Source: Botryllus schlosseri
Taxonomy: Eukaryota
Direction of reading: 5' to 3'
Length of the DNA: 64,000 bases
Assembly (NCBI GenBank): GCA_051294905.1
Contig: CM119372.1
Location: forward strand, 25,360,001 to 25,424,000
Made by a program: the position numbers and the translations under genes
Shown: positions 1-64,000 of the stretch, piece by piece
Layout: each line of letters starts with the position of its first letter
How positions within the stretch are numbered: position 1 is the first letter of the stretch
Notes under the pieces: generated by a model
What the model was told of the DNA's origin: nothing
The model's input: the letters and a program-made list of their open reading frames with translations, nothing else
Database searches by the model: none

Positions 1-774
1 GGTGAAACTTCAAAATTAACCCTAAATTTATTCACGACAAATGGATGCAACTCCAATATAATATTGTTCACTTCATTCAATACCGCTGTTTGGCAGTACA
101 TATTCATGCACGATTCTGGTGAAGTTAACATAAGGCCAAGATCGCAAAGTCCTGGTAAAGACCACTAACTTGATCGTGATTTTTCGGTATTCTTTGAAAG
201 GAATCAGATGCTGTTTACCAGACCATATTACACCGCTATAGTATCACTTAACTGCAATGTCAGAATTTAACGACCTTTGTTCAAAAGTCTTCTGCGGCTT
301 TCACATGTAACTATTCCCAAACGAGTCGTATAGGCTAATTTCAAACAGATTCGTACAACGCTTGCACAATTGTCAGATACGCCCAAAGTAGACTATGAAT
401 GAAATCTCTATTAGCCTACGTCACAATGGAGAAATATATGTTTCAAACTTCACACTAAATTTATAATTTGAAGTTTTATTCCTCTAATTAATGGACAAGC
501 GTCCATCTTCCCGAATTTTGGAATTTAGGTTTAAATTCTAATTCATGTTGCGGACCGGCAGGGGACTTGCCGCAGACCGGCAGTTGAGAACCACTGGTCT
601 AGAGCACTGATTCCGTGTCGTGTTCAGCTATCACTGTAAACATTTGACGGGCTCATTGTGATACAAATCACGAGCTACGGCACTATATAAGAATTCGGTA
701 TCGATGAAAAGTGGGATATATTCGGATTCTGTCCAATTCGATTGAAACTATCCATGGATTCAGAATTGCATTTT

Positions 775-1650
775 TCAATCACTGACACTCATTTCAACTG
801 CAAATTGCTTTCTGGCTGATTGGGTAGAGGATGACGCAGCTTGAGTCCTATTAATAGATGAGCTAACAATCTTTGGATTCAATTGTAGCTTATGAAAAAT
901 CTCATATTTCTTCGAAAGATGCTTGTCAACGGAATGCGAGTCTGTGACATTAGCAAGTGGGATTGAGCTATTTTGTCCAAGGGAACCTTCTTTTTCAGTG
1001 TACTCTCTTAGCAGATGATCCGTTCCACATTCGTGAAAGAGCCGCGTGTCATGAACTCTTGCCAACAAGCCATCCACTCTGAGATAGTATCGCATTAGCA
1101 GAAAAAAACATGATGGCATCACACGTATCTTCACACTCAGTTCTGCACATCCGTGATCTGCAAGTTCATCTTCGAATAATATGGCTTGTTCAAAATACGC
1201 TATCTTTTCTCGAACTTTCAACTTCTCTAGGTTAATACGCTCTTCAGTTTGTGTCACCGAGACAGCATTAGGTTCACCGTGAACAGTGCCTTTGTAGTTA
1301 GTCGAATAAGTCCAGTCAAATGGTTTGACAGTTTGATGGATGTATTCATTGTTCTTTCGACTCTCCATCCATTCCCTCGCTACTGCGACTTTCATCAAGT
1401 CGTTTTTATTGTCGACAAGTTTCAACGCGTCCAAGGCATTGAATTCTATCCTGAAACCATTTGAATTCGATATTCCTATATGATTTTCTCCAAAGGTCAT
1501 TTCTGGGATTTGTGGTATATCAAGACGCTTACAAATTTCTTCGGACTCAACAGAAGTAAGAATAGACCCTTTTGAAGCCGATATACACCAGGGGCCAAAC
1601 TTAAAGTCTTCCTTATGCTGCCCGATCGGGGTTCCGACTCTAGCGGCCAT
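775..1650 (-). CDS. TIPRL: TIP41-like protein (TOR signalling pathway regulator), single coding exon, 291 aa
   Basis: TIP41 motifs PEMTFGEN, PFDWTYSTNYKG, LFEDELADHG, KIRVMPSCFFLLMRYYLRVDG. The ORF-track start at 1683 is GTG with an in-frame TAG shortly upstream, so ATG at 1650 is the likely start. Splice acceptor (tttatttcag) at ~1711; candidate donor gtaagt at ~2017 (5' UTR intron). Confidence 0.95.
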   Translation of the reverse strand: MAARVGTPIGQHKEDFKFGPWCISASKGSILTSVESEEICKRLDIPQIPEMTFGENHIGISNSNGFRIEFNALDALKLVDNKNDLMKVAVAREWMESRKNNEYIHQTVKPFDWTYSTNYKGTVHGEPNAVSVTQTEERINLEKLKVREKIAYFEQAILFEDELADHGCAELSVKIRVMPSCFFLLMRYYLRVDGLLARVHDTRLFHECGTDHLLREYTEKEGSLGQNSSIPLANVTDSHSVDKHLSKKYEIFHKLQLNPKIVSSSINRTQAASSSTQSARKQFAVEMSVSD

Positions 1651-1835
1651 TTTGGATGAAATATTATCCACCGCTAAGGACACTGCTATAGAACTCTATA
1701 TTAGCTGAACCTGAAATAAAATCATAATTTCATTTCCAAGAATTCTTCTCCGAGGTGGTATCTTTGATTACATCAGCGAGGATGAAATTGGTTGGTGAAT
1801 GCATTCAAGGTATTTGATAGTACAACGATGAGCAC

Positions 1836-2010
1836 TAGGGCTGTTCAAAAATAACTTATTTTTCTGGATTCCAGTCGATCAGTTATCAAATTGTCAGGTC
1901 GCCTTAAAAAACGCTGCACACCAAATTTGGTTCAATGCTAACAAGCATAGGGCTCCACAGATCCAATTAAATTTTTTAATTCAAACAGGAAAATTTTTAA
2001 AAAAATTTCT
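1836..2010. mobile_element. Half copy (one arm) of the TAGGGCTGTTCAAAAATAAC foldback MITE family
   Basis: Matches the left arm of the complete copies at 42352-42620 and 52532-53100; no second arm seen. Confidence 0.75.
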
Positions 2011-4649
2011 GACTTACGGTACCGGTACTGCTGGTGTCTTTCAAGGACGACAGTTGATATAAGCTATGATCATGACACTCGATGTTATTCATTATTTATT
2101 AGTTTATTTAGTCATGATATTCTTGGAATAAAACAACAAATAGCTGGCAATGATAATGTTCAGAAGTGGTGCACGAGAGGGGGATGAAGTTACTACTTCA
2201 AGTCGTTTCGGCATCTTCCGATCTTTTCATTTTATCGCAGTTTTGTGCTGTTTTGAAATGAACAGCTTCTTTGAGGTACAGAACTTCAATATACAATTGA
2301 ATAGTATATTCATATTAAAATGAACCCGAATATTTTCGGCTGACACTTGTCACGGGTAATCGTCAGCAACTAGTAGAGAATTCGAAAGAACAGCGTATAT
2401 CAACAATCGTAACAATCGTGTTTTGAAATGACGAAAATATTAATAAAACTGATACTGAAGTAGCATCCTCAAATAATTTCTAATTCTTCGCAAATTGATT
2501 TTTTGAGCCTTGTTATAGTTTTCAAACAATATTCTACAATTTTCTCTCACAATTTTGAAATTACAATACGTTACAAGAAACCACTAGCCTATGCAGTAGC
2601 CTATACAAGAGAGGTATCGTATATATAACAGTAACTGGAGTATGGCAGAAATTTTTGAAAATAACAATCAATGATATGACAAATAGTTTCAACAAAACCA
2701 AGCACTAAGGATCCCGTGATTTTGATGTCCCCTTGTAATCAGATCTTTACTGGGATTAGTAGTGCCTACATCAAGCCATCTCTGGCTTGGGAGACCTTCT
2801 CAAAGACAGACAGTTCGTTCTACCTCTATCGATCGTTTCCAAAAGGCAATATATGATATCGACTTGGCGCTACGACACTACCCCGAATCGCAACCTTGAA
2901 GCTGTAACACTCTGTAACACCTCCAGTCGGTATAGTTTCGTAACACTAGAAAGCCATGTTCACACTGAAGCAAATTTGCGATATATTTTTTACCGAAAGA
3001 GAGCTAATTGTGAATGAAAGTATTTCGAAAACCGCCTTCAGTATGAACAAAATCGTTTTCATAAATATTTTGGTAAATTATAGGCAAAGTGAACAGTGTT
3101 AGTTAGGGTAACTGTTTCGGAATTGGTTCGGAAACTCCAGTGTAAAGACACCCCAAGTCGAACGATAAGGTTATCGAGTAGGCCTAAGCCAGGCCAGAGT
3201 GGAATCGGTGGCAACTGCACGCGCAACGTCACATGAGCATTTATATCTGATCACGCCGATTAATGAATTATGCTGAGGTCACAAAGCGATACCAGAGTCC
3301 AGAATAAGGCGCTTGTGCTTTACAATGAACGCAAGCAAGCGTGGCATTTGCGCAACAGCGAATATATCCTGTTTGGAATCGGTGTCCTGTGCTCACACTA
3401 TATTTTATTTTTTAATTATTTTTTATTAAATTACTTCAACTTGGAAAATCATCGCTGCTCACCTGATATATCAGGAAAAAAGGCCAGTGATTCCAATCAG
3501 GGAATATATGGCGTAACCCTAGTCCGGCATATACAAGGTCTATTTTAGCACATTGTGTCATTTAATAAGTACCGTAATTCAGTATTGAATCAGCACGAAA
3601 AATGTTTCCGTCACGCGGATGAAATTTTCCAATTACGCAAGAAATCCGTCTGTCACGCACAACATGTTGTCGAAAACTATACCAACGATTCCAGTCTGAG
3701 GCCTAAGGAGCATAAGCACGAGTGCACGACTACCGGTCGCCGGTCGGTAGGTAGTGATTACCCCCATCCCACTCCACGCAGACAGACATAACAAGCGCCT
3801 AGCAATGATGGAAGCCGGGACACCAGTTATATAAGTAGGCGGAGGCTATTGGTCTGAACCGACCGGGTGTCCAACCTATATCAACAGGGGTTAAACCCGC
3901 TCAGAGGCCAAACGCCAGACGCCAAACGCCGCGCGGCGGCCGAATGTCTATGCGGCGTTTGGCGTCTGGTTTTCTGAGACGCCGAGTAGCTATACGGCGT
4001 TTGGCGTCTGTTATGTTCAGACGCCGAGTAGCTATACGGCGTTTGGTGTCTGTTCAGACGCCGACTAGCTATACGGCGTTCGGCATCTGGTATGTTGAGA
4101 ATAGGGTTTGATTTGAAGGTTGAGGCTTGAACAGGAGTTTTCTGCAGCTAAATCTAAGCAAAGCATGTCATATCATTGGCCAGTGGGCAAGTGATTTGAT
4201 GGTTGTTTCGTGTGTACCTGTACACTGACTGTACCGTATACGCGCTACTAAGTGACGACATGGCGTGTGCTTCGGTGCCCGGTCCACACTGAAGATCTGG
4301 CTGCTTGAGAACATACACGTTTCGTATTAGACAGATCGTCAGTCACGTTACTACAGATACTGCATGATTTGTTGCTGGGAACTTAACTACCGCAAGAAGA
4401 CTACAGTATGTGACGTGTAGTATCAAGATATTTTATTGTTTTCTAGTAGGCCTATATATAGTTAGTTAGTGATTGATTCTAGACTAGACTGAAACAGCTG
4501 CAAAATCCTTCGTATCTCCACTTCACGTATGCTGTGGTAAATCAACAGTTCGCGTCACTGAGATTGTATTCAAGACACACCTAAAATTTCGTTTCCATAT
4601 TACTCCGTAAAATTCTACACAAATATACTCCAAATGATCTTCGGTTGTG

Positions 4650-6537
4650 AGAAGTTCAAGGTTAAAGACCAGGATTGATGTTCAAAAAGATGGATGAAAT
4701 TGTGGAGTACTTGCTTTGAAGGTTTGTGATGCGTTCACGTATTGAGATTTGAGAAAATTGATTTGCAATCTACTTTCATGTAATAGGCCGTCGAACTCTA
4801 CCCGATGCAAACCTGGATTTTGATCATTCTCGACGAGCTTGCGAAAGCTACCGCCAGCAGTTTGGTCAAATCTTACATGATGCGACGGGTATGTTAGTCA
4901 ATGTTGGATTAAAACCACTTCAAATACGTAGTATGTTTTGCATGCAGATGAATAAGAATTGGGAGATTATTGCATTGAATGCAGTGGTCCAAACCCAATA
5001 AAAAAAAACATGAAATGGGTAGGGGAGATGTGGTACCGATGAGACAGTGGGACCGAAAATACTTGAAAAATTATCTGAGATAATCCTATGATTACGGTAC
5101 GCGAATTTGTCTACAAATGCATGCTGGCAGAATCTTTCACACTAACAAACCAGCCGTTATTTTTAATGTGAAGTGTAGGGCTTGTATCAGGGTATATAAT
5201 GCCACATCTTTTTTAATTCAATATCATCCTCGAGTTGACTATTTTCAATTCAATTACCATATTTATAGGGTGGGGGTCTATGGTACCATAACCAAATCAA
5301 GCAAAATGTTTGAACTCAACTAATCACTTAACAACAGAAACACGCCTACACATATAGAGGCTGCAAATCATAGTTTTCTGTGGTGCTTTATCGCTATAAC
5401 GAGGTAATTGAAAGTCAAAATGTCGATTTACGGGTAATATGTATGTGCCAATAATTTTGTTGTTTTGGGCGTAAATCGAAACGTGATTTTACTCCAACAT
5501 TTGAGTTGATATAATCAAACAATCTATTTTATTCTCGAAGGTGGTCCCAGGTCCCATGGTTGTGTCACTTGTGTGTCTTAGGACCTACCGAGTGGGGACC
5601 AATGATGCGTTCGAGCAACAAATTTTGAACGTTCATGAATATTTTTTGGAAAAGTGGATATTCATGTAAATGTCCAAGATACGTAGAGCTTGGATCAAAG
5701 TGTTGAGCCAGCAAAAGATATATTCTAGGCTGAAGATTTGAGGGCCAGAGATCATTTTGCAATTTTTGATCCATCGCAGGGTTGTAACTAAGTCACAAGG
5801 CTGCGAGTCACAAGTCAATCTCACTTTTATAGTTTTGACTCGAGTCAAGTCGAGTCATTTTCAATTTATCGCCGAGTCAAGTCCGAGTCCAAGTCATCGA
5901 GCAGAGGTTCGAGTCCGAGTCATGGTGTTATGACTCGAGTCTGAGTCAAAAGTCATTGTGTTGACTGCTCACTTTCCAGTTAAGGTCATGTTAAACCCAC
6001 TTTTATAACTCTATTTGATGATATCGAATGGTTTGCATTTATATTATACTAATTTTCCTCACATTTAACCGTTTCTGGTCGCATTTTCAAGTACCAGTAC
6101 TAATAGACAAAATCCCAATAAGGTGGTTACTTTACTGTTCTTCGAAATTACAATGAAATGTCGGTCTTTGCCGTCTGAGTCTCGAGTCATATGACTTGGT
6201 TCGAGTCATGAGCAATGACTCGAGTCCAAGTCGAGTCAATACGCAGATTGACTCGAGTCGAGTCAATACGCAGATTGACTCGAGTCGAGTCATTTCCGTA
6301 TTTTAAGAAAATGACTCGAGTCAAGTCGAGTCATCAAAAAATCGTGACTCGAGTCGAGTCATTACAACCACATCTTTCCTATGCAAACTTACGAGATTAC
6401 ATTTGTTAGGTATATTGATTCTAACTTGTTTCCAGGATGCCTGTGACGGCTGTGGTCGATGGACGCACAAGCACTGTTGCCCGGGACAGCAGATACCTGA
6501 TCCTGATTTTTATTGCATGCTATGTACCCAGATGTAA
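4650..6537 (+). pseudogene. Decayed 3' exons of a transposon gene: Ulp1/C48 SUMO-protease C-terminus plus PHD finger (copy 1)
   Basis: Exons ending 4721 (RIDVQKDG*NCGVLALK), 4787-4888, 4948-5018 (YCIECSGP...KW) and 6436-6537 (DACDGCGRWTHKHCC...FYCMLCTQM*), with GT/AG borders. C4HC3 PHD pattern is complete across the last two exons. Stops and frameshifts present. Confidence 0.75.
5022..6379. mobile_element. TA-flanked TIR element (Tc1/mariner-type) inserted at the splice donor of the PHD exon; contains a GACTCGAGTC-rich element from 5777
   Basis: Ends ggggagatgtggt / accacatctttcc with TA on both sides. The empty site tgggtatg matches the homologous donor at 58087. Confidence 0.65.
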
Positions 6538-6549
6538 ATTCTGATGTTG

Positions 6550-6860
6550 ATATATTTATTAGGGACATTTTACTGTGGTTTCGTTGCGTATTTACTAATG
6601 ACTTTTACTGTGGTTTCGTTGCTTGTTTCATAATGATTTTTACGGTGGTTTCATTGCTTATATCTCGGTCACTTTTAGTATGGTTCCACTGCTGATTTCT
6701 CAATGATGTTTGCTGTGGTTCCATTGCTTATTTTTCTGTGACTTCTACTGTGGTTCCACTGCTGATTTCTTTGTGACTTTTACTGTGGTTTTGTTGCTTG
6801 TTTCTTGATAATTTTTACTGTGGTATTCGTTGCATATTTCTTATTGTGGTTTCATTACAT
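6550..6860. repeat. ~35-bp degenerate minisatellite (acttttactgtggtttcgttgc...)
   Basis: About 9 tandem units visible just after the PHD stop codon, inside transposon copy 1. Confidence 0.8.
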
Positions 6861-8319
6861 ACTGTATCTACAGACTTGGGTCTGAAATTCATTGCGAGTG
6901 TACAAATAAAAGGTTGGGTTCAAGTCACTACCTTCGAGTCACGAGTCATTGCACATTTTGACTCACTCGAGTCAAGTCAAGTCATTTTAGCAAAGTGACT
7001 TGAGTCCAGTCAAGTCATACGAAAAAGGTGACTTGAGTCAAGTCATGACTCGAGTCATCCCAACACTGATATGGGGTGGTGACAGGGTTGTAACCAAGTC
7101 AATTTGACTCGAGTCATTTTCAATTCACCACCGAGTCAATTCCGAGAGCACTGAGTTGAGTCCAAGTCATGGTGTTTAATGCTTCCCCATCCAGTTCAGC
7201 TTCCGGTCACTTCTGTGGAACTCTCGGGGGTGATATCGAAGGCCTCGGATAATTCATATGTTCAATTTTCCCACTCTGAACATGTTTATTGTAACAGATA
7301 AAAGGCAGGTTTAGGGCCTATTTTTCATTTATCAGTCCTGATATACAATTCTTGAATAAGCCATAGAATGAGTAAATCCATTTTTAAGAAAATAACTCAG
7401 GTCAGCAAAACAATTGTGAGTCGAGTAAGTAGTATAACGACAGGAGGTGATCAAGTAGGTCTTTTTTGAATCTGAGCATACAATCATTTGGGATTCTGCC
7501 AACGCTTATTATGAAAAAAATGTAACAATATGCAATCTTCGGTATCATATAGTTGCGAGAACTCAATAGTCGCGCCATGAAAGGATTTAGCCTCTGCTCA
7601 GTTTACCGAGACACCAAACGCCGTATAGCTATTAGCTACTCGGCGTCTCATCATACCAGACGCCGTATAGCTACTCGGCGTCTGAACATAGCAGACGCCA
7701 AACGCCGTATAGCTACTCGGCGTTTCACCATATCAGACGCCAAACGCCGTATAGCTACTCGGCGTCTGAACATAACAGACGCCAAACGCCGTATAGATAC
7801 TCGGCGTCTCACTATAGTCTCTATAGTCTCACCATATCAGACGCCAAACGCCGTATAGCTACTTGGCGTCTCGGAAAACCAGACGCCAAACGCCATATAG
7901 ACATTCGGCCGCCGCTCGGCGTTTGGCGTCTGGCGTTTGGCCTCTGAGCGGGTTTAACCCCTACTCACCTATATGGTATATGACCTACTGATCGTGCAGA
8001 CGACGGTGCTCTATAGCTATACCAGTGACGCAGTGAGCTATCTTCTTGCATCTGGTTTGTTCTTCCGATAAACCAATACGAAAACACTGCGACTGGATAA
8101 ATTTTGATGACAACCTGAGCTGACAAACGCTGATAAAACGAACATGAAAATGAAACAGTGGTCTCGGACGGGCAATAAACCCGCAAATCTCTTAGCACAA
8201 TACACATACGCAGCTAACTGTGACCGCCATGCTACAATGAATTTGATTTAAAATTTTCCAAAACTTTAAAACTACACTAGATTCCAATATATCATTGACT
8301 ACTACCCGTTGGGTTATCA

Positions 8320-9053
8320 TAGGGTTACCATATTTTGCGATCCGAAAAAGAGGATACTTTTCAGAAATTATGAAAGCTCTAGTACCGGTTAAGAAAACGG
8401 GTGAATTGGAAATTTTTTTCAGCAATACCTCTGTGTTGACTAAAAGAATGGCCATCACTACGTCTCGACTCCCGAAAAAACCGCTTTTTACGATACTTTT
8501 GTGGTGTTCACTAAAAAATGGTCATCATTTTGATCGACTCCAGCATTACCCACTTTTCTACAATCCTGCTTAAGAATTATGCCTGGAAGTCGACTTTTAT
8601 TATTAATAATAATCGTTGGGTTATATTTTTCATCTGAACAAGTCACACACAATGTACAATGCGATAAGACACAATGCGATGTAATGAACAGATAGGAGGA
8701 TGTCGAACGACACGCATGCAGTTGCGATCCTTTTAATCTAACATCCACCACGTCCTAGAGTGCCCGATGTCGCAGTTCTTTTCGACGTTGATCTTGTTGA
8801 AGTCGCGGCCCTTTCTGCTAGTTCTTTCCGTTCCTTGTCAGTGCTTTCTTTCGTCGGGTCTCTCTTTTGTCGCCGTAAGAACGGCAACGGCGGGAAAGAG
8901 GAGCCCAGATAAATCGGGGGCCGAGTCAAAGTGATGATCTTTTATTTTTAGTCAACACAGTACTATCAGTTGAAAATCTTTCGATATCACCGGTTCTCTT
9001 GATGGTGCTTTCACAATTTGTAAAAAGTGTCCTATTTCAATATGGTAACTCTA
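8320..9053. mobile_element. hAT-type MITE with TAGGGTTACCATA termini, containing a headless SINE body (~8610-8910)
   Basis: TIR tagggttaccata / tatggtaactcta; no clear TSD. Internal segment is similar to the SINE at 33520-33870. Confidence 0.6.
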
Positions 9054-9694
9054 ACTAATAGAATAGTATTTATTTAGCGGACCTACAGGAAAATTTCCAC
9101 GGAGTGGCGATTGAGAACCACAGAGACTATATAACACCATGCCATGTCATCGAATGATAATCGCAGGCCTTTTAATTTTCGTCTGGTCCAAGGCACACAA
9201 TTTACAACCACTACAACAGTACAACTTCCAGGGATTTCATGCGAGATACCATGGATTATGCGATATCAACGAAACATCAATTTCGAAATTACATTCCAAT
9301 TCACATTCAAATTCACATACAAATCGAAATACCATAGCAATTACTACTGAATGAATACTAGTCAACCCTCAAGATTACCGGACCACAATCTGACATATCG
9401 ATCTCACCTACCGACACATGCAACATTCATTTTTGTCGCTTCCTTTTATGTTATCCTTACTCTAAGCCAGTGTGCAAGCCTCTTATTTGCATGCTGTAGG
9501 TCAAGGTGGGAGTCTGAGTATAAAGAGAATACTCGAAGTCGTTTCGGCATCTTTCATTATATCGCAATCTTGTGGTGTGTTGATTTGATAAAAATTTTAA
9601 TAGCCTAAATGATGATGATGACGACGAAGGCTAACCGGCAATCGCATACAGATACTAAAATACACTAATGATGGGATATAGGTCGAGTCATGGC

Positions 9695-10003
9695 CTGTGG
9701 TTCTCAAACCTTTTTAGGCACGCCCCTCTTTTTGATGGGGACAACTTTCGTCCCCCCTTATCGTCATATCAGAAAATGCTACCAGAATGCTGGCACCTGG
9801 CAATTCCAACGGACAGTTTGATGGCATGGAAGGTTTTGGCTGTTGATGAGAGAATACTCAACTATGAAATTCAGACTACATATAGCAAGACCCTGAATTG
9901 AAGGATATCTCGCGGAGCGCGAATTTTTTTCAGTTGACCGCGACTTCACCCCTCCATGCAAATGCTCTCAGTTTGCCCTCCCCTCACAGTTTGAGAACCA
10001 CTG
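9695..10003. mobile_element. hAT (Charlie-like) MITE
   Basis: Ends ctgtggttctcaaac / gtttgagaaccactg; TSD not resolved. Confidence 0.6.
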
Positions 10004-10589
10004 TGGTAAATGATTCATAAACTTGGCCACCTCGAGGTCAAAATGCCTATCCCACCCGTGGGGTAAGACGCCCATTGCCCCTTACACCCAAAACGCCGTT
10101 AAAGTCAAGTAAATATATGGATTGAGTAGCCTTTTATGGGTTCATCAATATTGTACTTTTGGAAGAACGCTATTTCTTTCAAAATTGCGATTCAGTTGAC
10201 GAATACAGGCTAAACATAATACTTCTGCTTCCGACTTTTATTTTTTACTTATCATAGTCACATTAATCAGTTACTGGTATTTTTGCATTAAATTTATTTT
10301 CAATCGATGCGCTTACGCCATGGTGAGAAGCAAGTAAAGGGTTGTATTGGAATTAGAAATTAATCGGTTGCTGAGTAGCAAGCGGTATTCAGTATAGGGT
10401 ATACCGGGGTAAAAAGCCAATCGGGGCGTTTTCCCCCACCCATGTATCAAAACGTCAAATTGATGGACATATGAATGATAATTTTACATATGATGATTGA
10501 TACTTGGACTTACCAGATGATCGTGGTATAGAGGGGAGACGATTCTCGCGCGCCAAATCCGGAATTCAATCCGTTTCGACTAGTTTAGT

Positions 10590-11401
10590 CGAAATGCACA
10601 TTATAACTAGCGACAACTCAGGTCATATTATGTCACGATACTGAAGTACATGCTTTTAAACTTTTTAAACGTCACCTAATGTATCACCTGGAACAATCAA
10701 ATGCTACAATAATTCCACAAACTCAATATCTTCCGTCGCTTTGCCAATAAATTCGACGAGTACTCGGCTAGACCGGGCTGATATATACTTGGGAGTGAAA
10801 CACCGGATTCTTTGCTTGCGGATATTATCTCAAACAAGTTATACAGTAGCCAACACCCCGATCGGTCACATTTGGTTTTTATGATACAATTAGGATATCA
10901 AATCAGGATAGTTCCATTACGCCTGATAGATTTTTAGATTAGACTTCGATGTATATTTATATCAATTTAGTTGATGTAAATAAAAAATTGGTTCACTAAG
11001 CACAATTCGTTGACTTGCCTACATGTAGTGTGTTTCGTTCTTGCTGTTGTGTGATTGCGGACAAAGCTCGCAGCAGACTGAGCAGAGAGTCACTAAAGAT
11101 TCACTAACGGAAAGCTTCATATTCGGAATAAACTTTCGAGCAAATAATTTTTGAAATCGGCAAAGTGCATGCTCTATAGTGCTGAATTGCTTTCATGCTG
11201 CCAGCACCATGCGAAGTGTGGTCGGATGTTGCAATGCAAATAATTTCAGCCAACGACGTTATAATGACGTGAAGAATTGTAATGCTTGAAAAAGGTCCAC
11301 AGTACAGAACCTACCAAGGCTCGTTTGTGAACGCGAACCTCCAAATTTCAGATGTTCACACACAGAACACGAACGTGAACCTCACGTTCAGACCATCTCT
11401 A
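10590..11401 (+). mobile_element. Truncated copy of the TAGGGATGGTGTGAAC hAT-type element family
   Basis: Colinear similarity to 42795-43630, including gaacgtgaacc subterminal repeats and the right end. Confidence 0.75.
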
Positions 11402-12375
11402 ATTGCAACCTTGTGGCATACGGCAGGGATGTCACACATTCGGCCAAACATACGGCCAAAAGGTTCAATGGCATTGTCCAGACTGCGGAAAATTATTAGA
11501 GTTTACCATATGAATGTAGCTTTGCACAAATGCTACACGAAAGTCAGAATAAATAGGCGTACGATATATATTGACATGTGTTGTATTTTACAACTTATCC
11601 GGCTCTATTTTAGAGCATTCTATGCAGACATGGGGTGATTACTTCATGGATGTAATCGATTGCGATTACGATTACTTCTGAATGACGCGATTACGATTAC
11701 GATTACGATTACAGCAAAATCAGGAAGTAGTCGATTACAATTACGATTACATTGGAAAAGTAATCACGGTTACTCACGATTACATTTATTTTGCATCTTA
11801 AAAGTTATATCGGAAGACAATATATGGATTGCGCTGAAAAGGCCTAATGAGATAACAAACTTCCTTTAAAAAAGATGCGTCATTGGCTTGTTACGTCATC
11901 ATGTACTGATTGCCCATTTTTATAGAAGTCGATTTATCGCACCCAACGAATTGCATTCTTGCCAGGTCCATAACCGCCGCCAAAATTTCCCAATAGGGTG
12001 GGGAGCGAGATCGAAGGGGACTCAAAGATATTTCGTAAACCAACATAAATTATACAGTCTTTTCGAGAGATTTAATTAACTTCAAAATTCTGTCTGGATA
12101 GCTTGATTTAGAAATGCATACGTCTCCTCCTAAAAAAGCATACATAATTTATAGTAGGGTTGCATTTAAAACAAATGGTTGTTTAAAACACTTTGTTTGA
12201 AACATGTTTTATACGGTGCTTTAAAAACAAAGGCTTAAAAAAACTAAATTGTGTTTTTAAAGTTGTAACATTATACCATAATCGTGTAAACACTTTCCAA
12301 AAAACATTTTGTATGAGCCTACGGACAATTACCACCCGATTTGGCCGACGTACATCGATATGGGTCGGTTGGAAC

Positions 12376-14855
12376 CATGGCTTTGGAGCCGGAGCCGGAG
12401 CCCCGGAGCCGTGAATTTCTACCGGAGCTGGAGCCGGAGCCGGAGCTCTATATAAACTTCAGCAGGAGCCGGAGCTGGAGCTAGTTATTTGAGGGGTAGC
12501 TCCGGCTCCGACGTATTTCATATGATGCTATTATATATGCAACAACCATATCTGCCGAGTTCACATACTTCAACAGCAGGCCTTCGCGAAATTAAGAATC
12601 TTTTCCTCTTTGGCGCTACCTTATCCGACTAACCATGTTCCTGGGGATTTAACAGCAGAGCAGTCATATGTTCAATGTTCAATTTTCATACATGAATGCC
12701 GAAGCTCGGTATGCTAGAAATGCCTGTGAATATTATGGGTATTCGGCATACCCGCAATTTCATCATCAGCACAACCTTGTTGGCCAATTGTACGGTTCGA
12801 AAATAATGATCACTATGCATTCATGCTGGTGACGTCATATTTTGTGATACGATTGTTGATATACAATGTTCTTTCCAATTCTCTACTAGTTGCTGACGAT
12901 TACCCCTGACGAGTGTCAGCCGAAAATATTCGGGTTCATTTCAATATGAATATACTATTTAATACTATGCATTACGCGAAATGGGAGAGAGGATAAAAAC
13001 GTGATTTCGTTGCACGATGCACATGTCGAATTGTCGATATGACGAGCACGAGCCGAGAAATTCCATCTCATTGTTGCTATGAATCGGATGAGCAAATACT
13101 CGTTCTTTCGTGATAGTTCGTTAATCGGGCCGCGAAATTGGACAGTGTTAGTGAGTATGCAATTATGCATGCGAATTGGAATTCCTTACTGCGCATGATC
13201 GTCATTCACTCCAGTAAGGATTTTCGAGCGTGAATAGGGGATGGCAGAAGAGTAACCCAAAACGCCGTTGCACTCAGCGAACAATTGTCGCGGTGCGAGC
13301 GACTCAATGCGACGTCAGGACCCCAGGGTATTTATGTTGGAGACAAATTACTCATTCGATACGCGATTTCAAATTTGTAATCATCTGTTTCGTAAATTCT
13401 TTCTTGATGTCTGCTTGATACTCTAGTATTCACGGATTATCGCTCACTGTGACTTATAAATGTGCAATGCGCATACTGCATATTTTAATTCGTTATGGGC
13501 ATGGCGCAATGTGCATGGCACAGTGTTTAATTCGATTATTCGATTCGTTTCAATGGGAAAATATTATATTCCGATAAACTTGATCGACACCGGATGGACT
13601 GGTAACGAGTGCATAAATATCGAACGTCAAACCATTGGCCATTTGGTACAAATCGAATTTTTATTGATGAGGTCGTGATCTCCGCCCATATTGCTCTTAC
13701 TATACAGTTACAGTTGAATAATAATCGCATATTTAAAGATTGAATTGAGCTGTATGGCTTAATGTTAACGAGTACAGTGCCAGTGTTAAAACGCCACATC
13801 AGAATTTTCATACCGTGCACAGCAATGGCATGAAGTAAAGTGCGTTCTAGTGCAACTATGATGTTATCGACAATTGACAAATTCATTATGACGTCACAAG
13901 CCACGGCGGCACCTATGTCTTCGTTGCTGCATCCGATGTAACTGACGGCTGACAGACTCTAGATTACTATCTACGGGTAAATTAGTAATCTATACAGACC
14001 AGGGGTGGCCAACCTTTTCGGCTAAAGGGCCACATGAAATTGACGAACGAGGGCGCTGCCCACTAGGCGCACCAGCGCGTAAAATTTTCAAAGTTAATAT
14101 TATTATTACTTGGGTATATTGCGGGTCAACTGTATACCGCCCGCTGGGCTCAGTTTGCAAGGACAGGACTATTCGGCATCTGGGCATATCGATATCGAAG
14201 ATTTGCGCTAATATACGACAATCATTTTGTGCCTAAATTTCATCGTCGACGATTTTTCTGCGAGCGCAAACGCGAAAAGACTTTCTCTCGTAATTGCGAA
14301 TATAGTTAGATTCAATCGGCTAAATCAGGCGTTTTTTCATTTTCAGGAGGGGGTAGGGTACAAAGCAAGAAATTGTGTGACAATTAAACACGCCAAGCGT
14401 GAAGAAAAATTTTACTACTCTTCTAGTTTATTGTAATGTACGACGATTTACTTGAAATGTGACTGGACCGTGGATCTGCCAATGCGTCAGAACTGATATG
14501 TTAGTCATCAACATCCCAAGTGTTGCGGCCAGACTAATCATATTTTTGGTTGGCCTTTCAAGTTCACAATCTGAGCAATTCAATATCGATAATATACCAG
14601 GATTTCGATAATATAATGGGAAGTTAGCTCGCGGGCTACTCAAAACCTTTTCGCGGGCCACATACGGCCCGCAGGCCGCGGGTTGCTCACCCCAGATATA
14701 CACAGGCACCTTCGATAGTATACAGAGGCGGAGCCGGAGCTGGAGCCGGAGCAGTGGTAATAATGCGGCTCCGGAGCTGGAGCCGGAGCTAGTGTATGAT
14801 AGAAGAAAGCTCCGGAGCTGGAGCAATGCAAATTTCCGGCTGCTCCAAAGCCCTG
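12376..14855 (+). mobile_element. hAT-type element C (GGAGCC subterminal repeats) nested in B
   Basis: TIR catggctttggagc / gctccaaagccctg; TSD gttggaac/gttgaaac. Second copy at 53759-55050. Confidence 0.9.
14000..14695 (+). mobile_element. hAT MITE D nested in C
   Basis: Ends caggggtggccaacc / ggttgctcaccccag; degenerate TSD atacagac/atatacac. Confidence 0.85.
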
Positions 14856-14899
14856 GTTGAAACCCTCAAAATAGTCTGTTCAACAGTTATAGTCTAGAT

Positions 14900-16460
14900 C
14901 AGTGGCCTGGAACCTTTTATATCGAAGAGCCATATTGGCCCAATATTTTCAATTGTAGCTCCCAAAGAGCCATACATGTCAATAAACTGTTACGTCACAA
15001 TTGTAAAACCGTGACGTTCTGGTGGCACTAATATATGGGTTCCGTAGTGTGCGCCATATTTTTCTGTCCACGTGCGTAGTTGGAGTCTTAACATTTCTCA
15101 CTACAGCAGTGGACCTGCATACCCACTGCAGGGTGAGATACGTCCGTGACGTTGGATTAAGGTTGGGAAAAGGAGGCAGTGCATCATATGTCGTCATAGC
15201 TGAGCGAAGGAAAATTGTGAAACCTTCAATTAACGATTGGTATTTTCTATCGATGTTTAATATTGACTATAGATTTCGAACATTTTTATTCCCAAAATCA
15301 CGGAATTTTCATATTTATTGTTAGAAAATAAAGCACGAAAGGAAGGGTAAGGCAGAGATGAGTCACAGACGCGCCAAGCCTCGCCTGTGATAGCGGAACT
15401 CTTCGTAAATAGCTTGGAAGTTATATTCACTGGAAATGATCAAATGTAATTGTCGCGCTGATTCCGAAAATCAAAGTACTGATCGACTTATTAAGTATTA
15501 GGCGTACGTAACGCTGCGCTACATACCTACATTTTTACGGCGGTGCTAGAAAGCTATACTTACCAATCAAGAACATGGATAGCTATTGCGTTGTTTCTAA
15601 TATGAATTTGTAATTGTGAATGTCACTTCCAAGTCAGTTTATGTCCCGGCGTAGATTAGAAAGACAATGTGTATTTGAAAATTGCATTGTCCTACAAGCG
15701 TGTCAGGCCATGTCCACTATTCTCTTCGATCAATCAAAGTATCGTGCAATCCAAGATTTCGACGCGCGCGATGGCGAGTCTAGATCGAATTCGCGAGTTG
15801 TGATAGTCGTCGGAGCGACAGCAACTTAAATTTGGGGATTTTGGTAAGGAGGATGAGGATGAGGACGGTACCAGAACCTAACCCTAGATCAGTGGTTCTC
15901 AACGTGAGCGATATCGCCCCCTAGGGAGCCATTTGGCGGTCTAGAAGGTCGGAAATAATGAAGGGGGCGATAGGGGAACGAAAACGGACAAAGGGGGCAA
16001 TAGCGCTTGAAAATAGCTATATTGGAGTCAAGTCGGAGAAATTACCTTTTTTTAGTTAACTCTCGAAAATGTAGCTGTAAAAGTGTATTTACGAGGTCAG
16101 GTCGAGCCGATAAGTTAACCTTTTTTTAGTCAACTCGCCGGTGATTACAGTTTGTATGCCCAATTTTCGGTACCCAATATTTGGGGGGGGGAGATAATCG
16201 GTGTGGATCTTGAAAAGGGGGCGATGAGTCGGAAAAGGTTGGGAATCACTGCCCCAGATAGTGGATATTCCACTGTCTTGACCTCTAAAAGACATGCTTA
16301 TACTGCCACGGGAAAAATTATTGTGCCTGTCATGAAAATTTACTAACAAGTGGATGCAATATTCATAAAATACGCAACAAATCAAGAATTTTTCAAAGAG
16401 CCATATGTTACACCCGAAAGAGCCATATATGGCTCGCGAGCCATAGGTTCCCGACCACTG
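14900..16460. mobile_element. hAT (Charlie/Buster-like) element E nested in B
   Basis: Ends cagtggcctggaacct / aggttcccgaccactg; exact TSD gtctagat. Confidence 0.9.
15890..16251. mobile_element. hAT MITE F nested in E
   Basis: Ends cagtggttctcaac / gttgggaatcactg; TSD ccctagat/ccccagat. Confidence 0.85.
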
Positions 16461-17796
16461 GTCTAGATAATTCGTCAAATGAGCTATATTTACTCTATAT
16501 TCTCAATTGTCAATCTCAATCCACTAGGACGTCACAATTTTATATTCGTGACGTCGTGGTTTAAAAAAAACATTTTTTAAACAAGGGCCTTGTTTTAAAC
16601 ATGTCTGTTTTAAATTGATTTTTGTTTTAAATGCAACCCTAATTTATAGTAATAGGCATTTAGGTGCCAGTGAATACCGTGCCACGACACACCAAAAGAT
16701 ATACGCAGTTTCCACCAACATGCGACTTCACGAAGTGTGCTACTAACGAAAGACCTTGGTCGAAACTTAAGGTATGTGTCCGTTGTCAATAGCCACGCTG
16801 GGTAGACGTGACTAATAGTACGGCCCTTCCAATTTGAGCTCATAATGCAAATGCCACCTGGGTCACCCACAGAGTTTTAAAGACATGACAATTTGTGTGT
16901 GCGTCTCACCAAAGTTCTTGCGCCACTTCAATATCTTTTGATTATATAACAGACCGGAGGTCACGAATTAACAACATAAACTAAAGCAATTATAACAAGA
17001 TACCGGACGTTATAATTATGAATTACGTGCTCCCAGCTCTAATGGCAAATCTGACCATCGGGGCTGAGAGAGGATTAAAAATTAATAGTAATATAATGCA
17101 ACTATACTAATAATATTGACGAAATTCAGTCTTCAACTTGAAAATACCACCATATGGGGCCAAAGACCAACGTTTGGAGTGGGGGACGAATTGCTGTTTA
17201 GGTCCAGATTCTAGCTACAACCCACGCTAACATGGTATAGAACTTCTATATATATATATATATATAGAACTTCTATAATAGAAGCCCATGGCCATGGCGG
17301 CAGGTCCCAATGTTGAGTAAAGAATGGTGAAATAACGATTGACGCCTGTTTCAAGTAGAGTCATATGAGAACAAGATGAAGCCGGGGCCCGATGATGCGA
17401 ACACAAAATTCTGCCATCAACTTCATACAGATAATGTACTGCAAGCTGCCGTTACGTGAAACGGCAAAGACGGCTCGGCTATGATATATATCATTAGCTG
17501 TTGATTTTTACTGCTTCCTTGTGGAAACCGTAATGTTTTATTTGGCGAGTACAAAATTTCAAATCTTTGTCCGGTGTACGTACGTAGTACATAGGCCTAC
17601 TGCTCGCCAAGAAGCAACGGTCAAACTGCGTTTAACTAAGCATAGCCAAACATCAATACATAAGTCACTATTTTAAACTAGGCAGAATGGAGATTAATTA
17701 TCCTGCTGCGAGGGAGTGGCGTATGGAACGTGTTGATAACCTGAAATACAGCACGGTGGGTGTTCTTACAATCACACTAATGTAGGCTACGTAGTC

Positions 17797-18610
17797 CAGG
17801 GTTGCCAGACATCTTTTGCGAAAAAGGGCCAAACAGCGCCGGAAAAGGGGCCAAAAGGGGCCAAAAAGGGCCAAATTGTTCAATAACGTCAATAACGTTG
17901 CAACATTAACCATAGACACCTGGAATTCCAGTTTTATATTGTTGATACTGTTGTAGGACACCAAATCCACTACCTGCAACTACACTGGATCCAACTGCAA
18001 TAACTGCTTCATTGTTTCAAGCCTTTTCCGACTGAATATAAAATCATAAAATAAATCTTTTTGTGCTATAATATAAGAGTGATTAAATTTTATGAATTTT
18101 CATTAAACATTGAGAGAATAGTTTTTTACATTTGAAAGTTATCCAACTTAATATATATACCTAATTTTTAGGTTTTTCACCAAAAAACTCTACGGTTATG
18201 TTGCATTTTTTTCTTTGAAATTTCTATCAATCATTAAGTACTATAAGGGTGCTCTTCTTCAGACTTTTTCTGCTAGATAGCTTCCATCTATGTTCGATGC
18301 TTTTTCGTCCACCTGTTCACAAACCTGTATTTACAATTCCAACACAGTCTACATTCTACAAAACCAAATCCAAATCTTCCACAGTGTTTCCACTCGAATC
18401 TTTGACATTGGCATAAACATTGTCAGCTCAATTTGCGAGATAGATTTATTTGAATACTTAGTTTGACGGTATGTCTCAACTGCTTCCAAAAAGGGCCAAA
18501 AATTGAAAATAAAGGGCCAAGGGGCCAAATTATTATTTTGGGGCCAACAGCCTCTAAAAAGGGCCAAATTTCACGAATTTGGCCCCGAAAGGGCCAATCT
18601 GGCAACCCTG
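17797..18610. mobile_element. hAT (Blackjack-like termini) MITE G nested in A
   Basis: TIR cagggttgccaga / tctggcaaccctg; gggccaaa subterminal repeats; imperfect flank repeat ctacgta. Confidence 0.8.
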
Positions 18611-19774
18611 CTACGTACATCGAATATCTATTTACTGTGGATACTTCTTAAGTAATGGCGAGCAAAGCTAATAGGCTACTTCTGACGTAATAATGAGCAA
18701 TAGCATTTGGAAATCAGACGTGTGTGCTATCGCGAACCTGATATAATATCTCTTCCTTGCTCACGAATGTTCAGTTTATGTCATAGTCCTTGTACAAATA
18801 AAAAGTAATCGTTCTTTCACTAATAAATCGATTAGATATGCGAAGTAGTCGATTACGATTACGATTACTTCGGATTTTTTTCGAATGTAATCGATTGCGA
18901 TTACGATTACTTGAAAATGCTGTAATCGTCGTAATCGATTACGATTACTAATCGTGATTACCCCATGTCTGATTCTATGTCATAAAGTAGAGCAAGTGTT
19001 GGGAGCCGCCAACTATTGATGCATTTGATAGGCTGCAACGACATTTAAAAAGAAAGAGAACCACTGGCGTAATAGCGTGGCATAGTATCAAGTTTGTTAT
19101 GTATTCTTGCTACTGCCTTATCTTATACGTGTATTAGTTGGTTGTACATGTTATCAGTAGGGCAAGTTTTTGTTGCACTAAAATCACTAAAAAGTTGCAT
19201 TTATTTTTTAACAAAAGTTGCGGTAAAAAGTTGCATTTATAATTTTTGTTGAATTATTAGGGTATGGGATACTCGAAAGGTTCCGCTGAATAAGCTATAG
19301 TTTCTGCAGAGCTGTCAAATTTGTTACTTTATTGCCATTTAACGCACGGTCTGGCGAAACCACCAAGAATTTCATTTTTTCCGGCACATAGCAAGAAAAT
19401 TATGCAATGCGAGAATAATTTCCCCCCAAAAGCCAAACAGCATAGCTATGACCCCCTCCCCCTAAAAACAAGTCAGATACCACACTCGAAATTCTCTAGG
19501 TCTGCAAACTTGACCCAAGGCGTTGCAGAGAGAAACTCACTCTTAGCGACTTTAACAACATCTATAGCCTGAATAAGGTGATCCAGTAAAAATGTAATTT
19601 TCGGCGGTCTCGCCTGGGCGTTCATGAAATGGGAAACTACCTCAAATTTAAACGAAAGCATCAATAAAGCCATCTATTTACATATTGTTCGGACACGGTC
19701 GTGCTTGGCGGGGTAGTTGAACTTTCTGCTTGCAAGCCATTGTGTCGTAGATAACACAGTGAGATGCAGTTAAC

Positions 19775-20499
19775 TAGGGTTACCATACGTCCTCTTTTAA
19801 GAGGATTTGTCCTCTTTTTTGACTTTTTTGAAAGTGTCCTCGGAGGACGCCCTTTTGTCCTCTTTTTTGAGATTTTGTCCTCTTTTTTAAAAATTTAGGA
19901 ATTTAGGTCAGATTTAGAGCTAATTGTGAGTGATATGCTGTAAATTAGCACAGAAGTGATGCTCCGACCGAGCGAGATAGTATAATGGTTATGCGTCCGG
20001 CTTCTCGAGCATTATAGGTCGTGGGTTCGATCCCCGGCCGGGTCATACCAAAGACTCGAAAATTGGTATCCGCAGCTCTCCTGCTAGGCGCTCAGCAATC
20101 ACGGATAGCATGGAGGAGAAAAAACGGGGGCGCAGACTAGATGACCTCATGGGGCCGTATCGCAACTCCGTCGTCAAAGCATCTCGATGGTGCAGGCGAA
20201 AAAGAATATCATATCTCTCTCTCCGGCGGGTATTTCGGAGTGAAAAACGGTGATTTTAGCTCTGAGCGAAAAGATGACCTATTTTTTTTAAGTCATTCAC
20301 CTAGCAATGCGCGGAGAAAAACGGTATTTTGAGCTCTGAGAGGAAAGATGACCTATTTTTTTGTTTTTTTATTTTTTTAGTCAACCGATCACAAAGTGGG
20401 AAAAATTCACCGGTTTTTCAGAATTCTTCTCCGGTTTTGCAGGTCTCAAATTTCTGATAAAGTGTCCTCTTTTTAGATTTCTAAAATATGGTAAACCTA
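19775..20499. mobile_element. hAT-type MITE I nested in H
   Basis: TIR tagggttaccata / tatggtaaaccta; TSD cagttaac/cagtcaac. Confidence 0.85.
19966..20200 (+). mobile_element. tRNA-derived SINE (family 3) nested in I
   Basis: A-box-like tagtataatggt and B box ggttcgatcc, followed by core gtcataccaaagact...ctgctaggcgctcagca. 3' end approximate. Confidence 0.7.
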
Positions 20500-21927
20500 C
20501 AGTCAACCAACCCATCACATAAGTCTTTGTTATGCAAATCAAAGAGAATAGAACTCTACTAGAAATAGTTAATAGCATGTTTTTAAATCACTCCTTTACA
20601 TTTTGACGCAATATTTGATAAAAGTTGCAGTAAAAATTGGTATGAAAAATAGAGAAATGCAAAAAGTTGCACTATCAAATCCTTCAAACGGCTTAAAACA
20701 TCATAGTACATAGATTCCGAGTATATCTAGGAAGCTGCAGGAAGCTGTAAAAAAGTTGCAAAAGTTGCAAAAACTTGCCCTAGTTATTAGTACTTCATAC
20801 TCATACGGAAAAATAGTGCATAATACCTTTCGGAATTGATTCACATTATTACTGACGTTCGCTTATGATGAGAGTCGGTCGAAAAACTATTAGCGTATAA
20901 ATTAATAATTTGAAGTTATTTTTTTGCGCCATCCATTAGACAGGCAATGTGTTATGGCAATATTAGAATATGGCTGTTGCCCTATAAAATGGGCATCGCT
21001 AGCACCATCCTTTTGAAATGCCAATTTCATCTCCAATATTCATCAGCTCATTTGCAATTCATCACTTCGTATCACGCTGTTGCGACGCACTTTCCGAAGG
21101 TGACGCCTCGTATTTCTGAACTGATCTCTGAACCGGAACAGCACAGCAGAAGTAACAACGACTTTTTACTTAGCGCCGCGGCAGTAATGGTAAGGTTCGG
21201 ATCCAGTTCTACCACTCTTCTATACGTGTCGAGGTTTCTATGGTATCCTCGTCGCCGACCTCACTGCAATTGCAATGTCTTTTCTTGAAACACCCCAGGA
21301 ATGTGAGTGAGCCGATCTGCGTAAACTGTATTAAGCAGTCATTACCAATATCATTGTGGTTGTGCACATGACCTTCGTTTGCGAGAAGCGCCAAATCTTG
21401 TGTATCTCAATAAAATTAGAAGATAACGGCTACTCGTGCCACTCACTGAAATGGTAACGTTTTGGAATACTTCTATTTCACTGCTTATTTTCTATACTCA
21501 TTTCTATTCTAATTTTGTACAGTAGAAAATTGTTTTGGGATATGTTTCCATTACGTTTTTGAGTGAAATTGTCATAAAGACTGGATAAAATGGCTCCGAC
21601 TGTAACACGTTAACGTAGGATTGCATTTAAAACAAACGGTGTTCTAAAAGACTTTGTTTAAAACATGTTTTAAACTGTGTTTTAAATGCCTTATAAAAAA
21701 ATTGAGTTTTGTTTTTCGAGCTTTCTGTCATTATGCCATAATTGTGTAATACTTACGACAAGACATGTAGTACGAGCCCACGGACGATTATTCCCAATAT
21801 AGTCGACGTATGCGATGTGGAATGGCTGGAATCCCCGATATCTTTCATTGTATCGCAGTCTTGTGGTGTATTGAAATGATGAAAATTGTAGCAATAAATT
21901 GATATGAATTGGTTCAAGAGTTGTAGC

Positions 21928-23235
21928 CAGGGTTGCCATACCGTCCTTATTTCTAAGATTTGTCATCATTTTGAAGGGCCACGCCTTAGAAAACTCAACT
22001 GTCCTTATTTCTAAGAAATGTCCTTGTTTTCGATTTGCGTCCTTATTTTGTCTTATTTTCAACAAATATACAGAACTTTGATCGTTTTCCTCTGGTATCT
22101 GTGTTGCATAATATTCTAAAATTATGCTTTTGGGTCGAGATTTTTTGACATAAATGAAAGGAACTCCCGTGGCGTACACACCACAGGATTTGACTTCTAA
22201 GTGGTGAGATAGCAAGGGCAGTGAGTGGTATAGCAGTTTCGGTTGTACCAAGCTATTGCAGTGGACGTCATTTTAGCAGTAAACAGCAGTAACAGGTTTC
22301 TGCTGCTTAGTCTACAGCAGAATAAGCTGTGGGGAAGGCAGCATTTATTGCGTACTGAAATGGTCTCGGTGCAGTCAACTCTTCGGTAAAAAAGTAGCAT
22401 AGCTATAAACCATTGATAAATTGATCTAAATTATATTGCCCATATAGTTTTAGCTACTAATAAGGCTAAATCTGATTAGTTGAAATGAACAGGCGTAAAA
22501 ACGTTTTTCGTGACGATTATGAGAGAGAATTCAAAGGTATCAAGCGCAACTTCAAGGACGAGTGTTTCGCACATTGCAATATCTGCAATTGTGACATTAA
22601 CTTGCAGGCCATAGGAAAGACCGCTATTTCAACCCACATTGATACCCCAAAACACAGGAAGTGCGTCATAATGATTAATTCGTGCCAGTCGATTATTATT
22701 CTTTTCACAAGTCGATCAGCACCAACGACCACAGACTACAAGGCAGCTGCTGCTGAGGGTCTGGGCATTCTATACTGTCAAACACCAGCAATAATTCCTC
22801 ACCAACAATTGGACATCGCAAATGTTCGAAGCAATATTCGCCGATTCTAATATCGCCAAAACGTTTGCTTTGGTCAGGACCAAAACTAGGGGCTTTGTTA
22901 CTGGAGTTCTTGCTCCATCCGCTAAAAAATGATTTTGTCTAAACTTGGTGTAGAGCCTTTTTCCATCTTGATCGTCGCCTCTAATCACAACGAGGTGAAG
23001 AAGTCTGGTTTATCTTTATCACCCTATGGGGGGCCAAGACCAACGTTATTTTTTTGAGGGGGGTGACGAAGTGCTCTTTCGATCTAGTTGCTGGATCAGG
23101 CTGTTTTTGGTGAGAAGTATGGAATGTGATTTGCCACGGCTCGTATAAATACAAAGTATGTACAAAGACGCTTTTTAATGCTAATCTAATTTTTCCACTG
23201 TCCTTATTTTGGGGTCTATGTCGATGCCAACCCTG
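21928..23235 (+). mobile_element. Internally deleted hAT transposon (Blackjack-like termini)
   Basis: TIR cagggttgcca / tgccaaccctg; TSD gttgtagc/gttatagc; gtccttatt subterminal repeats; carries a transposase relic. Confidence 0.88.
22485..23000 (+). pseudogene. hAT transposase N-terminal fragment (BED/TTF-type zinc finger to first catalytic-D region)
   Basis: AHCNICNCDINLQAIGKTAISTHIDTPKH. After a frameshift: WAFYTVKH...MFEAIFADSNIAKTFALVRTKT...VLAP, then (D>V)ASNH. Stops present. Confidence 0.8.
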
Positions 23236-25246
23236 GTTATAGCAAGTATAGGCTACATATATTTAAATTGGCATGGAAGGGGTGTTTTGATGATAATGAA
23301 TGACGACCGTAAAAATACTGCATATCGATGCAGTCTTGGTGAAAGATATTTTTGGTCTGTTTATGACATTGGTCGGAAGCCCTTTTCGTGGAAGAGCCAT
23401 ATTTACGCTATATTTTCAATTGTCAATGCCAATCCACCGTAACGTCAAAATTTAAGATTCGTGACGTCATGGCTACAAGAACCAATGAAAAACAATAAAA
23501 GCATATTTTAAACAACGGCTATGTTTTAAACATATTTGATTCAAATGCAATCTACACTATTAAACTTACTCAAATGATTACGTTTTTGAATACTTCTATT
23601 TCACTTCTTATTTTTAGACTTTGAATTTTGCGCAGTAGAAAATTGTTCTGGGATATGTTTCCATTACGTTTTTGAGTGAAATTGTCATAAAGACTGGACA
23701 AAATGTACTCAAGTATGTAGGTTGACAATATCCTGTGATGAGACATATACTTTATTTGACTTGGATATGACTGCGGATATCCGTGCGACCGTACTTAAGT
23801 TTTGCCTGTAACACGCTATACCGTTTAATGTGTTTTCAAAACTTGCATAGTTTCGTTCATTCAGAAGTCATTTTGCGTTGTTCACGAAGATGCACCCTAC
23901 AGTTACCTCCGGTTAACTGCTAAAAGTACCCGATTCCTCGACCAAATCTACCTTTTCAAACTACCTACTTGATATTTTACGGATCTTCATTTTCAACATC
24001 CACTTGATATAGTTTTTTCATACCTTGTAAATCGCGACTTCTACCTATAACTGAGTGTAATTGAGCGTTAGTTCCACTTCTACGTGATTACAAGTGACCA
24101 CTACTTTGTACACGTCTGGCGGGAGGGTGCCAAAACATGACAGATGCTGAAACTTGGCGCTGGTCCTAGCTGACATAGGGCAAGATGATCCTTTGCATCA
24201 CATGACAAGGTAGAATTTTTATGTTGTTAAAAATCTGTACAACCCGGGATGTACCAGCATAAACGGAGCTCTCTGCACCTTCCGCATTGAATACGTAGGA
24301 ATACAATTCGTGGCTCATGACCTATAGATTGAGTACATGTATTCGGTATCAGACTGTATGCAATCACAAGAACCCTTACTAAGATTGAGAACGGATATAT
24401 CATGTCGTCGTTCGAATAGATGTGATGCTGAAAATATATTCCTCCTGGAATGTAGCAGCTTGGAAGAAGCTCACTGCACCGTCCATATTGATCATGTGGA
24501 AATACAGTTTGTAACTCCGGATGAGCTTGAGAATGCATACTTGCATCCTGTTTGCAGTGATAATATCCTGTGATGAAACAAGGTTTATTTCATTTTGATA
24601 TGACTGCGGATATACGTGCATACGTTTCGTCCGTATTTGATTTGATTGATGTGGTTCATCAATTGATCAATGAGCCGCAGCAGTAGCATAGGTAGAACGT
24701 ATATAAAAAGGGAAATAAATTGCCACGCAAATCAGTCTCGAGTAACCTCGGACTCGATGTCTCAAAATATGTTCGACTGTCATCTAGCGTTTCCAGACTG
24801 GGACTGCGATCTATCTGCAAAGTTGGTATATCTTAGCGTACCAGCGGCCTCAAGCGATACTAGGAATATTTCTCAGAATTGCAAATGTATAGTTACAGTG
24901 AAAGCAGTAATATGAGCGTACCTTCTTCGGTATGGTACTCATACTAAAATCCAGAACTCTGGTGAAGCTGAATCACGCGAAGTAAGAAGAAAATCCCACC
25001 TTGAATATATAAAATATGAGCTCAAACTATACCCCACTTCATGTTGATTTACGAAATAATTTTTGGGGCCCTTCAGGCATCGAGTTTGATTTCGAAAATA
25101 AATCGCCTGAATATTTTCCTATTCCACAATATTTTGCGGGTTCACTTAATATTTTTTTTAAAAAGTGCTTCACGGTCCCATAAAATTGTCTCACGGAACC
25201 CAAAACGCCGCCGATCCCAGTTCGACACCCACTGCTAGAATCTAGT

Positions 25247-25524
25247 TTGTTTGTTTGTTTTTTTGGGTATTCATGGTGTTTGTCGACTACTATGGTCATT
25301 TACACCAGGCCAATATTCTTCTTATTTTCCGTAACTGCCGACTTATAGAACGGCCCACCTCTAGGCTTTTGTAAGACACCGCTGACGCGGATGAGGTGGC
25401 GAGGAGGAGCCTATAGGTAAACCTCCAACACTTAGGTATCGGAATTCGGAAGTCGACCTCGGTCGAACCCGCACCCATTGGTGCTGCAGCCGCGGATTAT
25501 ACCACTGCGCTATCTCGTCACAGG
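25247..25524 (-). mobile_element. Full-length tRNA-derived SINE (family 1) with (CAAA)n tail
   Basis: A box tagcgcagtgg and B box ggttcgacc. 14-bp TSD tgctagaatctagt (25233-25246, 25525-25538). Partial copies at ~27166-27285 (-) and ~53460-53702 (+). Confidence 0.9.
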
Positions 25525-25983
25525 TGCTAGAATCTAGTGCTAGGCAATGGAATCGATGGTTGCCTCAATTGGCCTATTGAAGGCTCTGGTCTCGATTTGG
25601 ATCAACTAACTTATATCGTTGCTACTTCACCTTCCGTTCTGGACGACTGGTTCAAGTTTTTAACATGGAATCTAACAGTTTATATGACATCTTATATATC
25701 ATTAAATGTAGCAAAATGTGGTTACGAAAGTTTCAAACAGATTTTGAGATATTTTTCACGTCGGAAATATTTCTGCCAGAGCACCTGAAGTCGACCAAAT
25801 TGTGCGGAACATTATATTGCGTGTAGTTTCTAACATCAAACCCGGTTAAGAGGCATGTTTTAGGTGGAGTTCAGTCCCCTGTCATGCTTCAGTGATTTCA
25901 ACACCCTAGGCACGGCATAGAGAGGTATATTATGTTTCCAGTGAGAATGGATATGGCACAAGAATGCTATAAGTGTTGTTTAA

Positions 25984-26414
25984 AGGGGCGCTGCGCTCAA
26001 AAAATGACGTGGTCTCAAATTAAAGGGTAAAACGAAAAATAAAATTGGGCCGCAGCCATTTTCTTCAGAACGCCACTGTAATGGAGCTGCAATTTATTGA
26101 AATTTCCACAGGACCTTCACGCTCCAGCAGAGAACGAACTTAAGATAGTTGTCAGCCGATGTTATGAAGGAAATATGTCCAAAGTTCGTTCTCTGCGTGA
26201 CTGCCTTATCGCGTCGAGCAAGTGCGACGATGAAGACATCGCGCCATGTAACGGGTTAAGCAGCCGCGGCAGCTGGAGCGTGAAGGTCCTGTGGAAATTT
26301 CAATAAATTGCAGCTCCATTACGGTGGCGTTCTGAAGAAAATGGCTGCGGCCAAATTTTTTTTTGTTTTTCCGTTCAATTTCAGACCACATCAGTTTTTG
26401 AGCGCAGTGCCCCT
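25984..26414. mobile_element. Palindromic MITE with TTAA TSD (Kolobok-type termini AGGGG...CCCCT)
   Basis: TTAA at 25980-25983 and 26415-26418; ~145-bp near-perfect inverted arms. Confidence 0.85.
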
Positions 26415-26770
26415 TTAAGGCTTTGTAATAAGGATCCAGACCACCCCATACGTAGGTTAAACGTTTCAACTTTGCGACATATGAGGGTAGAACCCTGGTT
26501 CGGCCTGTTTGAAACGTTGAAACCTCGCCTACGCATTTATCAAGAGATGTTCACTCCCGTAATGCCATCGTGGGAGTCGGCCGTGGGGGAATCTGAGATA
26601 ATCATAATTTTGGGACATGAAAATATTGAAATCCCAGACGTCATTTCTGTCGCAAGAATTTTCAAGATAAAGGAGAATGACTGCGGCTATAGTATCCGTA
26701 ACAAAGTTTTAAATCAATATAAATATTTTTTTCAGCTATTTTTACGATCATATATAGACGATCCTTCAAT

Positions 26771-29700
26771 ATGGCGACTGCTAGGATTGCCATGTTCGCA
26801 TTAGTTTTACTGATGGCGGGAACAGTCGAAATGACACGACTAGAACGTAAGTATTCGTTTTCACGCCCTATTACCTTATAAATCAGGGGCGGGCAACATA
26901 CGACCCGCGGGCCGGATCCGGCTCGCGAAGGGATTTTGTCCGGCCCGCGGACAGTTTTCCGTCATACATGATAATGTGGCCCGCAGCCCCAGTCTGCCGA
27001 GATTCCTCACTACTTGCTTACTTCGTCAAATTTCAGTGACTGTATTTTATTATATGTGCGTATCCGCAGGGTGCGAGAGCGGAGCTTACGCGTAAGTTCG
27101 TCGAAGCGAGAAGACTTGCATTATCGGCATTTACGATGTACTCAACCCTAATGTCGTTTGTGGTAATCATGGTGTTTGTCGACTGCAATGATCATTTACA
27201 CCAAGCTGATATATCATATTTTTGAATCCGTAACTGCCGACTTGTAGCACGGCACACTTCCATAGGCTTTCGTAAGACACCGCTTATGTCAGGGGTCGCC
27301 AACTCAAAATGAGTCGCGGGCCACTTTTCAAATTTCGTGGAGGACGCGGGCCGCATGAATTCAATATCGAGATTAATTAGGCCACACAGTTGAACAAGGA
27401 CGCTATCTCGTCCCCTACTCAACCCTAATAAATTGATATCTTGGTAAATTTGGGGTACCGGGCTTATCGAACGCCTTGAAATCTTAATTAAGGATTGCAC
27501 TGTGTTGTTCGTTGATCAGCTGGAAGCAGACACAACGGCGCCTGTATGACAATGCTATTCTCAAATCCACATTGTATCGTCATTATCCGCGAGAAATGGC
27601 TTTGAAGTGCCATTGCTGTCGTTAAAGTACATTCATTAAATACGATATATTCCTTGTATACGTGGATAAATGGGCGAATAATGTATCGATTCAGGTATCC
27701 GGCCCGCCAAGTACTTAATTTTCCTATATCCCGCCCGCCGACTGGAGAAGTTGCCCGCCCCTGTTATATATGATAGCTGCGTACCAGAGATGAGCATGGA
27801 TTAGGATTAGGTTTTGAAAAAACAGGATTTGTGAAATTTTGTCGGATTTGGATTGGATTTGGATTAGACATTTTTTTCAGAACGGATTAGGATTTGGATT
27901 GGATTTACCTATTTTCTGGGAGATTAAAATGTCGTGTGGCGAATGAGAGAGAGAGAGAGAGAGAGAGAGTCTTTATTTTCATCGAACCAAAATACATAAC
28001 AAACGGCAGTGATGGTGGTACAGAAAATATGCGTGCACAGTATTCGGTATTAGATAGGAATGATCGATAAGACCGTGAATGTCATCTAGTCTGATCACAC
28101 CAGCATCAAACAGGTACACTTGACTCAGAACAGTCTGGCTGTAAAAAAAATGTTTAGTTAGGAAAGGAAAATAGAAAAAAATTAAACAATGGTAGCAAAT
28201 GATCAATGAAGCAATGTCTGGGCGAGGTAGGGCAACAGTGTTAGTGTAACGACAAGAGGTGATCAAGTAGGGCTTTTTTGAATCTATTATAAGGCAATTC
28301 ACGGATATGTGATGGTAATGCATTCCAGATGATAGGTCCCGAGTAGTCGATAGATCTCTTAGTTAGGTTGCTATTGGGTTGGGGTAAGTAGACGTTTCCT
28401 TTAGACGAAGATCTCGTGTAATGGGAATGGACATGTTTAGCAGGTATGAAAAAGTCATCAAACACAGGAGGGAGACTATTGGAAAAATATTTGTGAACAA
28501 CTTTTGATACTTCGAAGCGATACAGTTCATCAACTCGCAAAATTCGATGCTTACGGTAGTAAGGCGATAAATTGGTACGTAAAGGTACAGATGAGATCAG
28601 CCGTATCGCACGGTTTTGCAGGGTTCGAACTCTGCACAAAAATGTTGTACATGCATTTCCCCATACTACGATTCCATATTGCAGATGCGAGTGGAAAAGA
28701 GAGAAGTAGATGGTTCGTAGTACTGATCTGGAAACCAAAGATTGGAGACGGGTCATTATTCCCACACACCGAGCTAGTTTTGATATTGTGCATTCAATAT
28801 GCTGCTTCCAAGACAATGCGACAAACTTTATTCAGATCAGTTATTAATGTACTTATGGTTACTAAGTTTTCTTGAATCAAGTGAATCGTTGGTTGTGAAT
28901 GCAAATTTTCGAATCCCTCCATTGCATAAATTAGTATTTTTTCTGAATTTCCAGTTGGAATCGGATTAGGATTGGACATGGACTTGAATATGAAAAAGTT
29001 ATGGATTGGGATTAGGATTTGGATTTGAAGGTTCGGATTTGGATTGGATTGGGACATAGAAATTTCAAATCCGCTCATCTCTGCTGCGTACTAGCACAAT
29101 TTCGGATTATTTCAGTATTTCGGCTCTTAATCATGGTCGTGCAAATTTTGGTGCACATTAAATTGGGAAAGCGCATATATGCATGTGCATGTGCACTGAA
29201 TTCTACGATGGGTTTTCAGATGGCTAGGCTACGTCTTATATTCTTACATGAGCACTGAGCAGCCATATATTGCATAACCTTACATCTCCCACATGACCAT
29301 TGTATTGTATAGTGTATACACACAACCTACGGCTTTTCATCGTGACCACTGAATAACTCTCATTGGCCTTCGTGCTGTAACTGCAGCTGGATCTTCGTTC
29401 CATTTCCAATATGACGGCGGTGACTACTGGGTTCGAATCGATTGGTGGGGAACTGTATCATTTGCCGACGCGCAATCCGATTGTAAAACGAAGTACTCAG
29501 CAGAGGTGTATCAAGACGTAAATGCCGCTGAATTGGCGGAGGTTCAGTCTCAAGTCGAACAAAAGATTCCAGGAGACTGGAACGAAGTCATGCTATGGAC
29601 AGACGATGATGGTGTAAGTATCATACAAGTACTCATACGAAACATATGTTATAATGACCGAAGAAATGACGACGTGGATCGTCATTAATTCCGATATTGA

Positions 29701-32700
29701 TGACTATGGCTCGCAATATTCTTCGTATAGACTGCCGAAACAAAAGATTTATTGGTGATATGGAGACCGGGTACTGGTGGACCAAACAGGATTGAGAGCA
29801 AGCCTGTCAGCTACAAGGCTCACGGATACGTTTGCTACAAGCCCCGTAATTATCATTTTTATTTTTTAAAAATTATTGGCATGTTCGATGCTCGTGAAAC
29901 AATGCTCAGTGAGCTGTTGATATTTTGAATCAATAGAGGGTATGACGTGTCGTAAGATAGTACTGTCAGTAAACAAATTTTGCAAATTAGGTGAGGTATT
30001 CTTTAGTTGCAACATGCTGCTCAGAACACAGCGTGGCAGATCCGGAATTACCGTATTCACATCAGGGCAGCTCCGAAACGGCTATTCGGTGAAGTTGCAT
30101 AAAATTAATTCATTTCTCTTGTGGTGGTTTCCAAAGTGGGCGCCAGCGTCCCCTGGGGGCATTAGTGACCTCAACAGGAGCGCTAGCTATTAACTGGGAG
30201 AATGAGAGTGCGGAGCAAGAGGGGTGTTATGAACCATAGAAATCAGCGTGGTTAATCGAATAATATATATTTAAAAGTGTATTCTAATAAGAGGTATATG
30301 AATATGTGCAGAGGTGGTCTAAGTACTGTTGTCTTGATTTGTTTTCGCAAATGTCATGGTGACAGAAATACATAAGCATAGGAATCCCGTAACAGACATT
30401 TTCACAAGACTTTGACATGTCGTACAATCATTATATTCCTGCTCATTGTCCGGTGTCCTTGAATATACGCTACAGTCTGTTCATTATATCGTTCCCAGCC
30501 ATCGGCCACACTTACGAATTCCAGTATTCCGGAAATGACTATTGGGTTTGGATTGATTGGTGGGGGACGGTCAGCTTTGCAGAAGCTCAAACGCAATGTT
30601 CAAGTCATTCTGCCGAACTTGTAAGCATTTTCGACGGGGCTCAGGAGGCTGAAATAGAGAGACAAGTAGAATACAGGATTCCAACCGACTGGTCTGAAGT
30701 GATGCTGTGGACCAAAGACAGCCAGGTATTATAAATAATGTTGTTCTGGGGCGAAAAAATAGATTCCCATTGCATAGCAATATCGAAATGATACGCTGTG
30801 CAGGCTAGAGTAACCTTGCCAAACATTGAAAGATTCCGTAACGTTGCTTCGATTGCTTGTCACAGAGCACAGGAACGAATGTCATGCTTGTTGTATGGAG
30901 AGAAGGAACAGGGGGTCCGAATAGAAAAGAGAATCACTCGCCGAGTTACAAAGGCCACGGATACGTGTGTATCAAAAGGAATAACGAACGTAAGCCAACT
31001 CGCTAATATATGGAAGGTGCATATGAAATTGCTAATCGAAGAAGCTTGTTTGTGAGATGTTGGCCTATGTCTGCGAGCCTTGCGTTTCAGCGCCAGTTAA
31101 CTATGTTATGATCTGAACCCAGATCTGTATCCATTATCACTTTCTGTAGGTGATAAAGTTTGATCGATAACTTCAATGGATGTGGGTGATCGCATCGCCC
31201 AGGTGATCTTTTTCAGCGTGGGGGATTCATATTTCTCAATACTTTTCAGCTGGGAATTCCTACCAGTTCGATTTCGGCGGCGTTCGTTATTGGGTTATGA
31301 TTGATTGGTGGGGCACGACCAGTTATGGCGACGCCCAGAATGCCTGCAGCACCGAACACGACGCTGAAGTAGCCACCGCTCAAAATGCTGAGGTTTACGG
31401 CGAATTGCGCAAGCAAATCGAGTATCGCATTCCTCTCACATGGCGCGAAGTCATGCTTTGGACTGGTGACAGCAACGTATGTGCAATGTCCATTAAAATT
31501 CACCCGAAGAAAACTTATTTTAGATAGTGTTTATAGATTGCAGTCTATAGTCAGCATAAAGTTGATCGACTCGGAAATAATGCTACAAAAATTAACGCAT
31601 GTTGCGATGCCTTAGCCAGTGTTGGGATGACTCGAGTCATGACTTGACTCGAGTCAGACTCGAGTCAACTTTTTCGTATGACTTGACTTGACTCGAGTCA
31701 CTTTGCAAAAATGACTTGACTTGACTTGACTCGGCGCTTAAGAAATGTGGATTGACTCGTGACTCGGAGCAAAATTTACGAGTCAATTTCAAGTCATTAA
31801 GTATAAGGTGTCGATTAAATCACCCTATCTTATGTATGTTTGGGTTGTTCGCGATACGCCTGTGTCACTTATGAGAGAAACCAGTCATTGATTGATTGAA
31901 GGTTTAACTGATCCTCCATTGTTACATCACAAATAAATTGACCGCAAACGAAACGATCACAGCTTACGTTGTCGTAGTAGCAATAGATTCATCAAGTAAA
32001 AACGTATCTTTGTTTCTTAGACGGCTCAGATGCTTACATTGCGCACTGATCACATTCACCAACACTCTTGTATGATTTAATAAACCTAAGGAATATATAG
32101 GTTATGCGTTTATATTCTCACGGATGTGTAGATGGGTAGTGAATTGTAACATATCAATTTGTTCAACTTCCCGAGGCTTCGTATTCGATCCTCTATGTTG
32201 GCCGATAATAACATACTGTAGCATGTAGCTAGTTACTCACGTATTTTATTAGCAGTTCTTCGAGTGCGTGAGCGATACATCACCTTTTTGCATGTATATT
32301 CATTTTTATTTCATTATTTGATTCAAGCTTAATGGCCAATTATTCTGTCCATTCATTCAGTTAGTAAAATGTAATGACTTTGCATCATCTATCATACTTC
32401 GAAAATTCAATTTAACTTGAATTATGACTTGACTCGTGACTTGACTTGACTTGACTCGACTTGACTCGAGTCACCTCCAAAAAACGAGTGACTTGACTTG
32501 ACTCGAGTCACCTTTGAAAATCGATTGACTTGACTTGACTCGAGTCAAAATGTGCAATGACTCGAGATGACTCGTGACTCGAAGGTAGTGACTTGATCCC
32601 AACACTGCCCTTAGCTAATGTCGGTGGTTCGTAAGTTTGCAGATATTCTTGCTAAATTTTGTTTATGTGCGTTTACAGGTCGCTAACACCCATGTGATGC

Positions 32701-32798
32701 TTGTGGTTTCGAGAGACGGGACAGATGGACCGAATCGCAAAGAAGACCACCCGGACGCTTACAAAGGACATGGATACATTTGTCAGAAGCAGATATAA
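26771..32798 (+). CDS. Secreted protein with three tandem compact C-type-lectin-like domains (~371 aa, 7 exons)
   Basis: Exons 26771-26846 (signal peptide MATARIAMFALVLLMAGTVEM), 29387-29613, 29731-29845, 30499-30725, 30866-30989, 31250-31476 and 32679-32798. All borders are GT-AG with compatible phases (1,0,1,0,1,0); 1116 nt open to TAA. Each domain reads YWVxIDWWGTxS(F/Y)xxAQxxC...EVMLWT...GPNR...YKxHGY(V/I)CxK. Confidence 0.88.
26884..27763. mobile_element. hAT MITE in intron 1 of the lectin-like gene; contains a SINE fragment and another hAT end
   Basis: TIR caggggcgggcaac / gttgcccgcccctg; TSD ttataaat/ttatatat. Confidence 0.85.
27785..29083. mobile_element. hAT MITE (GGATT subterminal repeats) carrying a LINE insertion
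   Basis: TIR cagagatgagc / gctcatctctg; exact TSD ctgcgtac. Confidence 0.9.
27945..28816 (-). mobile_element. 5'-truncated LINE (CR1/L2 group, Crack/Daphne-like): ORF2 C-terminus, 3' UTR and (TC)n tail
   Basis: ORF 28241-28816 SWKQHI...IYFSLFHSHLQYGIVVWG...LQNRAIR...YSGPIIWNALP is typical of the post-RT region. Ends aaaataaaga(ctct)n. A small related fragment lies at ~7440-7540. Confidence 0.88.
31617..32607. mobile_element. hAT MITE with GACTT/GACTCGAGTC subterminal arrays (lectin gene intron 6)
   Basis: TIR cagtgttgggat / atcccaacactg; TSD gccttagc/cccttagc. Fragments at ~6910-7067 and ~59150-59283. Confidence 0.9.
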
Positions 32799-33519
32799 TT
32801 CGGGTGAGACAAACCTGAGCTGTTCCGAAAAATTGCCCATCTCAGTTTTCCAAGTCGCATTGAAAGCATTTCGGTTATAGTACTGAAATGAATTCTGTAT
32901 GCTTACATTTCATGTACTATTTGCTCATGCCGGCGAACTATATAGGATAGCCTACGTATAAGCAAAGCAGATGTCTTGCGATATCCGCGATGTGGACGGA
33001 ACCAAAGCGGTATATAAGATATTTATCGGATGCTTTGTCCACAGTGTATATAACACATCGACTCGAACTATTTTTCGTTTTCTTCCGTATGACGTTATAA
33101 ATCCCGCCACTCGAATACTCGACTGGAAAAAGAACAACAGATTTTCCTTGCTAAAATATGTCGACAAGTTTTGATTTGCTGCCGACCTTCATTTGCTATA
33201 ATAATGTATACCACAAATTTTCAGGCCGTGCTCCACGTGACGAGAAAGGCGATGGATCTTTCGACAGGATATGCTCATGAATGTCGGCATCTATATGCTC
33301 ATTGCTCATACTCAGATTGGGAATACTTTAATCACTTCACTTTATTGACATCGTGTGGTGCAATTCACTTGAACGGATTTCGCTTTTGAAAATACATTAT
33401 AGCATGCTTGACATCCGTTCGACTTTGTATTTCGCGTTTGAGTTTTCAGTATAGTGCGATAGAACTCGACGACGGCTCGCCCAAATGGGCAACTGCGGCT
33501 GTAAATCAACCATCGTCAG

Positions 33520-33870
33520 TTTATATTTTCATCGGAACAAGACACACACAGTGTACAATGCGAAAAGGCACAATGCCGAACTCCAGCTGTGGTTGAAGAA
33601 GCGGTCTTTTAAACTGGCATCTATCTGCTTCTGCCACAGGGCTCAATTTTCACAGTTCCTTTTTCGACGTTAGTCCGCATCTCTTTCTCGCAGTTTCCAT
33701 TCCTTGCCAGAGCGTTCTTTCATCCGGTCTTTTTCTGAGCTTTTTGTCGCCGTAAGAACAGCGACGCGTGGAAAAAGGAGCCTATAATAACCTCCGAAGC
33801 GGAATCGAACCCAAGCCGCCTGGGCGGTAGGCGCATATCGTCACAACCACGCCAGCTCCCCGCGCACCAA
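33520..33870 (-). mobile_element. tRNA-derived SINE (family 2)
   Basis: B box gggttcgattcc at 33801-33812 (-). Body shared with 8610-8910. Tail ...cttgttccgatgaaaatataaac. Confidence 0.7.
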
Positions 33871-35538
33871 CCACATTTGTTATTTAGAGACGCACACAAA
33901 CTTATATAGCGAAAGTGCGATATGTTGCCCTTGTACATGCCGACGAGTTCAGTCTTTTGCCCCACAGCGCTCATAACTAGCTTTACTTATCTAATATATT
34001 AATCTTATTATATAATTAATAATATATAGAACTGGTAAATACACACACATAATCCGGGGAGCAACCTGCCCCCAAAGGAAAATGGCGAGATTAAAGAAAA
34101 TTTTTAAAATTTCAGTGATATAGTCAAATTGTTATTCCTATGCAATTCATGAAGAGGTCAGATTACAGAATTGCGGTGGATGAAGAATTGTCAGGGTCTG
34201 TAAGCAGAGGTAGAGATGATTGAAGATGAACAATCTAAATTACAGGAATTATGTTGTGATTCACGCGCACAAGTGTAATTTTAGTCCAGCGGTGCATTAA
34301 AGGCATTTCGGAAAATATGCACAGTGTCCAATAGCGTGGTCTTTTGGATCATGTCGAATCGAACGTTACTCGGAATCTGTTAGATATGTCACATGCGTCA
34401 CATACGACCCCTGTAACGCTAATGACTATTACTTATCTATTCTCCCAAAGTCAGGAGTTTCCTCGTTTATGTTATACGCTGAGAAATTAGTGAGCACACG
34501 GGGCCACTTTTGATTTAGCAGTAGTTCTTTTTTCTCGTACATATGATATAGCAATGGTATCTGTATCTACGATCTATATTGCCAGAGTATCTTTGAGTGT
34601 AATGAAATCACATGTACAGTGGTGTTATAGATAGCACACCGACAAACTCTCGTCCTATAGTCGATGTGTAGCAAGTATATAGCAACGTGCGTTTAGTGGA
34701 GGCAAGTGAGGAAATGCCAGTTATTGGTATTTTTCTACTGATGTTCGTGAATAACCAATTTTCAAAATTTCTACTCCCAAAATTACCCGAATTGGCAAAA
34801 ATGACGAAAGGAGACGTGAGGCAGAGATGAGCCATATGCAAGCTTCACTTTTGATAGCGACGCGACTTCATAATTTATAATAACTGGTGTAATTCGAATG
34901 GTATTGTCGCACCAATGATTCCAAATACATGAATAAGGTCAGGGCTACAGAACCCCCAAAAAAATCGCCCGCGAGTGTAAAAATAACTGAAGCAATACAG
35001 GGTAAAGCATGAATTCAATCCTAACAATAAGACATGCGCAGCGATGAAATGCGCTAACGGATATCGACATAACAAGAGGACGGTGCGTTGCAGTATGAAT
35101 TGTCAAGTTGCGATGCCCAATATTTAGCGCGGAGCAAATACCTTCTCTCCCTGATGTAGCTAGCTGTTCCGTATTTTTCAAACGTACCTTCCATTATGAA
35201 TACGTAGTACCTGTTAGCGTGATTTACGTACAAAAAGTGCTAATGCTAATGTGATACGAAGCAAGTCGTCATTTGAATCAGCTACTCGTTTGGGTTTTAT
35301 GTATTTGCGAATCTAAATGTAAAAGGGAATCAGTCTCCCAAGCCATGAACCTCACCGCACGTCACTGTATCAATACCCGCAATCTAAGAAATCGGAAGAA
35401 AAATCTAATTAATGTCTTAGTATAGAGAAATCTTCCTGACAGCTTCACAAGCGCTTCAAAACTTTAACTGCAATTCTCCGCACATAAAAATGATGTATGG
35501 TATATTTATTTAAAAAAAACGAATAAAAAATAACTATA

Positions 35539-38500
35539 TCAACGTTTCATTATTCGATCAAAGTTCGATATTACTTGCTCAGTGCATTGTATCGCGGATT
35601 CAGTCAAGGAAACCTTTTCGTCGCACTCGTCGTCTTTGGTAATTCTGTCTTGTATATCGTCATAGCGAGAAGCGTGTTGTTCGGGTATAGATTCGGGATG
35701 CGGGTGTCTACGAAGAGAGCTTCGTCGAGAATGGGTTTTTCCTAGCGACCCCGCGCGGCTCGATCTGCCCAAACTTCCGCTCGAAAAATTAACATCACTT
35801 GATTGGTAGTTCTGTGGTGTTGCACAAGCAGACTGGGGTCTTTGTGTGCTATTTAGTCTTCCGTGATATTCGGTGTTATTGCGGACGGTGAATGATTGTC
35901 TACGGGAGTCTGTTACGTCAGTTCTGTAGTACAAATCTGGGCGACTGGTCTCCGGGAAATAGCTTTGTGAAGAAAAGTCGTTCGAACGTGAATCAGGGCG
36001 ATACCAATCACTACCTGATCCCTGTCGAGAATGCGAAGGGGTGCCGTGGTACGATAACTGGCTAGATCTCCTTGTGAGAGATGGATATTCCGAAAAATTG
36101 GCTGGATTTCGACAGGTGTGTAAAGGTGGGTTGGCCAGATCTAGCATCACTCGAAGAGGTTGTGTTTCGCTTATTGTCTCCAGACTGCGCGGGTCGTTGC
36201 TAATGGAATCGAGATAGTAACTTTGTGATAATCCCCTCTCTCCATTAGCGTATGCGTAGTTGACCACATCGCTGTTGCTATCGTTCCGGTATGTGTCCCG
36301 GCTGTAACCTGTGAAATGTTGCGTCTCAGTTACAGACGAAAGTTAACATTTATATAGCGATATACCAACAGATGATGTGTCAAGACACAGGTTGGAGAAA
36401 TAATATGAAATATGTCGACTTCTTTTTACTAATATCAGTAGGATTTACAGCGGTTTACGTGCATTGTAATTTCCTGCTGTTGATATTTTGAATCCATACA
36501 GTGTATTGTATTGTATACCCCACCATGCTCTAGCACAAAAGGAAGAACTGCTTATACCTGGATCTGACGCAGCTGGCATCCAGCATTCATCAGAGTGGCC
36601 GTAATTTCGACATGCAGGTGTACATCGCTCACCCATATTGGCTGGGTATCTGTACTGCATTGCGCGTGTTGGCGGATGTGAAATATGTGACTTATCTGAA
36701 AAATATAATTTATTCGTAATTCCCTAAAATATATATATCACAATAGGTTGTCACATACCTCTGTCACCTATGCAACTGTCTGTGTCCTTGTCACTGTCAC
36801 CTCTTCCACTATCGCCATCTCCGGTGGGTATCTCAGGAGTTTTTGATCTTGCAGTTTCGTTCAAGTCCTGTTATTAACACAATATGTATTTGATCAGCTG
36901 CCAATGCATTACATTCACATTCGATTACTCACCTCTCTTTGTCTACTGAATGTCGTGAATTTCAGTTCATTCTCGCTGGTTTGTGCTGCCATGGAGGCCT
37001 TGTCGGATAGCGACACACAATCCGTCCGTCTGTCCGCGCGCGTTCGTTTCAAGGAAGCGGGCAACGTATTGACAGATTCAGCCTTATCGGAAGTACGGAT
37101 ATTGATTGTACTCGCGCACGACAGTCCGCCTCTTGATCCGATTTCTTCTGTGCGAAAGTTATACACCTGGAACTCCTGCAAATCACGTAATAGAGTGAGG
37201 CGATGTTATTAGAGTTTAAGTAAAAATGCATTGAAGACCTTTCAGTTCATCTTTTTATTTGAGTACATGGAAAGATGTGGTTACAGTTGGTATCATTGGT
37301 GCTCAAGAAGAAGTACTAACTTAAATTTTGCTCAATTACAGGCAGAAGCAGGGATTTCGAAGAAATGTCAAAACTACGTCAATTGGAAGTAAAAAATGAA
37401 GATTTGAAAAGTTCTCAAGTATGCAGTTACAAAAACGTAGATTGGGTGGAGACGTCGCATAATTTCGATGGCCGATCGAAGGAGGTTACCTTCGAAATTG
37501 CAGGATCCATCTAACGCCAGTACAAATCGATGCAACTTTCCAAAATAACTTTATAGTTACCTCGATACAGTGGCTATTCCACCAGTTCGTTATGACAATT
37601 TCACTGACAAACGTGATGTAAATATATATACTTTATGTGTACAAGTTTTAACTTTACAAAATCCAAAGTCTAAAAAGTGAGTAGTCTTGCGTAAACCAAT
37701 GTCAAGTAGAACTGGATGCAGTAAAAATACAAAACCACTTGAATAAGTACTGCAAGTCGGGAAATCTGGTTGAATACTTAGAAAAAGTAGAGGTATGATG
37801 TATACTTCATCACTGACCCCCCTCTGAGCCGGGAGGTGATGACTATGTCATGTCCGTTCAAATGTTAACATCACCTAAAGGTTTAATTTTAGTGGCCTGC
37901 ATAAACTGGACTGCGATGCATGGAACTATACACGTGCATGATGACTGTATTTGCGACTGGCTGCGTTCGTATGGATAGCCCGGCGGCAAACAGCGGTTTA
38001 ACCGAAAGACGACTCACTCATCGTACCAAGTCAAGAGTCCTAACAATGACACGTGAAGCCTTAAAGTTACATCTTTTTGTCTTAGCGATAATATAGGATG
38101 AGAATGACTCTCATAATGCGCTTGCGCACATAAACATGCTTACCTTTTTCTCTCTCCGACATTTCAGTACAATGCACACGAGTACTACGAGGAGTATTAG
38201 GGTTATTGACGCCAGGCTCGACAGTATGATCGCGGTTATTTTCGTGTTTTGCTCTTCGTCGTCTTCGTGATAATTTGGTATCACTTCCGACAAGGGCAAG
38301 TCAACCACTTTGACGCTGATTGGCATCGTAGATTGCAACGGAGGAGAGCCTTTATCGCTCGCCTGTGATCACGAGAGAAGGTATAAATTCGGAGTTCAGC
38401 GTTATATCTTTAATCGGCTAATTCAATGCACGCTATACGATTACTAAAATTATTATATGTAATAGGAGACGTGCAATTTTTAGTTCGCAAGTATCCTCAG

Positions 38501-41500
38501 TTCAAGGAGGATCCATAAAAAATAGTTGATCATATCCGGGATTTGTGGCGTGTTAATTAAAATAATCCAACAGAACACCCGACGAAAGGCGCATAAACGG
38601 AAACGTATTAAAGAGCGAGGAATCTTCAAAGAACGAATACAGCAATCATGAACACTATCGCTGTTGATTAAGGAGGTTGACGTGGATGTTAAATTGTCCG
38701 ACACTCATGCATCGCATTGTCTTTAGTAGATTGCGTTTGTACATTGTATGTGTGTTTTGAAGATGAAAGTAGTAGCGTCACTGGGTTATGGTAATGCTGT
38801 TCGATCCTTACGATGTTAATAGCAATAAAGCGTCTCTACAAATCTAAGTCCTGTCCGTACATCGCACGCCCTGTATAACATATATCGTCTTGTGGCAGAA
38901 CAAGACGAGATCAGAGGAGGAACCAAGTGAGTGCCTACAAGCGTTCATGATTACACGAATCCCCTTTGAAAGCGCTCATACGCATGGAACAAGCTAATAA
39001 TAATCAATCCGATTATCCATCAATATTTTAAAAATTTCCAGGCAGTTTAATAAGGGGAGATGATCTGCATATTGTAGAATCAATATCTTACACTTGACAG
39101 CATTTGTTCGTCTCTATCACTAGCAATCGTGACTTAGTCGCCACACGCCTATAACATAAAGCGATTTGCAAAGCGTATAATACTTGATAGTGGTGCGTCA
39201 AAATTATTTTACCTTGATCAAAAGGGTATGGTCTCCAAGTAACTCCGTCAGTTTATTACTGGCGTTGAAGCGTATGCTGCCAGTGACTGGATCAATCAAA
39301 AACTTTTGCGATTTGTCGCTACCATCTTCAGCCGCGATGGCGTACCATACTTCAGCGTTGTTCCCGGAATCCCGATCCAGAGTCTGGGAAATCGTAATTC
39401 AGAGTCAGTTTTCCAAATTTTTTTTCGGGCCTTGTAAACATAGCATGAGTAGCTGTTCAAACATAGCATACCGTAATATATTATAATCCACAATACTTAA
39501 TCACAAGCAAAATATGTAGGACTCGAAAACGCAGCATGTAAAAGAAGTGGTAGGATAAACAGTGTCGTAATCGTAGAAATGCCTAATATTAATATTCCTG
39601 CAGATAGGCTAATGCATGCGAAGATAGTTTTGACCATACATGGTTTTGGAGAGTTTCTCTGCTATTGCCGTATATTATGGTAGAGGTAAACTAATCAAGT
39701 GCATTCATTCAGATTGAACATACGTGTCCAGCGCGTACGCAATTATTAAACAGTTGAGAGCCCCTGAAATAGACGTGCCACTTATTCATTAGCTCTGGCC
39801 TTCTTACCTTAATTCGTATGATTGTTCTATCTTCAAGTATCGTTGCATATACGGTTGAATTCGGAGCGCCGGGTTTGATAAAAGTGGGCGGATGATCATT
39901 CACGTCGGTAACTTTCACAGTGACGGTAAGATTGGATTTCTTTGATGGCTTACCAAGATCCCGAGCAACGGCTAGAATCTGCATATGTTGAAAAGTCATG
40001 TATGTTGCTGGCAATGCCATCCAATACATTGCAAATAGCTAACTGACCTTCCACGCCGGCCTTGACTCCCAGTCTAGCTTCCCAACTAATTTTATGCTTC
40101 CTGAGATTGAATCGATTGCGAAAATTCTTCCTCCGCCGATGAGGGAATAGCGAACTTCTCCGTTTTTTGATTCTTCAAATTCTCCATTCTACAGAGAAGA
40201 TGTCATTCGACTTTATTCACATTTCATACTACTGACGTAACACAATTCTCAAGTAATAATCAAGATATGCAGTATTTATTTCCACCAAAAGTAAAATGTG
40301 CATAAATACGTAGATTTATTCGGAAGGATGTAGCATTTATTCAGAAAAATAGACGTGTTCTTGCTAAAATCGAATTGTCAAAATTGTGGGCCCAGCCAAC
40401 AGAAAGTTGTGGACAATTTGATTCGTGAATATCGGGAGGTCTCGCGAGTGCTATTACGTCACAATATAAGCATGACGTGGCTCGATTTCCAAAATAGTTT
40501 CCTTCCCTGCCATCAAATGACCAGTGTCTGTTCATGATGGATGAATATATATTTAAACTCGGCATAAGCGAATGATGTTTCTATTTGGCAGCAGATAGCA
40601 ATCCACTTGATATCAATTTATCAGAGTGCTATTAACTATAGTTCCTTCGCGTTTGGCCTACACGAAAGAGTTTATTATTTAAAATCAGGCTGATAATATT
40701 CAGGTAGAGGCGAGGCATGAAATTAAGGTTTTAGAATACTTTGGTAAGCTTCAAAATCGTTGCTTGGGAAAAGCCATCTGCACTATAATTATTGGGAAGC
40801 AAGCAGACTATATTAAATGCTTCAATGATAAGTGATTATTGTTGCAAAAACAAGAGCCCCTACGTATACACAAACACATTAAACCAAATGTCGGTAGGGG
40901 AATCAACTTCACTACAATGAGTATAGACAGTTAAATTATAAAAGTGGACTTTGTCGGCTAGTCATTATCAACCTCTGAGTAAAATGTTCTGATCAGCAGT
41001 TACGTATATACGATCAATATACTGGATAGCGCTAAATTGTGGAGGCTACTGGGCTTGTGCTCCTGCGGCTTACCTGAGAGAGGGAGAGAGCTGGTGCTCG
41101 AATGGAGTCGAGATCTGTTGCGTGCACTGAGTCAATCTCACTTCCCACTTTCATGTTTTCAGCGAGCGTCACAAAATGATGCGCTGACCCGAATTTCGGC
41201 GCGTGATCGTTAAAGTCGAGAATCAAAACTTTCAAGAGCTTCGTCGAACATCTGCAGACGATAAATTTAATGAAATAAGAAAGCTTAATAATGTAAAAGA
41301 TGACTGCTACCAAGAGTCGAATATTCCCCACCACTGCTTTCCAGCGGTCATGATATTACTTGGTAGATTACAGTCAATACAAGTCTACCTAAATTCGCAT
41401 CTAGTCTTCAAGAATTTATCGTAATTGGCAGTAAATACCAAGCAGTATCAGGCTGGTATGATAAGGATTTCTTCATTGAGCTCGTGTTATAGATCGATCA

Positions 41501-44500
41501 TATTGCTATCAGTATATGTAATATGTATATAACCTATCATATAACGTAAATTAGAATACTCGCTTATGATAACGGCATTTTAACTGCACTCTATGATGCA
41601 GTCGAATATGCCACAGACAACTCATCTACTCACTTTTTTGGAACTCCTCTATCGCACGCTTTGATTTTTATCAGATACTGATTTTCCAATTCTCGATCCA
41701 AATGGCGGTTGGTTGAGATCAAATTGTCCTTGAGGACAAAATAATTCGTTCTGTCCGTGCTCTTACTTGCGGTACTGGACTCTGATTCGTTCTCGTTGGA
41801 TAGTACTCGAATCGAATCGATCATGAGAATCACTTGGCCTGCTTGGCCGTGATCCGCGTCCGACGCGGTGACGTGTGCCAGGTACGTGCCCAGCTCGGCA
41901 TTTTCAGAAACGCAAGCTGCAAGCAAAATAATATACATTTTACATATACAAATTTTCAGTTAAGAAATTCTAGGACGGGTGATTGAATTTCAATTAATAT
42001 TTTTGGAAAGTAACCGGATGATTTCTACGAAATCATAACGTTCGATGTAGGCGGGTGTAGAAAACATATGGCGAGTATACAGCGATGAGATGCTGCCATC
42101 AAGATGACATTTCATCGATGCGCGGTCAAATTAAATAGTACCCAGCCTATAGGCACTAACTCTGTTGTATCTTGTAAGATAATGCATGCAGATGCATATA
42201 TTGAGGAACGTTCCTCAAATAGGCAGATAGGCCTACGTACAAGTATCGACAGTCATCATAAATGATTTTGATTTTAGTATCACGTTTGAAGAGAGCTGCC
42301 TAAATTGCAATATCTGATTTCCATTTTCTTGACGAGTGAGAGACTGTGGGTTAGGGCTGTTCAAAAATAACCTTTTTCCTGAATTTTGCTGATTACTTGA
42401 TTAAATCGTCAGGTTGCCTTAAAAAACGACGCACACCAAATTTGAATTCATTCCAACCAATATTCGCGGATTTCGTAGAGTTTGAAAATTCACTACGAAA
42501 TCCGCGAATATTGGTTGGAATGAATTCAAATTTGGTGTGCGTCGTTTTTTAAGGCAACCTAACGATTTAATCAAGTAATCAGCAAGATTCAAGAATAAAG
42601 GTTATTTTTGAACAGCCCTACTGTGGGTGTTCGAAATAGGGATGGTGTGAACCTCTAAAAGGTTCAGGTTCGTGTGAACGCGAACCGTTTTGAAAGGTTC
42701 TGTGTGAACGCGAACGTGAACCTCATGACGTCACGTGACGTCATATTACTAATTCCAACCCTTCATTTCAGTGAACGAGTGAAGTGATAGCCTGTAATGT
42801 ACACGATACCCAACGACGATCGGGCCACATTATGCCACAATGCTGAAGTACAATGAAGTGGTTTTAAACGTCGCCAAATGTATTAACTGGGCGCATCAAA
42901 TGATATAATAATCCCATAAAATCAATATCTTTCGTCGCTTCGACGAGGACTTGCAAGGGAATATAAGCTTACACCTTAACGGTCTAGGCCAGACCGGGCG
43001 AATGTATTCGGCCTCTGAGTATTGCTACGTTGATATTGAGCAGAGTGTAAAACGGGTTTCTATACTTGCTACTAATATTACCCCATTAACAAGTTTTACA
43101 GCAGTAGCCAACACCCCAATCGCACGAATTTGGTTTTTATGATACATTAAACATATAAAGTCAAGATTGACTCCGTACGCCTGCTAGATTTTTTACATCA
43201 GGCAACGATATCAATTTCATTGATTGGCTGAATAAGCATCATTCGATGACTACCTACATGTAGTGTATTTCGCTCTTGATGTGTGATTGCGAGTCAAGCT
43301 TACAGCAGAGAGTCACTAAATATTCACTACGGAAAGCTGGATATTTCGAGCAAACTTTTGTAACAAAGCAAGTAAAATCTTTGGGATTGGCAAGGTGCAA
43401 GCTAGTTTAGTGTTGATTTTTTTATGCTGCAAAGCGCCGTGCATCGAGTGGCCCGCAGTTGAAATGCAATAAATTTCAACCAAAAATATTATAATGAAGT
43501 GAAAATTGTAATATATGAAAAAGGTTCACAGTGCAGAACCTACCAAGGTTCGTTTGTGAACGTGAACCTCTAAATTTATGAGGTTCACATGCAGAACGCG
43601 AACGTGAACCTCAAGTCCATACCATCCCTAGTTCGAATATAGTGACAGTGCTAAATGCTCTACCAGTATCGCTTCCGCCATATCCTGTATTGAACGGTTG
43701 AAGTTAACCATCTATAGATACTGGTTGTTTTGTCACTTGGAAAATTCGTTATATGTTGCGGTGATGGTAATGTCAACACCATCTCTAACGGAATGTACCG
43801 ATAGCAGCGGCATTAACATTAGATCACTCAAGTAATCGAATAATCTCTTGTTTATGACTGCCACAGCTAATCGATACTCCCGAATGTCCGCTATCGCGTG
43901 GAGTCTTTGATCAAGACGCGTTGTTGATATTTGTAACACTGAAACAGTGTGTGTAATACACTCGTGCTATTATACTCCATCCGCGATTGGCGGGAGTAGT
44001 CGAATCATAATCAATGGCAGCACCGTGAACAGCAAATGTCAAAATATACTCGGAATGTTGAGTAAACCCAGTGTAGAATGAATGGGAAATACCTTATTTC
44101 TTAGTACACATGAATATCCGTCTTGGTAATGAACGACCATGGCTACATATAAATACACCATTCTTGTAAAATGTTTTGGAGTTACACAATCAAAATCCTT
44201 GGCGATACAGCAATATTTTATCGATTCCATTTGGACGTATTCTATGTGGATTTCGTTACAATTGAGTCAATGCTGCTTCAAGTGCAATGAGCGCAAACAC
44301 GTATAGGAGGAATGATACACGGGTTACCGAGTGCTGAGTGGTAACTAATTTATATGTCTGGCTGAGAATGAGCTGAGATCATCATCAGCAATGTTACGAA
44401 GCTATTGATCCATAATTTGCAGTCGTCGTTATCGCAATCATATTTCATCGGGGACATCAATTCAAAATACCATACGAAATAAGATGTGAGTAGTGAAGCT

Positions 44501-47500
44501 TGTGGGTAAAGCTTTAGAGTGTTCCGTACAATTTTATCATCTTTAAAAGTTCACCAACCTGCATCGTTTGGACCTCGGATGATAACATTGACATCGATCT
44601 GAGGGGCATTATCGTTGACGTCTGTGATATGTATCATGAGAACGGTCCTTCCGATTTTCTTTCCCGTAAGTCCAGGCGAATCTTCAGCAGCAAGAATTAT
44701 TTTCACCCTTGAAATTACAGCGATGATAACTCAGCCGACCAATACATCCGTATTTATTCAATATGTTACTTTTTCTTTTCCTCTCTGTCTGGTGAGCGTC
44801 TTAGCTTCACTTCCCCGGACCTACGATCGACAGACACGAATCTGCGCGCAGATATCGAATTCCCGGTGCTTGGAACAAAGTACCGTACTTCACCGAAGAG
44901 TCCTTTGTCCAGATCGCTAGCGTGGACGGTCGCTATCACATGTCCAACTGGGAGATTTTCTCTAAGTCTCAAATCATAAACCTGAAAGGGAGTCATGCAG
45001 ATTTTGCGAATACACCAATCCTACAAGAATATCATACCGATTCATCAAAAACAGGGGCGTTGTCGTTAACGTCGATGACGTTGATGCGAAGAGATAACTG
45101 AGCGGAACGTTTGATGGGAGATCCGCCATCCGTCGCTATCAGATCCACATCAAATTGCGGGGTGTTTTCGTAGTCTGAAATAGTGACTCGTGAATGGCCT
45201 GTCCACATTTGCCGACCAGGTAACACGCAGAAGCAGATATAGTTTAAGATATCCCTCGCTAACATGGCGTTCCAGTCAGAAAATTATAGCGATTGGTCGA
45301 ATTGGCTGTTCCACTGCGTAACATATGCTACATGTTACCAGACAACTAGAAAATTTCCAGCTTTTGCAGGTCAGACGCACGTTGGTGGTTCAATTATCGA
45401 ATCAGACAGAATTGAATTCTAAAGGCAAGATTTTTCATCGCCCTATAGAAAGGACAAACGCCTCAAACTGGCCACGTTATAATGCACATTATACGCCATG
45501 ACAAGCACATTATACGCACATTAGAAATTAGGCTACAATCTGTGCGGTTGGTAACATTGTTCGCACCAGTCATGATAAGTACCTAGCAACAAGCAGCAAT
45601 CTCGATGTCTTCGATACAGTCTAGGTGTAGAAGCAATTCCAAGCACATCAAAGTCAATATGGGCATTTGTGCTATCGCAATTATTATGCTTGACTTGCTG
45701 TAAATGACCGTGTAATTGTTGTCGCCGTTTCCGTCTAATAGGGTTACCAGAAACTACCGCACTTCGAACGTAGAAGCGTAAATTTTTCTGCGGGTTGGCG
45801 ACGAAGTCATTCAGACAAAGCGCAATTTGTTCCAATTTACATCAATCAAATGGACAAACCTAATGGCGACTGAAGACTCAAATGCAGATGTTGAGCCCCT
45901 GTGTCATCTTCATATTCGTTCACCACAAAATGATCATTTCTTGTCATGGTGTAGTGAATTACCGCATTTTGATCTGAGAATGCAATAGAATACAATGAGA
46001 AAAACGTGTTTTGTTAATATTGAAACTTTTACTTACTCATATCCTCGTCGGTAGCCATGAACTGGTCAATATTGATCGTTGACTGCACGGGCGTATCCTC
46101 GCTAATGTTCAACTGGAAGATTCCACTTCGTGGTGCTGTTGGAAATTTCGGGGAATGATCGTTCACGTCGGTGACAATCAGCTCAAAATTTTGTAGACGG
46201 AAATGATTTTGTGGCAGCATCGCAGTCTGAAAGACAACATTCTGATAAAGTTTTGCGCGTTTGCTCCTAATGGGTTGAAATATGAAGGCTAGCTTAAGCT
46301 GGTAAATCCATTGAGATTTTTGTATTGACAAGACAAAAACACGGCTGTGAACAAGCAGTTACCCCGAAGGACTTATGAGCTAAATGATTCCAACTTCCAG
46401 GGTATGCGAAGCCAGCAGCCAAAAGTATCATCAATGGAAACATGCGTACACTGTACCGGCCAGCTATAGGCCTAGGCCCTAGCTAGAACAAAATAATTTT
46501 CCTGGTTTACATTATAGGTATGCTTTGGATTGCTCCAGGTTAACTCAGGCACTTGTGAGCAGAAAGTATCATCGATCCAATGGTAGATTCAATCATTAAT
46601 ATTAGATCTTAGAAAGTCAGATATCAGCAATGATCGATTCGGGCTGAAGGTGCATGATGCCTCTACAATAGTCCTTCCAATGAAAATAATATATCTCTCC
46701 CACGGGAAATAATGATGAGCGGAATCAATGAAATAATAATATAGAACTTCACCATAAGCATATTAATCAACACTTTGACTTTTTAATATCGATCGTCAAA
46801 CTGAGTCCAAAATTAGATCCGCGGATGCTCGACAGCAGCAGTTTTTTTGACATTTAACATGCGGGCACGATTCAGAAATATTGGTTACAATTTGGACATC
46901 ACAACTTGGTTCATTTTGATGGGAATTTGCATTGCCTTACGAGGTTGCCTCTCATTATCACCGAAAAGAAAACAAAGTTTAACATTAAAGAATTTCTGTA
47001 TCCATGGCTTGTCAGCGGGATATGGCGAAGTTGCGACTTTATTGTGAGTCTTGAACACGCAATAGGTTGCTATTGTGTACAGATCGAGTTAGGGGAATCT
47101 CCTATACTCCAGTCAGGAAATTGAACGTATCCGACACTTCATTAACAACGATTACCAGTTTGGATTTACGGACTCACACATACATATTGTACATTGTACA
47201 ATGTACATCGTACGCATACATGAGGGACTTTATAAGCAAAACCTATGGAGCACGTGACTTTCTCAAGTCTCTCAAGTTCGTCATCGTACTACGAGTTGCA
47301 AGAATGCTCAATTGCTCATGCGTCGCCTACGTTACCGTAGTCCCCAATTCATGTTTATTAGCATTATTATGAACTAGTCACTCGGTTTTATTCCCCATCA
47401 TAATAAAGTTTACCTTATTATCGAACGCAAACGGTGTGATAATAAACTGATTGTTGTATATATGCAATACAGAAAATGATTAATAGTAGGTGGTGCAGGT

Positions 47501-47894
47501 GCAAGCACGGAACATAATTTATATCTGGAAGTCAGTATTTGCATACCTGTACCGTGATTGTACATTCCAGCTCAAAATCCTCACCGCATTCAGTCTCTCT
47601 GTCTGCCGGCTCATTGACAGATATAACTCCAGAAAGGCGGTCAATTTTCAGCCATTTCCTACCGGGTATGACCACTTTATTTCCGATTTTCATTCGTTGT
47701 CCCAGTATTTCAAAGTACCGCCCAGGCAAGTCATTGAACCTCACATTAAACATCTGAGGTAAATTAGCCACTACGGTGCCTGGTTCCTGCTCTTCTTGGA
47801 ATTCCATTCGATGCTTTCTAGGGTTGAGTTGGCAATTTGCTTCCATTATCACAATGAGACTCGTAATAGCGAATAGACGGCGTCCCAGCAGCAT
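35539..47894 (-). CDS. Non-clustered delta-2-type protocadherin (~1190 aa, 16 coding exons)
   Basis: Exons 47894-47547, 46226-46037, 45973-45860, 45174-45038, 44981-44770, 44707-44559, 41916-41634, 41251-41074, 40188-40048, 39978-39808, 39383-39213, 38362-38144, 37175-36933, 36867-36759, 36695-36558 and 36308-35539; GT-AG, in frame, 3573 nt. Signal peptide, six cadherin repeats (DxNDxxP, DRE/DYE/DWE), TM helix, YNFR, CM1 DSGRGDSD, CM2 CTPACRNYGHSDECWMP; no RRVTF CM3. Confidence 0.93.
42352..42620. mobile_element. Foldback MITE, near-perfect 269-bp palindrome, in a protocadherin intron
   Basis: TIR tagggctgttcaaaaataac; exact 8-bp TSD ctgtgggt. Confidence 0.92.
42637..43630 (+). mobile_element. 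hAT-type element (GTGAAC subterminal repeats), complete copy
   Basis: TIR tagggatggt / accatcccta; TSD gttcgaaa/gttcgaat. Confidence 0.9.
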
Positions 47895-49909
47895 TATAGT
47901 CGTATATGTTCCAATATTTTCACTCTAGCTGATGTAGTCCTCACACACTCAATTCTTGTCGCTGAGTATTCGTCGTCTGTGTTCCTCAGTCTCGTATCAT
48001 TTGATGCGAAATCTTATTGACTCGATTATTCCGGTTCATAAAATCTAGAGTCACTAATGCTGTAACAGAGTAAGAACTATACATCAGTCATTCGTGAATA
48101 ACCCCGTCGCTTTTGATCATCTACTAAATACCATTTCCGTGACAGACTGCTCAATAGATATTACACGGTTGGATTCGTTTCGGTGCTAATAGCGATTATA
48201 AATCCACTTAGTGTATTGATTTCTGTATAATTTTTTCACGGGTTGAGCGTGGAAAGTGAAATAAAACTTTACGGCGCAATTGTAGTTCTAAAGGCCGGCT
48301 ACACCGTGAAATTGAATTAGCTATTCCGGCTGAGGTCACACATGTTAGAAATGAGCCACGTTTACGCGCGACTACACGATCTCCCTGTACAATAGATGTC
48401 GAATTTATGCATATAACTGACAATACGTGGGCGATTCTAATTTGTTCGCCGATCTCTGAATCATTGATTTCACGCAGACTTTGACTGTAGAATTTTAGCG
48501 ACCCCACTCTTGCTTGAAGAAACTTTCTACCAGCTACCATAGCATGCTTCCTTTATCGTTAAAAGGTATCCCCAGATGGCAGCGCGTGCGTAAGTCTTAT
48601 GAAAAATCCGAAATAGGTAACTTTCCTTCACCGCCACACTCCACATGATGGGCGACAAATTAAAGGAGTATAGAATGGAACTCGCATTCATTATGAGCTG
48701 CGATGCTGGCGATTTTACTACGACTCTATTTAGTAGACTTTATGCTATTATTGCTGAACCTGGGGATGGGATTTACTCATTCTGATAAAGTTGTGAGGAG
48801 GCGAAACCAAAGCTAGGTTTTGGTGGTAATCGATACAGTTGTTTGTCGCAGAAGCACTTCTTATTCCCCGCCATGTTTTGCAGTAACGTATATGCAGTCT
48901 GTTTACAAATGTCGACGCATACATAAAGAGCTGGTGTATCGAGCCGTATAATTACGCATTTGTCAACGCGAGACAATGTGACGACACTAGTACACTACTT
49001 GTCAAGATAACAACCCCATAAGAGAATTCAGATAGAAGATTATAATCCCCTGCGTACGTATTTATAAATATGTTTGAACCAACTTCCGGAATCACACCAA
49101 CAATTAATTTTATATTTTATGCCATCGTCAAATCAATATAAGCACCGGATTCAAATGACCTTAATCAACCAGGCGCCGAAGATATTCCGACGCGTATTGT
49201 TCCGAACTCTAAAGACGATGAACATGGTATTATATTTGAGCATTCATAGTGTATGTAATCCCAGCTCTCCGTCTAATGCTCCTATATTGCGACGACGGCT
49301 TCAGAAATCTCCGACGGATTGAAGTCGCAAATCTACGGGCTTATCTTTCTTCTATGACTCGCCTTGCGAATAATCGGATGGAAGCGAGTGCTCACGGGGG
49401 GTTTCGTGAGACGATAACGGTTGAAATGAAGTGTTGTAACTGCACTGCACTGCATAAGTCAGTATGTGGTATGTGATGCATTGTACATTGCCCAATGCCC
49501 ATTGGCAAAATGTCAGCGGAATTGTCTTACTAGATTGAGCGAAATATAGGCTGGTAGCTGTTTAGCAAGAAAGTAGTAAGCGACTATGTATTTGGATACA
49601 CCCAACAGAACAACACGAATACACTTATCATACCACATCAACCATCAGGGGCAAGAATTTGAAGTGACCTTTTGACCGCGAATACGACCGTTACGCGATG
49701 TTCATTATGCTTATTACTGAGTGGTGAGTATGCGCCCAACGACTGGAACGCCATCATTTCCTGTTGCGACGGGATGGAGATCCTAATTAGAAGCGGCCAG
49801 CGCAGAAAGATAAGTGGGTTTGAAGTTGCAGTCGGTGATTGCAGCAGGACAGATGTGTCCGTTTCAGACGCAGTTTGCATCCGCAAGATATACTCAAAGA
49901 TTAACTTAC

Positions 49910-50104
49910 CCGTGTGAACAGAACTTCATAGATAGCCGGATGCTCACCATTCCATAATGAATTGTACTAAATTTTAAATTACCTCGCATTCTAGGCCTGT
50001 TACAATATAGTAGACTACGACAGAATAGCCCACACAACTGCTGGCTCTGGCTGTTGTAGATTTTGCGAACTCAACCTCGATTCTATAGTTACAACGACAA
50101 CTGA
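49910..50104 (-). promoter_or_regulatory. Candidate non-coding first exon / TSS of the protocadherin
   Basis: Consensus donor gtaagt at 49909, an Inr-like TCAGTT at ~50099-50104 (-), and an otherwise unpaired acceptor (ctctgttacag) at 48060. Short motifs only. Confidence 0.3.
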
Positions 50105-52531
50105 TACCTATAGTGACAACTGACAAGGTTGACCCCTACCTTTCATGATTCTGTCTCGTGTCAAAATAGTCGCTTGTTATCATACTATTCAGAGGCTAAC
50201 GGGCTCGTCCAAGCAAAAGACTTCTTCAAATCAGAGATCGAGAGAAGCGTGAGAACAAGTGCGATGGAAAGAGCAACGTAATCCACAATCTATAATAATG
50301 GCTGTGGTATTGAACAAAGGGATGGAAGAAATTTCCAACATACTCAAGATTCTATTAGAAACCACGAGTATTAAACTCTGGAAAATTTCAGTTCCATTAG
50401 TTTCGCAATTTTAAAAGTACAAACTCGCGAGCGCGCTATATCTTTCTACGCTCTCTTCTCCTTCAACTGTCACATGATAAATCCATATGAGGGACTGACA
50501 TCCGCAGATGTATTGATTTTCAGATAATATACCGACGGAAAGACTCCGTCTTATTCTGACTTTGATGATATAACTTCAGTAACGGAACAGTGGCTACATA
50601 GAACTATCACATTGTAACATAGCATTGTACAGTACAGTTGATTCAATATCATGAAAACGCAACTCTCTAAATCGGTATCTTCCCGTCGAACATTTTTCCG
50701 ATATCAAATGGACCATCTGACTATAAGGTTAGCATTTCCAAGTGATATAACGGCAGTCTTGATAATGCAGAGGAGACTGACCTCTCGTGCTAGCGAACCA
50801 CCTATAGAAATTCCTGCTATTGCGGTAGTTTTAAACTTTCTAGGAACTGATACTAACAAGTATATTGTAATATTTTAGGAGCCGGCGTTGCATAATATAT
50901 GGAATGGACCACGTCATTGCTGCACAGTGCACATGCACATCAATTAAGCTTGACTGATTTGCAATTCGATGCCTATGTGTGACTTCTGACTTCACACAAC
51001 CATTGCGGTAAAATAGCCAGATGAGATTTATGACTATATGCTTTGTCTCTGAGTATATTCCCGAGACACTTCCGCTTCAGAAGTATCCTTTTACTTGATC
51101 CAATTTCGAAAAAAAAGATTCATGCTGCATGGACCAATTCTATGCCATAATCACTACGAGCTGCTTATTTTTTTATCAATCGCAATACAACAAATCATAT
51201 ATGAGAAATTTCGTTTCACTAATGACCAAAGTCTATATGCAATGCATTCATGCACGACCTGCCATCGCTTCACTGTTATCCCGTGCGAAAACAATATTTT
51301 CTCAATGACAAAATTAAAATGATAATTTACAACGAATTGACGGGTCGATTTGTATACGCCGAATTTCCCCAAAATAATCTCACGAGAACCTGTGATCTAC
51401 CTTGACTACGACGACCAAGACATGTTAGCCACTAAATATGCACATGCAGTGTACAGATGATATTCATTTTACGCTTAAATGTATATACACTACAGCCATA
51501 CAATTGCTTAACAAATCACGCTTATAATACGACGAAAATCAGAATTAGTCACTGCCTGATCACCTGACGGATGGTTTGTAATATTGGGATGGTCCGATCA
51601 TTGCCAGACGTAACTACTATTGTGTTATTTTCCAACCGTCGAATCCAAGCTAAATTTCGTACAGAAAGGACAATATTGATATTCCTATTTAGTTTGCAAT
51701 TACTACAGCAAATTGAAGATACCTGAGAACATGATTAGGGCGGAACAAAAAATTCAATTGAATACATTGGATACATCAACATCATTCAACATATAGCCCG
51801 ACCGTGTAGCAATTATAAAACAATACATGGTGGGCGTGCTATTTCAGTGGACGTTTTGTTTGAGCGGTGAGTTTATTTATCAGGCGTCCCCTCCTAGGTA
51901 TATCAATTTTCCCTTGAAATCGTGTTACTCAGTGAAGATACAACTTGGATAGGATTTCATTACAATGATGCCACCATTGGGAAAACGCTTCTTGCCTGGA
52001 AAAACCATGTACCATCAACGGACGCTCTGTCATTCATTCTGGGCTGATATGGAATCGAAAAGTTGTCTTTGTGTTTATACTTTTCTTTGCATCCACCGTT
52101 GATACTGAATCGTCATCGTGACAGGGAAACGGTATATTGTACCAATAGTGTATGGGTCTTGGTATTGGCACGGATAGCAATCAGAATCCATCAAGCGCCG
52201 CGATATATTGTTCGATATTATATTCCGTATAACACGTATAGTAATTTGTTATATTTGACGGGTTCGTTCGATTTCTAGAATATCCCTACTGTAGTATAGA
52301 AATATATGCTATATATGATCTTGATGCCACCCAAAACCACCGTCATGATATGGGATAATCTCACAAATTCCTGCTCCGTTCGTATATAAATTACTATAGT
52401 ATGCCGTAAGCTAATCAAGAGTGGACGGAATGCCGATGCTATAGTTGAATCGAATTTCGTTTTCGTGATGTTGCCGAGACCATGTCCATAACGCAGGCAT
52501 ATCCTGACTTGCCCATCGACTGCTGCTATAC

Positions 52532-53100
52532 TAGGGCTGTTCAAAAATAACTTTTTTTTACGGAGTCCAGCCATTCACTTATTAAATCGTCAGGTTTCCC
52601 TAAAAAACGCTGCACACAAAATTTGGTTCAATTCTAACAAGTATAGGAATCCGCAGATCCAATTAAAATTTTTAATTTATTAGGGAAAATTTTAAAAAAA
52701 AATTTAAATTTTTTTGCCAACTCCATCAAATTGTTGAGCTGTCTTCAAAGGCGATGCAAAACAAATTTGACTCAATTCCAACCGGTAGAAGCGGAGTTAT
52801 GTGAGTTTTTCGCTGATAATTCTCGGATTGAGTCAAAGTTGTTTTGCATCGCCTTTGAAGACAGCTCAACAATTTAATGGGGTTGGCAAAAAAATTTGAA
52901 ATTTTTTTTTTAAATTTGAAATTTAAAAAAAAAATTTCCGCTAATAAATTAAAAATTTTAATTGGACCTGCGTAGTCCTATACTTGTTAGAATTGAACCA
53001 AATTTGGTGTGCAGCGTTCTTCAGATTAACCTGACAATTTAATCAGTGAATGGCTGGAATCCGGGAAAAAAAGTTATTTTTGAACACATGAACAGCCCTA
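52532..53100. mobile_element. Foldback MITE, 569-bp palindrome (same family as 42352)
   Basis: TIR tagggctgttca with ~270-bp inverted arms; 9-bp flank duplication ctgctatac. Confidence 0.9.
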
Positions 53101-53171
53101 CTGCTATACGCAGTACGCATACACCCTGAACCCCGTATATATCTTTTATTTTCTATATAGATAGCTTCTTC

Positions 53172-53460
53172 GGTCCGTGGACATATGAGCATGCGACATT
53201 ACAGCATGCGGCACCTCGGCATGCGACAATTTGGCATGCGACACATGAGCATGTGGGTTAAATTACGGGTTAGGGTTAGGTTAGGGTTGGATTTATGGTT
53301 GGGTTAGGGTTAGGCTTTAGATTAGGATATATATAAGGGTTAATTTCAGGGCTATGTTTCGGGTTAGGGTAAGTTTTTGGGTTATACAGTCACATGCTGA
53401 TGTGTTTTATGCTGAACAATCGTTTTCCAATGTTGCCGCATGCTCATATGTCGGGCAACC
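53172..53460. mobile_element. MITE with internal degenerate (GGGTTA)n tract
   Basis: Inverted ends gacatatgagcatgcg / cgcatgctcatatgtc around ttaggg repeats. Confidence 0.65.
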
Positions 53461-53758
53461 ACCAATGGGTTGCGGATTCGAGCCTTCAAGGCCGACCGAT
53501 TTCGATTCCAGAATTCCTGCCCAAGTGTTGGAGGTTTATCTAGGCTCCTCCTCGCCACGTGATCCGCGTTAGCGGGTCTTATAAAAAGGCTAGAAGTGGA
53601 CCGTGCTGCAAGTCGGTAAATACGGAATAATATTAAAGATTACCGGACTGGTGTTAAATGACAAATGTAGTCGAAACACCATGCGTATCAAACAAACAAA
53701 CACATTGATTGGATTGTGGAAACAAACTGGTAGGGGATCACTGCTGTAAGGTTCAAAG

Positions 53759-55050
53759 CAGGGCCTTGGAGCCGGAGCCGGAGCCCGGAGCCCCGGAGCC
53801 GTGCATTTTCACCGGAGCTGGAGCCGGAGCCGGAGCTCTACATAAAATTCAGCTGGAGCCGGAGCCGGAGCTGGAGCCCGTTATTTGAGGAGTAGCTCCG
53901 GCTCCGACGTATTTCATAAGATGCTATTATATATGCAACAACCACATCTGCTGATTTATCATAATTGAACAGCAGGCCTGAATTTTAATGCTGTGCACAG
54001 CAATGGCATAGACTAAAGTGCGTTATAGTGCAACTATCATGGTATCGACAATTGACATGTATTCATTATGACGTCACAAGCCGGCACGGCGGCACCTATG
54101 TCTTCGTTGCTACATCGGATGTTACTGACGGCTGACAGACTCTGGATTACTATAGATAACTAACCTACGGGTAGATTAGTAATACATATATAGACCAGGA
54201 ATGGCCAACCTTTTCGGCTAAAGGGGCACATGCAATTTACGAACGAGTGCGTGGTCCACTAGCCGCGCCAAGCGGGTAAAGTTTTTAAAGTTTATAAATG
54301 AACTAGGTCAATAATATTATTACTTGAGCATATTGCGGGTCTACTGTATACCGCCCACTAGGCTCAGTTTGCAAGGACACGACTATTCGGCGTCTGGCCA
54401 CATCGATATCGAAGGTCTCAGATAATATGCGACAATCATTTTGTGCCTACATTTAACCGTCGACGATCTTTATGCGAGCGCACACGAGAAAAGTCTTTCT
54501 CCCGTAATTGCGAATACGGTTAGACTCAATCGGGTAAATTAGGCGTTTTTCTTTCCTTTTAAAGTAGGAGGTAGGCTACCAAGCAAGAAATCGTGTGACA
54601 ATTAAACACTCGAAGCGTGAAGAAAAATTTCACTACTATTTTAGTTTATTGTAATGTACGACGATTTACTGAAAATGTGACTGGACCCTGGATCTGCCAA
54701 TGCGTCGGAACTGATATTTTAGTCATCAACATCCCAAGTGTCGCAGCCAGACTTGTAATTTTTGGGTGGCATTGCAAGTTCACAATCTGAGCAATTCATT
54801 TTCGATAATATAATAGGAAATTACCTCGCGGGTCACGCAAAACCCTCTCGCGGGCCAAATTTGGCCCGCGAGTTGGCCACCCCTGATATAGACAGGCCCA
54901 TTTGATAATTTCAGAGCCGGAGCCGGAGCTGGAGCCGGAGCAGTGGTAATAATGCGGCTCCGGAGCTGGAGCCGGAGCCGGAGCTAATGTATGATAGAAG
55001 AAAGCTCCGGAGCCGGAGCAGTTTAAATTTACGGCTGCTCCAAAGCCCTG
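53759..55050 (+). mobile_element. Element C, second copy, again containing MITE D (54196-54885)
   Basis: TIR cagggccttggagc / gctccaaagccctg with exact TSD gttcaaag; inner MITE has exact TSD atatagac. Confidence 0.92.
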
Positions 55051-56959
55051 GTTCAAAGGCATGCATATACTCTTGTAATTTGACACATTCGTCAATCTTG
55101 CATCGGTGACTCAGCGATATTTTTATTTCTTTTGCTATTTACAATAGACAGAAACATATCTTAACGCAAAATATCCATACGGTCACACAGACCAAATATT
55201 GCCGACATTTCGAACTTGATTCACCGTGTGCTAACATTCCCTAGTGATGAGAGTCAGCCGAAAACCTTTCAATGAACAAATCAGGAATATGAACAATGGA
55301 CATATTGATTCTTGCAATTCATTCTGATGTGTCTATTATGATAACCAAGTGCGGACTAAAAAATGACTAGAAAAAATTATTGACTCAATACTGTGACTAC
55401 TCGATTTTTCGTACAATCACTCGGACTCGACTGAGCTTGGACTTAACTCGATGACAAACAAATGACTCGACTTGACTAGAAAGCTGTGAATGAATTGTAA
55501 CTCGGAGCCTGAGACGGGGTTAAACCCGCTAGACGCCAACCCGCCACACGCCAAACGCCACCCTGCGGCTGAGTCTCTACGTGGCGTCTGGCGTCTGAAC
55601 GTGTTGAAAGTTGAAACGCAGACTGGCGGCTGAATCGCTACATGGCGTCTGGCGTGTGAACGTGTTGAAGCGCAGACTGGCGGCTGAATTGCTACATGGC
55701 GTCTGGCGTCTGAACGTGTTGAAACGCAGACTGGCGGCTGAATTGCTACATGGCGTCTGGCGTGTGAACGAGTTGAGACGCAGACTGGCGGATGAAGTGC
55801 TATATGGCGTCCAACATTTTAGGACGCTGTACTACAACATGGCGTTCGGCAATTTTGTGACGCCGCGTTAGATATCGGAATCATGAACTGAACCACAAGT
55901 TTGTATTTCTTTCTAATTAGAGATATAATTCTATTGCTAGGTTTATATAGCTCAGTGGTTGAAACGCAGACTGGCGGCTGAATTGCTACATGGCGTCTGG
56001 AGTGTGATCGGCTTGAAACACAGACTGGCGGATGAAGTGCTATATGGCGACTGGCGTTCAACATTTTAGGACACCGTACTGCGACTTGGCGTTCGGCGTC
56101 TGGCAATTTTGAGACGCTGTGCAGTGTGCAGGTAGCCAGTTGCATAGCGTCTGGTGTATAGGATATGATTTATAGGCAAAGTTACTCATTGAGATGGAAG
56201 GGAGTGCTGGTGAATCAAAGTGATTTATCGCTGCATTATTATCTTCCTCGATGGAGGAATAATGTCTGGTACCATAGTGTCCTATATGGTGTTTATATAG
56301 CTCAGTGGTCTCGACACAAGTAAATCTCACGGCTCAATGAAATCGGTCCACGTCATACTTTAGTTACATTTAGTCAAAGGCAAATTGACGGCGATTTTTG
56401 ACTGGCTTGCCGACCATTCAATTTGATGAAACGGGTATCAATTGAAAGCTGACGCTGCACTGATTACGAAAATATAAATAATGTTTCGTTCGATGCCCTG
56501 GAACCCCCATAATAAGCCTCGAATTTTTAATTGTTATGGAAATTGACATAGTGACGCAACAATGCTGTCTGGCGAAACGAGATCGACACTATGCTGCTAC
56601 AGTTATTTGTTTGGTTGCTGGATGTGTTTCCTTGTAGCAATGGCAGAAATGACTTTAGCTGAGGACTTGACGCACCTTATTAAAATCGTTACAGTTGAAG
56701 AAAATAGTTGCAGTCCATGCGACATCAGTCTTGAAACTGTGCAAAAGCTACATGATCATATTGAGGTAGTACACTGGGCTAACCGTGTAGAACATACCGT
56801 CCGGCCAGATTTACAAGGTTTGTCGATATTTTGTTTTATAGCCTACTTGCATACCGTCCTTCGCACTTCTTAGAACTAGCCTTTTTATTCATAATCGCAT
56901 GACGTAGCTGGCTAGCGACGTAGTTACGTAGATTACATCAGACGCAAGACGTCAGTACG

Positions 56960-57460
56960 TACAAATTAGACGCAGCCCGTGGCGTCTGCCTAGCTGATAT
57001 ATCCGACGCCACGCGTCGACATATACAAGTTAGATGCACCCATGGCGTCTGAATAGTTGATATACCAGACGCAAAGCGTCGGAATGTACAAATTAGATGC
57101 ATCCTGTGGAATCTCGATAGAGGATAGACGATATACATACAGACTCGAAACGGCGACAATCGACATGCACAATTTAGACGCAGCCCGTGGCGGCTGCATA
57201 GCTGATATATCCGATGCCACGCGTCGACATATACAAGCTGGATGCACCCGTGGCGTCTGAATAGTTGATATACCAGACGCAAAGCGTCGGAATGTACAAA
57301 TTAGATGCATCCTGTGGAATCTCGATAGAGCATAGACGATATACATACAGACTCGAAACGGTGACAATCGACATGCACAAATTAGACGCAGCCCGTGGCG
57401 GCTGCATAGCTGATATATCCGACGCCACGCGTCGACATATACAAGCTAGATGCACCCCGT
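56960..57460. repeat. 208-bp tandem repeat (~2.4 copies) built from three related subunits
   Basis: The unit recurs at a 208-bp offset (duplicated ORFs at 57057 and 57265). Subunits begin caa(a/g)ttaga(c/t)gca. Confidence 0.85.
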
Positions 57461-57641
57461 TACATCCACTGCAGCAGATGGCAAACGCCAAAATATCTAT
57501 TTATCCAATACTCAGTTTGAAATTCTTCTTCTTCATTTAATTGTAATTGTATTTGCAGCATGTCTGGGTGAAATACTAAATTCAGGGGTATCCTTTGCCC
57601 TCTCAATTCGGAGTTTGACATTTTAATATATATTTATACAG

Positions 57642-58247
57642 GTATATAGAATGACATTGTACTCCAAAAGAAAGTTTGTGACAAGTCCAAGGACTGAATT
57701 GGACAGGACTGATGTACAAAAAGATGGATATAAATGTGGAGTACTTGCTTTGAAGGTATTTGATACTTTCATGTATAATTATGTAGTATGGCTCGAATCG
57801 AATAAATGATTTGTACCCTACTCTCACTAGGCTGCTGAACTCTACTGTACAAGTGAGGCATCAATTCCTGATGTAGATCTACAGTTCGATCATTCTGCAC
57901 GAGCTTGTGAAGACTACCGAAAGTACTATGGCCAACTTCTACTTGATGAGACCGGTATGATACTCCATGTCACATTGATGTGAATCAAGCAAAATTATAA
58001 TAATATCAAACTATTTTCTGTACAGATGACGGAGAATTGGCAAATTATTGCAATGAATGAAGTAGTCAAATGCAATGATCACGGATTGGGTATGGATTTG
58101 AAAAGTTGATTTGTCCAGTATGATAATCCAAGTATTTTATAGGTTGCATGTGACGGCTGTGACCGGCGGACATACCAGGATTGCTGTTACCCAGGGCAAG
58201 ATCTACCATCTGGTCATTTTTATTGTGCTCGTTGCACTGCAGAATAA
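57642..58247 (+). pseudogene. Decayed 3' exons: Ulp1/C48 protease C-terminus plus PHD finger (copy 2)
   Basis: Exons 57642-57755 (RTDVQKDGYKCGVLALK), 57831-57954 (AAELYC...QFDHSARACEDYRKYYGQLLLDET), 58026-58089 and 58143-58247 (VACDGCDRRTYQDCC...FYCARCTAE*). Same intron positions as copy 1. Confidence 0.78.
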
Positions 58248-59523
58248 TTTGAATATAGTTACTTGAATTCTCATTCATCTCCATGCGAGTGTAAGGAGGG
58301 GCAGCAGAGACTAGTCAGGGGGAACCGGAGCTACGCAGTTGTTTTTAGTTATTAGGATTACTGATTTCGCAAAACCTGGCAATAGAATTATATCTCTAAT
58401 TAGAAAGAAATACAAAATTGTGGTTCAGTTCATGATTCCGATATCTAACGCGGCGTCACAAAATTGCCGAACGCCATGTTGCAGTACAGCGTCCTAAAAT
58501 GTTGGACGCCATATAGCACTTCATTCGCCAGTCTGCGTCTCAACCCATTCAGACGCCATGTAGCAATTCAGCCGCCAGTCTGCATTTCAACACGTTCACA
58601 CGCCAGACGCCATGCAGCAATTCAGCCGCCAGTCTGCGTTTCAACACGTTCACACGCCAGACGCCACGTAGAGACTTAGCCGCAGGGTGGCGTTTGGCGT
58701 GTGGCGGGTTGGCGTCTAAGCGGGTTTAACCCCTGTTGCGGAGCCTCGTGACTTGGTTACAAAACCCTGCAGAAATGACAACCAATATTCCTGCCGCTGG
58801 TCTGCAGAAATGACTTTTGGCTCAAATAGTTCAAAGGGATAGCCAAATTTCTGATTTATTCACATTGCTACATACGCGATGAAAAATTATTTCAACAAAA
58901 CACGTTGTCCAAAGAGCACAAGTAACTTATGCGCATGCGATTGGTAGGCCTATTGGTTTACCAAAGTACCAAGACACTTAACGTGGTTATCAATGTCCGT
59001 CCATAATGTCCTATATGGCTTGGACTGTGGGCACAAGCAAATATCACGGCTAAGTGAAATTGGTCAACGTCACACTTTCCATTTGGCTAAAGGCAATTTA
59101 ACCTTAATTTTTGACCGGCTTGCCGAGCGATAAATTTGATAAAAATCACCTTAAAAAAAACGAGTGACTTGACGTGACTCGAGTCACCTTGGAACATCGA
59201 TTGACTTGACTTGACTTGAGTCAAAATGTGCAATGACTCGAGATGACTCGCGACTCGAAGGTAGTGACTTGATCCCAACACTGGTTCACAAATCATATTC
59301 ATGTGGTCCATGATTCTCCCTCCACTCCATGGCTAAGAGCAAATCGGCCTCTTGGAGTTTCACTGCCACCCAGCGTGGCATAAAATGGAAATAGTTAGCT
59401 CGGCACTTCTGATCAACTATACGTATGGTTAATGGAAACTCTCGTGACGGCTTTCCGATATAGAATTCATTTTGTTCATCGAAAGCGCCGAATATATGTA
59501 TGCATGTAATTGCGTATGTAGGA

Positions 59524-61185
59524 TAGGGTTGCCATACGTCTGGAATTTCCCGGACATGTCCGGAGTTTCACTGTTCGAACTAGTGTGCGGGAGGAATTTT
59601 TAAAATATGCTAAATGTCCGGAATTTTGAAGACTGGACGTAGGCTCATAATTTTTTCGTAAATTAACGTGAAAACATTATTTTGGGGAAAATCTATGCTG
59701 ATGCATGATATTTTTTTCGCGATGCGCGCGATTTACTATCACATATATTGATTTTAATATGGGGACCACCACCCTCGCGAAAAGTGCCATAAAATATAAA
59801 TAAAAACAACCTTCATTTACTGGAATAAGCCTAATTGTAATCGCAATTATAGGAGAACGGTATTTTCCTAGAGATCGTTAAGGCCGTTTAAATGCAATAT
59901 TCAATGATAGTGGTTCCAAACTTGGCGATCGTTTGCCTTTATTCTGTGGTTTGCGAATATGATGAACGTATAATCAGCTTCCAAAATAGCCCGTGAGTAA
60001 GTCTGGGCAAAGGTGCTGACTTCTTTTAGTAATCAGCTCGTCAAATTTTGATCCGGGCCACGAAACATTTTCAAATTGGAGATGGAGTCGTGACCATAAA
60101 AGGTTGGAAACCACTGAATGTGGGGTGTTTATAACGCTCCGTCGTGCGCATCGGCATAAGGCTGATCAACAATCTTATGAACATGACTTACCAATGTACA
60201 ATTACGCTCGCTGTATTTTCGAACTCATCATCCTCCACCAGCTCTACCACTAACTCTGATCATGTGGACGAAGAGTATAGTAACTATAGTAACTATATAG
60301 TAATATATGGAACAACCAATATTAATGACAGAATTCATTCAAAAAATCTAACGACCAGATGCATTTACAAAACCAGATTCATATAGCAACCCCCCCCCCC
60401 ATCCCCTAGAAGTTGCATCGATTACCCTATGGTGGGCTGAAAATAATAGTTTATTTGGGTGGGGAGGGACTGAAAAATGTGGTTTCGGTCCCGGCTACAT
60501 AACACACAGCCACATACATACTTCTGAATACGGCTGGGCACATACTCGAATCTGAATCGAGTATTAATTTTAATGATTCGAGTCGAGTACTGAAAGACGA
60601 ATTTTTCGAGTAGGCCAACTGAAAATATACGCTCCTCACCACTGAAAGTTAATTTATCAACCAGAATTGTGGTTTCGATACTATTTTCCACTGTGGAGGC
60701 CTTGGAACCTTTATTGACCTATAGCAGCATGCGAAACATATTGTACAAAGCCATGAACGTTACTGGAAATAACACATTTACGAAGTCATGATCATCACAC
60801 AACATTGTCACGTTGTAATCAGTGCAACGAAATCGGTAAGGTAGAAAAAAATGCGACAGTATCTTTAATGTTATGCATGTAATAGGGATTATGTTCTTTG
60901 TCGTGGCATAAAAGGTACATATTTGGAATATTATATTCTGTCATGACGTCGTTATGAGTGATACTCGATTACTCGACTCGACTCGAAGCATATACATAAT
61001 ATGTGATTCAGAATCCAATCGCACAGGCACTCAATTTTGCCCAGCCCCACTGCTGAACTGGATCTGGACCACCTCTGGTTTATGAGCAAAGCTTTGCTCG
61101 TGTGACGTCAAAACTCATTTTTAAATCCTCTAGTGGGCGCTAAAGAATGTCCCGGAATTTGTGTCACAGAAATATGGTAACCCTA
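59524..61185. mobile_element. hAT-type element with TAGGGTT(G/A)CCATA termini and nested fragments
   Basis: TIR tagggttgccata / tatggtaacccta with tccggaa subterminal motifs; TSD not seen. Confidence 0.6.
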
Positions 61186-62247
61186 GGACGAGCTAATGCA
61201 CATTGCACAGCCCATATTTACCATCGAACTTTTTCGCGATTTCGAGTCAGTTGCTCATATACTTTCAACCAGATTTTTCGGTGAGACGTTGAATTTATTT
61301 CCAAAAATTATTGTACTCATGAAACATGCTGAATTGCTGGTTTTATGAGGTTTTCCAACTAATTGCCCCATCAGCTCTCCTGGATTGTTATTACTAACAA
61401 TGTTCGACGTTACGCGCCACTTTAGGGATTTTTACATGCGCGAATCTGCATGATGCAAAGAAAAAGACAGCCTATCAAATTTTCTAACATCTTATGGGTT
61501 GTAGATAATTTGAATGATATTTTGTGTAAATAATTTCACGATCTCGTCCATAAGCTCATACAAGTTTCTTCGAAAGTATTTAAACAATTACGACATAATT
61601 TCTATACATACTTTGTAAAACTAAACGGCGGATTTTATAACACTTCTTTAGATAACTTACACAAACTGAGACATTGCTAACCTGTTGTAGGCCTATATAT
61701 TGTAGATCTTTCATGTTGGTTGTTATAGTTCTTGAAATAGTCTAAACTTTGATTGCCATTAGCCTCCCAGTGTGAGTGAGAACGACTCATTTCGAGCCTG
61801 TCCTGGTTACTCGCGTAGGCTTGAGTTCAAAACGTTTTTCATACTCGGCATGATTGGTTTTCATTTGACTCCTGTCCTAGTAGTACGATACGTCGCTCGC
61901 TGTCCTAGTAGTACGATACGTCGCTCGCTGCAATATACTCATTTACTCACCCTTATACCCACAGTAAGATGTGTAATCCGAGACCGATATCTCATAACGC
62001 TCCAATAAAACCAACAAGTGCTTTGACCAAAATCCTGTGTGTCTCAAACATAACCGAACGGCGAACAATTTCCCAAGTACGCGATTCCCTGAGTTCCATC
62101 CCACCTCTGATATTTTTTTCATTTTTAGTCGTTATTATAGAAAATGTGTTTTCAGCGTAGACAGGAAAATAAACCATGGTTTGTTGCGTATGCATAAAAA
62201 CGACCAGCAATCCCGACAAGACAGCACGCGGGGTCGAAACAGACGAA

Positions 62248-62416
62248 CTAGACTTCGGACGGAACATATTGCAGGTAGCGACGAATAACAGGCGGCAGCA
62301 GCACCTCGTCGAGAGCAGCGGGCGGCATGAAGCGTCGAATTGCCAGACGGCACAAATGCTTCAGGGGCATCACCGAAACTTCCACCTCCAGCAGGCTCAG
62401 CGAACCGTCTGTGTGT
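62248..62416 (-). CDS. Terminal exon of a SOCS-box protein, probably WD-repeat and SOCS-box (WSB1/2-like); remaining exons not found in the window
   Basis: Acceptor tttcctttccag at 62417. HTDGSLSLLEVEVSVMPLKHLCRLAIRRFMPPAALDEVLLPPVIRRYLQY* contains a BC box and cullin box, preceded by a WD40-end-like TDGS segment as in WSB1. Confidence 0.75.
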
Positions 62417-63271
62417 CTGGAAAGGAAAGGACCATCAAGAAACGTTAATGGGCAAAGCGAAAACAAGGCAACGGAGCGACAAGTGTTAGATTGGATGGGA
62501 AGATCGCGCGCGAAGCCTTTTGACAAAGGTGTTGTCAATCATATCCCGATTATGTACGTACGCGATAGTGTTCACGCCACTGTCCTCTATCAAATCGATT
62601 GTTAACGCTTATTGCTGAGGATCAGTCGCCCAAAAACACGCATTCAGACTCAATGTACCAAATAGCCTGCTTCTCAAATTTAGACAGCTATAAAACTTTG
62701 GGTGGTTCTCAAGGGTCACCATATGTTCTTCTTTTGCATGAAATTGAAAATATCCTCCGAGGACGCCTAAATGTCCCCCTTTTTTAGTCAACACCACAGA
62801 AATATCGTGGGTAAATCGGGAATCCGAGGCACAGCGATGACCTCATTTTCTTAGTCCGCACACCAAGACTTCCAGTAAATATATATAAATCAGCTGTTTT
62901 CACTTTCAGAAAAGCAACTTTTATGAATTTCAAAAAGTGTCCTCCCTTTGGTATTCCAAAATATGGTAACCCTAGGTTATGCAACTCTTCTACGACCGAC
63001 ATCATCACAACCAGACAATGTAGGCCCTGCTAGCACGATATCATAGTCTAGTTTCGAGATCGCATCTATTCGCGGCACCATTAGTTAGACGCCAAGGCGC
63101 ATCTCGCAATTTCAAAATAGTCACCGCCGATTAACTGTCAAAAGTGTGCGACCTCTCGACCAAACCTACTTTTCGAAATTACTCCCTGCAGTAGTTTTAA
63201 CATGTCTGCTAAATTATTACTTCTACTTGCAGCGGAGTAGAAATTTACATGACTTTTACTTGGGTAGTCAC

Positions 63272-64000
63272 TAGGGATGGTGTGAACGTGAGGTTCACGT
63301 TCGCGTTCTGTGTGTGAACCTCCGAAATTTAGAGGTTCGCGTTCACAACAGAACCTTGGTAGGTTCTGCACTGTGAACCTTTTTCATATATTGCAATTTT
63401 CACTTCATTATAACATCTTTGGTTCATATTAATTGCATTTCAACTGCGGGCCACTCTATATGCATGGCGCTGGCAGCATTAAAAATTAACACTATAAACG
63501 AGCATGCACCTTGACAATCTCAAAAGTTTTACTTGCTTTGTAACAAATGTTTACTCGAAATATTCAGCTTTCCGTTTGTGAATATTTAGTGTCTCTCTGC
63601 TGTGAGTTTGACCTGCGATCACACAACATCACGAGCGAAATACGTAGTCAGCGAATGATGCTTATATTCAACCAATCAATGAGATTGATATCGTTTTCTG
63701 ATGCAAAAAAGCTAGCAGGGGTACGGGGCAATCTTGACTTCATATCTTTACTGCATCACGAGAACCAAATCCTTGTGATTGAGGTGTTGTCTACTGCTGT
63801 AAAACTTGTTATTGGGGTAATATCGGTAGCAAGTATAGAAAACAGTTTTACACTCAGCTCAATATCAATGTAGCGATAGGCTACTCAGACGCCGAATACA
63901 TTGTCCGGTCTGGCCTAGACCGTTAAGGCGTAAGCTTATATTCCCTGGTAAGTCCTCGTCGAAATTGTTGGCAAAGCGACGGAAGATATTGATTTTATAG
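63272..64000 (-). mobile_element. Third copy of the TAGGGATGGT element family, inverted and cut by the window end
   Basis: Reverse-complement match to ~42920-43630. Confidence 0.85.

Follow-up and report, generated by a model that had tools for sequence, protein, structure and literature searches.

Two related transposon copies lie in the window, i.e. the whole stretch of 64,000 nucleotides of Botryllus schlosseri DNA analysed here (contig CM119372.1). Both are probably non-autonomous, internally deleted cut-and-paste DNA transposons of the Zisupton (KDZ) group, and they represent two subfamilies of one such element. The relics can probably be regarded as ordinary members of the Zisupton group with one odd twist. 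Two decayed copies by themselves have little importance. If their GAG/CA caps are general, transposase-less Zisupton derivatives would be separable from Mutator and hAT elements with target-site duplications (TSDs) of equal length.

Element ends and target-site duplications

A preliminary description of this DNA had placed two copies with exact 8-bp TSDs at 3882-7966 and 55511-58738, and both were recovered there with the following terminal features.

3882-7966, copy 1, whole element
3874..3881, no strand, copy 1 left TSD, ACCTATAT
3882..3886, plus strand, copy 1 CA-type cap CAACA
7962..7966, minus strand, copy 1 GAG-type cap GAGTA, downstream of the gene
7967..7974, no strand, copy 1 right TSD, ACCTATAT
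55511-58738, copy 2, whole element
55503..55510, no strand, copy 2 left TSD, CGGAGCCT
55511..55515, plus strand, copy 2 GAG-type cap GAGAC, upstream of the gene
58734..58738, minus strand, copy 2 CA-type cap CAACA
58739..58746, no strand, copy 2 right TSD, CGGAGCCT, then the tip of the CAGGGTT-family element interrupted by copy 2

The 14-mer GGGGTTAAACCCGC has four exact matches in the 64-kb window, and these are the four element ends (3887 plus, 7948 minus, 55516 plus and 58720 minus). The inverted core thus sits 5 bp inside each end, as first described, and the inverted repeat begins just inside mismatched tips in 2/2 copies. An end-offset grid (441 pairs per copy) gave an 8-bp duplication at (5,5) only, in both copies and with no extension to 9 bp. 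This sole solution agrees with the earlier claim that an exact 8-bp TSD appears only when the outer pentamers are included. In a random control, 8 bp at (5,5) occurred in 0/20000 position pairs and anywhere in the grid in 151/20000. The right-TSD junction of copy 1 is also present, with one difference, in contigs 7938/7941-8349/8348 (runs X4, X1).

Some statements of the preliminary description needed adjustment. The outermost pentamers are indeed unlike in both copies; in copy 1 the fifth base, A, is common to both caps, so the mismatch there spans four bases. Once copy 2 and one TSD were excised in silico, the joined flanks aligned continuously with the element end at 5777, and the 'intact end' said to be restored is so approximately, with 121 matches, 26 mismatches, 38 gap columns and a 2-base indel near the tip.

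Arms and arrays

Inside the caps, both copies carry arms filled with tandem units.

3887..4105, plus strand, copy 1 left arm: 14-bp core and 4 array units of ~42 bp
7585..7961, minus strand, copy 1 right arm: core and 7 array units
55516..56124, plus strand, copy 2 left arm: core, 5 units of ~54 bp, unique inner arm to 55944 and a displaced block of 2 further units
58372..58733, minus strand, copy 2 right arm: core, 4 array units and unique inner arm
6568..6840, no strand, copy 1 35-bp tandem array, downstream of the stop codon and transcribed in sister copies
56934..57460, no strand, copy 2 internal 63/208-bp tandem array, with motifs resembling arm motifs

Compared between copies, the arms are 80-83% alike over ~82 bp; within copies, 85/88 and 51/52 bases are alike. 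This supports the two subfamilies proposed earlier. The right arm of copy 2 matches its left arm at 93% over 319 bp. Since likeness within a copy is far above that between copies, exchange between the two arms of one element is implied. Array length tracks the caps and not the gene, with 4 units at the CA ends of both copies and 7 and 5+2 units at the GAG ends.

The decayed gene

Both copies hold four decayed exons of an Ulp1-type protease tail plus a PHD finger, with GT-AG introns at the same positions and ~66% DNA identity between the exons of copy 1 and copy 2. Ulp1 exons had been reported before and were found in both copies; the remnant is not Ulp1 alone, as it includes the PHD finger.

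4665..4721, plus strand, copy 1 exon A (3' part): contains the Ulp1-type motif Q-x-D-G-x-x-C-G and one stop in frame; homologous to copy 2 exon A
4787..4888, plus strand, copy 1 exon B: a deletion shifts the frame, 102 nt vs 124 in copy 2
4948..5018, plus strand, copy 1 exon C: first half of the PHD finger, one stop
6436..6537, plus strand, copy 1 exon D: second half of the PHD finger and the stop codon
57642..57755, plus strand, copy 2 exon A: open, with a catalytic Cys motif of the Ulp1 type
57831..57954, plus strand, copy 2 exon B: open, matches the Styela clava protein P0002 (see below)
58026..58089, plus strand, copy 2 exon C: frameshifted, with two stops
58143..58247, plus strand, copy 2 exon D: second half of the PHD finger, Gln where copy 1 has the zinc-binding His

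For copy 2 exon A, the top ESM Atlas matches are Peptidase_C48 clusters (score 0.96), and the Ulp1 reading overall draws on Atlas matches to such clusters at 0.95-0.97 and a weak CE-clan protease structure match (E 0.04). Pfam gave no match for copy 2 exon A and no direct match for the Ulp1 tail. Pfam matches to the PHD finger were obtained for exon D of copy 1 (PHD_2, E 0.008; PHD, E 0.037) and of copy 2 (PHD, E 0.00069), none of which reaches the curated cut-offs.

The segment 4483..4600 (plus strand), which reads HFTYAVV, may be one more Ulp1 exon and hold the catalytic His strand, the likeness being judged by eye. It has no Pfam match, and RNA of sister copies starts in its bin. A possible N-terminal exon of copy 2 (~56577-56780) and a possible transposase remnant of copy 1 (4243-4410) were dropped, as each had neither a Pfam match nor a counterpart in the other copy.

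Search for a transposase and relatives

Neither the two copies nor any longer relative yielded a transposase, and the superfamily is therefore only inferred. In 8/8 read-through frames of the interiors, plus strand only, Pfam returned 0 families, with no KDZ (PF18758), SWIM, SAP, CxC or MULE domain. Loss of the KDZ domain is expected in deleted copies. Searches for long relatives gave weak negatives with the exon A-B read-through (0/29 candidates), alignment A4 (0/1664) and P0002 (0/78) as queries. The Zisupton/KDZ lineage of the preliminary description stands as the likeliest group, while KDZ, SWIM and SAP were not detected and no full-length relative was found.

A profile search of 1.84 billion representatives gave two matches. 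P0001, a nematode chemoreceptor, was matched via intron-derived columns and dropped. P0002 is an uncharacterised 128-aa protein of the ascidian Styela clava (XP_077975953.1) and a spliced relative, with 29-47% identity per exon tested. Its parts are arranged as in exons A-D, with an Ulp1-type Cys motif first, then a two-helix linker and a PHD finger; it differs in being annotated as a short stand-alone protein and does not name the transposase. In viral contigs, 0/9 stretches with likeness to P0002 were confirmed. Matches to the end-core pattern at 3 viral and 49 metagenome loci were attributed to chance, as 0/52 had a second end or protein likeness; the best outside match was a single one of 32 bp (L044).

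The case for Zisupton

The 8-bp TSD, subterminal repeats and SUMO protease put forward earlier as Zisupton markers are common to Mutator-type elements. They are not diagnostic, because asymmetric tips and array arms occur in a Mutator family, and Ulp1 plus PHD in Mutator and Ginger1. A better argument, and what we consider the best support, is that two nematode Zisupton families are shown in print with GAG/CA tips. According to the available part of PMC9297572, Pristionchus pacificus OG0000357 and OG0001158 are Zisupton families placed by PF18758. In its Fig. S6B the upstream ends read GAGGA.. and GAGTA.., the downstream ends, reverse-complemented, read CACCT.. and CATTA.., and the two ends begin to match just inside the tips. 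The cap GAGTA is identical to that of copy 1. As in these families, mismatched GAG-type and CA-type tips and a multi-exon gene are present here, and the GAG end lies upstream of the gene in copy 2. The nematode elements differ in being 8-9 kb long, with KDZ-domain proteins of 1166-1367 aa, short repeats and no TSD detected (PMC9297572, same part), whereas the copies here are relics of 3-4 kb whose array arms are long, with TSDs of exactly 8 bp, an Ulp1-PHD tail only and, in copy 1, reversed polarity. Since the authors found no TSD, the printed rows may not start at the true ends. The tip match itself concerns two families and 2-3 letters per end, was noticed post hoc and is not a defining rule established in print.

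Zisupton and related KDZ elements have 8-bp TSDs (PMC12730594, available part; PMC11343200), and the canonical KDZ layout has CxC and SWIM domains beside the transposase (PMC11343200). Zisupton genes are multi-exonic, with 18 and 31 exons, and this trait is present here in the form of four exons with intron positions common to both copies. Fish Zisupton, as reportedly described by Bohne et al. in 2012, has a C-terminal SUMO protease and subterminal repeats. The C-terminal Ulp1 trait is present here as well and is not specific to Zisupton. Fish Zisupton also has the 8-bp TSD (PMC12730594, available part) and the multi-exon gene in common with the relics, which differ in having no KDZ, SWIM, CxC or F-box part and a PHD finger after the protease. 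No PHD finger in Zisupton was found in the literature examined. Among nine fungal Zisupton 5' ends, in the part of the source available, all begin with CAG, CGG, GCC or GGG and none with GAG. No statement of a GAG/CA cap rule for Zisupton was found in the literature searched, the founding paper and Repbase being outside its reach. The available parts of PMC3706591, PMC12062965, PMC3424704, PMC7599744, PMC5718144, PMC3573991 and bioRxiv 2022.05.23.493040 hold nothing on Zisupton ends.

Gene orientation relative to the caps

In copy 2 the gene runs away from the GAG end, like that of the nematode families; in copy 1 it runs towards the GAG end. This opposite cap polarity relative to the gene was not in the preliminary description and is new here. 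Caps that differ naturally mark the polarity of the ends, so flips of a transposon interior can be seen and counted; where the terminal repeats are perfect, an interior flip is invisible. On the basis of two copies only, the interior of copy 1 appears to be flipped relative to its caps.

A transposase from an intact relative would bind the repeated arm motifs and cut 5 bases outside the 14-bp core, which would leave the two tips free to differ (GAG end, CA end), and insertion would proceed via an 8-base staggered cut. The protease and PHD tail of the parent protein may tune SUMO/ubiquitin-like marks and chromatin contact. Near-identity of the two arms within one element would allow interior inversion. 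A crossover between the arms would invert the interior and leave the caps, outer arrays and TSD in place, so that the copy 1 gene points to the GAG end while the copy 2 and nematode genes point away.

It is also quite possible, if not what we favour, that the opposite orientation is an old lineage difference, or that copy 1 is a hybrid formed from the ends of two neighbouring elements. The subfamilies are well diverged, as the exon identity given above indicates, and the available part of PMC3169594 ascribes to crossover between elements a Tm1 copy whose two ends bear the same motif. Against this, the number of array units goes with the caps in both copies and the gene does not, and copy 1 combines a CA cap and a GAG cap with an exact TSD.

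Extending the inversion reading beyond copy 1, animal Zisupton from nematodes to tunicates might have a conserved GAG/CA two-ended code outside otherwise identical arms, read by the transposase at the cut, plus an invertible interior cassette that flips without harm to mobility. We consider this generalisation rather doubtful. If the end code is true, the caps would quickly identify transposase-less Zisupton derivatives and open a way to study asymmetric cutting in a superfamily without biochemistry.

Other superfamilies

It is unlikely that the copies derive from a Foldback-type Mutator element (Phantom/Tm1- or Rehavkus-like) with a transposase ending in Ulp1 and PHD. The closest comparison is Tm1, a Phantom/Foldback Mutator of root-knot nematodes which, according to the available part of PMC3169594, has asymmetric 7-bp motifs outside composite inverted repeats filled with variable tandem units, and TSDs of 8-10 bp. 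Array-filled arms with unlike outer caps are present here too, with cap length and letters different from Tm1: its caps, CGGTTAA and CCTACCC, are 7 bp long and both begin with C. In the same part, its TSD is mostly 9 bp and its protein a 496-aa FLYWCH-MULE one, with no mention of Ulp1 or PHD. MULE TSDs of 8-11 bp and a PHD finger in Rehavkus are given in the available part of PMC6446971, and the Fig. 1e legend in that of PMC2836005 has Ulp1 and PHD of Mutator transposases aligned. Rehavkus and Ginger1 are, like the relics, transposons with Ulp1 and/or PHD (same parts of PMC2836005 and PMC6446971); Rehavkus differs in its 9-bp TSD (PMC6446971, same part). The TSD is exactly 8 bp in 2/2 copies, which falls within the MULE range and is not its usual value; Tm1 and Rehavkus TSDs are mostly 9 bp in the parts available. 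No MULE domain was found in the relics (Pfam, interior plus-strand frames).

In hAT elements, the inverted repeats reach the terminal base and the TSD is 8 bp; here the tips are mismatched in both copies. Origin from hAT or another 8-bp-TSD group (Merlin, P/Galileo), or from an unnamed group that acquired the same Ulp1-PHD tail, is very improbable. In its favour, 8-bp TSDs are usual in hAT and P, Galileo has array-filled arms, an Ulp1 tail is common to unrelated transposons (PMC2836005, available part) and no transposase-bearing relative was found. Against it, the matching-tip elements with 8-bp TSDs in the window (e.g. 11625-18971, 12155-16641, 27785-29083) have repeats from the first base, unlike copies 1 and 2. 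Ginger1, the other carrier of Ulp1 plus PHD, has a 4-bp TSD and TGTNR ends (PMC2836005, available part), neither of which was seen in either copy.

Nested insertions and sister copies

Copy 1 itself holds nested insertions.

5022..6379, no strand, nested insertion in the C-D intron, with ends GGGGAGATGTGG / CCACATCTTTCC and a TA duplication
5777-6370, CAGGGTTGTAAC element inside the 5022..6379 insertion
6906..7068, no strand, nested short repeat

Reads were mapped on copy 1, and the mapping was swamped by the nested repeats. Among the differences (40/867), joints (15/2056) and loose ends (24/6349) listed, none lies at the caps, and the same 15/2056 joints include no empty-site joint and no intron (splice) joint. 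The RNA evidence comes from one raw-read run; among the indexed runs, no RNA match is on record. Copy 1 has sister copies that are present many times over and are transcribed. They do not have the 5022..6379 insertion, as indicated by the joint 5021->6389 (runs X4, X8), nor the 6906..7068 repeat, for which the joint 6905->7069 is present in runs X1, X4 and X8.

Element ends and internal polarity

Both Zisupton-like relics (copy 1, 3882-7966; copy 2, 55511-58738) have well-defined ends. A search of the whole window returned four exact matches to the 14-bp core, one at each of the four copy ends. In each copy, the outermost five bases outside the core (the cap) read CAACA at one end; the opposite cap is GAGTA in copy 1 and GAGAC in copy 2. 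An exact 8-bp target-site duplication (TSD) appears in both copies only with these five bases included (1/441 offset pairs per copy), and at that 5-base offset 0 of 20,000 random position pairs carried an 8-bp duplication. The core at these four ends and a TSD needing the outer pentamers, as claimed in the preliminary description, are thus confirmed. Copy 2 broke the tip of a CAGGGTT-family element, and the rebuilt empty site aligns with the family's end at 5777. Contigs from two DNA runs of a single sample also contain the right junction of copy 1 and show one difference there; that sample may be the window's source and is hence not independent. Both copies are a real pair of non-autonomous elements.

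Every arm consists of the core, a short spacer and tandem units, with a unit length of about 42 bp in copy 1 and 54 bp in copy 2. Arms are near-identical within copies (85/88 and 51/52 bases) as opposed to 80-83% between them, indicating two subfamilies and, within each, homogenised arms. Copy 2 has, in its left arm, a displaced array block bracketed by a 19-bp direct repeat (55942-55960 and 56293-56311), which suggests a local duplication.

Both CA-end arms have four units; of the GAG-end arms, that of copy 1 has seven and that of copy 2 has 5+2. Copies 1 and 2 both carry their exons on the plus strand, while the opening cap is CA in copy 1 and GAG in copy 2, a reversal unmentioned in the preliminary description. 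Since array length follows the caps and the gene does not, the caps together with the arrays make up a single polar frame, in which the gene lies in either direction. Judging from two copies, the simplest cause would be a crossover between near-identical arms of one element, which would invert the interior and leave caps and TSD untouched. The opposite orientation may instead be an old lineage difference.

Gene remnant and superfamily

Four exons (A-D) are present in either interior, with GT-AG introns at identical places. Exon A carries the motif Q-x-D-G-x-x-C-G, and its top ESM Atlas matches are Peptidase_C48 (Ulp1) clusters (0.95-0.96); exon D matches Pfam PHD below the curated cut-off. A profile search yielded two proteins, one of which was dropped as spurious. 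The real one, Styela clava XP_077975953.1, contains the same exon A-D parts in spliced form, and its neighbours in the Atlas are clusters with Ulp1+PHD, most of them chordate. Both copies are dead: in copy 1, exons A and C contain stops and exon B is frameshifted, and in copy 2, exon C has two stops plus a frameshift.

Fish Zisupton elements have a SUMO-protease tail and subterminal repeats. A Pfam scan of eight plus-strand read-through frames of the interiors found no transposase and protein searches found no long relative, so superfamily membership has to be inferred. The pair probably belongs to Zisupton, as initially proposed, given its 8-bp TSD, multi-exon gene and GAG/CA tips. Zisupton TSDs are described as 8 bp (PMC12730594; PMC11343200) and its genes as multi-exon (PMC9297572). 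According to the supplement of PMC9297572, two families with the Zisupton-group transposase domain KDZ start upstream with GAGGA.. and GAGTA.. and end downstream with CACCT.. and CATTA... This matches the GAG/CA pattern of the two relics, and the upstream position of the GAG end matches copy 2. However, this likeness rests on two families and few letters and was noticed post hoc, the authors report finding no TSD in these two families, and 0/9 fungal Zisupton 5' ends examined from PMC12730594 start with GAG. Such ends may already be recorded in Repbase, Dfam or bioRxiv supplements.

The features on which the assignment was first based are not diagnostic, because Mutator elements (Tm1 and Rehavkus among them) and Ginger1 each share some of them. 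A Mutator-type origin is a distinctly weaker prospect. The Mutator family Tm1 is described with unlike caps, array-filled arms and TSDs of 8-10 bp (PMC3169594); Rehavkus, another, carries a PHD finger, and its TSDs are 9 bp long (PMC6446971). Ulp1 and PHD are reported from both Mutator and Ginger1 transposases (PMC2836005); any other superfamily is improbable. Beyond ordinary relics, the pair offers a possibly conserved end code and an apparently flipped interior.

Proposed mobility and sister copies

The copies have a cut-and-paste footprint, polar ends and a decayed gene tail, and belong to a multi-copy family. They would have been moved in trans by the transposase of an intact relative, which may bind the arm arrays, cut a constant number of bases beyond the core and make an 8-base staggered target cut on insertion. 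In the parent element, the protease and PHD tail might target SUMO-type marks as well as chromatin; PMC2836005 puts such a role forward only as a proposal for tails of this kind.

Copy 1 bears nested insertions; contig joints show that 5022-6379 and 6906-7068 are absent from sister copies. The former has the ends GGGGAGATGTGG and CCACATCTTTCC and a TA duplication (a Tc1/mariner-type footprint), contains a CAGGGTTGTAAC element without its right tip and is of very high copy, judged from contig depth. In DNA run X4, depth is 95 for the lone junction contig and 1349 (place 4242) to 6669 (place 6469) for interior contigs; these depths, which are no copy number, point to tens of similar copies. In run X8, a joint from 4008 to 7848 hints at a short derivative, roughly 260 bp long. 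A high-depth X8 contig connects 4139 to 4294 through other, non-window sequence, possibly a site where sister copies are longer. In copy 2, a 117-bp piece (56315-56431) is 77% identical to a repeat just outside (59032-59144), another nested fragment.

Reads from one raw RNA run fall on 4402-4902 and 6406-6906, at 38-117 per strand bin. Their letters differ from the window at 4565 (96/98 reads), 6441 (124/128) and 6469 (162/167), as do those of most DNA contigs. The source of the RNA is therefore either sister copies or a different allele rather than the copy 1 sequence itself.

Surrounding window

The window is animal DNA, with an intronless TIP41 gene and an ascidian protein as the exons' closest spliced relative.

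Other features of the window
775-1695, minus strand: intronless TIP41/TIPRL gene (Pfam E 4.8e-64), about 2 kb from copy 1
11625-18971, 12155-16641, 27785-29083, 42352-42620: other 8-bp-TSD elements, hAT-like; exact TSDs, repeats from the first base, CAG or TAG ends
22476-22850, plus strand: 124-aa frame, Cys/His pattern resembling a transposase zinc finger; no Pfam match
35539-36342, 47532-47924, minus strand: frames resembling cadherin/protocadherin gene parts (by eye)
13802-14862 and 53980-55057; 10793-11404, 42916-43633 and 63270-63998: two more dispersed repeat families (identity 71-84%)

Element 12155-16641 is nested in 11625-18971, and a 196-aa frame within 27785-29083 resembles, by eye, the end of a LINE reverse transcriptase. 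Relative to the apparent start of the cadherin/protocadherin-like gene, copy 2 sits about 7.6 kb upstream.

What the first reader, a model, noticed from the sequence alone, without database searches (positions are those of the whole stretch)
26771..32798. Unannotated secreted triple-domain protein with atypical, compact C-type-lectin-like repeats
Seen: a signal peptide plus three ~115-aa repeats, each encoded by the same 227-nt + ~120-nt exon pair with phase 1-0-1 symmetry, indicating tandem exon-pair duplication. Each repeat has only two Cys (helix-1 AQxxC and terminal YVCxK). There is no WND motif or inner disulfide, but there are invariant IDWWGT, EVMLWT, GPNR and YKxHGY motifs. Known: canonical sugar-binding CTLDs have four Cys and EPN/QPD plus WND. 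Inference: a lineage-specific, probably Ca-independent trivalent binder with a Trp-rich surface, possibly for tunic/cellulose, mucus or microbes.
Basis: partly seen in the sequence, partly recalled or inferred. Interest (0 to 1): 0.7.

Follow-up and report, generated by a model that had tools for sequence, protein, structure and literature searches.

The report
Secreted protein, three shortened lectin domains
This is a real, spliced and expressed animal gene for a probably secreted protein made of three copies of a C-type-lectin-derived domain that lacks the usual calcium and sugar site and one of two disulfides, so it may be an independently shortened lectin fold whose binding partner is still unknown.

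Summary
The gene is real. Seven exons give a 371-aa frame. RNA shows 5 of 6 coding introns directly, plus an unreported 3'UTR intron. Three ~114-aa repeats are 50-58% identical, each with two Cys, and synonymous sites are saturated.

A model of the 75-aa first exon matches only C-type lectin-like domains (50 of 50 listed rows, best Z 6.5). The second exon supplies 38-41 residues where canonical domains have about 57-64. The long loop, EPN/QPD, WND and the inner disulfide are absent. Best reading: a secreted, trivalent, compact CTLD that binds without the canonical calcium site. The ligand is untested; a neutral polysaccharide is my guess (~40%).

No whole-domain model could be made, so the second half is placed by spacing only. 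Only three unnamed relatives turned up among 1.84 billion representatives. RNA shows expressed paralogs, and the 'invariant' motifs vary among relatives. Reviews list compact CTLDs only as Link modules and bacterial domains; this fails the Link cysteine test. Verdict: new variant of a known kind.

The parts
26726..26735 (+). Polypyrimidine tract + AG just upstream of the ATG: a splice-acceptor-like site (upstream 5'UTR exon or trans-spliced leader, undecided)
   Evidence: Sequence; contigs of X1 and X5 match only from 26734, the X1 contig with 9 further letters (table 8)
26771..26846 (+). Coding exon 1: signal-peptide-like N-terminus, phase-1 donor
   Evidence: Highest 11-residue hydropathy 2.92 from residue 6, no 19-residue window above 1.2 elsewhere; joint 26846>29387/29389 in X1, X5 and 23 X23 reads
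29387..29613 (+). Repeat 1, exon A (227 nt): CTLD beta0-beta1-alpha1-alpha2-beta2 part, with C1
   Evidence: aligned with the repeat-2 exon whose model matches CTLDs
29731..29845 (+). Repeat 1, exon B (115 nt): inferred beta3-beta4-beta5, with C4
   Evidence: donor joint 29845>30499 in 21 X23 reads, X1 and X5; acceptor joint only indirect
30499..30725 (+). Repeat 2, exon A (227 nt)
   Evidence: Model pLDDT 74; 50 of 50 listed structural matches are CTLDs; Lectin_C E 0.043, below cut-off
30866..30989 (+). Repeat 2, exon B (124 nt)
   Evidence: Joints 30725>30866 (23 X23 reads) and 30989>31250 (38 X23 reads), also X1 and X5; low-confidence hairpin model
31250..31476 (+). Repeat 3, exon A (227 nt)
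   Evidence: joint 31476>32679 in 42 X23 and 8 X21 reads, X1 and X5
32679..32803 (+). Repeat 3, exon B, stop at 32796-32798 and 5 nt of 3'UTR
32804..33224 (+).
   Evidence: Joint in 14 X23 reads, 111 X21 reads, X1 and X5; ends read
33225..33300 (+). Start of the last, non-coding exon (3' end not determined; the laid stretch ended at 33300)
   Evidence: Depth 82 in one direction and 0 in the other in X21
28241..28831 (-). Repeat-like open frame in intron 1, by eye the C-terminal part of a non-LTR retroelement polymerase; not part of the protein
   Evidence: no Pfam hit at E 0.001; reads with many loose ends; label from recall

Best explanation
A secreted, acidic, ~40 kDa protein of three tandem compact C-type-lectin-like domains, made by two old duplications of a phase 1-0-1 exon pair. 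Each domain keeps the CTLD lower lobe, beta2 (VMLW in place of WIGL) and the alpha1-beta5 disulfide. It has lost most of the long loop and both inner cysteines, so the canonical Ca2+ site 2 cannot form. It most likely works as a multivalent binder or cross-linker outside the cell: three weak sites formed by conserved loops (DWWG after beta1, IPxxW before beta2, GPN, and YxxHG before beta5) add up by avidity on a repetitive ligand, as Link modules do without the long loop. My most likely ligand class is a neutral polysaccharide or microbial glycan (chitin, cellulose, glucan; about 40%). Shown: gene structure, expression, cysteine pattern, absence of motifs, CTLD-like model of the first 75 residues. 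Inferred: secretion, placement of the last 38-41 residues, the disulfide, the binding loops and the ligand.
For: Splicing and expression. Saturated synonymous sites with pN 0.29-0.36 between repeats. Exon A model: strands 2-9 and 12-20, helices 26-35 and 46-57. 50 of 50 listed VIA matches are CTLDs, best Z 6.5, rmsd 2.2 over 67 residues. Foldseek's top rows include NK-type CTLDs, none significant. ESM features 0.91 to Lectin_C clusters, with all ten best family hits in one family or clan. In 4 single-domain chains picked from the 50 rows, 57-64 residues follow the aligned end, against 38-41 here. Only 12 residues separate VMLW from the next hydrophobic strand, and the recalled C3 position holds S/S/A. 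The long loop is about 30 residues and carries the calcium sites (PMC6468738, PMC7618208 passages). Link_TSG6 binds its polysaccharide by ring stacking in a groove that includes the beta1-alpha1 loop (PMC3937638 passages).
Against: No whole-domain model exists. Best Z 6.5 is below the level the tool calls clear (8), and no Foldseek match reached E 0.001. The exon B model is poor (pLDDT 54.5). Pfam Lectin_C stays below cut-off. The best ESM hit is an unnamed cluster, and the shared-feature counts (156-164) are under the 170 typical of true family members. The proposed binding residues vary in relatives: P0006 has DWL for DWW, and one X1 contig, read by eye, has Glu for the Lys of YKxHG. The protein is acidic, unlike a Link-type polyanion binder. 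No tissue or ligand data.
Confidence: 0.55

Rival explanations
1. Same compact CTLD fold, but the ligand is a protein: a matrix, egg-coat, adhesive or cell-surface partner, bound Ca-independently as by NK-type CTLDs or invasin/intimin. The protein would be an extracellular linker or modulator, not a lectin.
For: CTLDs that lack the calcium motifs often bind proteins (PMC2792708, PMC7618208 passages). Foldseek's best rows are Ly49 and NKp80, though not significant. Acidic repeats could bind a basic partner. Paralogs vary at the proposed site.
Against: Three similar soluble domains with no anchor or stalk suit a repetitive ligand. Invariant aromatic residues in loops suit ring stacking (inference).
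Confidence: 0.3
2. Different register in exon B: VVWREG and GGPNR are remnants of the long loop (WxWxDG and GEPN), and it is the beta3-beta4 hairpin with both inner cysteines that was deleted. The domain would be a more radically rebuilt CTLD.
For: Motif likeness by eye; one deletion would remove both inner Cys at once; exon B alone gives no structural match and no ESM hit.
Against: beta3-beta4 belongs to the core sheet (PMC7618208). The exon B model, though weak, pairs VMLVV with residues 20-24 as a hairpin. S/S/A sit at the recalled C3 position.
Confidence: 0.2
3. A divergent Link module (hyaluronan-binding superfamily) rather than an independent shortening.
For: Compact size and tandem repeats; Link modules arose by deletion of the long loop (PMC9630629).
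Against: The inner disulfide that shapes the Link groove (Cys47-Cys68 in TSG-6) is absent. The long alpha2 aligns with canonical CTLDs. The terminal aromatic sits two residues before the last Cys, as I recall for canonical CTLDs. The protein is acidic.
Confidence: 0.07
4. A bacterial compact C-type-lectin-fold domain acquired by horizontal transfer and later given introns.
For: Bacterial CTLDs such as invasin and intimin are the other described compact type. An earlier scan note describes compact CTL-fold domains in a gut bacterium (e1-1244172, not checked).
Against: The structural matches listed are animal CTLDs. The phase-0 intron lies five codons after the WIGL-equivalent, and a 'downstream of WIGL' intron is described for animal CTLD genes (PMC514892; exact position not compared). 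The three true relatives end at the same donor position.
Confidence: 0.04
5. A cation- or mineral-binding or purely structural secreted protein, like the eggshell and other biomineral CTLDs.
For: pI 4.8. The top structural row is struthiocalcin-1 and ovocleidin-17 is also listed.
Against: Rows within 1 Z unit are tied, so the top rank means little. A shared fold shows no function.
Confidence: 0.1

Closest known systems
Canonical C-type lectin-like domains (Pfam PF00059), e.g. struthiocalcin-1 4uxm, PLA2R CTLD7 6jli, clam SPL-2 6a7s (titled Ca2+-independent), langerin 5g6u
   Same: beta0-beta1-alpha1-alpha2-beta2 arrangement over 60-67 residues at about 2 A; Cys in alpha1 and near the end; terminal Y-[VI]-C; tandem secreted domains
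   Different: About 20 residues shorter after beta2; no EPN/QPD, WND or WIGL; 2 Cys instead of 4 or more; below the Pfam cut-off
Link modules (TSG-6, CD44, lecticans): the described animal compact CTLDs
   Same: Long loop missing; tandem arrangement in some members; proposed use of loop aromatics without Ca site 2
   Different: No inner disulfide; canonical-type long alpha2; acidic rather than basic; no sequence match seen
Bacterial compact CTLDs (invasin, intimin)
   Same: Long loop absent or replaced (PMC6468738)
   Different: Spliced animal gene with a signal-peptide-like start and three repeats; no prokaryotic relative found
Described tunicate C-type lectins (collectins/MBL, CD94-like receptors, BSCLT, TC14)
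   Same: CTLD ancestry; probably the same animal group (from earlier scan notes, not tested here)
   Different: Architecture differs: no collagen stalk, Ig domain or membrane anchor. Seen in a review (PMC5465252 passages) and a search listing (TC14); their sequences were not compared directly

Membership tests
CTLD superfamily (fold) | beta1-alpha1-alpha2-beta2 N-terminal arrangement | tested here: met
   Exon A model; 50 of 50 listed VIA rows are CTLDs, Z 3.9-6.5; moderate Z
CTLD superfamily (fold) | beta3-beta4-beta5 completing the upper sheet, and beta1/beta5 pairing | tested here: inconclusive
   Exon B alone: pLDDT 54.5, one hairpin, no match; no whole-domain model
CTLD superfamily (fold) | C1-C4 cysteine pair (alpha1 and beta5) | tested here: met
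   One Cys in alpha1 and one terminal Cys in all 3 repeats; the bond itself is inferred
Canonical CTLD | C2-C3 inner disulfide | tested here: not met
   Only 2 Cys per repeat
Canonical CTLD | [quoted passage not shown] | tested here: not met
   38-41 residues after exon A against 57-64 in 4 picked chains; 12 residues from VMLW to the next strand. Which segment was lost depends on the register
Canonical CTLD | Pfam Lectin_C at gathering score | tested here: inconclusive
   Best 15 bits against 22.6, but only single exons were scanned
Ca2+-dependent C-type lectins (CRDs) | EPN/QPD plus WND forming Ca site 2 | tested here: not met
   None in any repeat; the recalled WND position reads ESK/ENH/EDH
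Ca2+-dependent C-type lectins (CRDs) | Ca-dependent sugar binding | not testable with these tools
   Needs recombinant protein
Link module | Long loop absent | tested here: met
   By length
Link module | Two disulfides, including the inner one at the hyaluronan groove | tested here: not met
   2 Cys per repeat; TSG-6 Cys47-Cys68 in PMC3937638
Link module | Sequence or structure match to Link (Pfam, PDB) | tested here: inconclusive
   No Link family for single exons at E up to 10; only 50 of 128 rows with Z >= 2 were shown
Link module | Hyaluronan or glycosaminoglycan binding | not testable with these tools
   Net charge -6 to -8 per repeat makes it less likely

The most novel reading that the evidence does not exclude
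An animal CTLD lineage that became compact independently of Link modules, lost the inner disulfide as well, and evolved a Ca-independent aromatic groove for a neutral structural polysaccharide (tunicate cellulose or chitin). It would act as a trivalent cross-linker or sensor: a convergent 'Link-like' solution in the vertebrate sister group, carried by an expressed paralog family that Pfam misses.
Probability: 0.25. Interest if true: 0.72.

Novelty: new variant of a known kind. Interest (0 to 1): 0.5.

Why it matters
The two reviews I read in part (PMC9630629, PMC6468738) name only Link domains and bacterial proteins as compact CTLDs. A one-disulfide compact CTLD in an invertebrate would be a further, independent route to that form. 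It would show how far the fold can be trimmed and suggest that lectin-derived families are being missed by profile annotation. If it binds cellulose or chitin, it would be a small, EDTA-resistant binding module and a candidate component of tunic, mucus net or gut defence. If it only binds an unknown protein, it is one more lineage-specific divergent CTLD, of interest mainly to specialists.

Tried and rejected
No whole genome is held for this window, so paralogs could not be counted. No second copy lies in the window (tblastn).

Sequence searches: longer homologues, none with one exon (6 candidates) or with the 6-row profile (8000 candidates); both are weak negatives. Similar-length search: only the same 3 proteins among 151 candidates. 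Of the 6 hits, three (P0008-P0010: two bacterial-type repeat proteins and an LCCL-repeat protein, short 24-33-position matches) were dropped as chance. No relative in JGI metagenomes, viral contigs or prokaryotic genomes; these are exact-pattern scans of limited reach. PDB by sequence: nothing significant; LOX-1 CTLD at E about 1 and lincosamide resistance proteins at E 0.07, taken as chance. ESM Atlas gave nothing for exon B.

Structure: no Link module among the 50 rows shown, which does not exclude one. The exon B model found no match.

Other: no Rfam match in the window. No listed holder run was on record as RNA; expression rests on the raw RNA runs X23 and X21. An exact look-up of the neighbouring TIP41 protein found nothing, so the taxon was not established by my own test. 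Paper searches: none of 5 peptide motifs occurs in the full-text library; topic searches listed no description of this protein. The PROSITE pattern text was not retrieved, so the spacing I use is recalled. Supplements and subscription papers were not searched and could hold the gene under a model number.

Full report
Observation. I rebuilt the gene from the window. Exons 26771-26846, 29387-29613, 29731-29845, 30499-30725, 30866-30989, 31250-31476 and 32679-32798 have GT..AG at all six introns, with phases 1,0,1,0,1,0, and give an open 371-aa frame. The repeats are 57.5, 50.0 and 54.0% identical over 113-114 aligned positions, far above shuffles (scores 322-360 against at most 53). Synonymous sites between repeats are saturated (pS 0.73-0.85) while pN is 0.29-0.36, so the duplications are old and the protein is under constraint. 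No other copy lies in the window.

Expression. I laid four of the 24 listed runs on 26300-33300: two raw RNA runs (X23 bulk, X21 single-cell) and two contig sets (X1, X5; RNA status guessed). Joints seen: 26846>29387 in X1 (X23, 23 reads, and X5 show 26846>29389 with two letters between, probably an allele); 29845>30499 (21 X23 reads); 30725>30866 (23); 30989>31250 (38); 31476>32679 (42, plus 8 in X21). That is 5 of 6 coding introns. The sixth, 29613>29731, is not among the 15 rows shown (31 hidden). Contigs in X1 and X5 stop matching at exactly 29613 and run on, and 33 X23 reads join a diverged exon-A end to 29739. A further intron, 32804-33224, lies five bases after the stop (14 X23 and 111 X21 reads). 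X21 reads at the 3' end lie in one direction only, which fits a + strand transcript if the second mate is sense (recalled for such libraries). Of 16 exonic differences among the 40 rows shown (322 hidden), 10 are synonymous and 6 not.

Family. A profile of the three A exons against 1.84 billion representatives gave 6 hits. Three are real relatives (E 1e-21, 2e-20, 8e-8): unnamed singleton frames from about 1-kb Logan contigs that match up to the same donor position and then run into unrelated sequence. The other three I dropped as short chance matches. P0006 is closest to repeat 3 (55%), and P0005 and P0007 to repeat 2 (55, 49%), so relatives probably share the multi-repeat layout. One search also shows expressed paralogs or very diverged alleles. 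Read by eye, 74 X23 reads carry a different start of repeat 2 (GQTHQFKYS for GHTYEFQYS), and one X1 contig has SYSERSPTYEG for RKENHSPSYKG. The motifs are therefore invariant within this gene, not across the family. Searches for longer or named homologues, and scans of metagenome, viral and prokaryotic contigs, found nothing; these are limited negatives. I did not establish the taxon.

Fold. Exon A of repeat 2, with six sequences, gave pLDDT 74 with a beta hairpin and two helices. Foldseek found nothing at E 0.001, with Ly49I and NKp80 among the first rows. VIA against 48,161 chains gave 128 matches at Z >= 2. All 50 listed are C-type lectin-like domains, best struthiocalcin-1 (Z 6.5, rmsd 2.2, 67 residues), aligned to their N-terminal part. 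Z is middling, but the uniformity of the list agrees with Pfam Lectin_C at E 0.043 and 0.014 (below cut-off) and with ESM features (one source, lowish feature counts). I put CTLD ancestry of this part at about 90%.

What is missing. After the point matched by the end of exon A, four single-domain chains that I picked from the 50 rows (4uxm, 1gz2, 2vuz, 4wqq; length minus last aligned residue, assuming numbering from about 1) have 57-64 residues. Here exon B supplies 38-41. The long loop is about 30 residues and carries the calcium sites (PMC6468738, PMC7618208; passages). In my preferred register VMLW is the WIGL strand, a 12-residue link replaces the long loop, LV(I/V) is beta3 with Leu for C2, E-(S/N/D)-(K/H) stands where WND would, and S/S/A stands eight residues before the last Cys, where I recall C3 (canonical spacing from memory, one search did not retrieve it). 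The exon B model is weak (pLDDT 54.5) but pairs these two segments; it matched nothing. A second register, in which VVWREG...GPN is a long-loop remnant and beta3-beta4 was deleted, is not excluded (about 20%). Either way the canonical Ca site 2 and the inner disulfide are absent. The phase-0 intron five codons after VMLW recalls the 'downstream of WIGL' intron of animal CTLD genes (PMC514892, passages); I did not compare exact positions.

How it may work. A hydrophobic N-terminus and no other membrane-length segment indicate secretion. The mature protein is about 39.6 kDa, pI 4.8, with one N-glycosylation sequon in repeat 2. Three similar domains on short linkers suit avidity for a repetitive ligand. 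The invariant residues outside the expected core lie in four loops: DWWG (beta1-alpha1), IPxxW (alpha2-beta2), GPN, and YKxHG before the last strand. In Link_TSG6, a compact CTLD, the polysaccharide lies in a shallow groove with ring stacking on Tyr and His and contacts from Lys11/Tyr12, Tyr12 being in the beta1-alpha1 loop (PMC3937638, passages). Dectin-1 binds glucan through Trp, His and Tyr without the calcium motifs (PMC7618208). By analogy I favour a Ca-site-2-independent, aromatic site for a neutral polysaccharide or microbial glycan (about 40%), then a protein ligand (about 30%). The acidity argues against hyaluronan-type polyanions and leaves cation binding open. Whether these Trp are exposed was not tested, and all ligand statements are inference.

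Comparison with what is known. It works like a non-canonical CTLD and belongs to the superfamily by its N-terminal fold and C1/C4 pattern, with the C-terminal strands unconfirmed. It is not a canonical or Ca-dependent C-type lectin (no long loop, C2-C3, EPN/QPD or WND). It is not a Link module by the cysteine test. Two reviews give Link domains and bacterial proteins as the compact class, and one says Link domains are found only in vertebrates (PMC9630629, PMC6468738; passages); I recall a Link module being reported in Ciona but did not check. An insect survey found all 22 of its domains canonical (PMC5842395, passages). Passages of a tunicate immunity review (PMC5465252) and a Botrylloides single-cell paper (PMC12212465) describe other lectins and many uncharacterised genes, none matching this layout. 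PMC2792708 was also read in passages. No paper in the library holds any of five motifs. Supplements and subscription journals were not seen.

Verdict. Observation confirmed; interpretation partly supported. This is a new variant of a known kind: a real, expressed, narrowly distributed family of one-disulfide, compact CTLD-derived domains. Divergent CTLDs are common in invertebrates and the function is untested, which limits the score. An independent compact form would still interest lectin specialists and is directly testable. Interest 0.5.

Noticed in passing
window 26726-26735 (+): RNA contigs stop matching at an AG after a T-rich tract 35 bases before the ATG: an acceptor for an upstream exon or a trans-spliced leader. 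The extra letters were not shown.
   Followed up: partly
window 32804-33224 (+): Intron in the 3'UTR beginning 5 bases after the stop codon, well supported by reads.
   Followed up: yes
window 29499-29739 and 30506-30924 (+): Reads and contigs with colinear but diverged coding sequence point to one or more expressed paralogs, or very divergent alleles, with the same exon junctions.
   Followed up: partly
window 778-1650 (-): TIP41/TIPRL-like gene in one uninterrupted frame (Pfam TIP41 E 4.9e-64).
   Followed up: partly
window 41633-47924 (-), possibly with 35542-36342 (-): Intron-rich protocadherin-like gene: Cadherin_2 at 47535-47924, Cadherin at 44769-45020 and 41633-41959. The 267-aa Ser/Arg-rich frame at 35542-36342 may be its cytoplasmic exon (guess). 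149 of the frames of 72 aa or more were scanned, not all.
   Followed up: partly
window 62251-62538 (-): SOCS box exon (E 9.3e-09).
   Followed up: no
window 28241-28831 (-): Fragment that looks like the end of a non-LTR retroelement polymerase inside intron 1 (by eye; no Pfam hit).
   Followed up: no
window 31617-31770 and 32430-32610: Two related arms rich in short GACTT/GACTC units in intron 6, with similar stretches at about 5800-7070 and 59155-59283: probably a small dispersed transposon family.
   Followed up: no
P0006 against window 31252-31476: A database relative is 55% identical to repeat 3 but 35-36% to repeats 1 and 2, suggesting the triplication predates its split from this gene.
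   Followed up: partly
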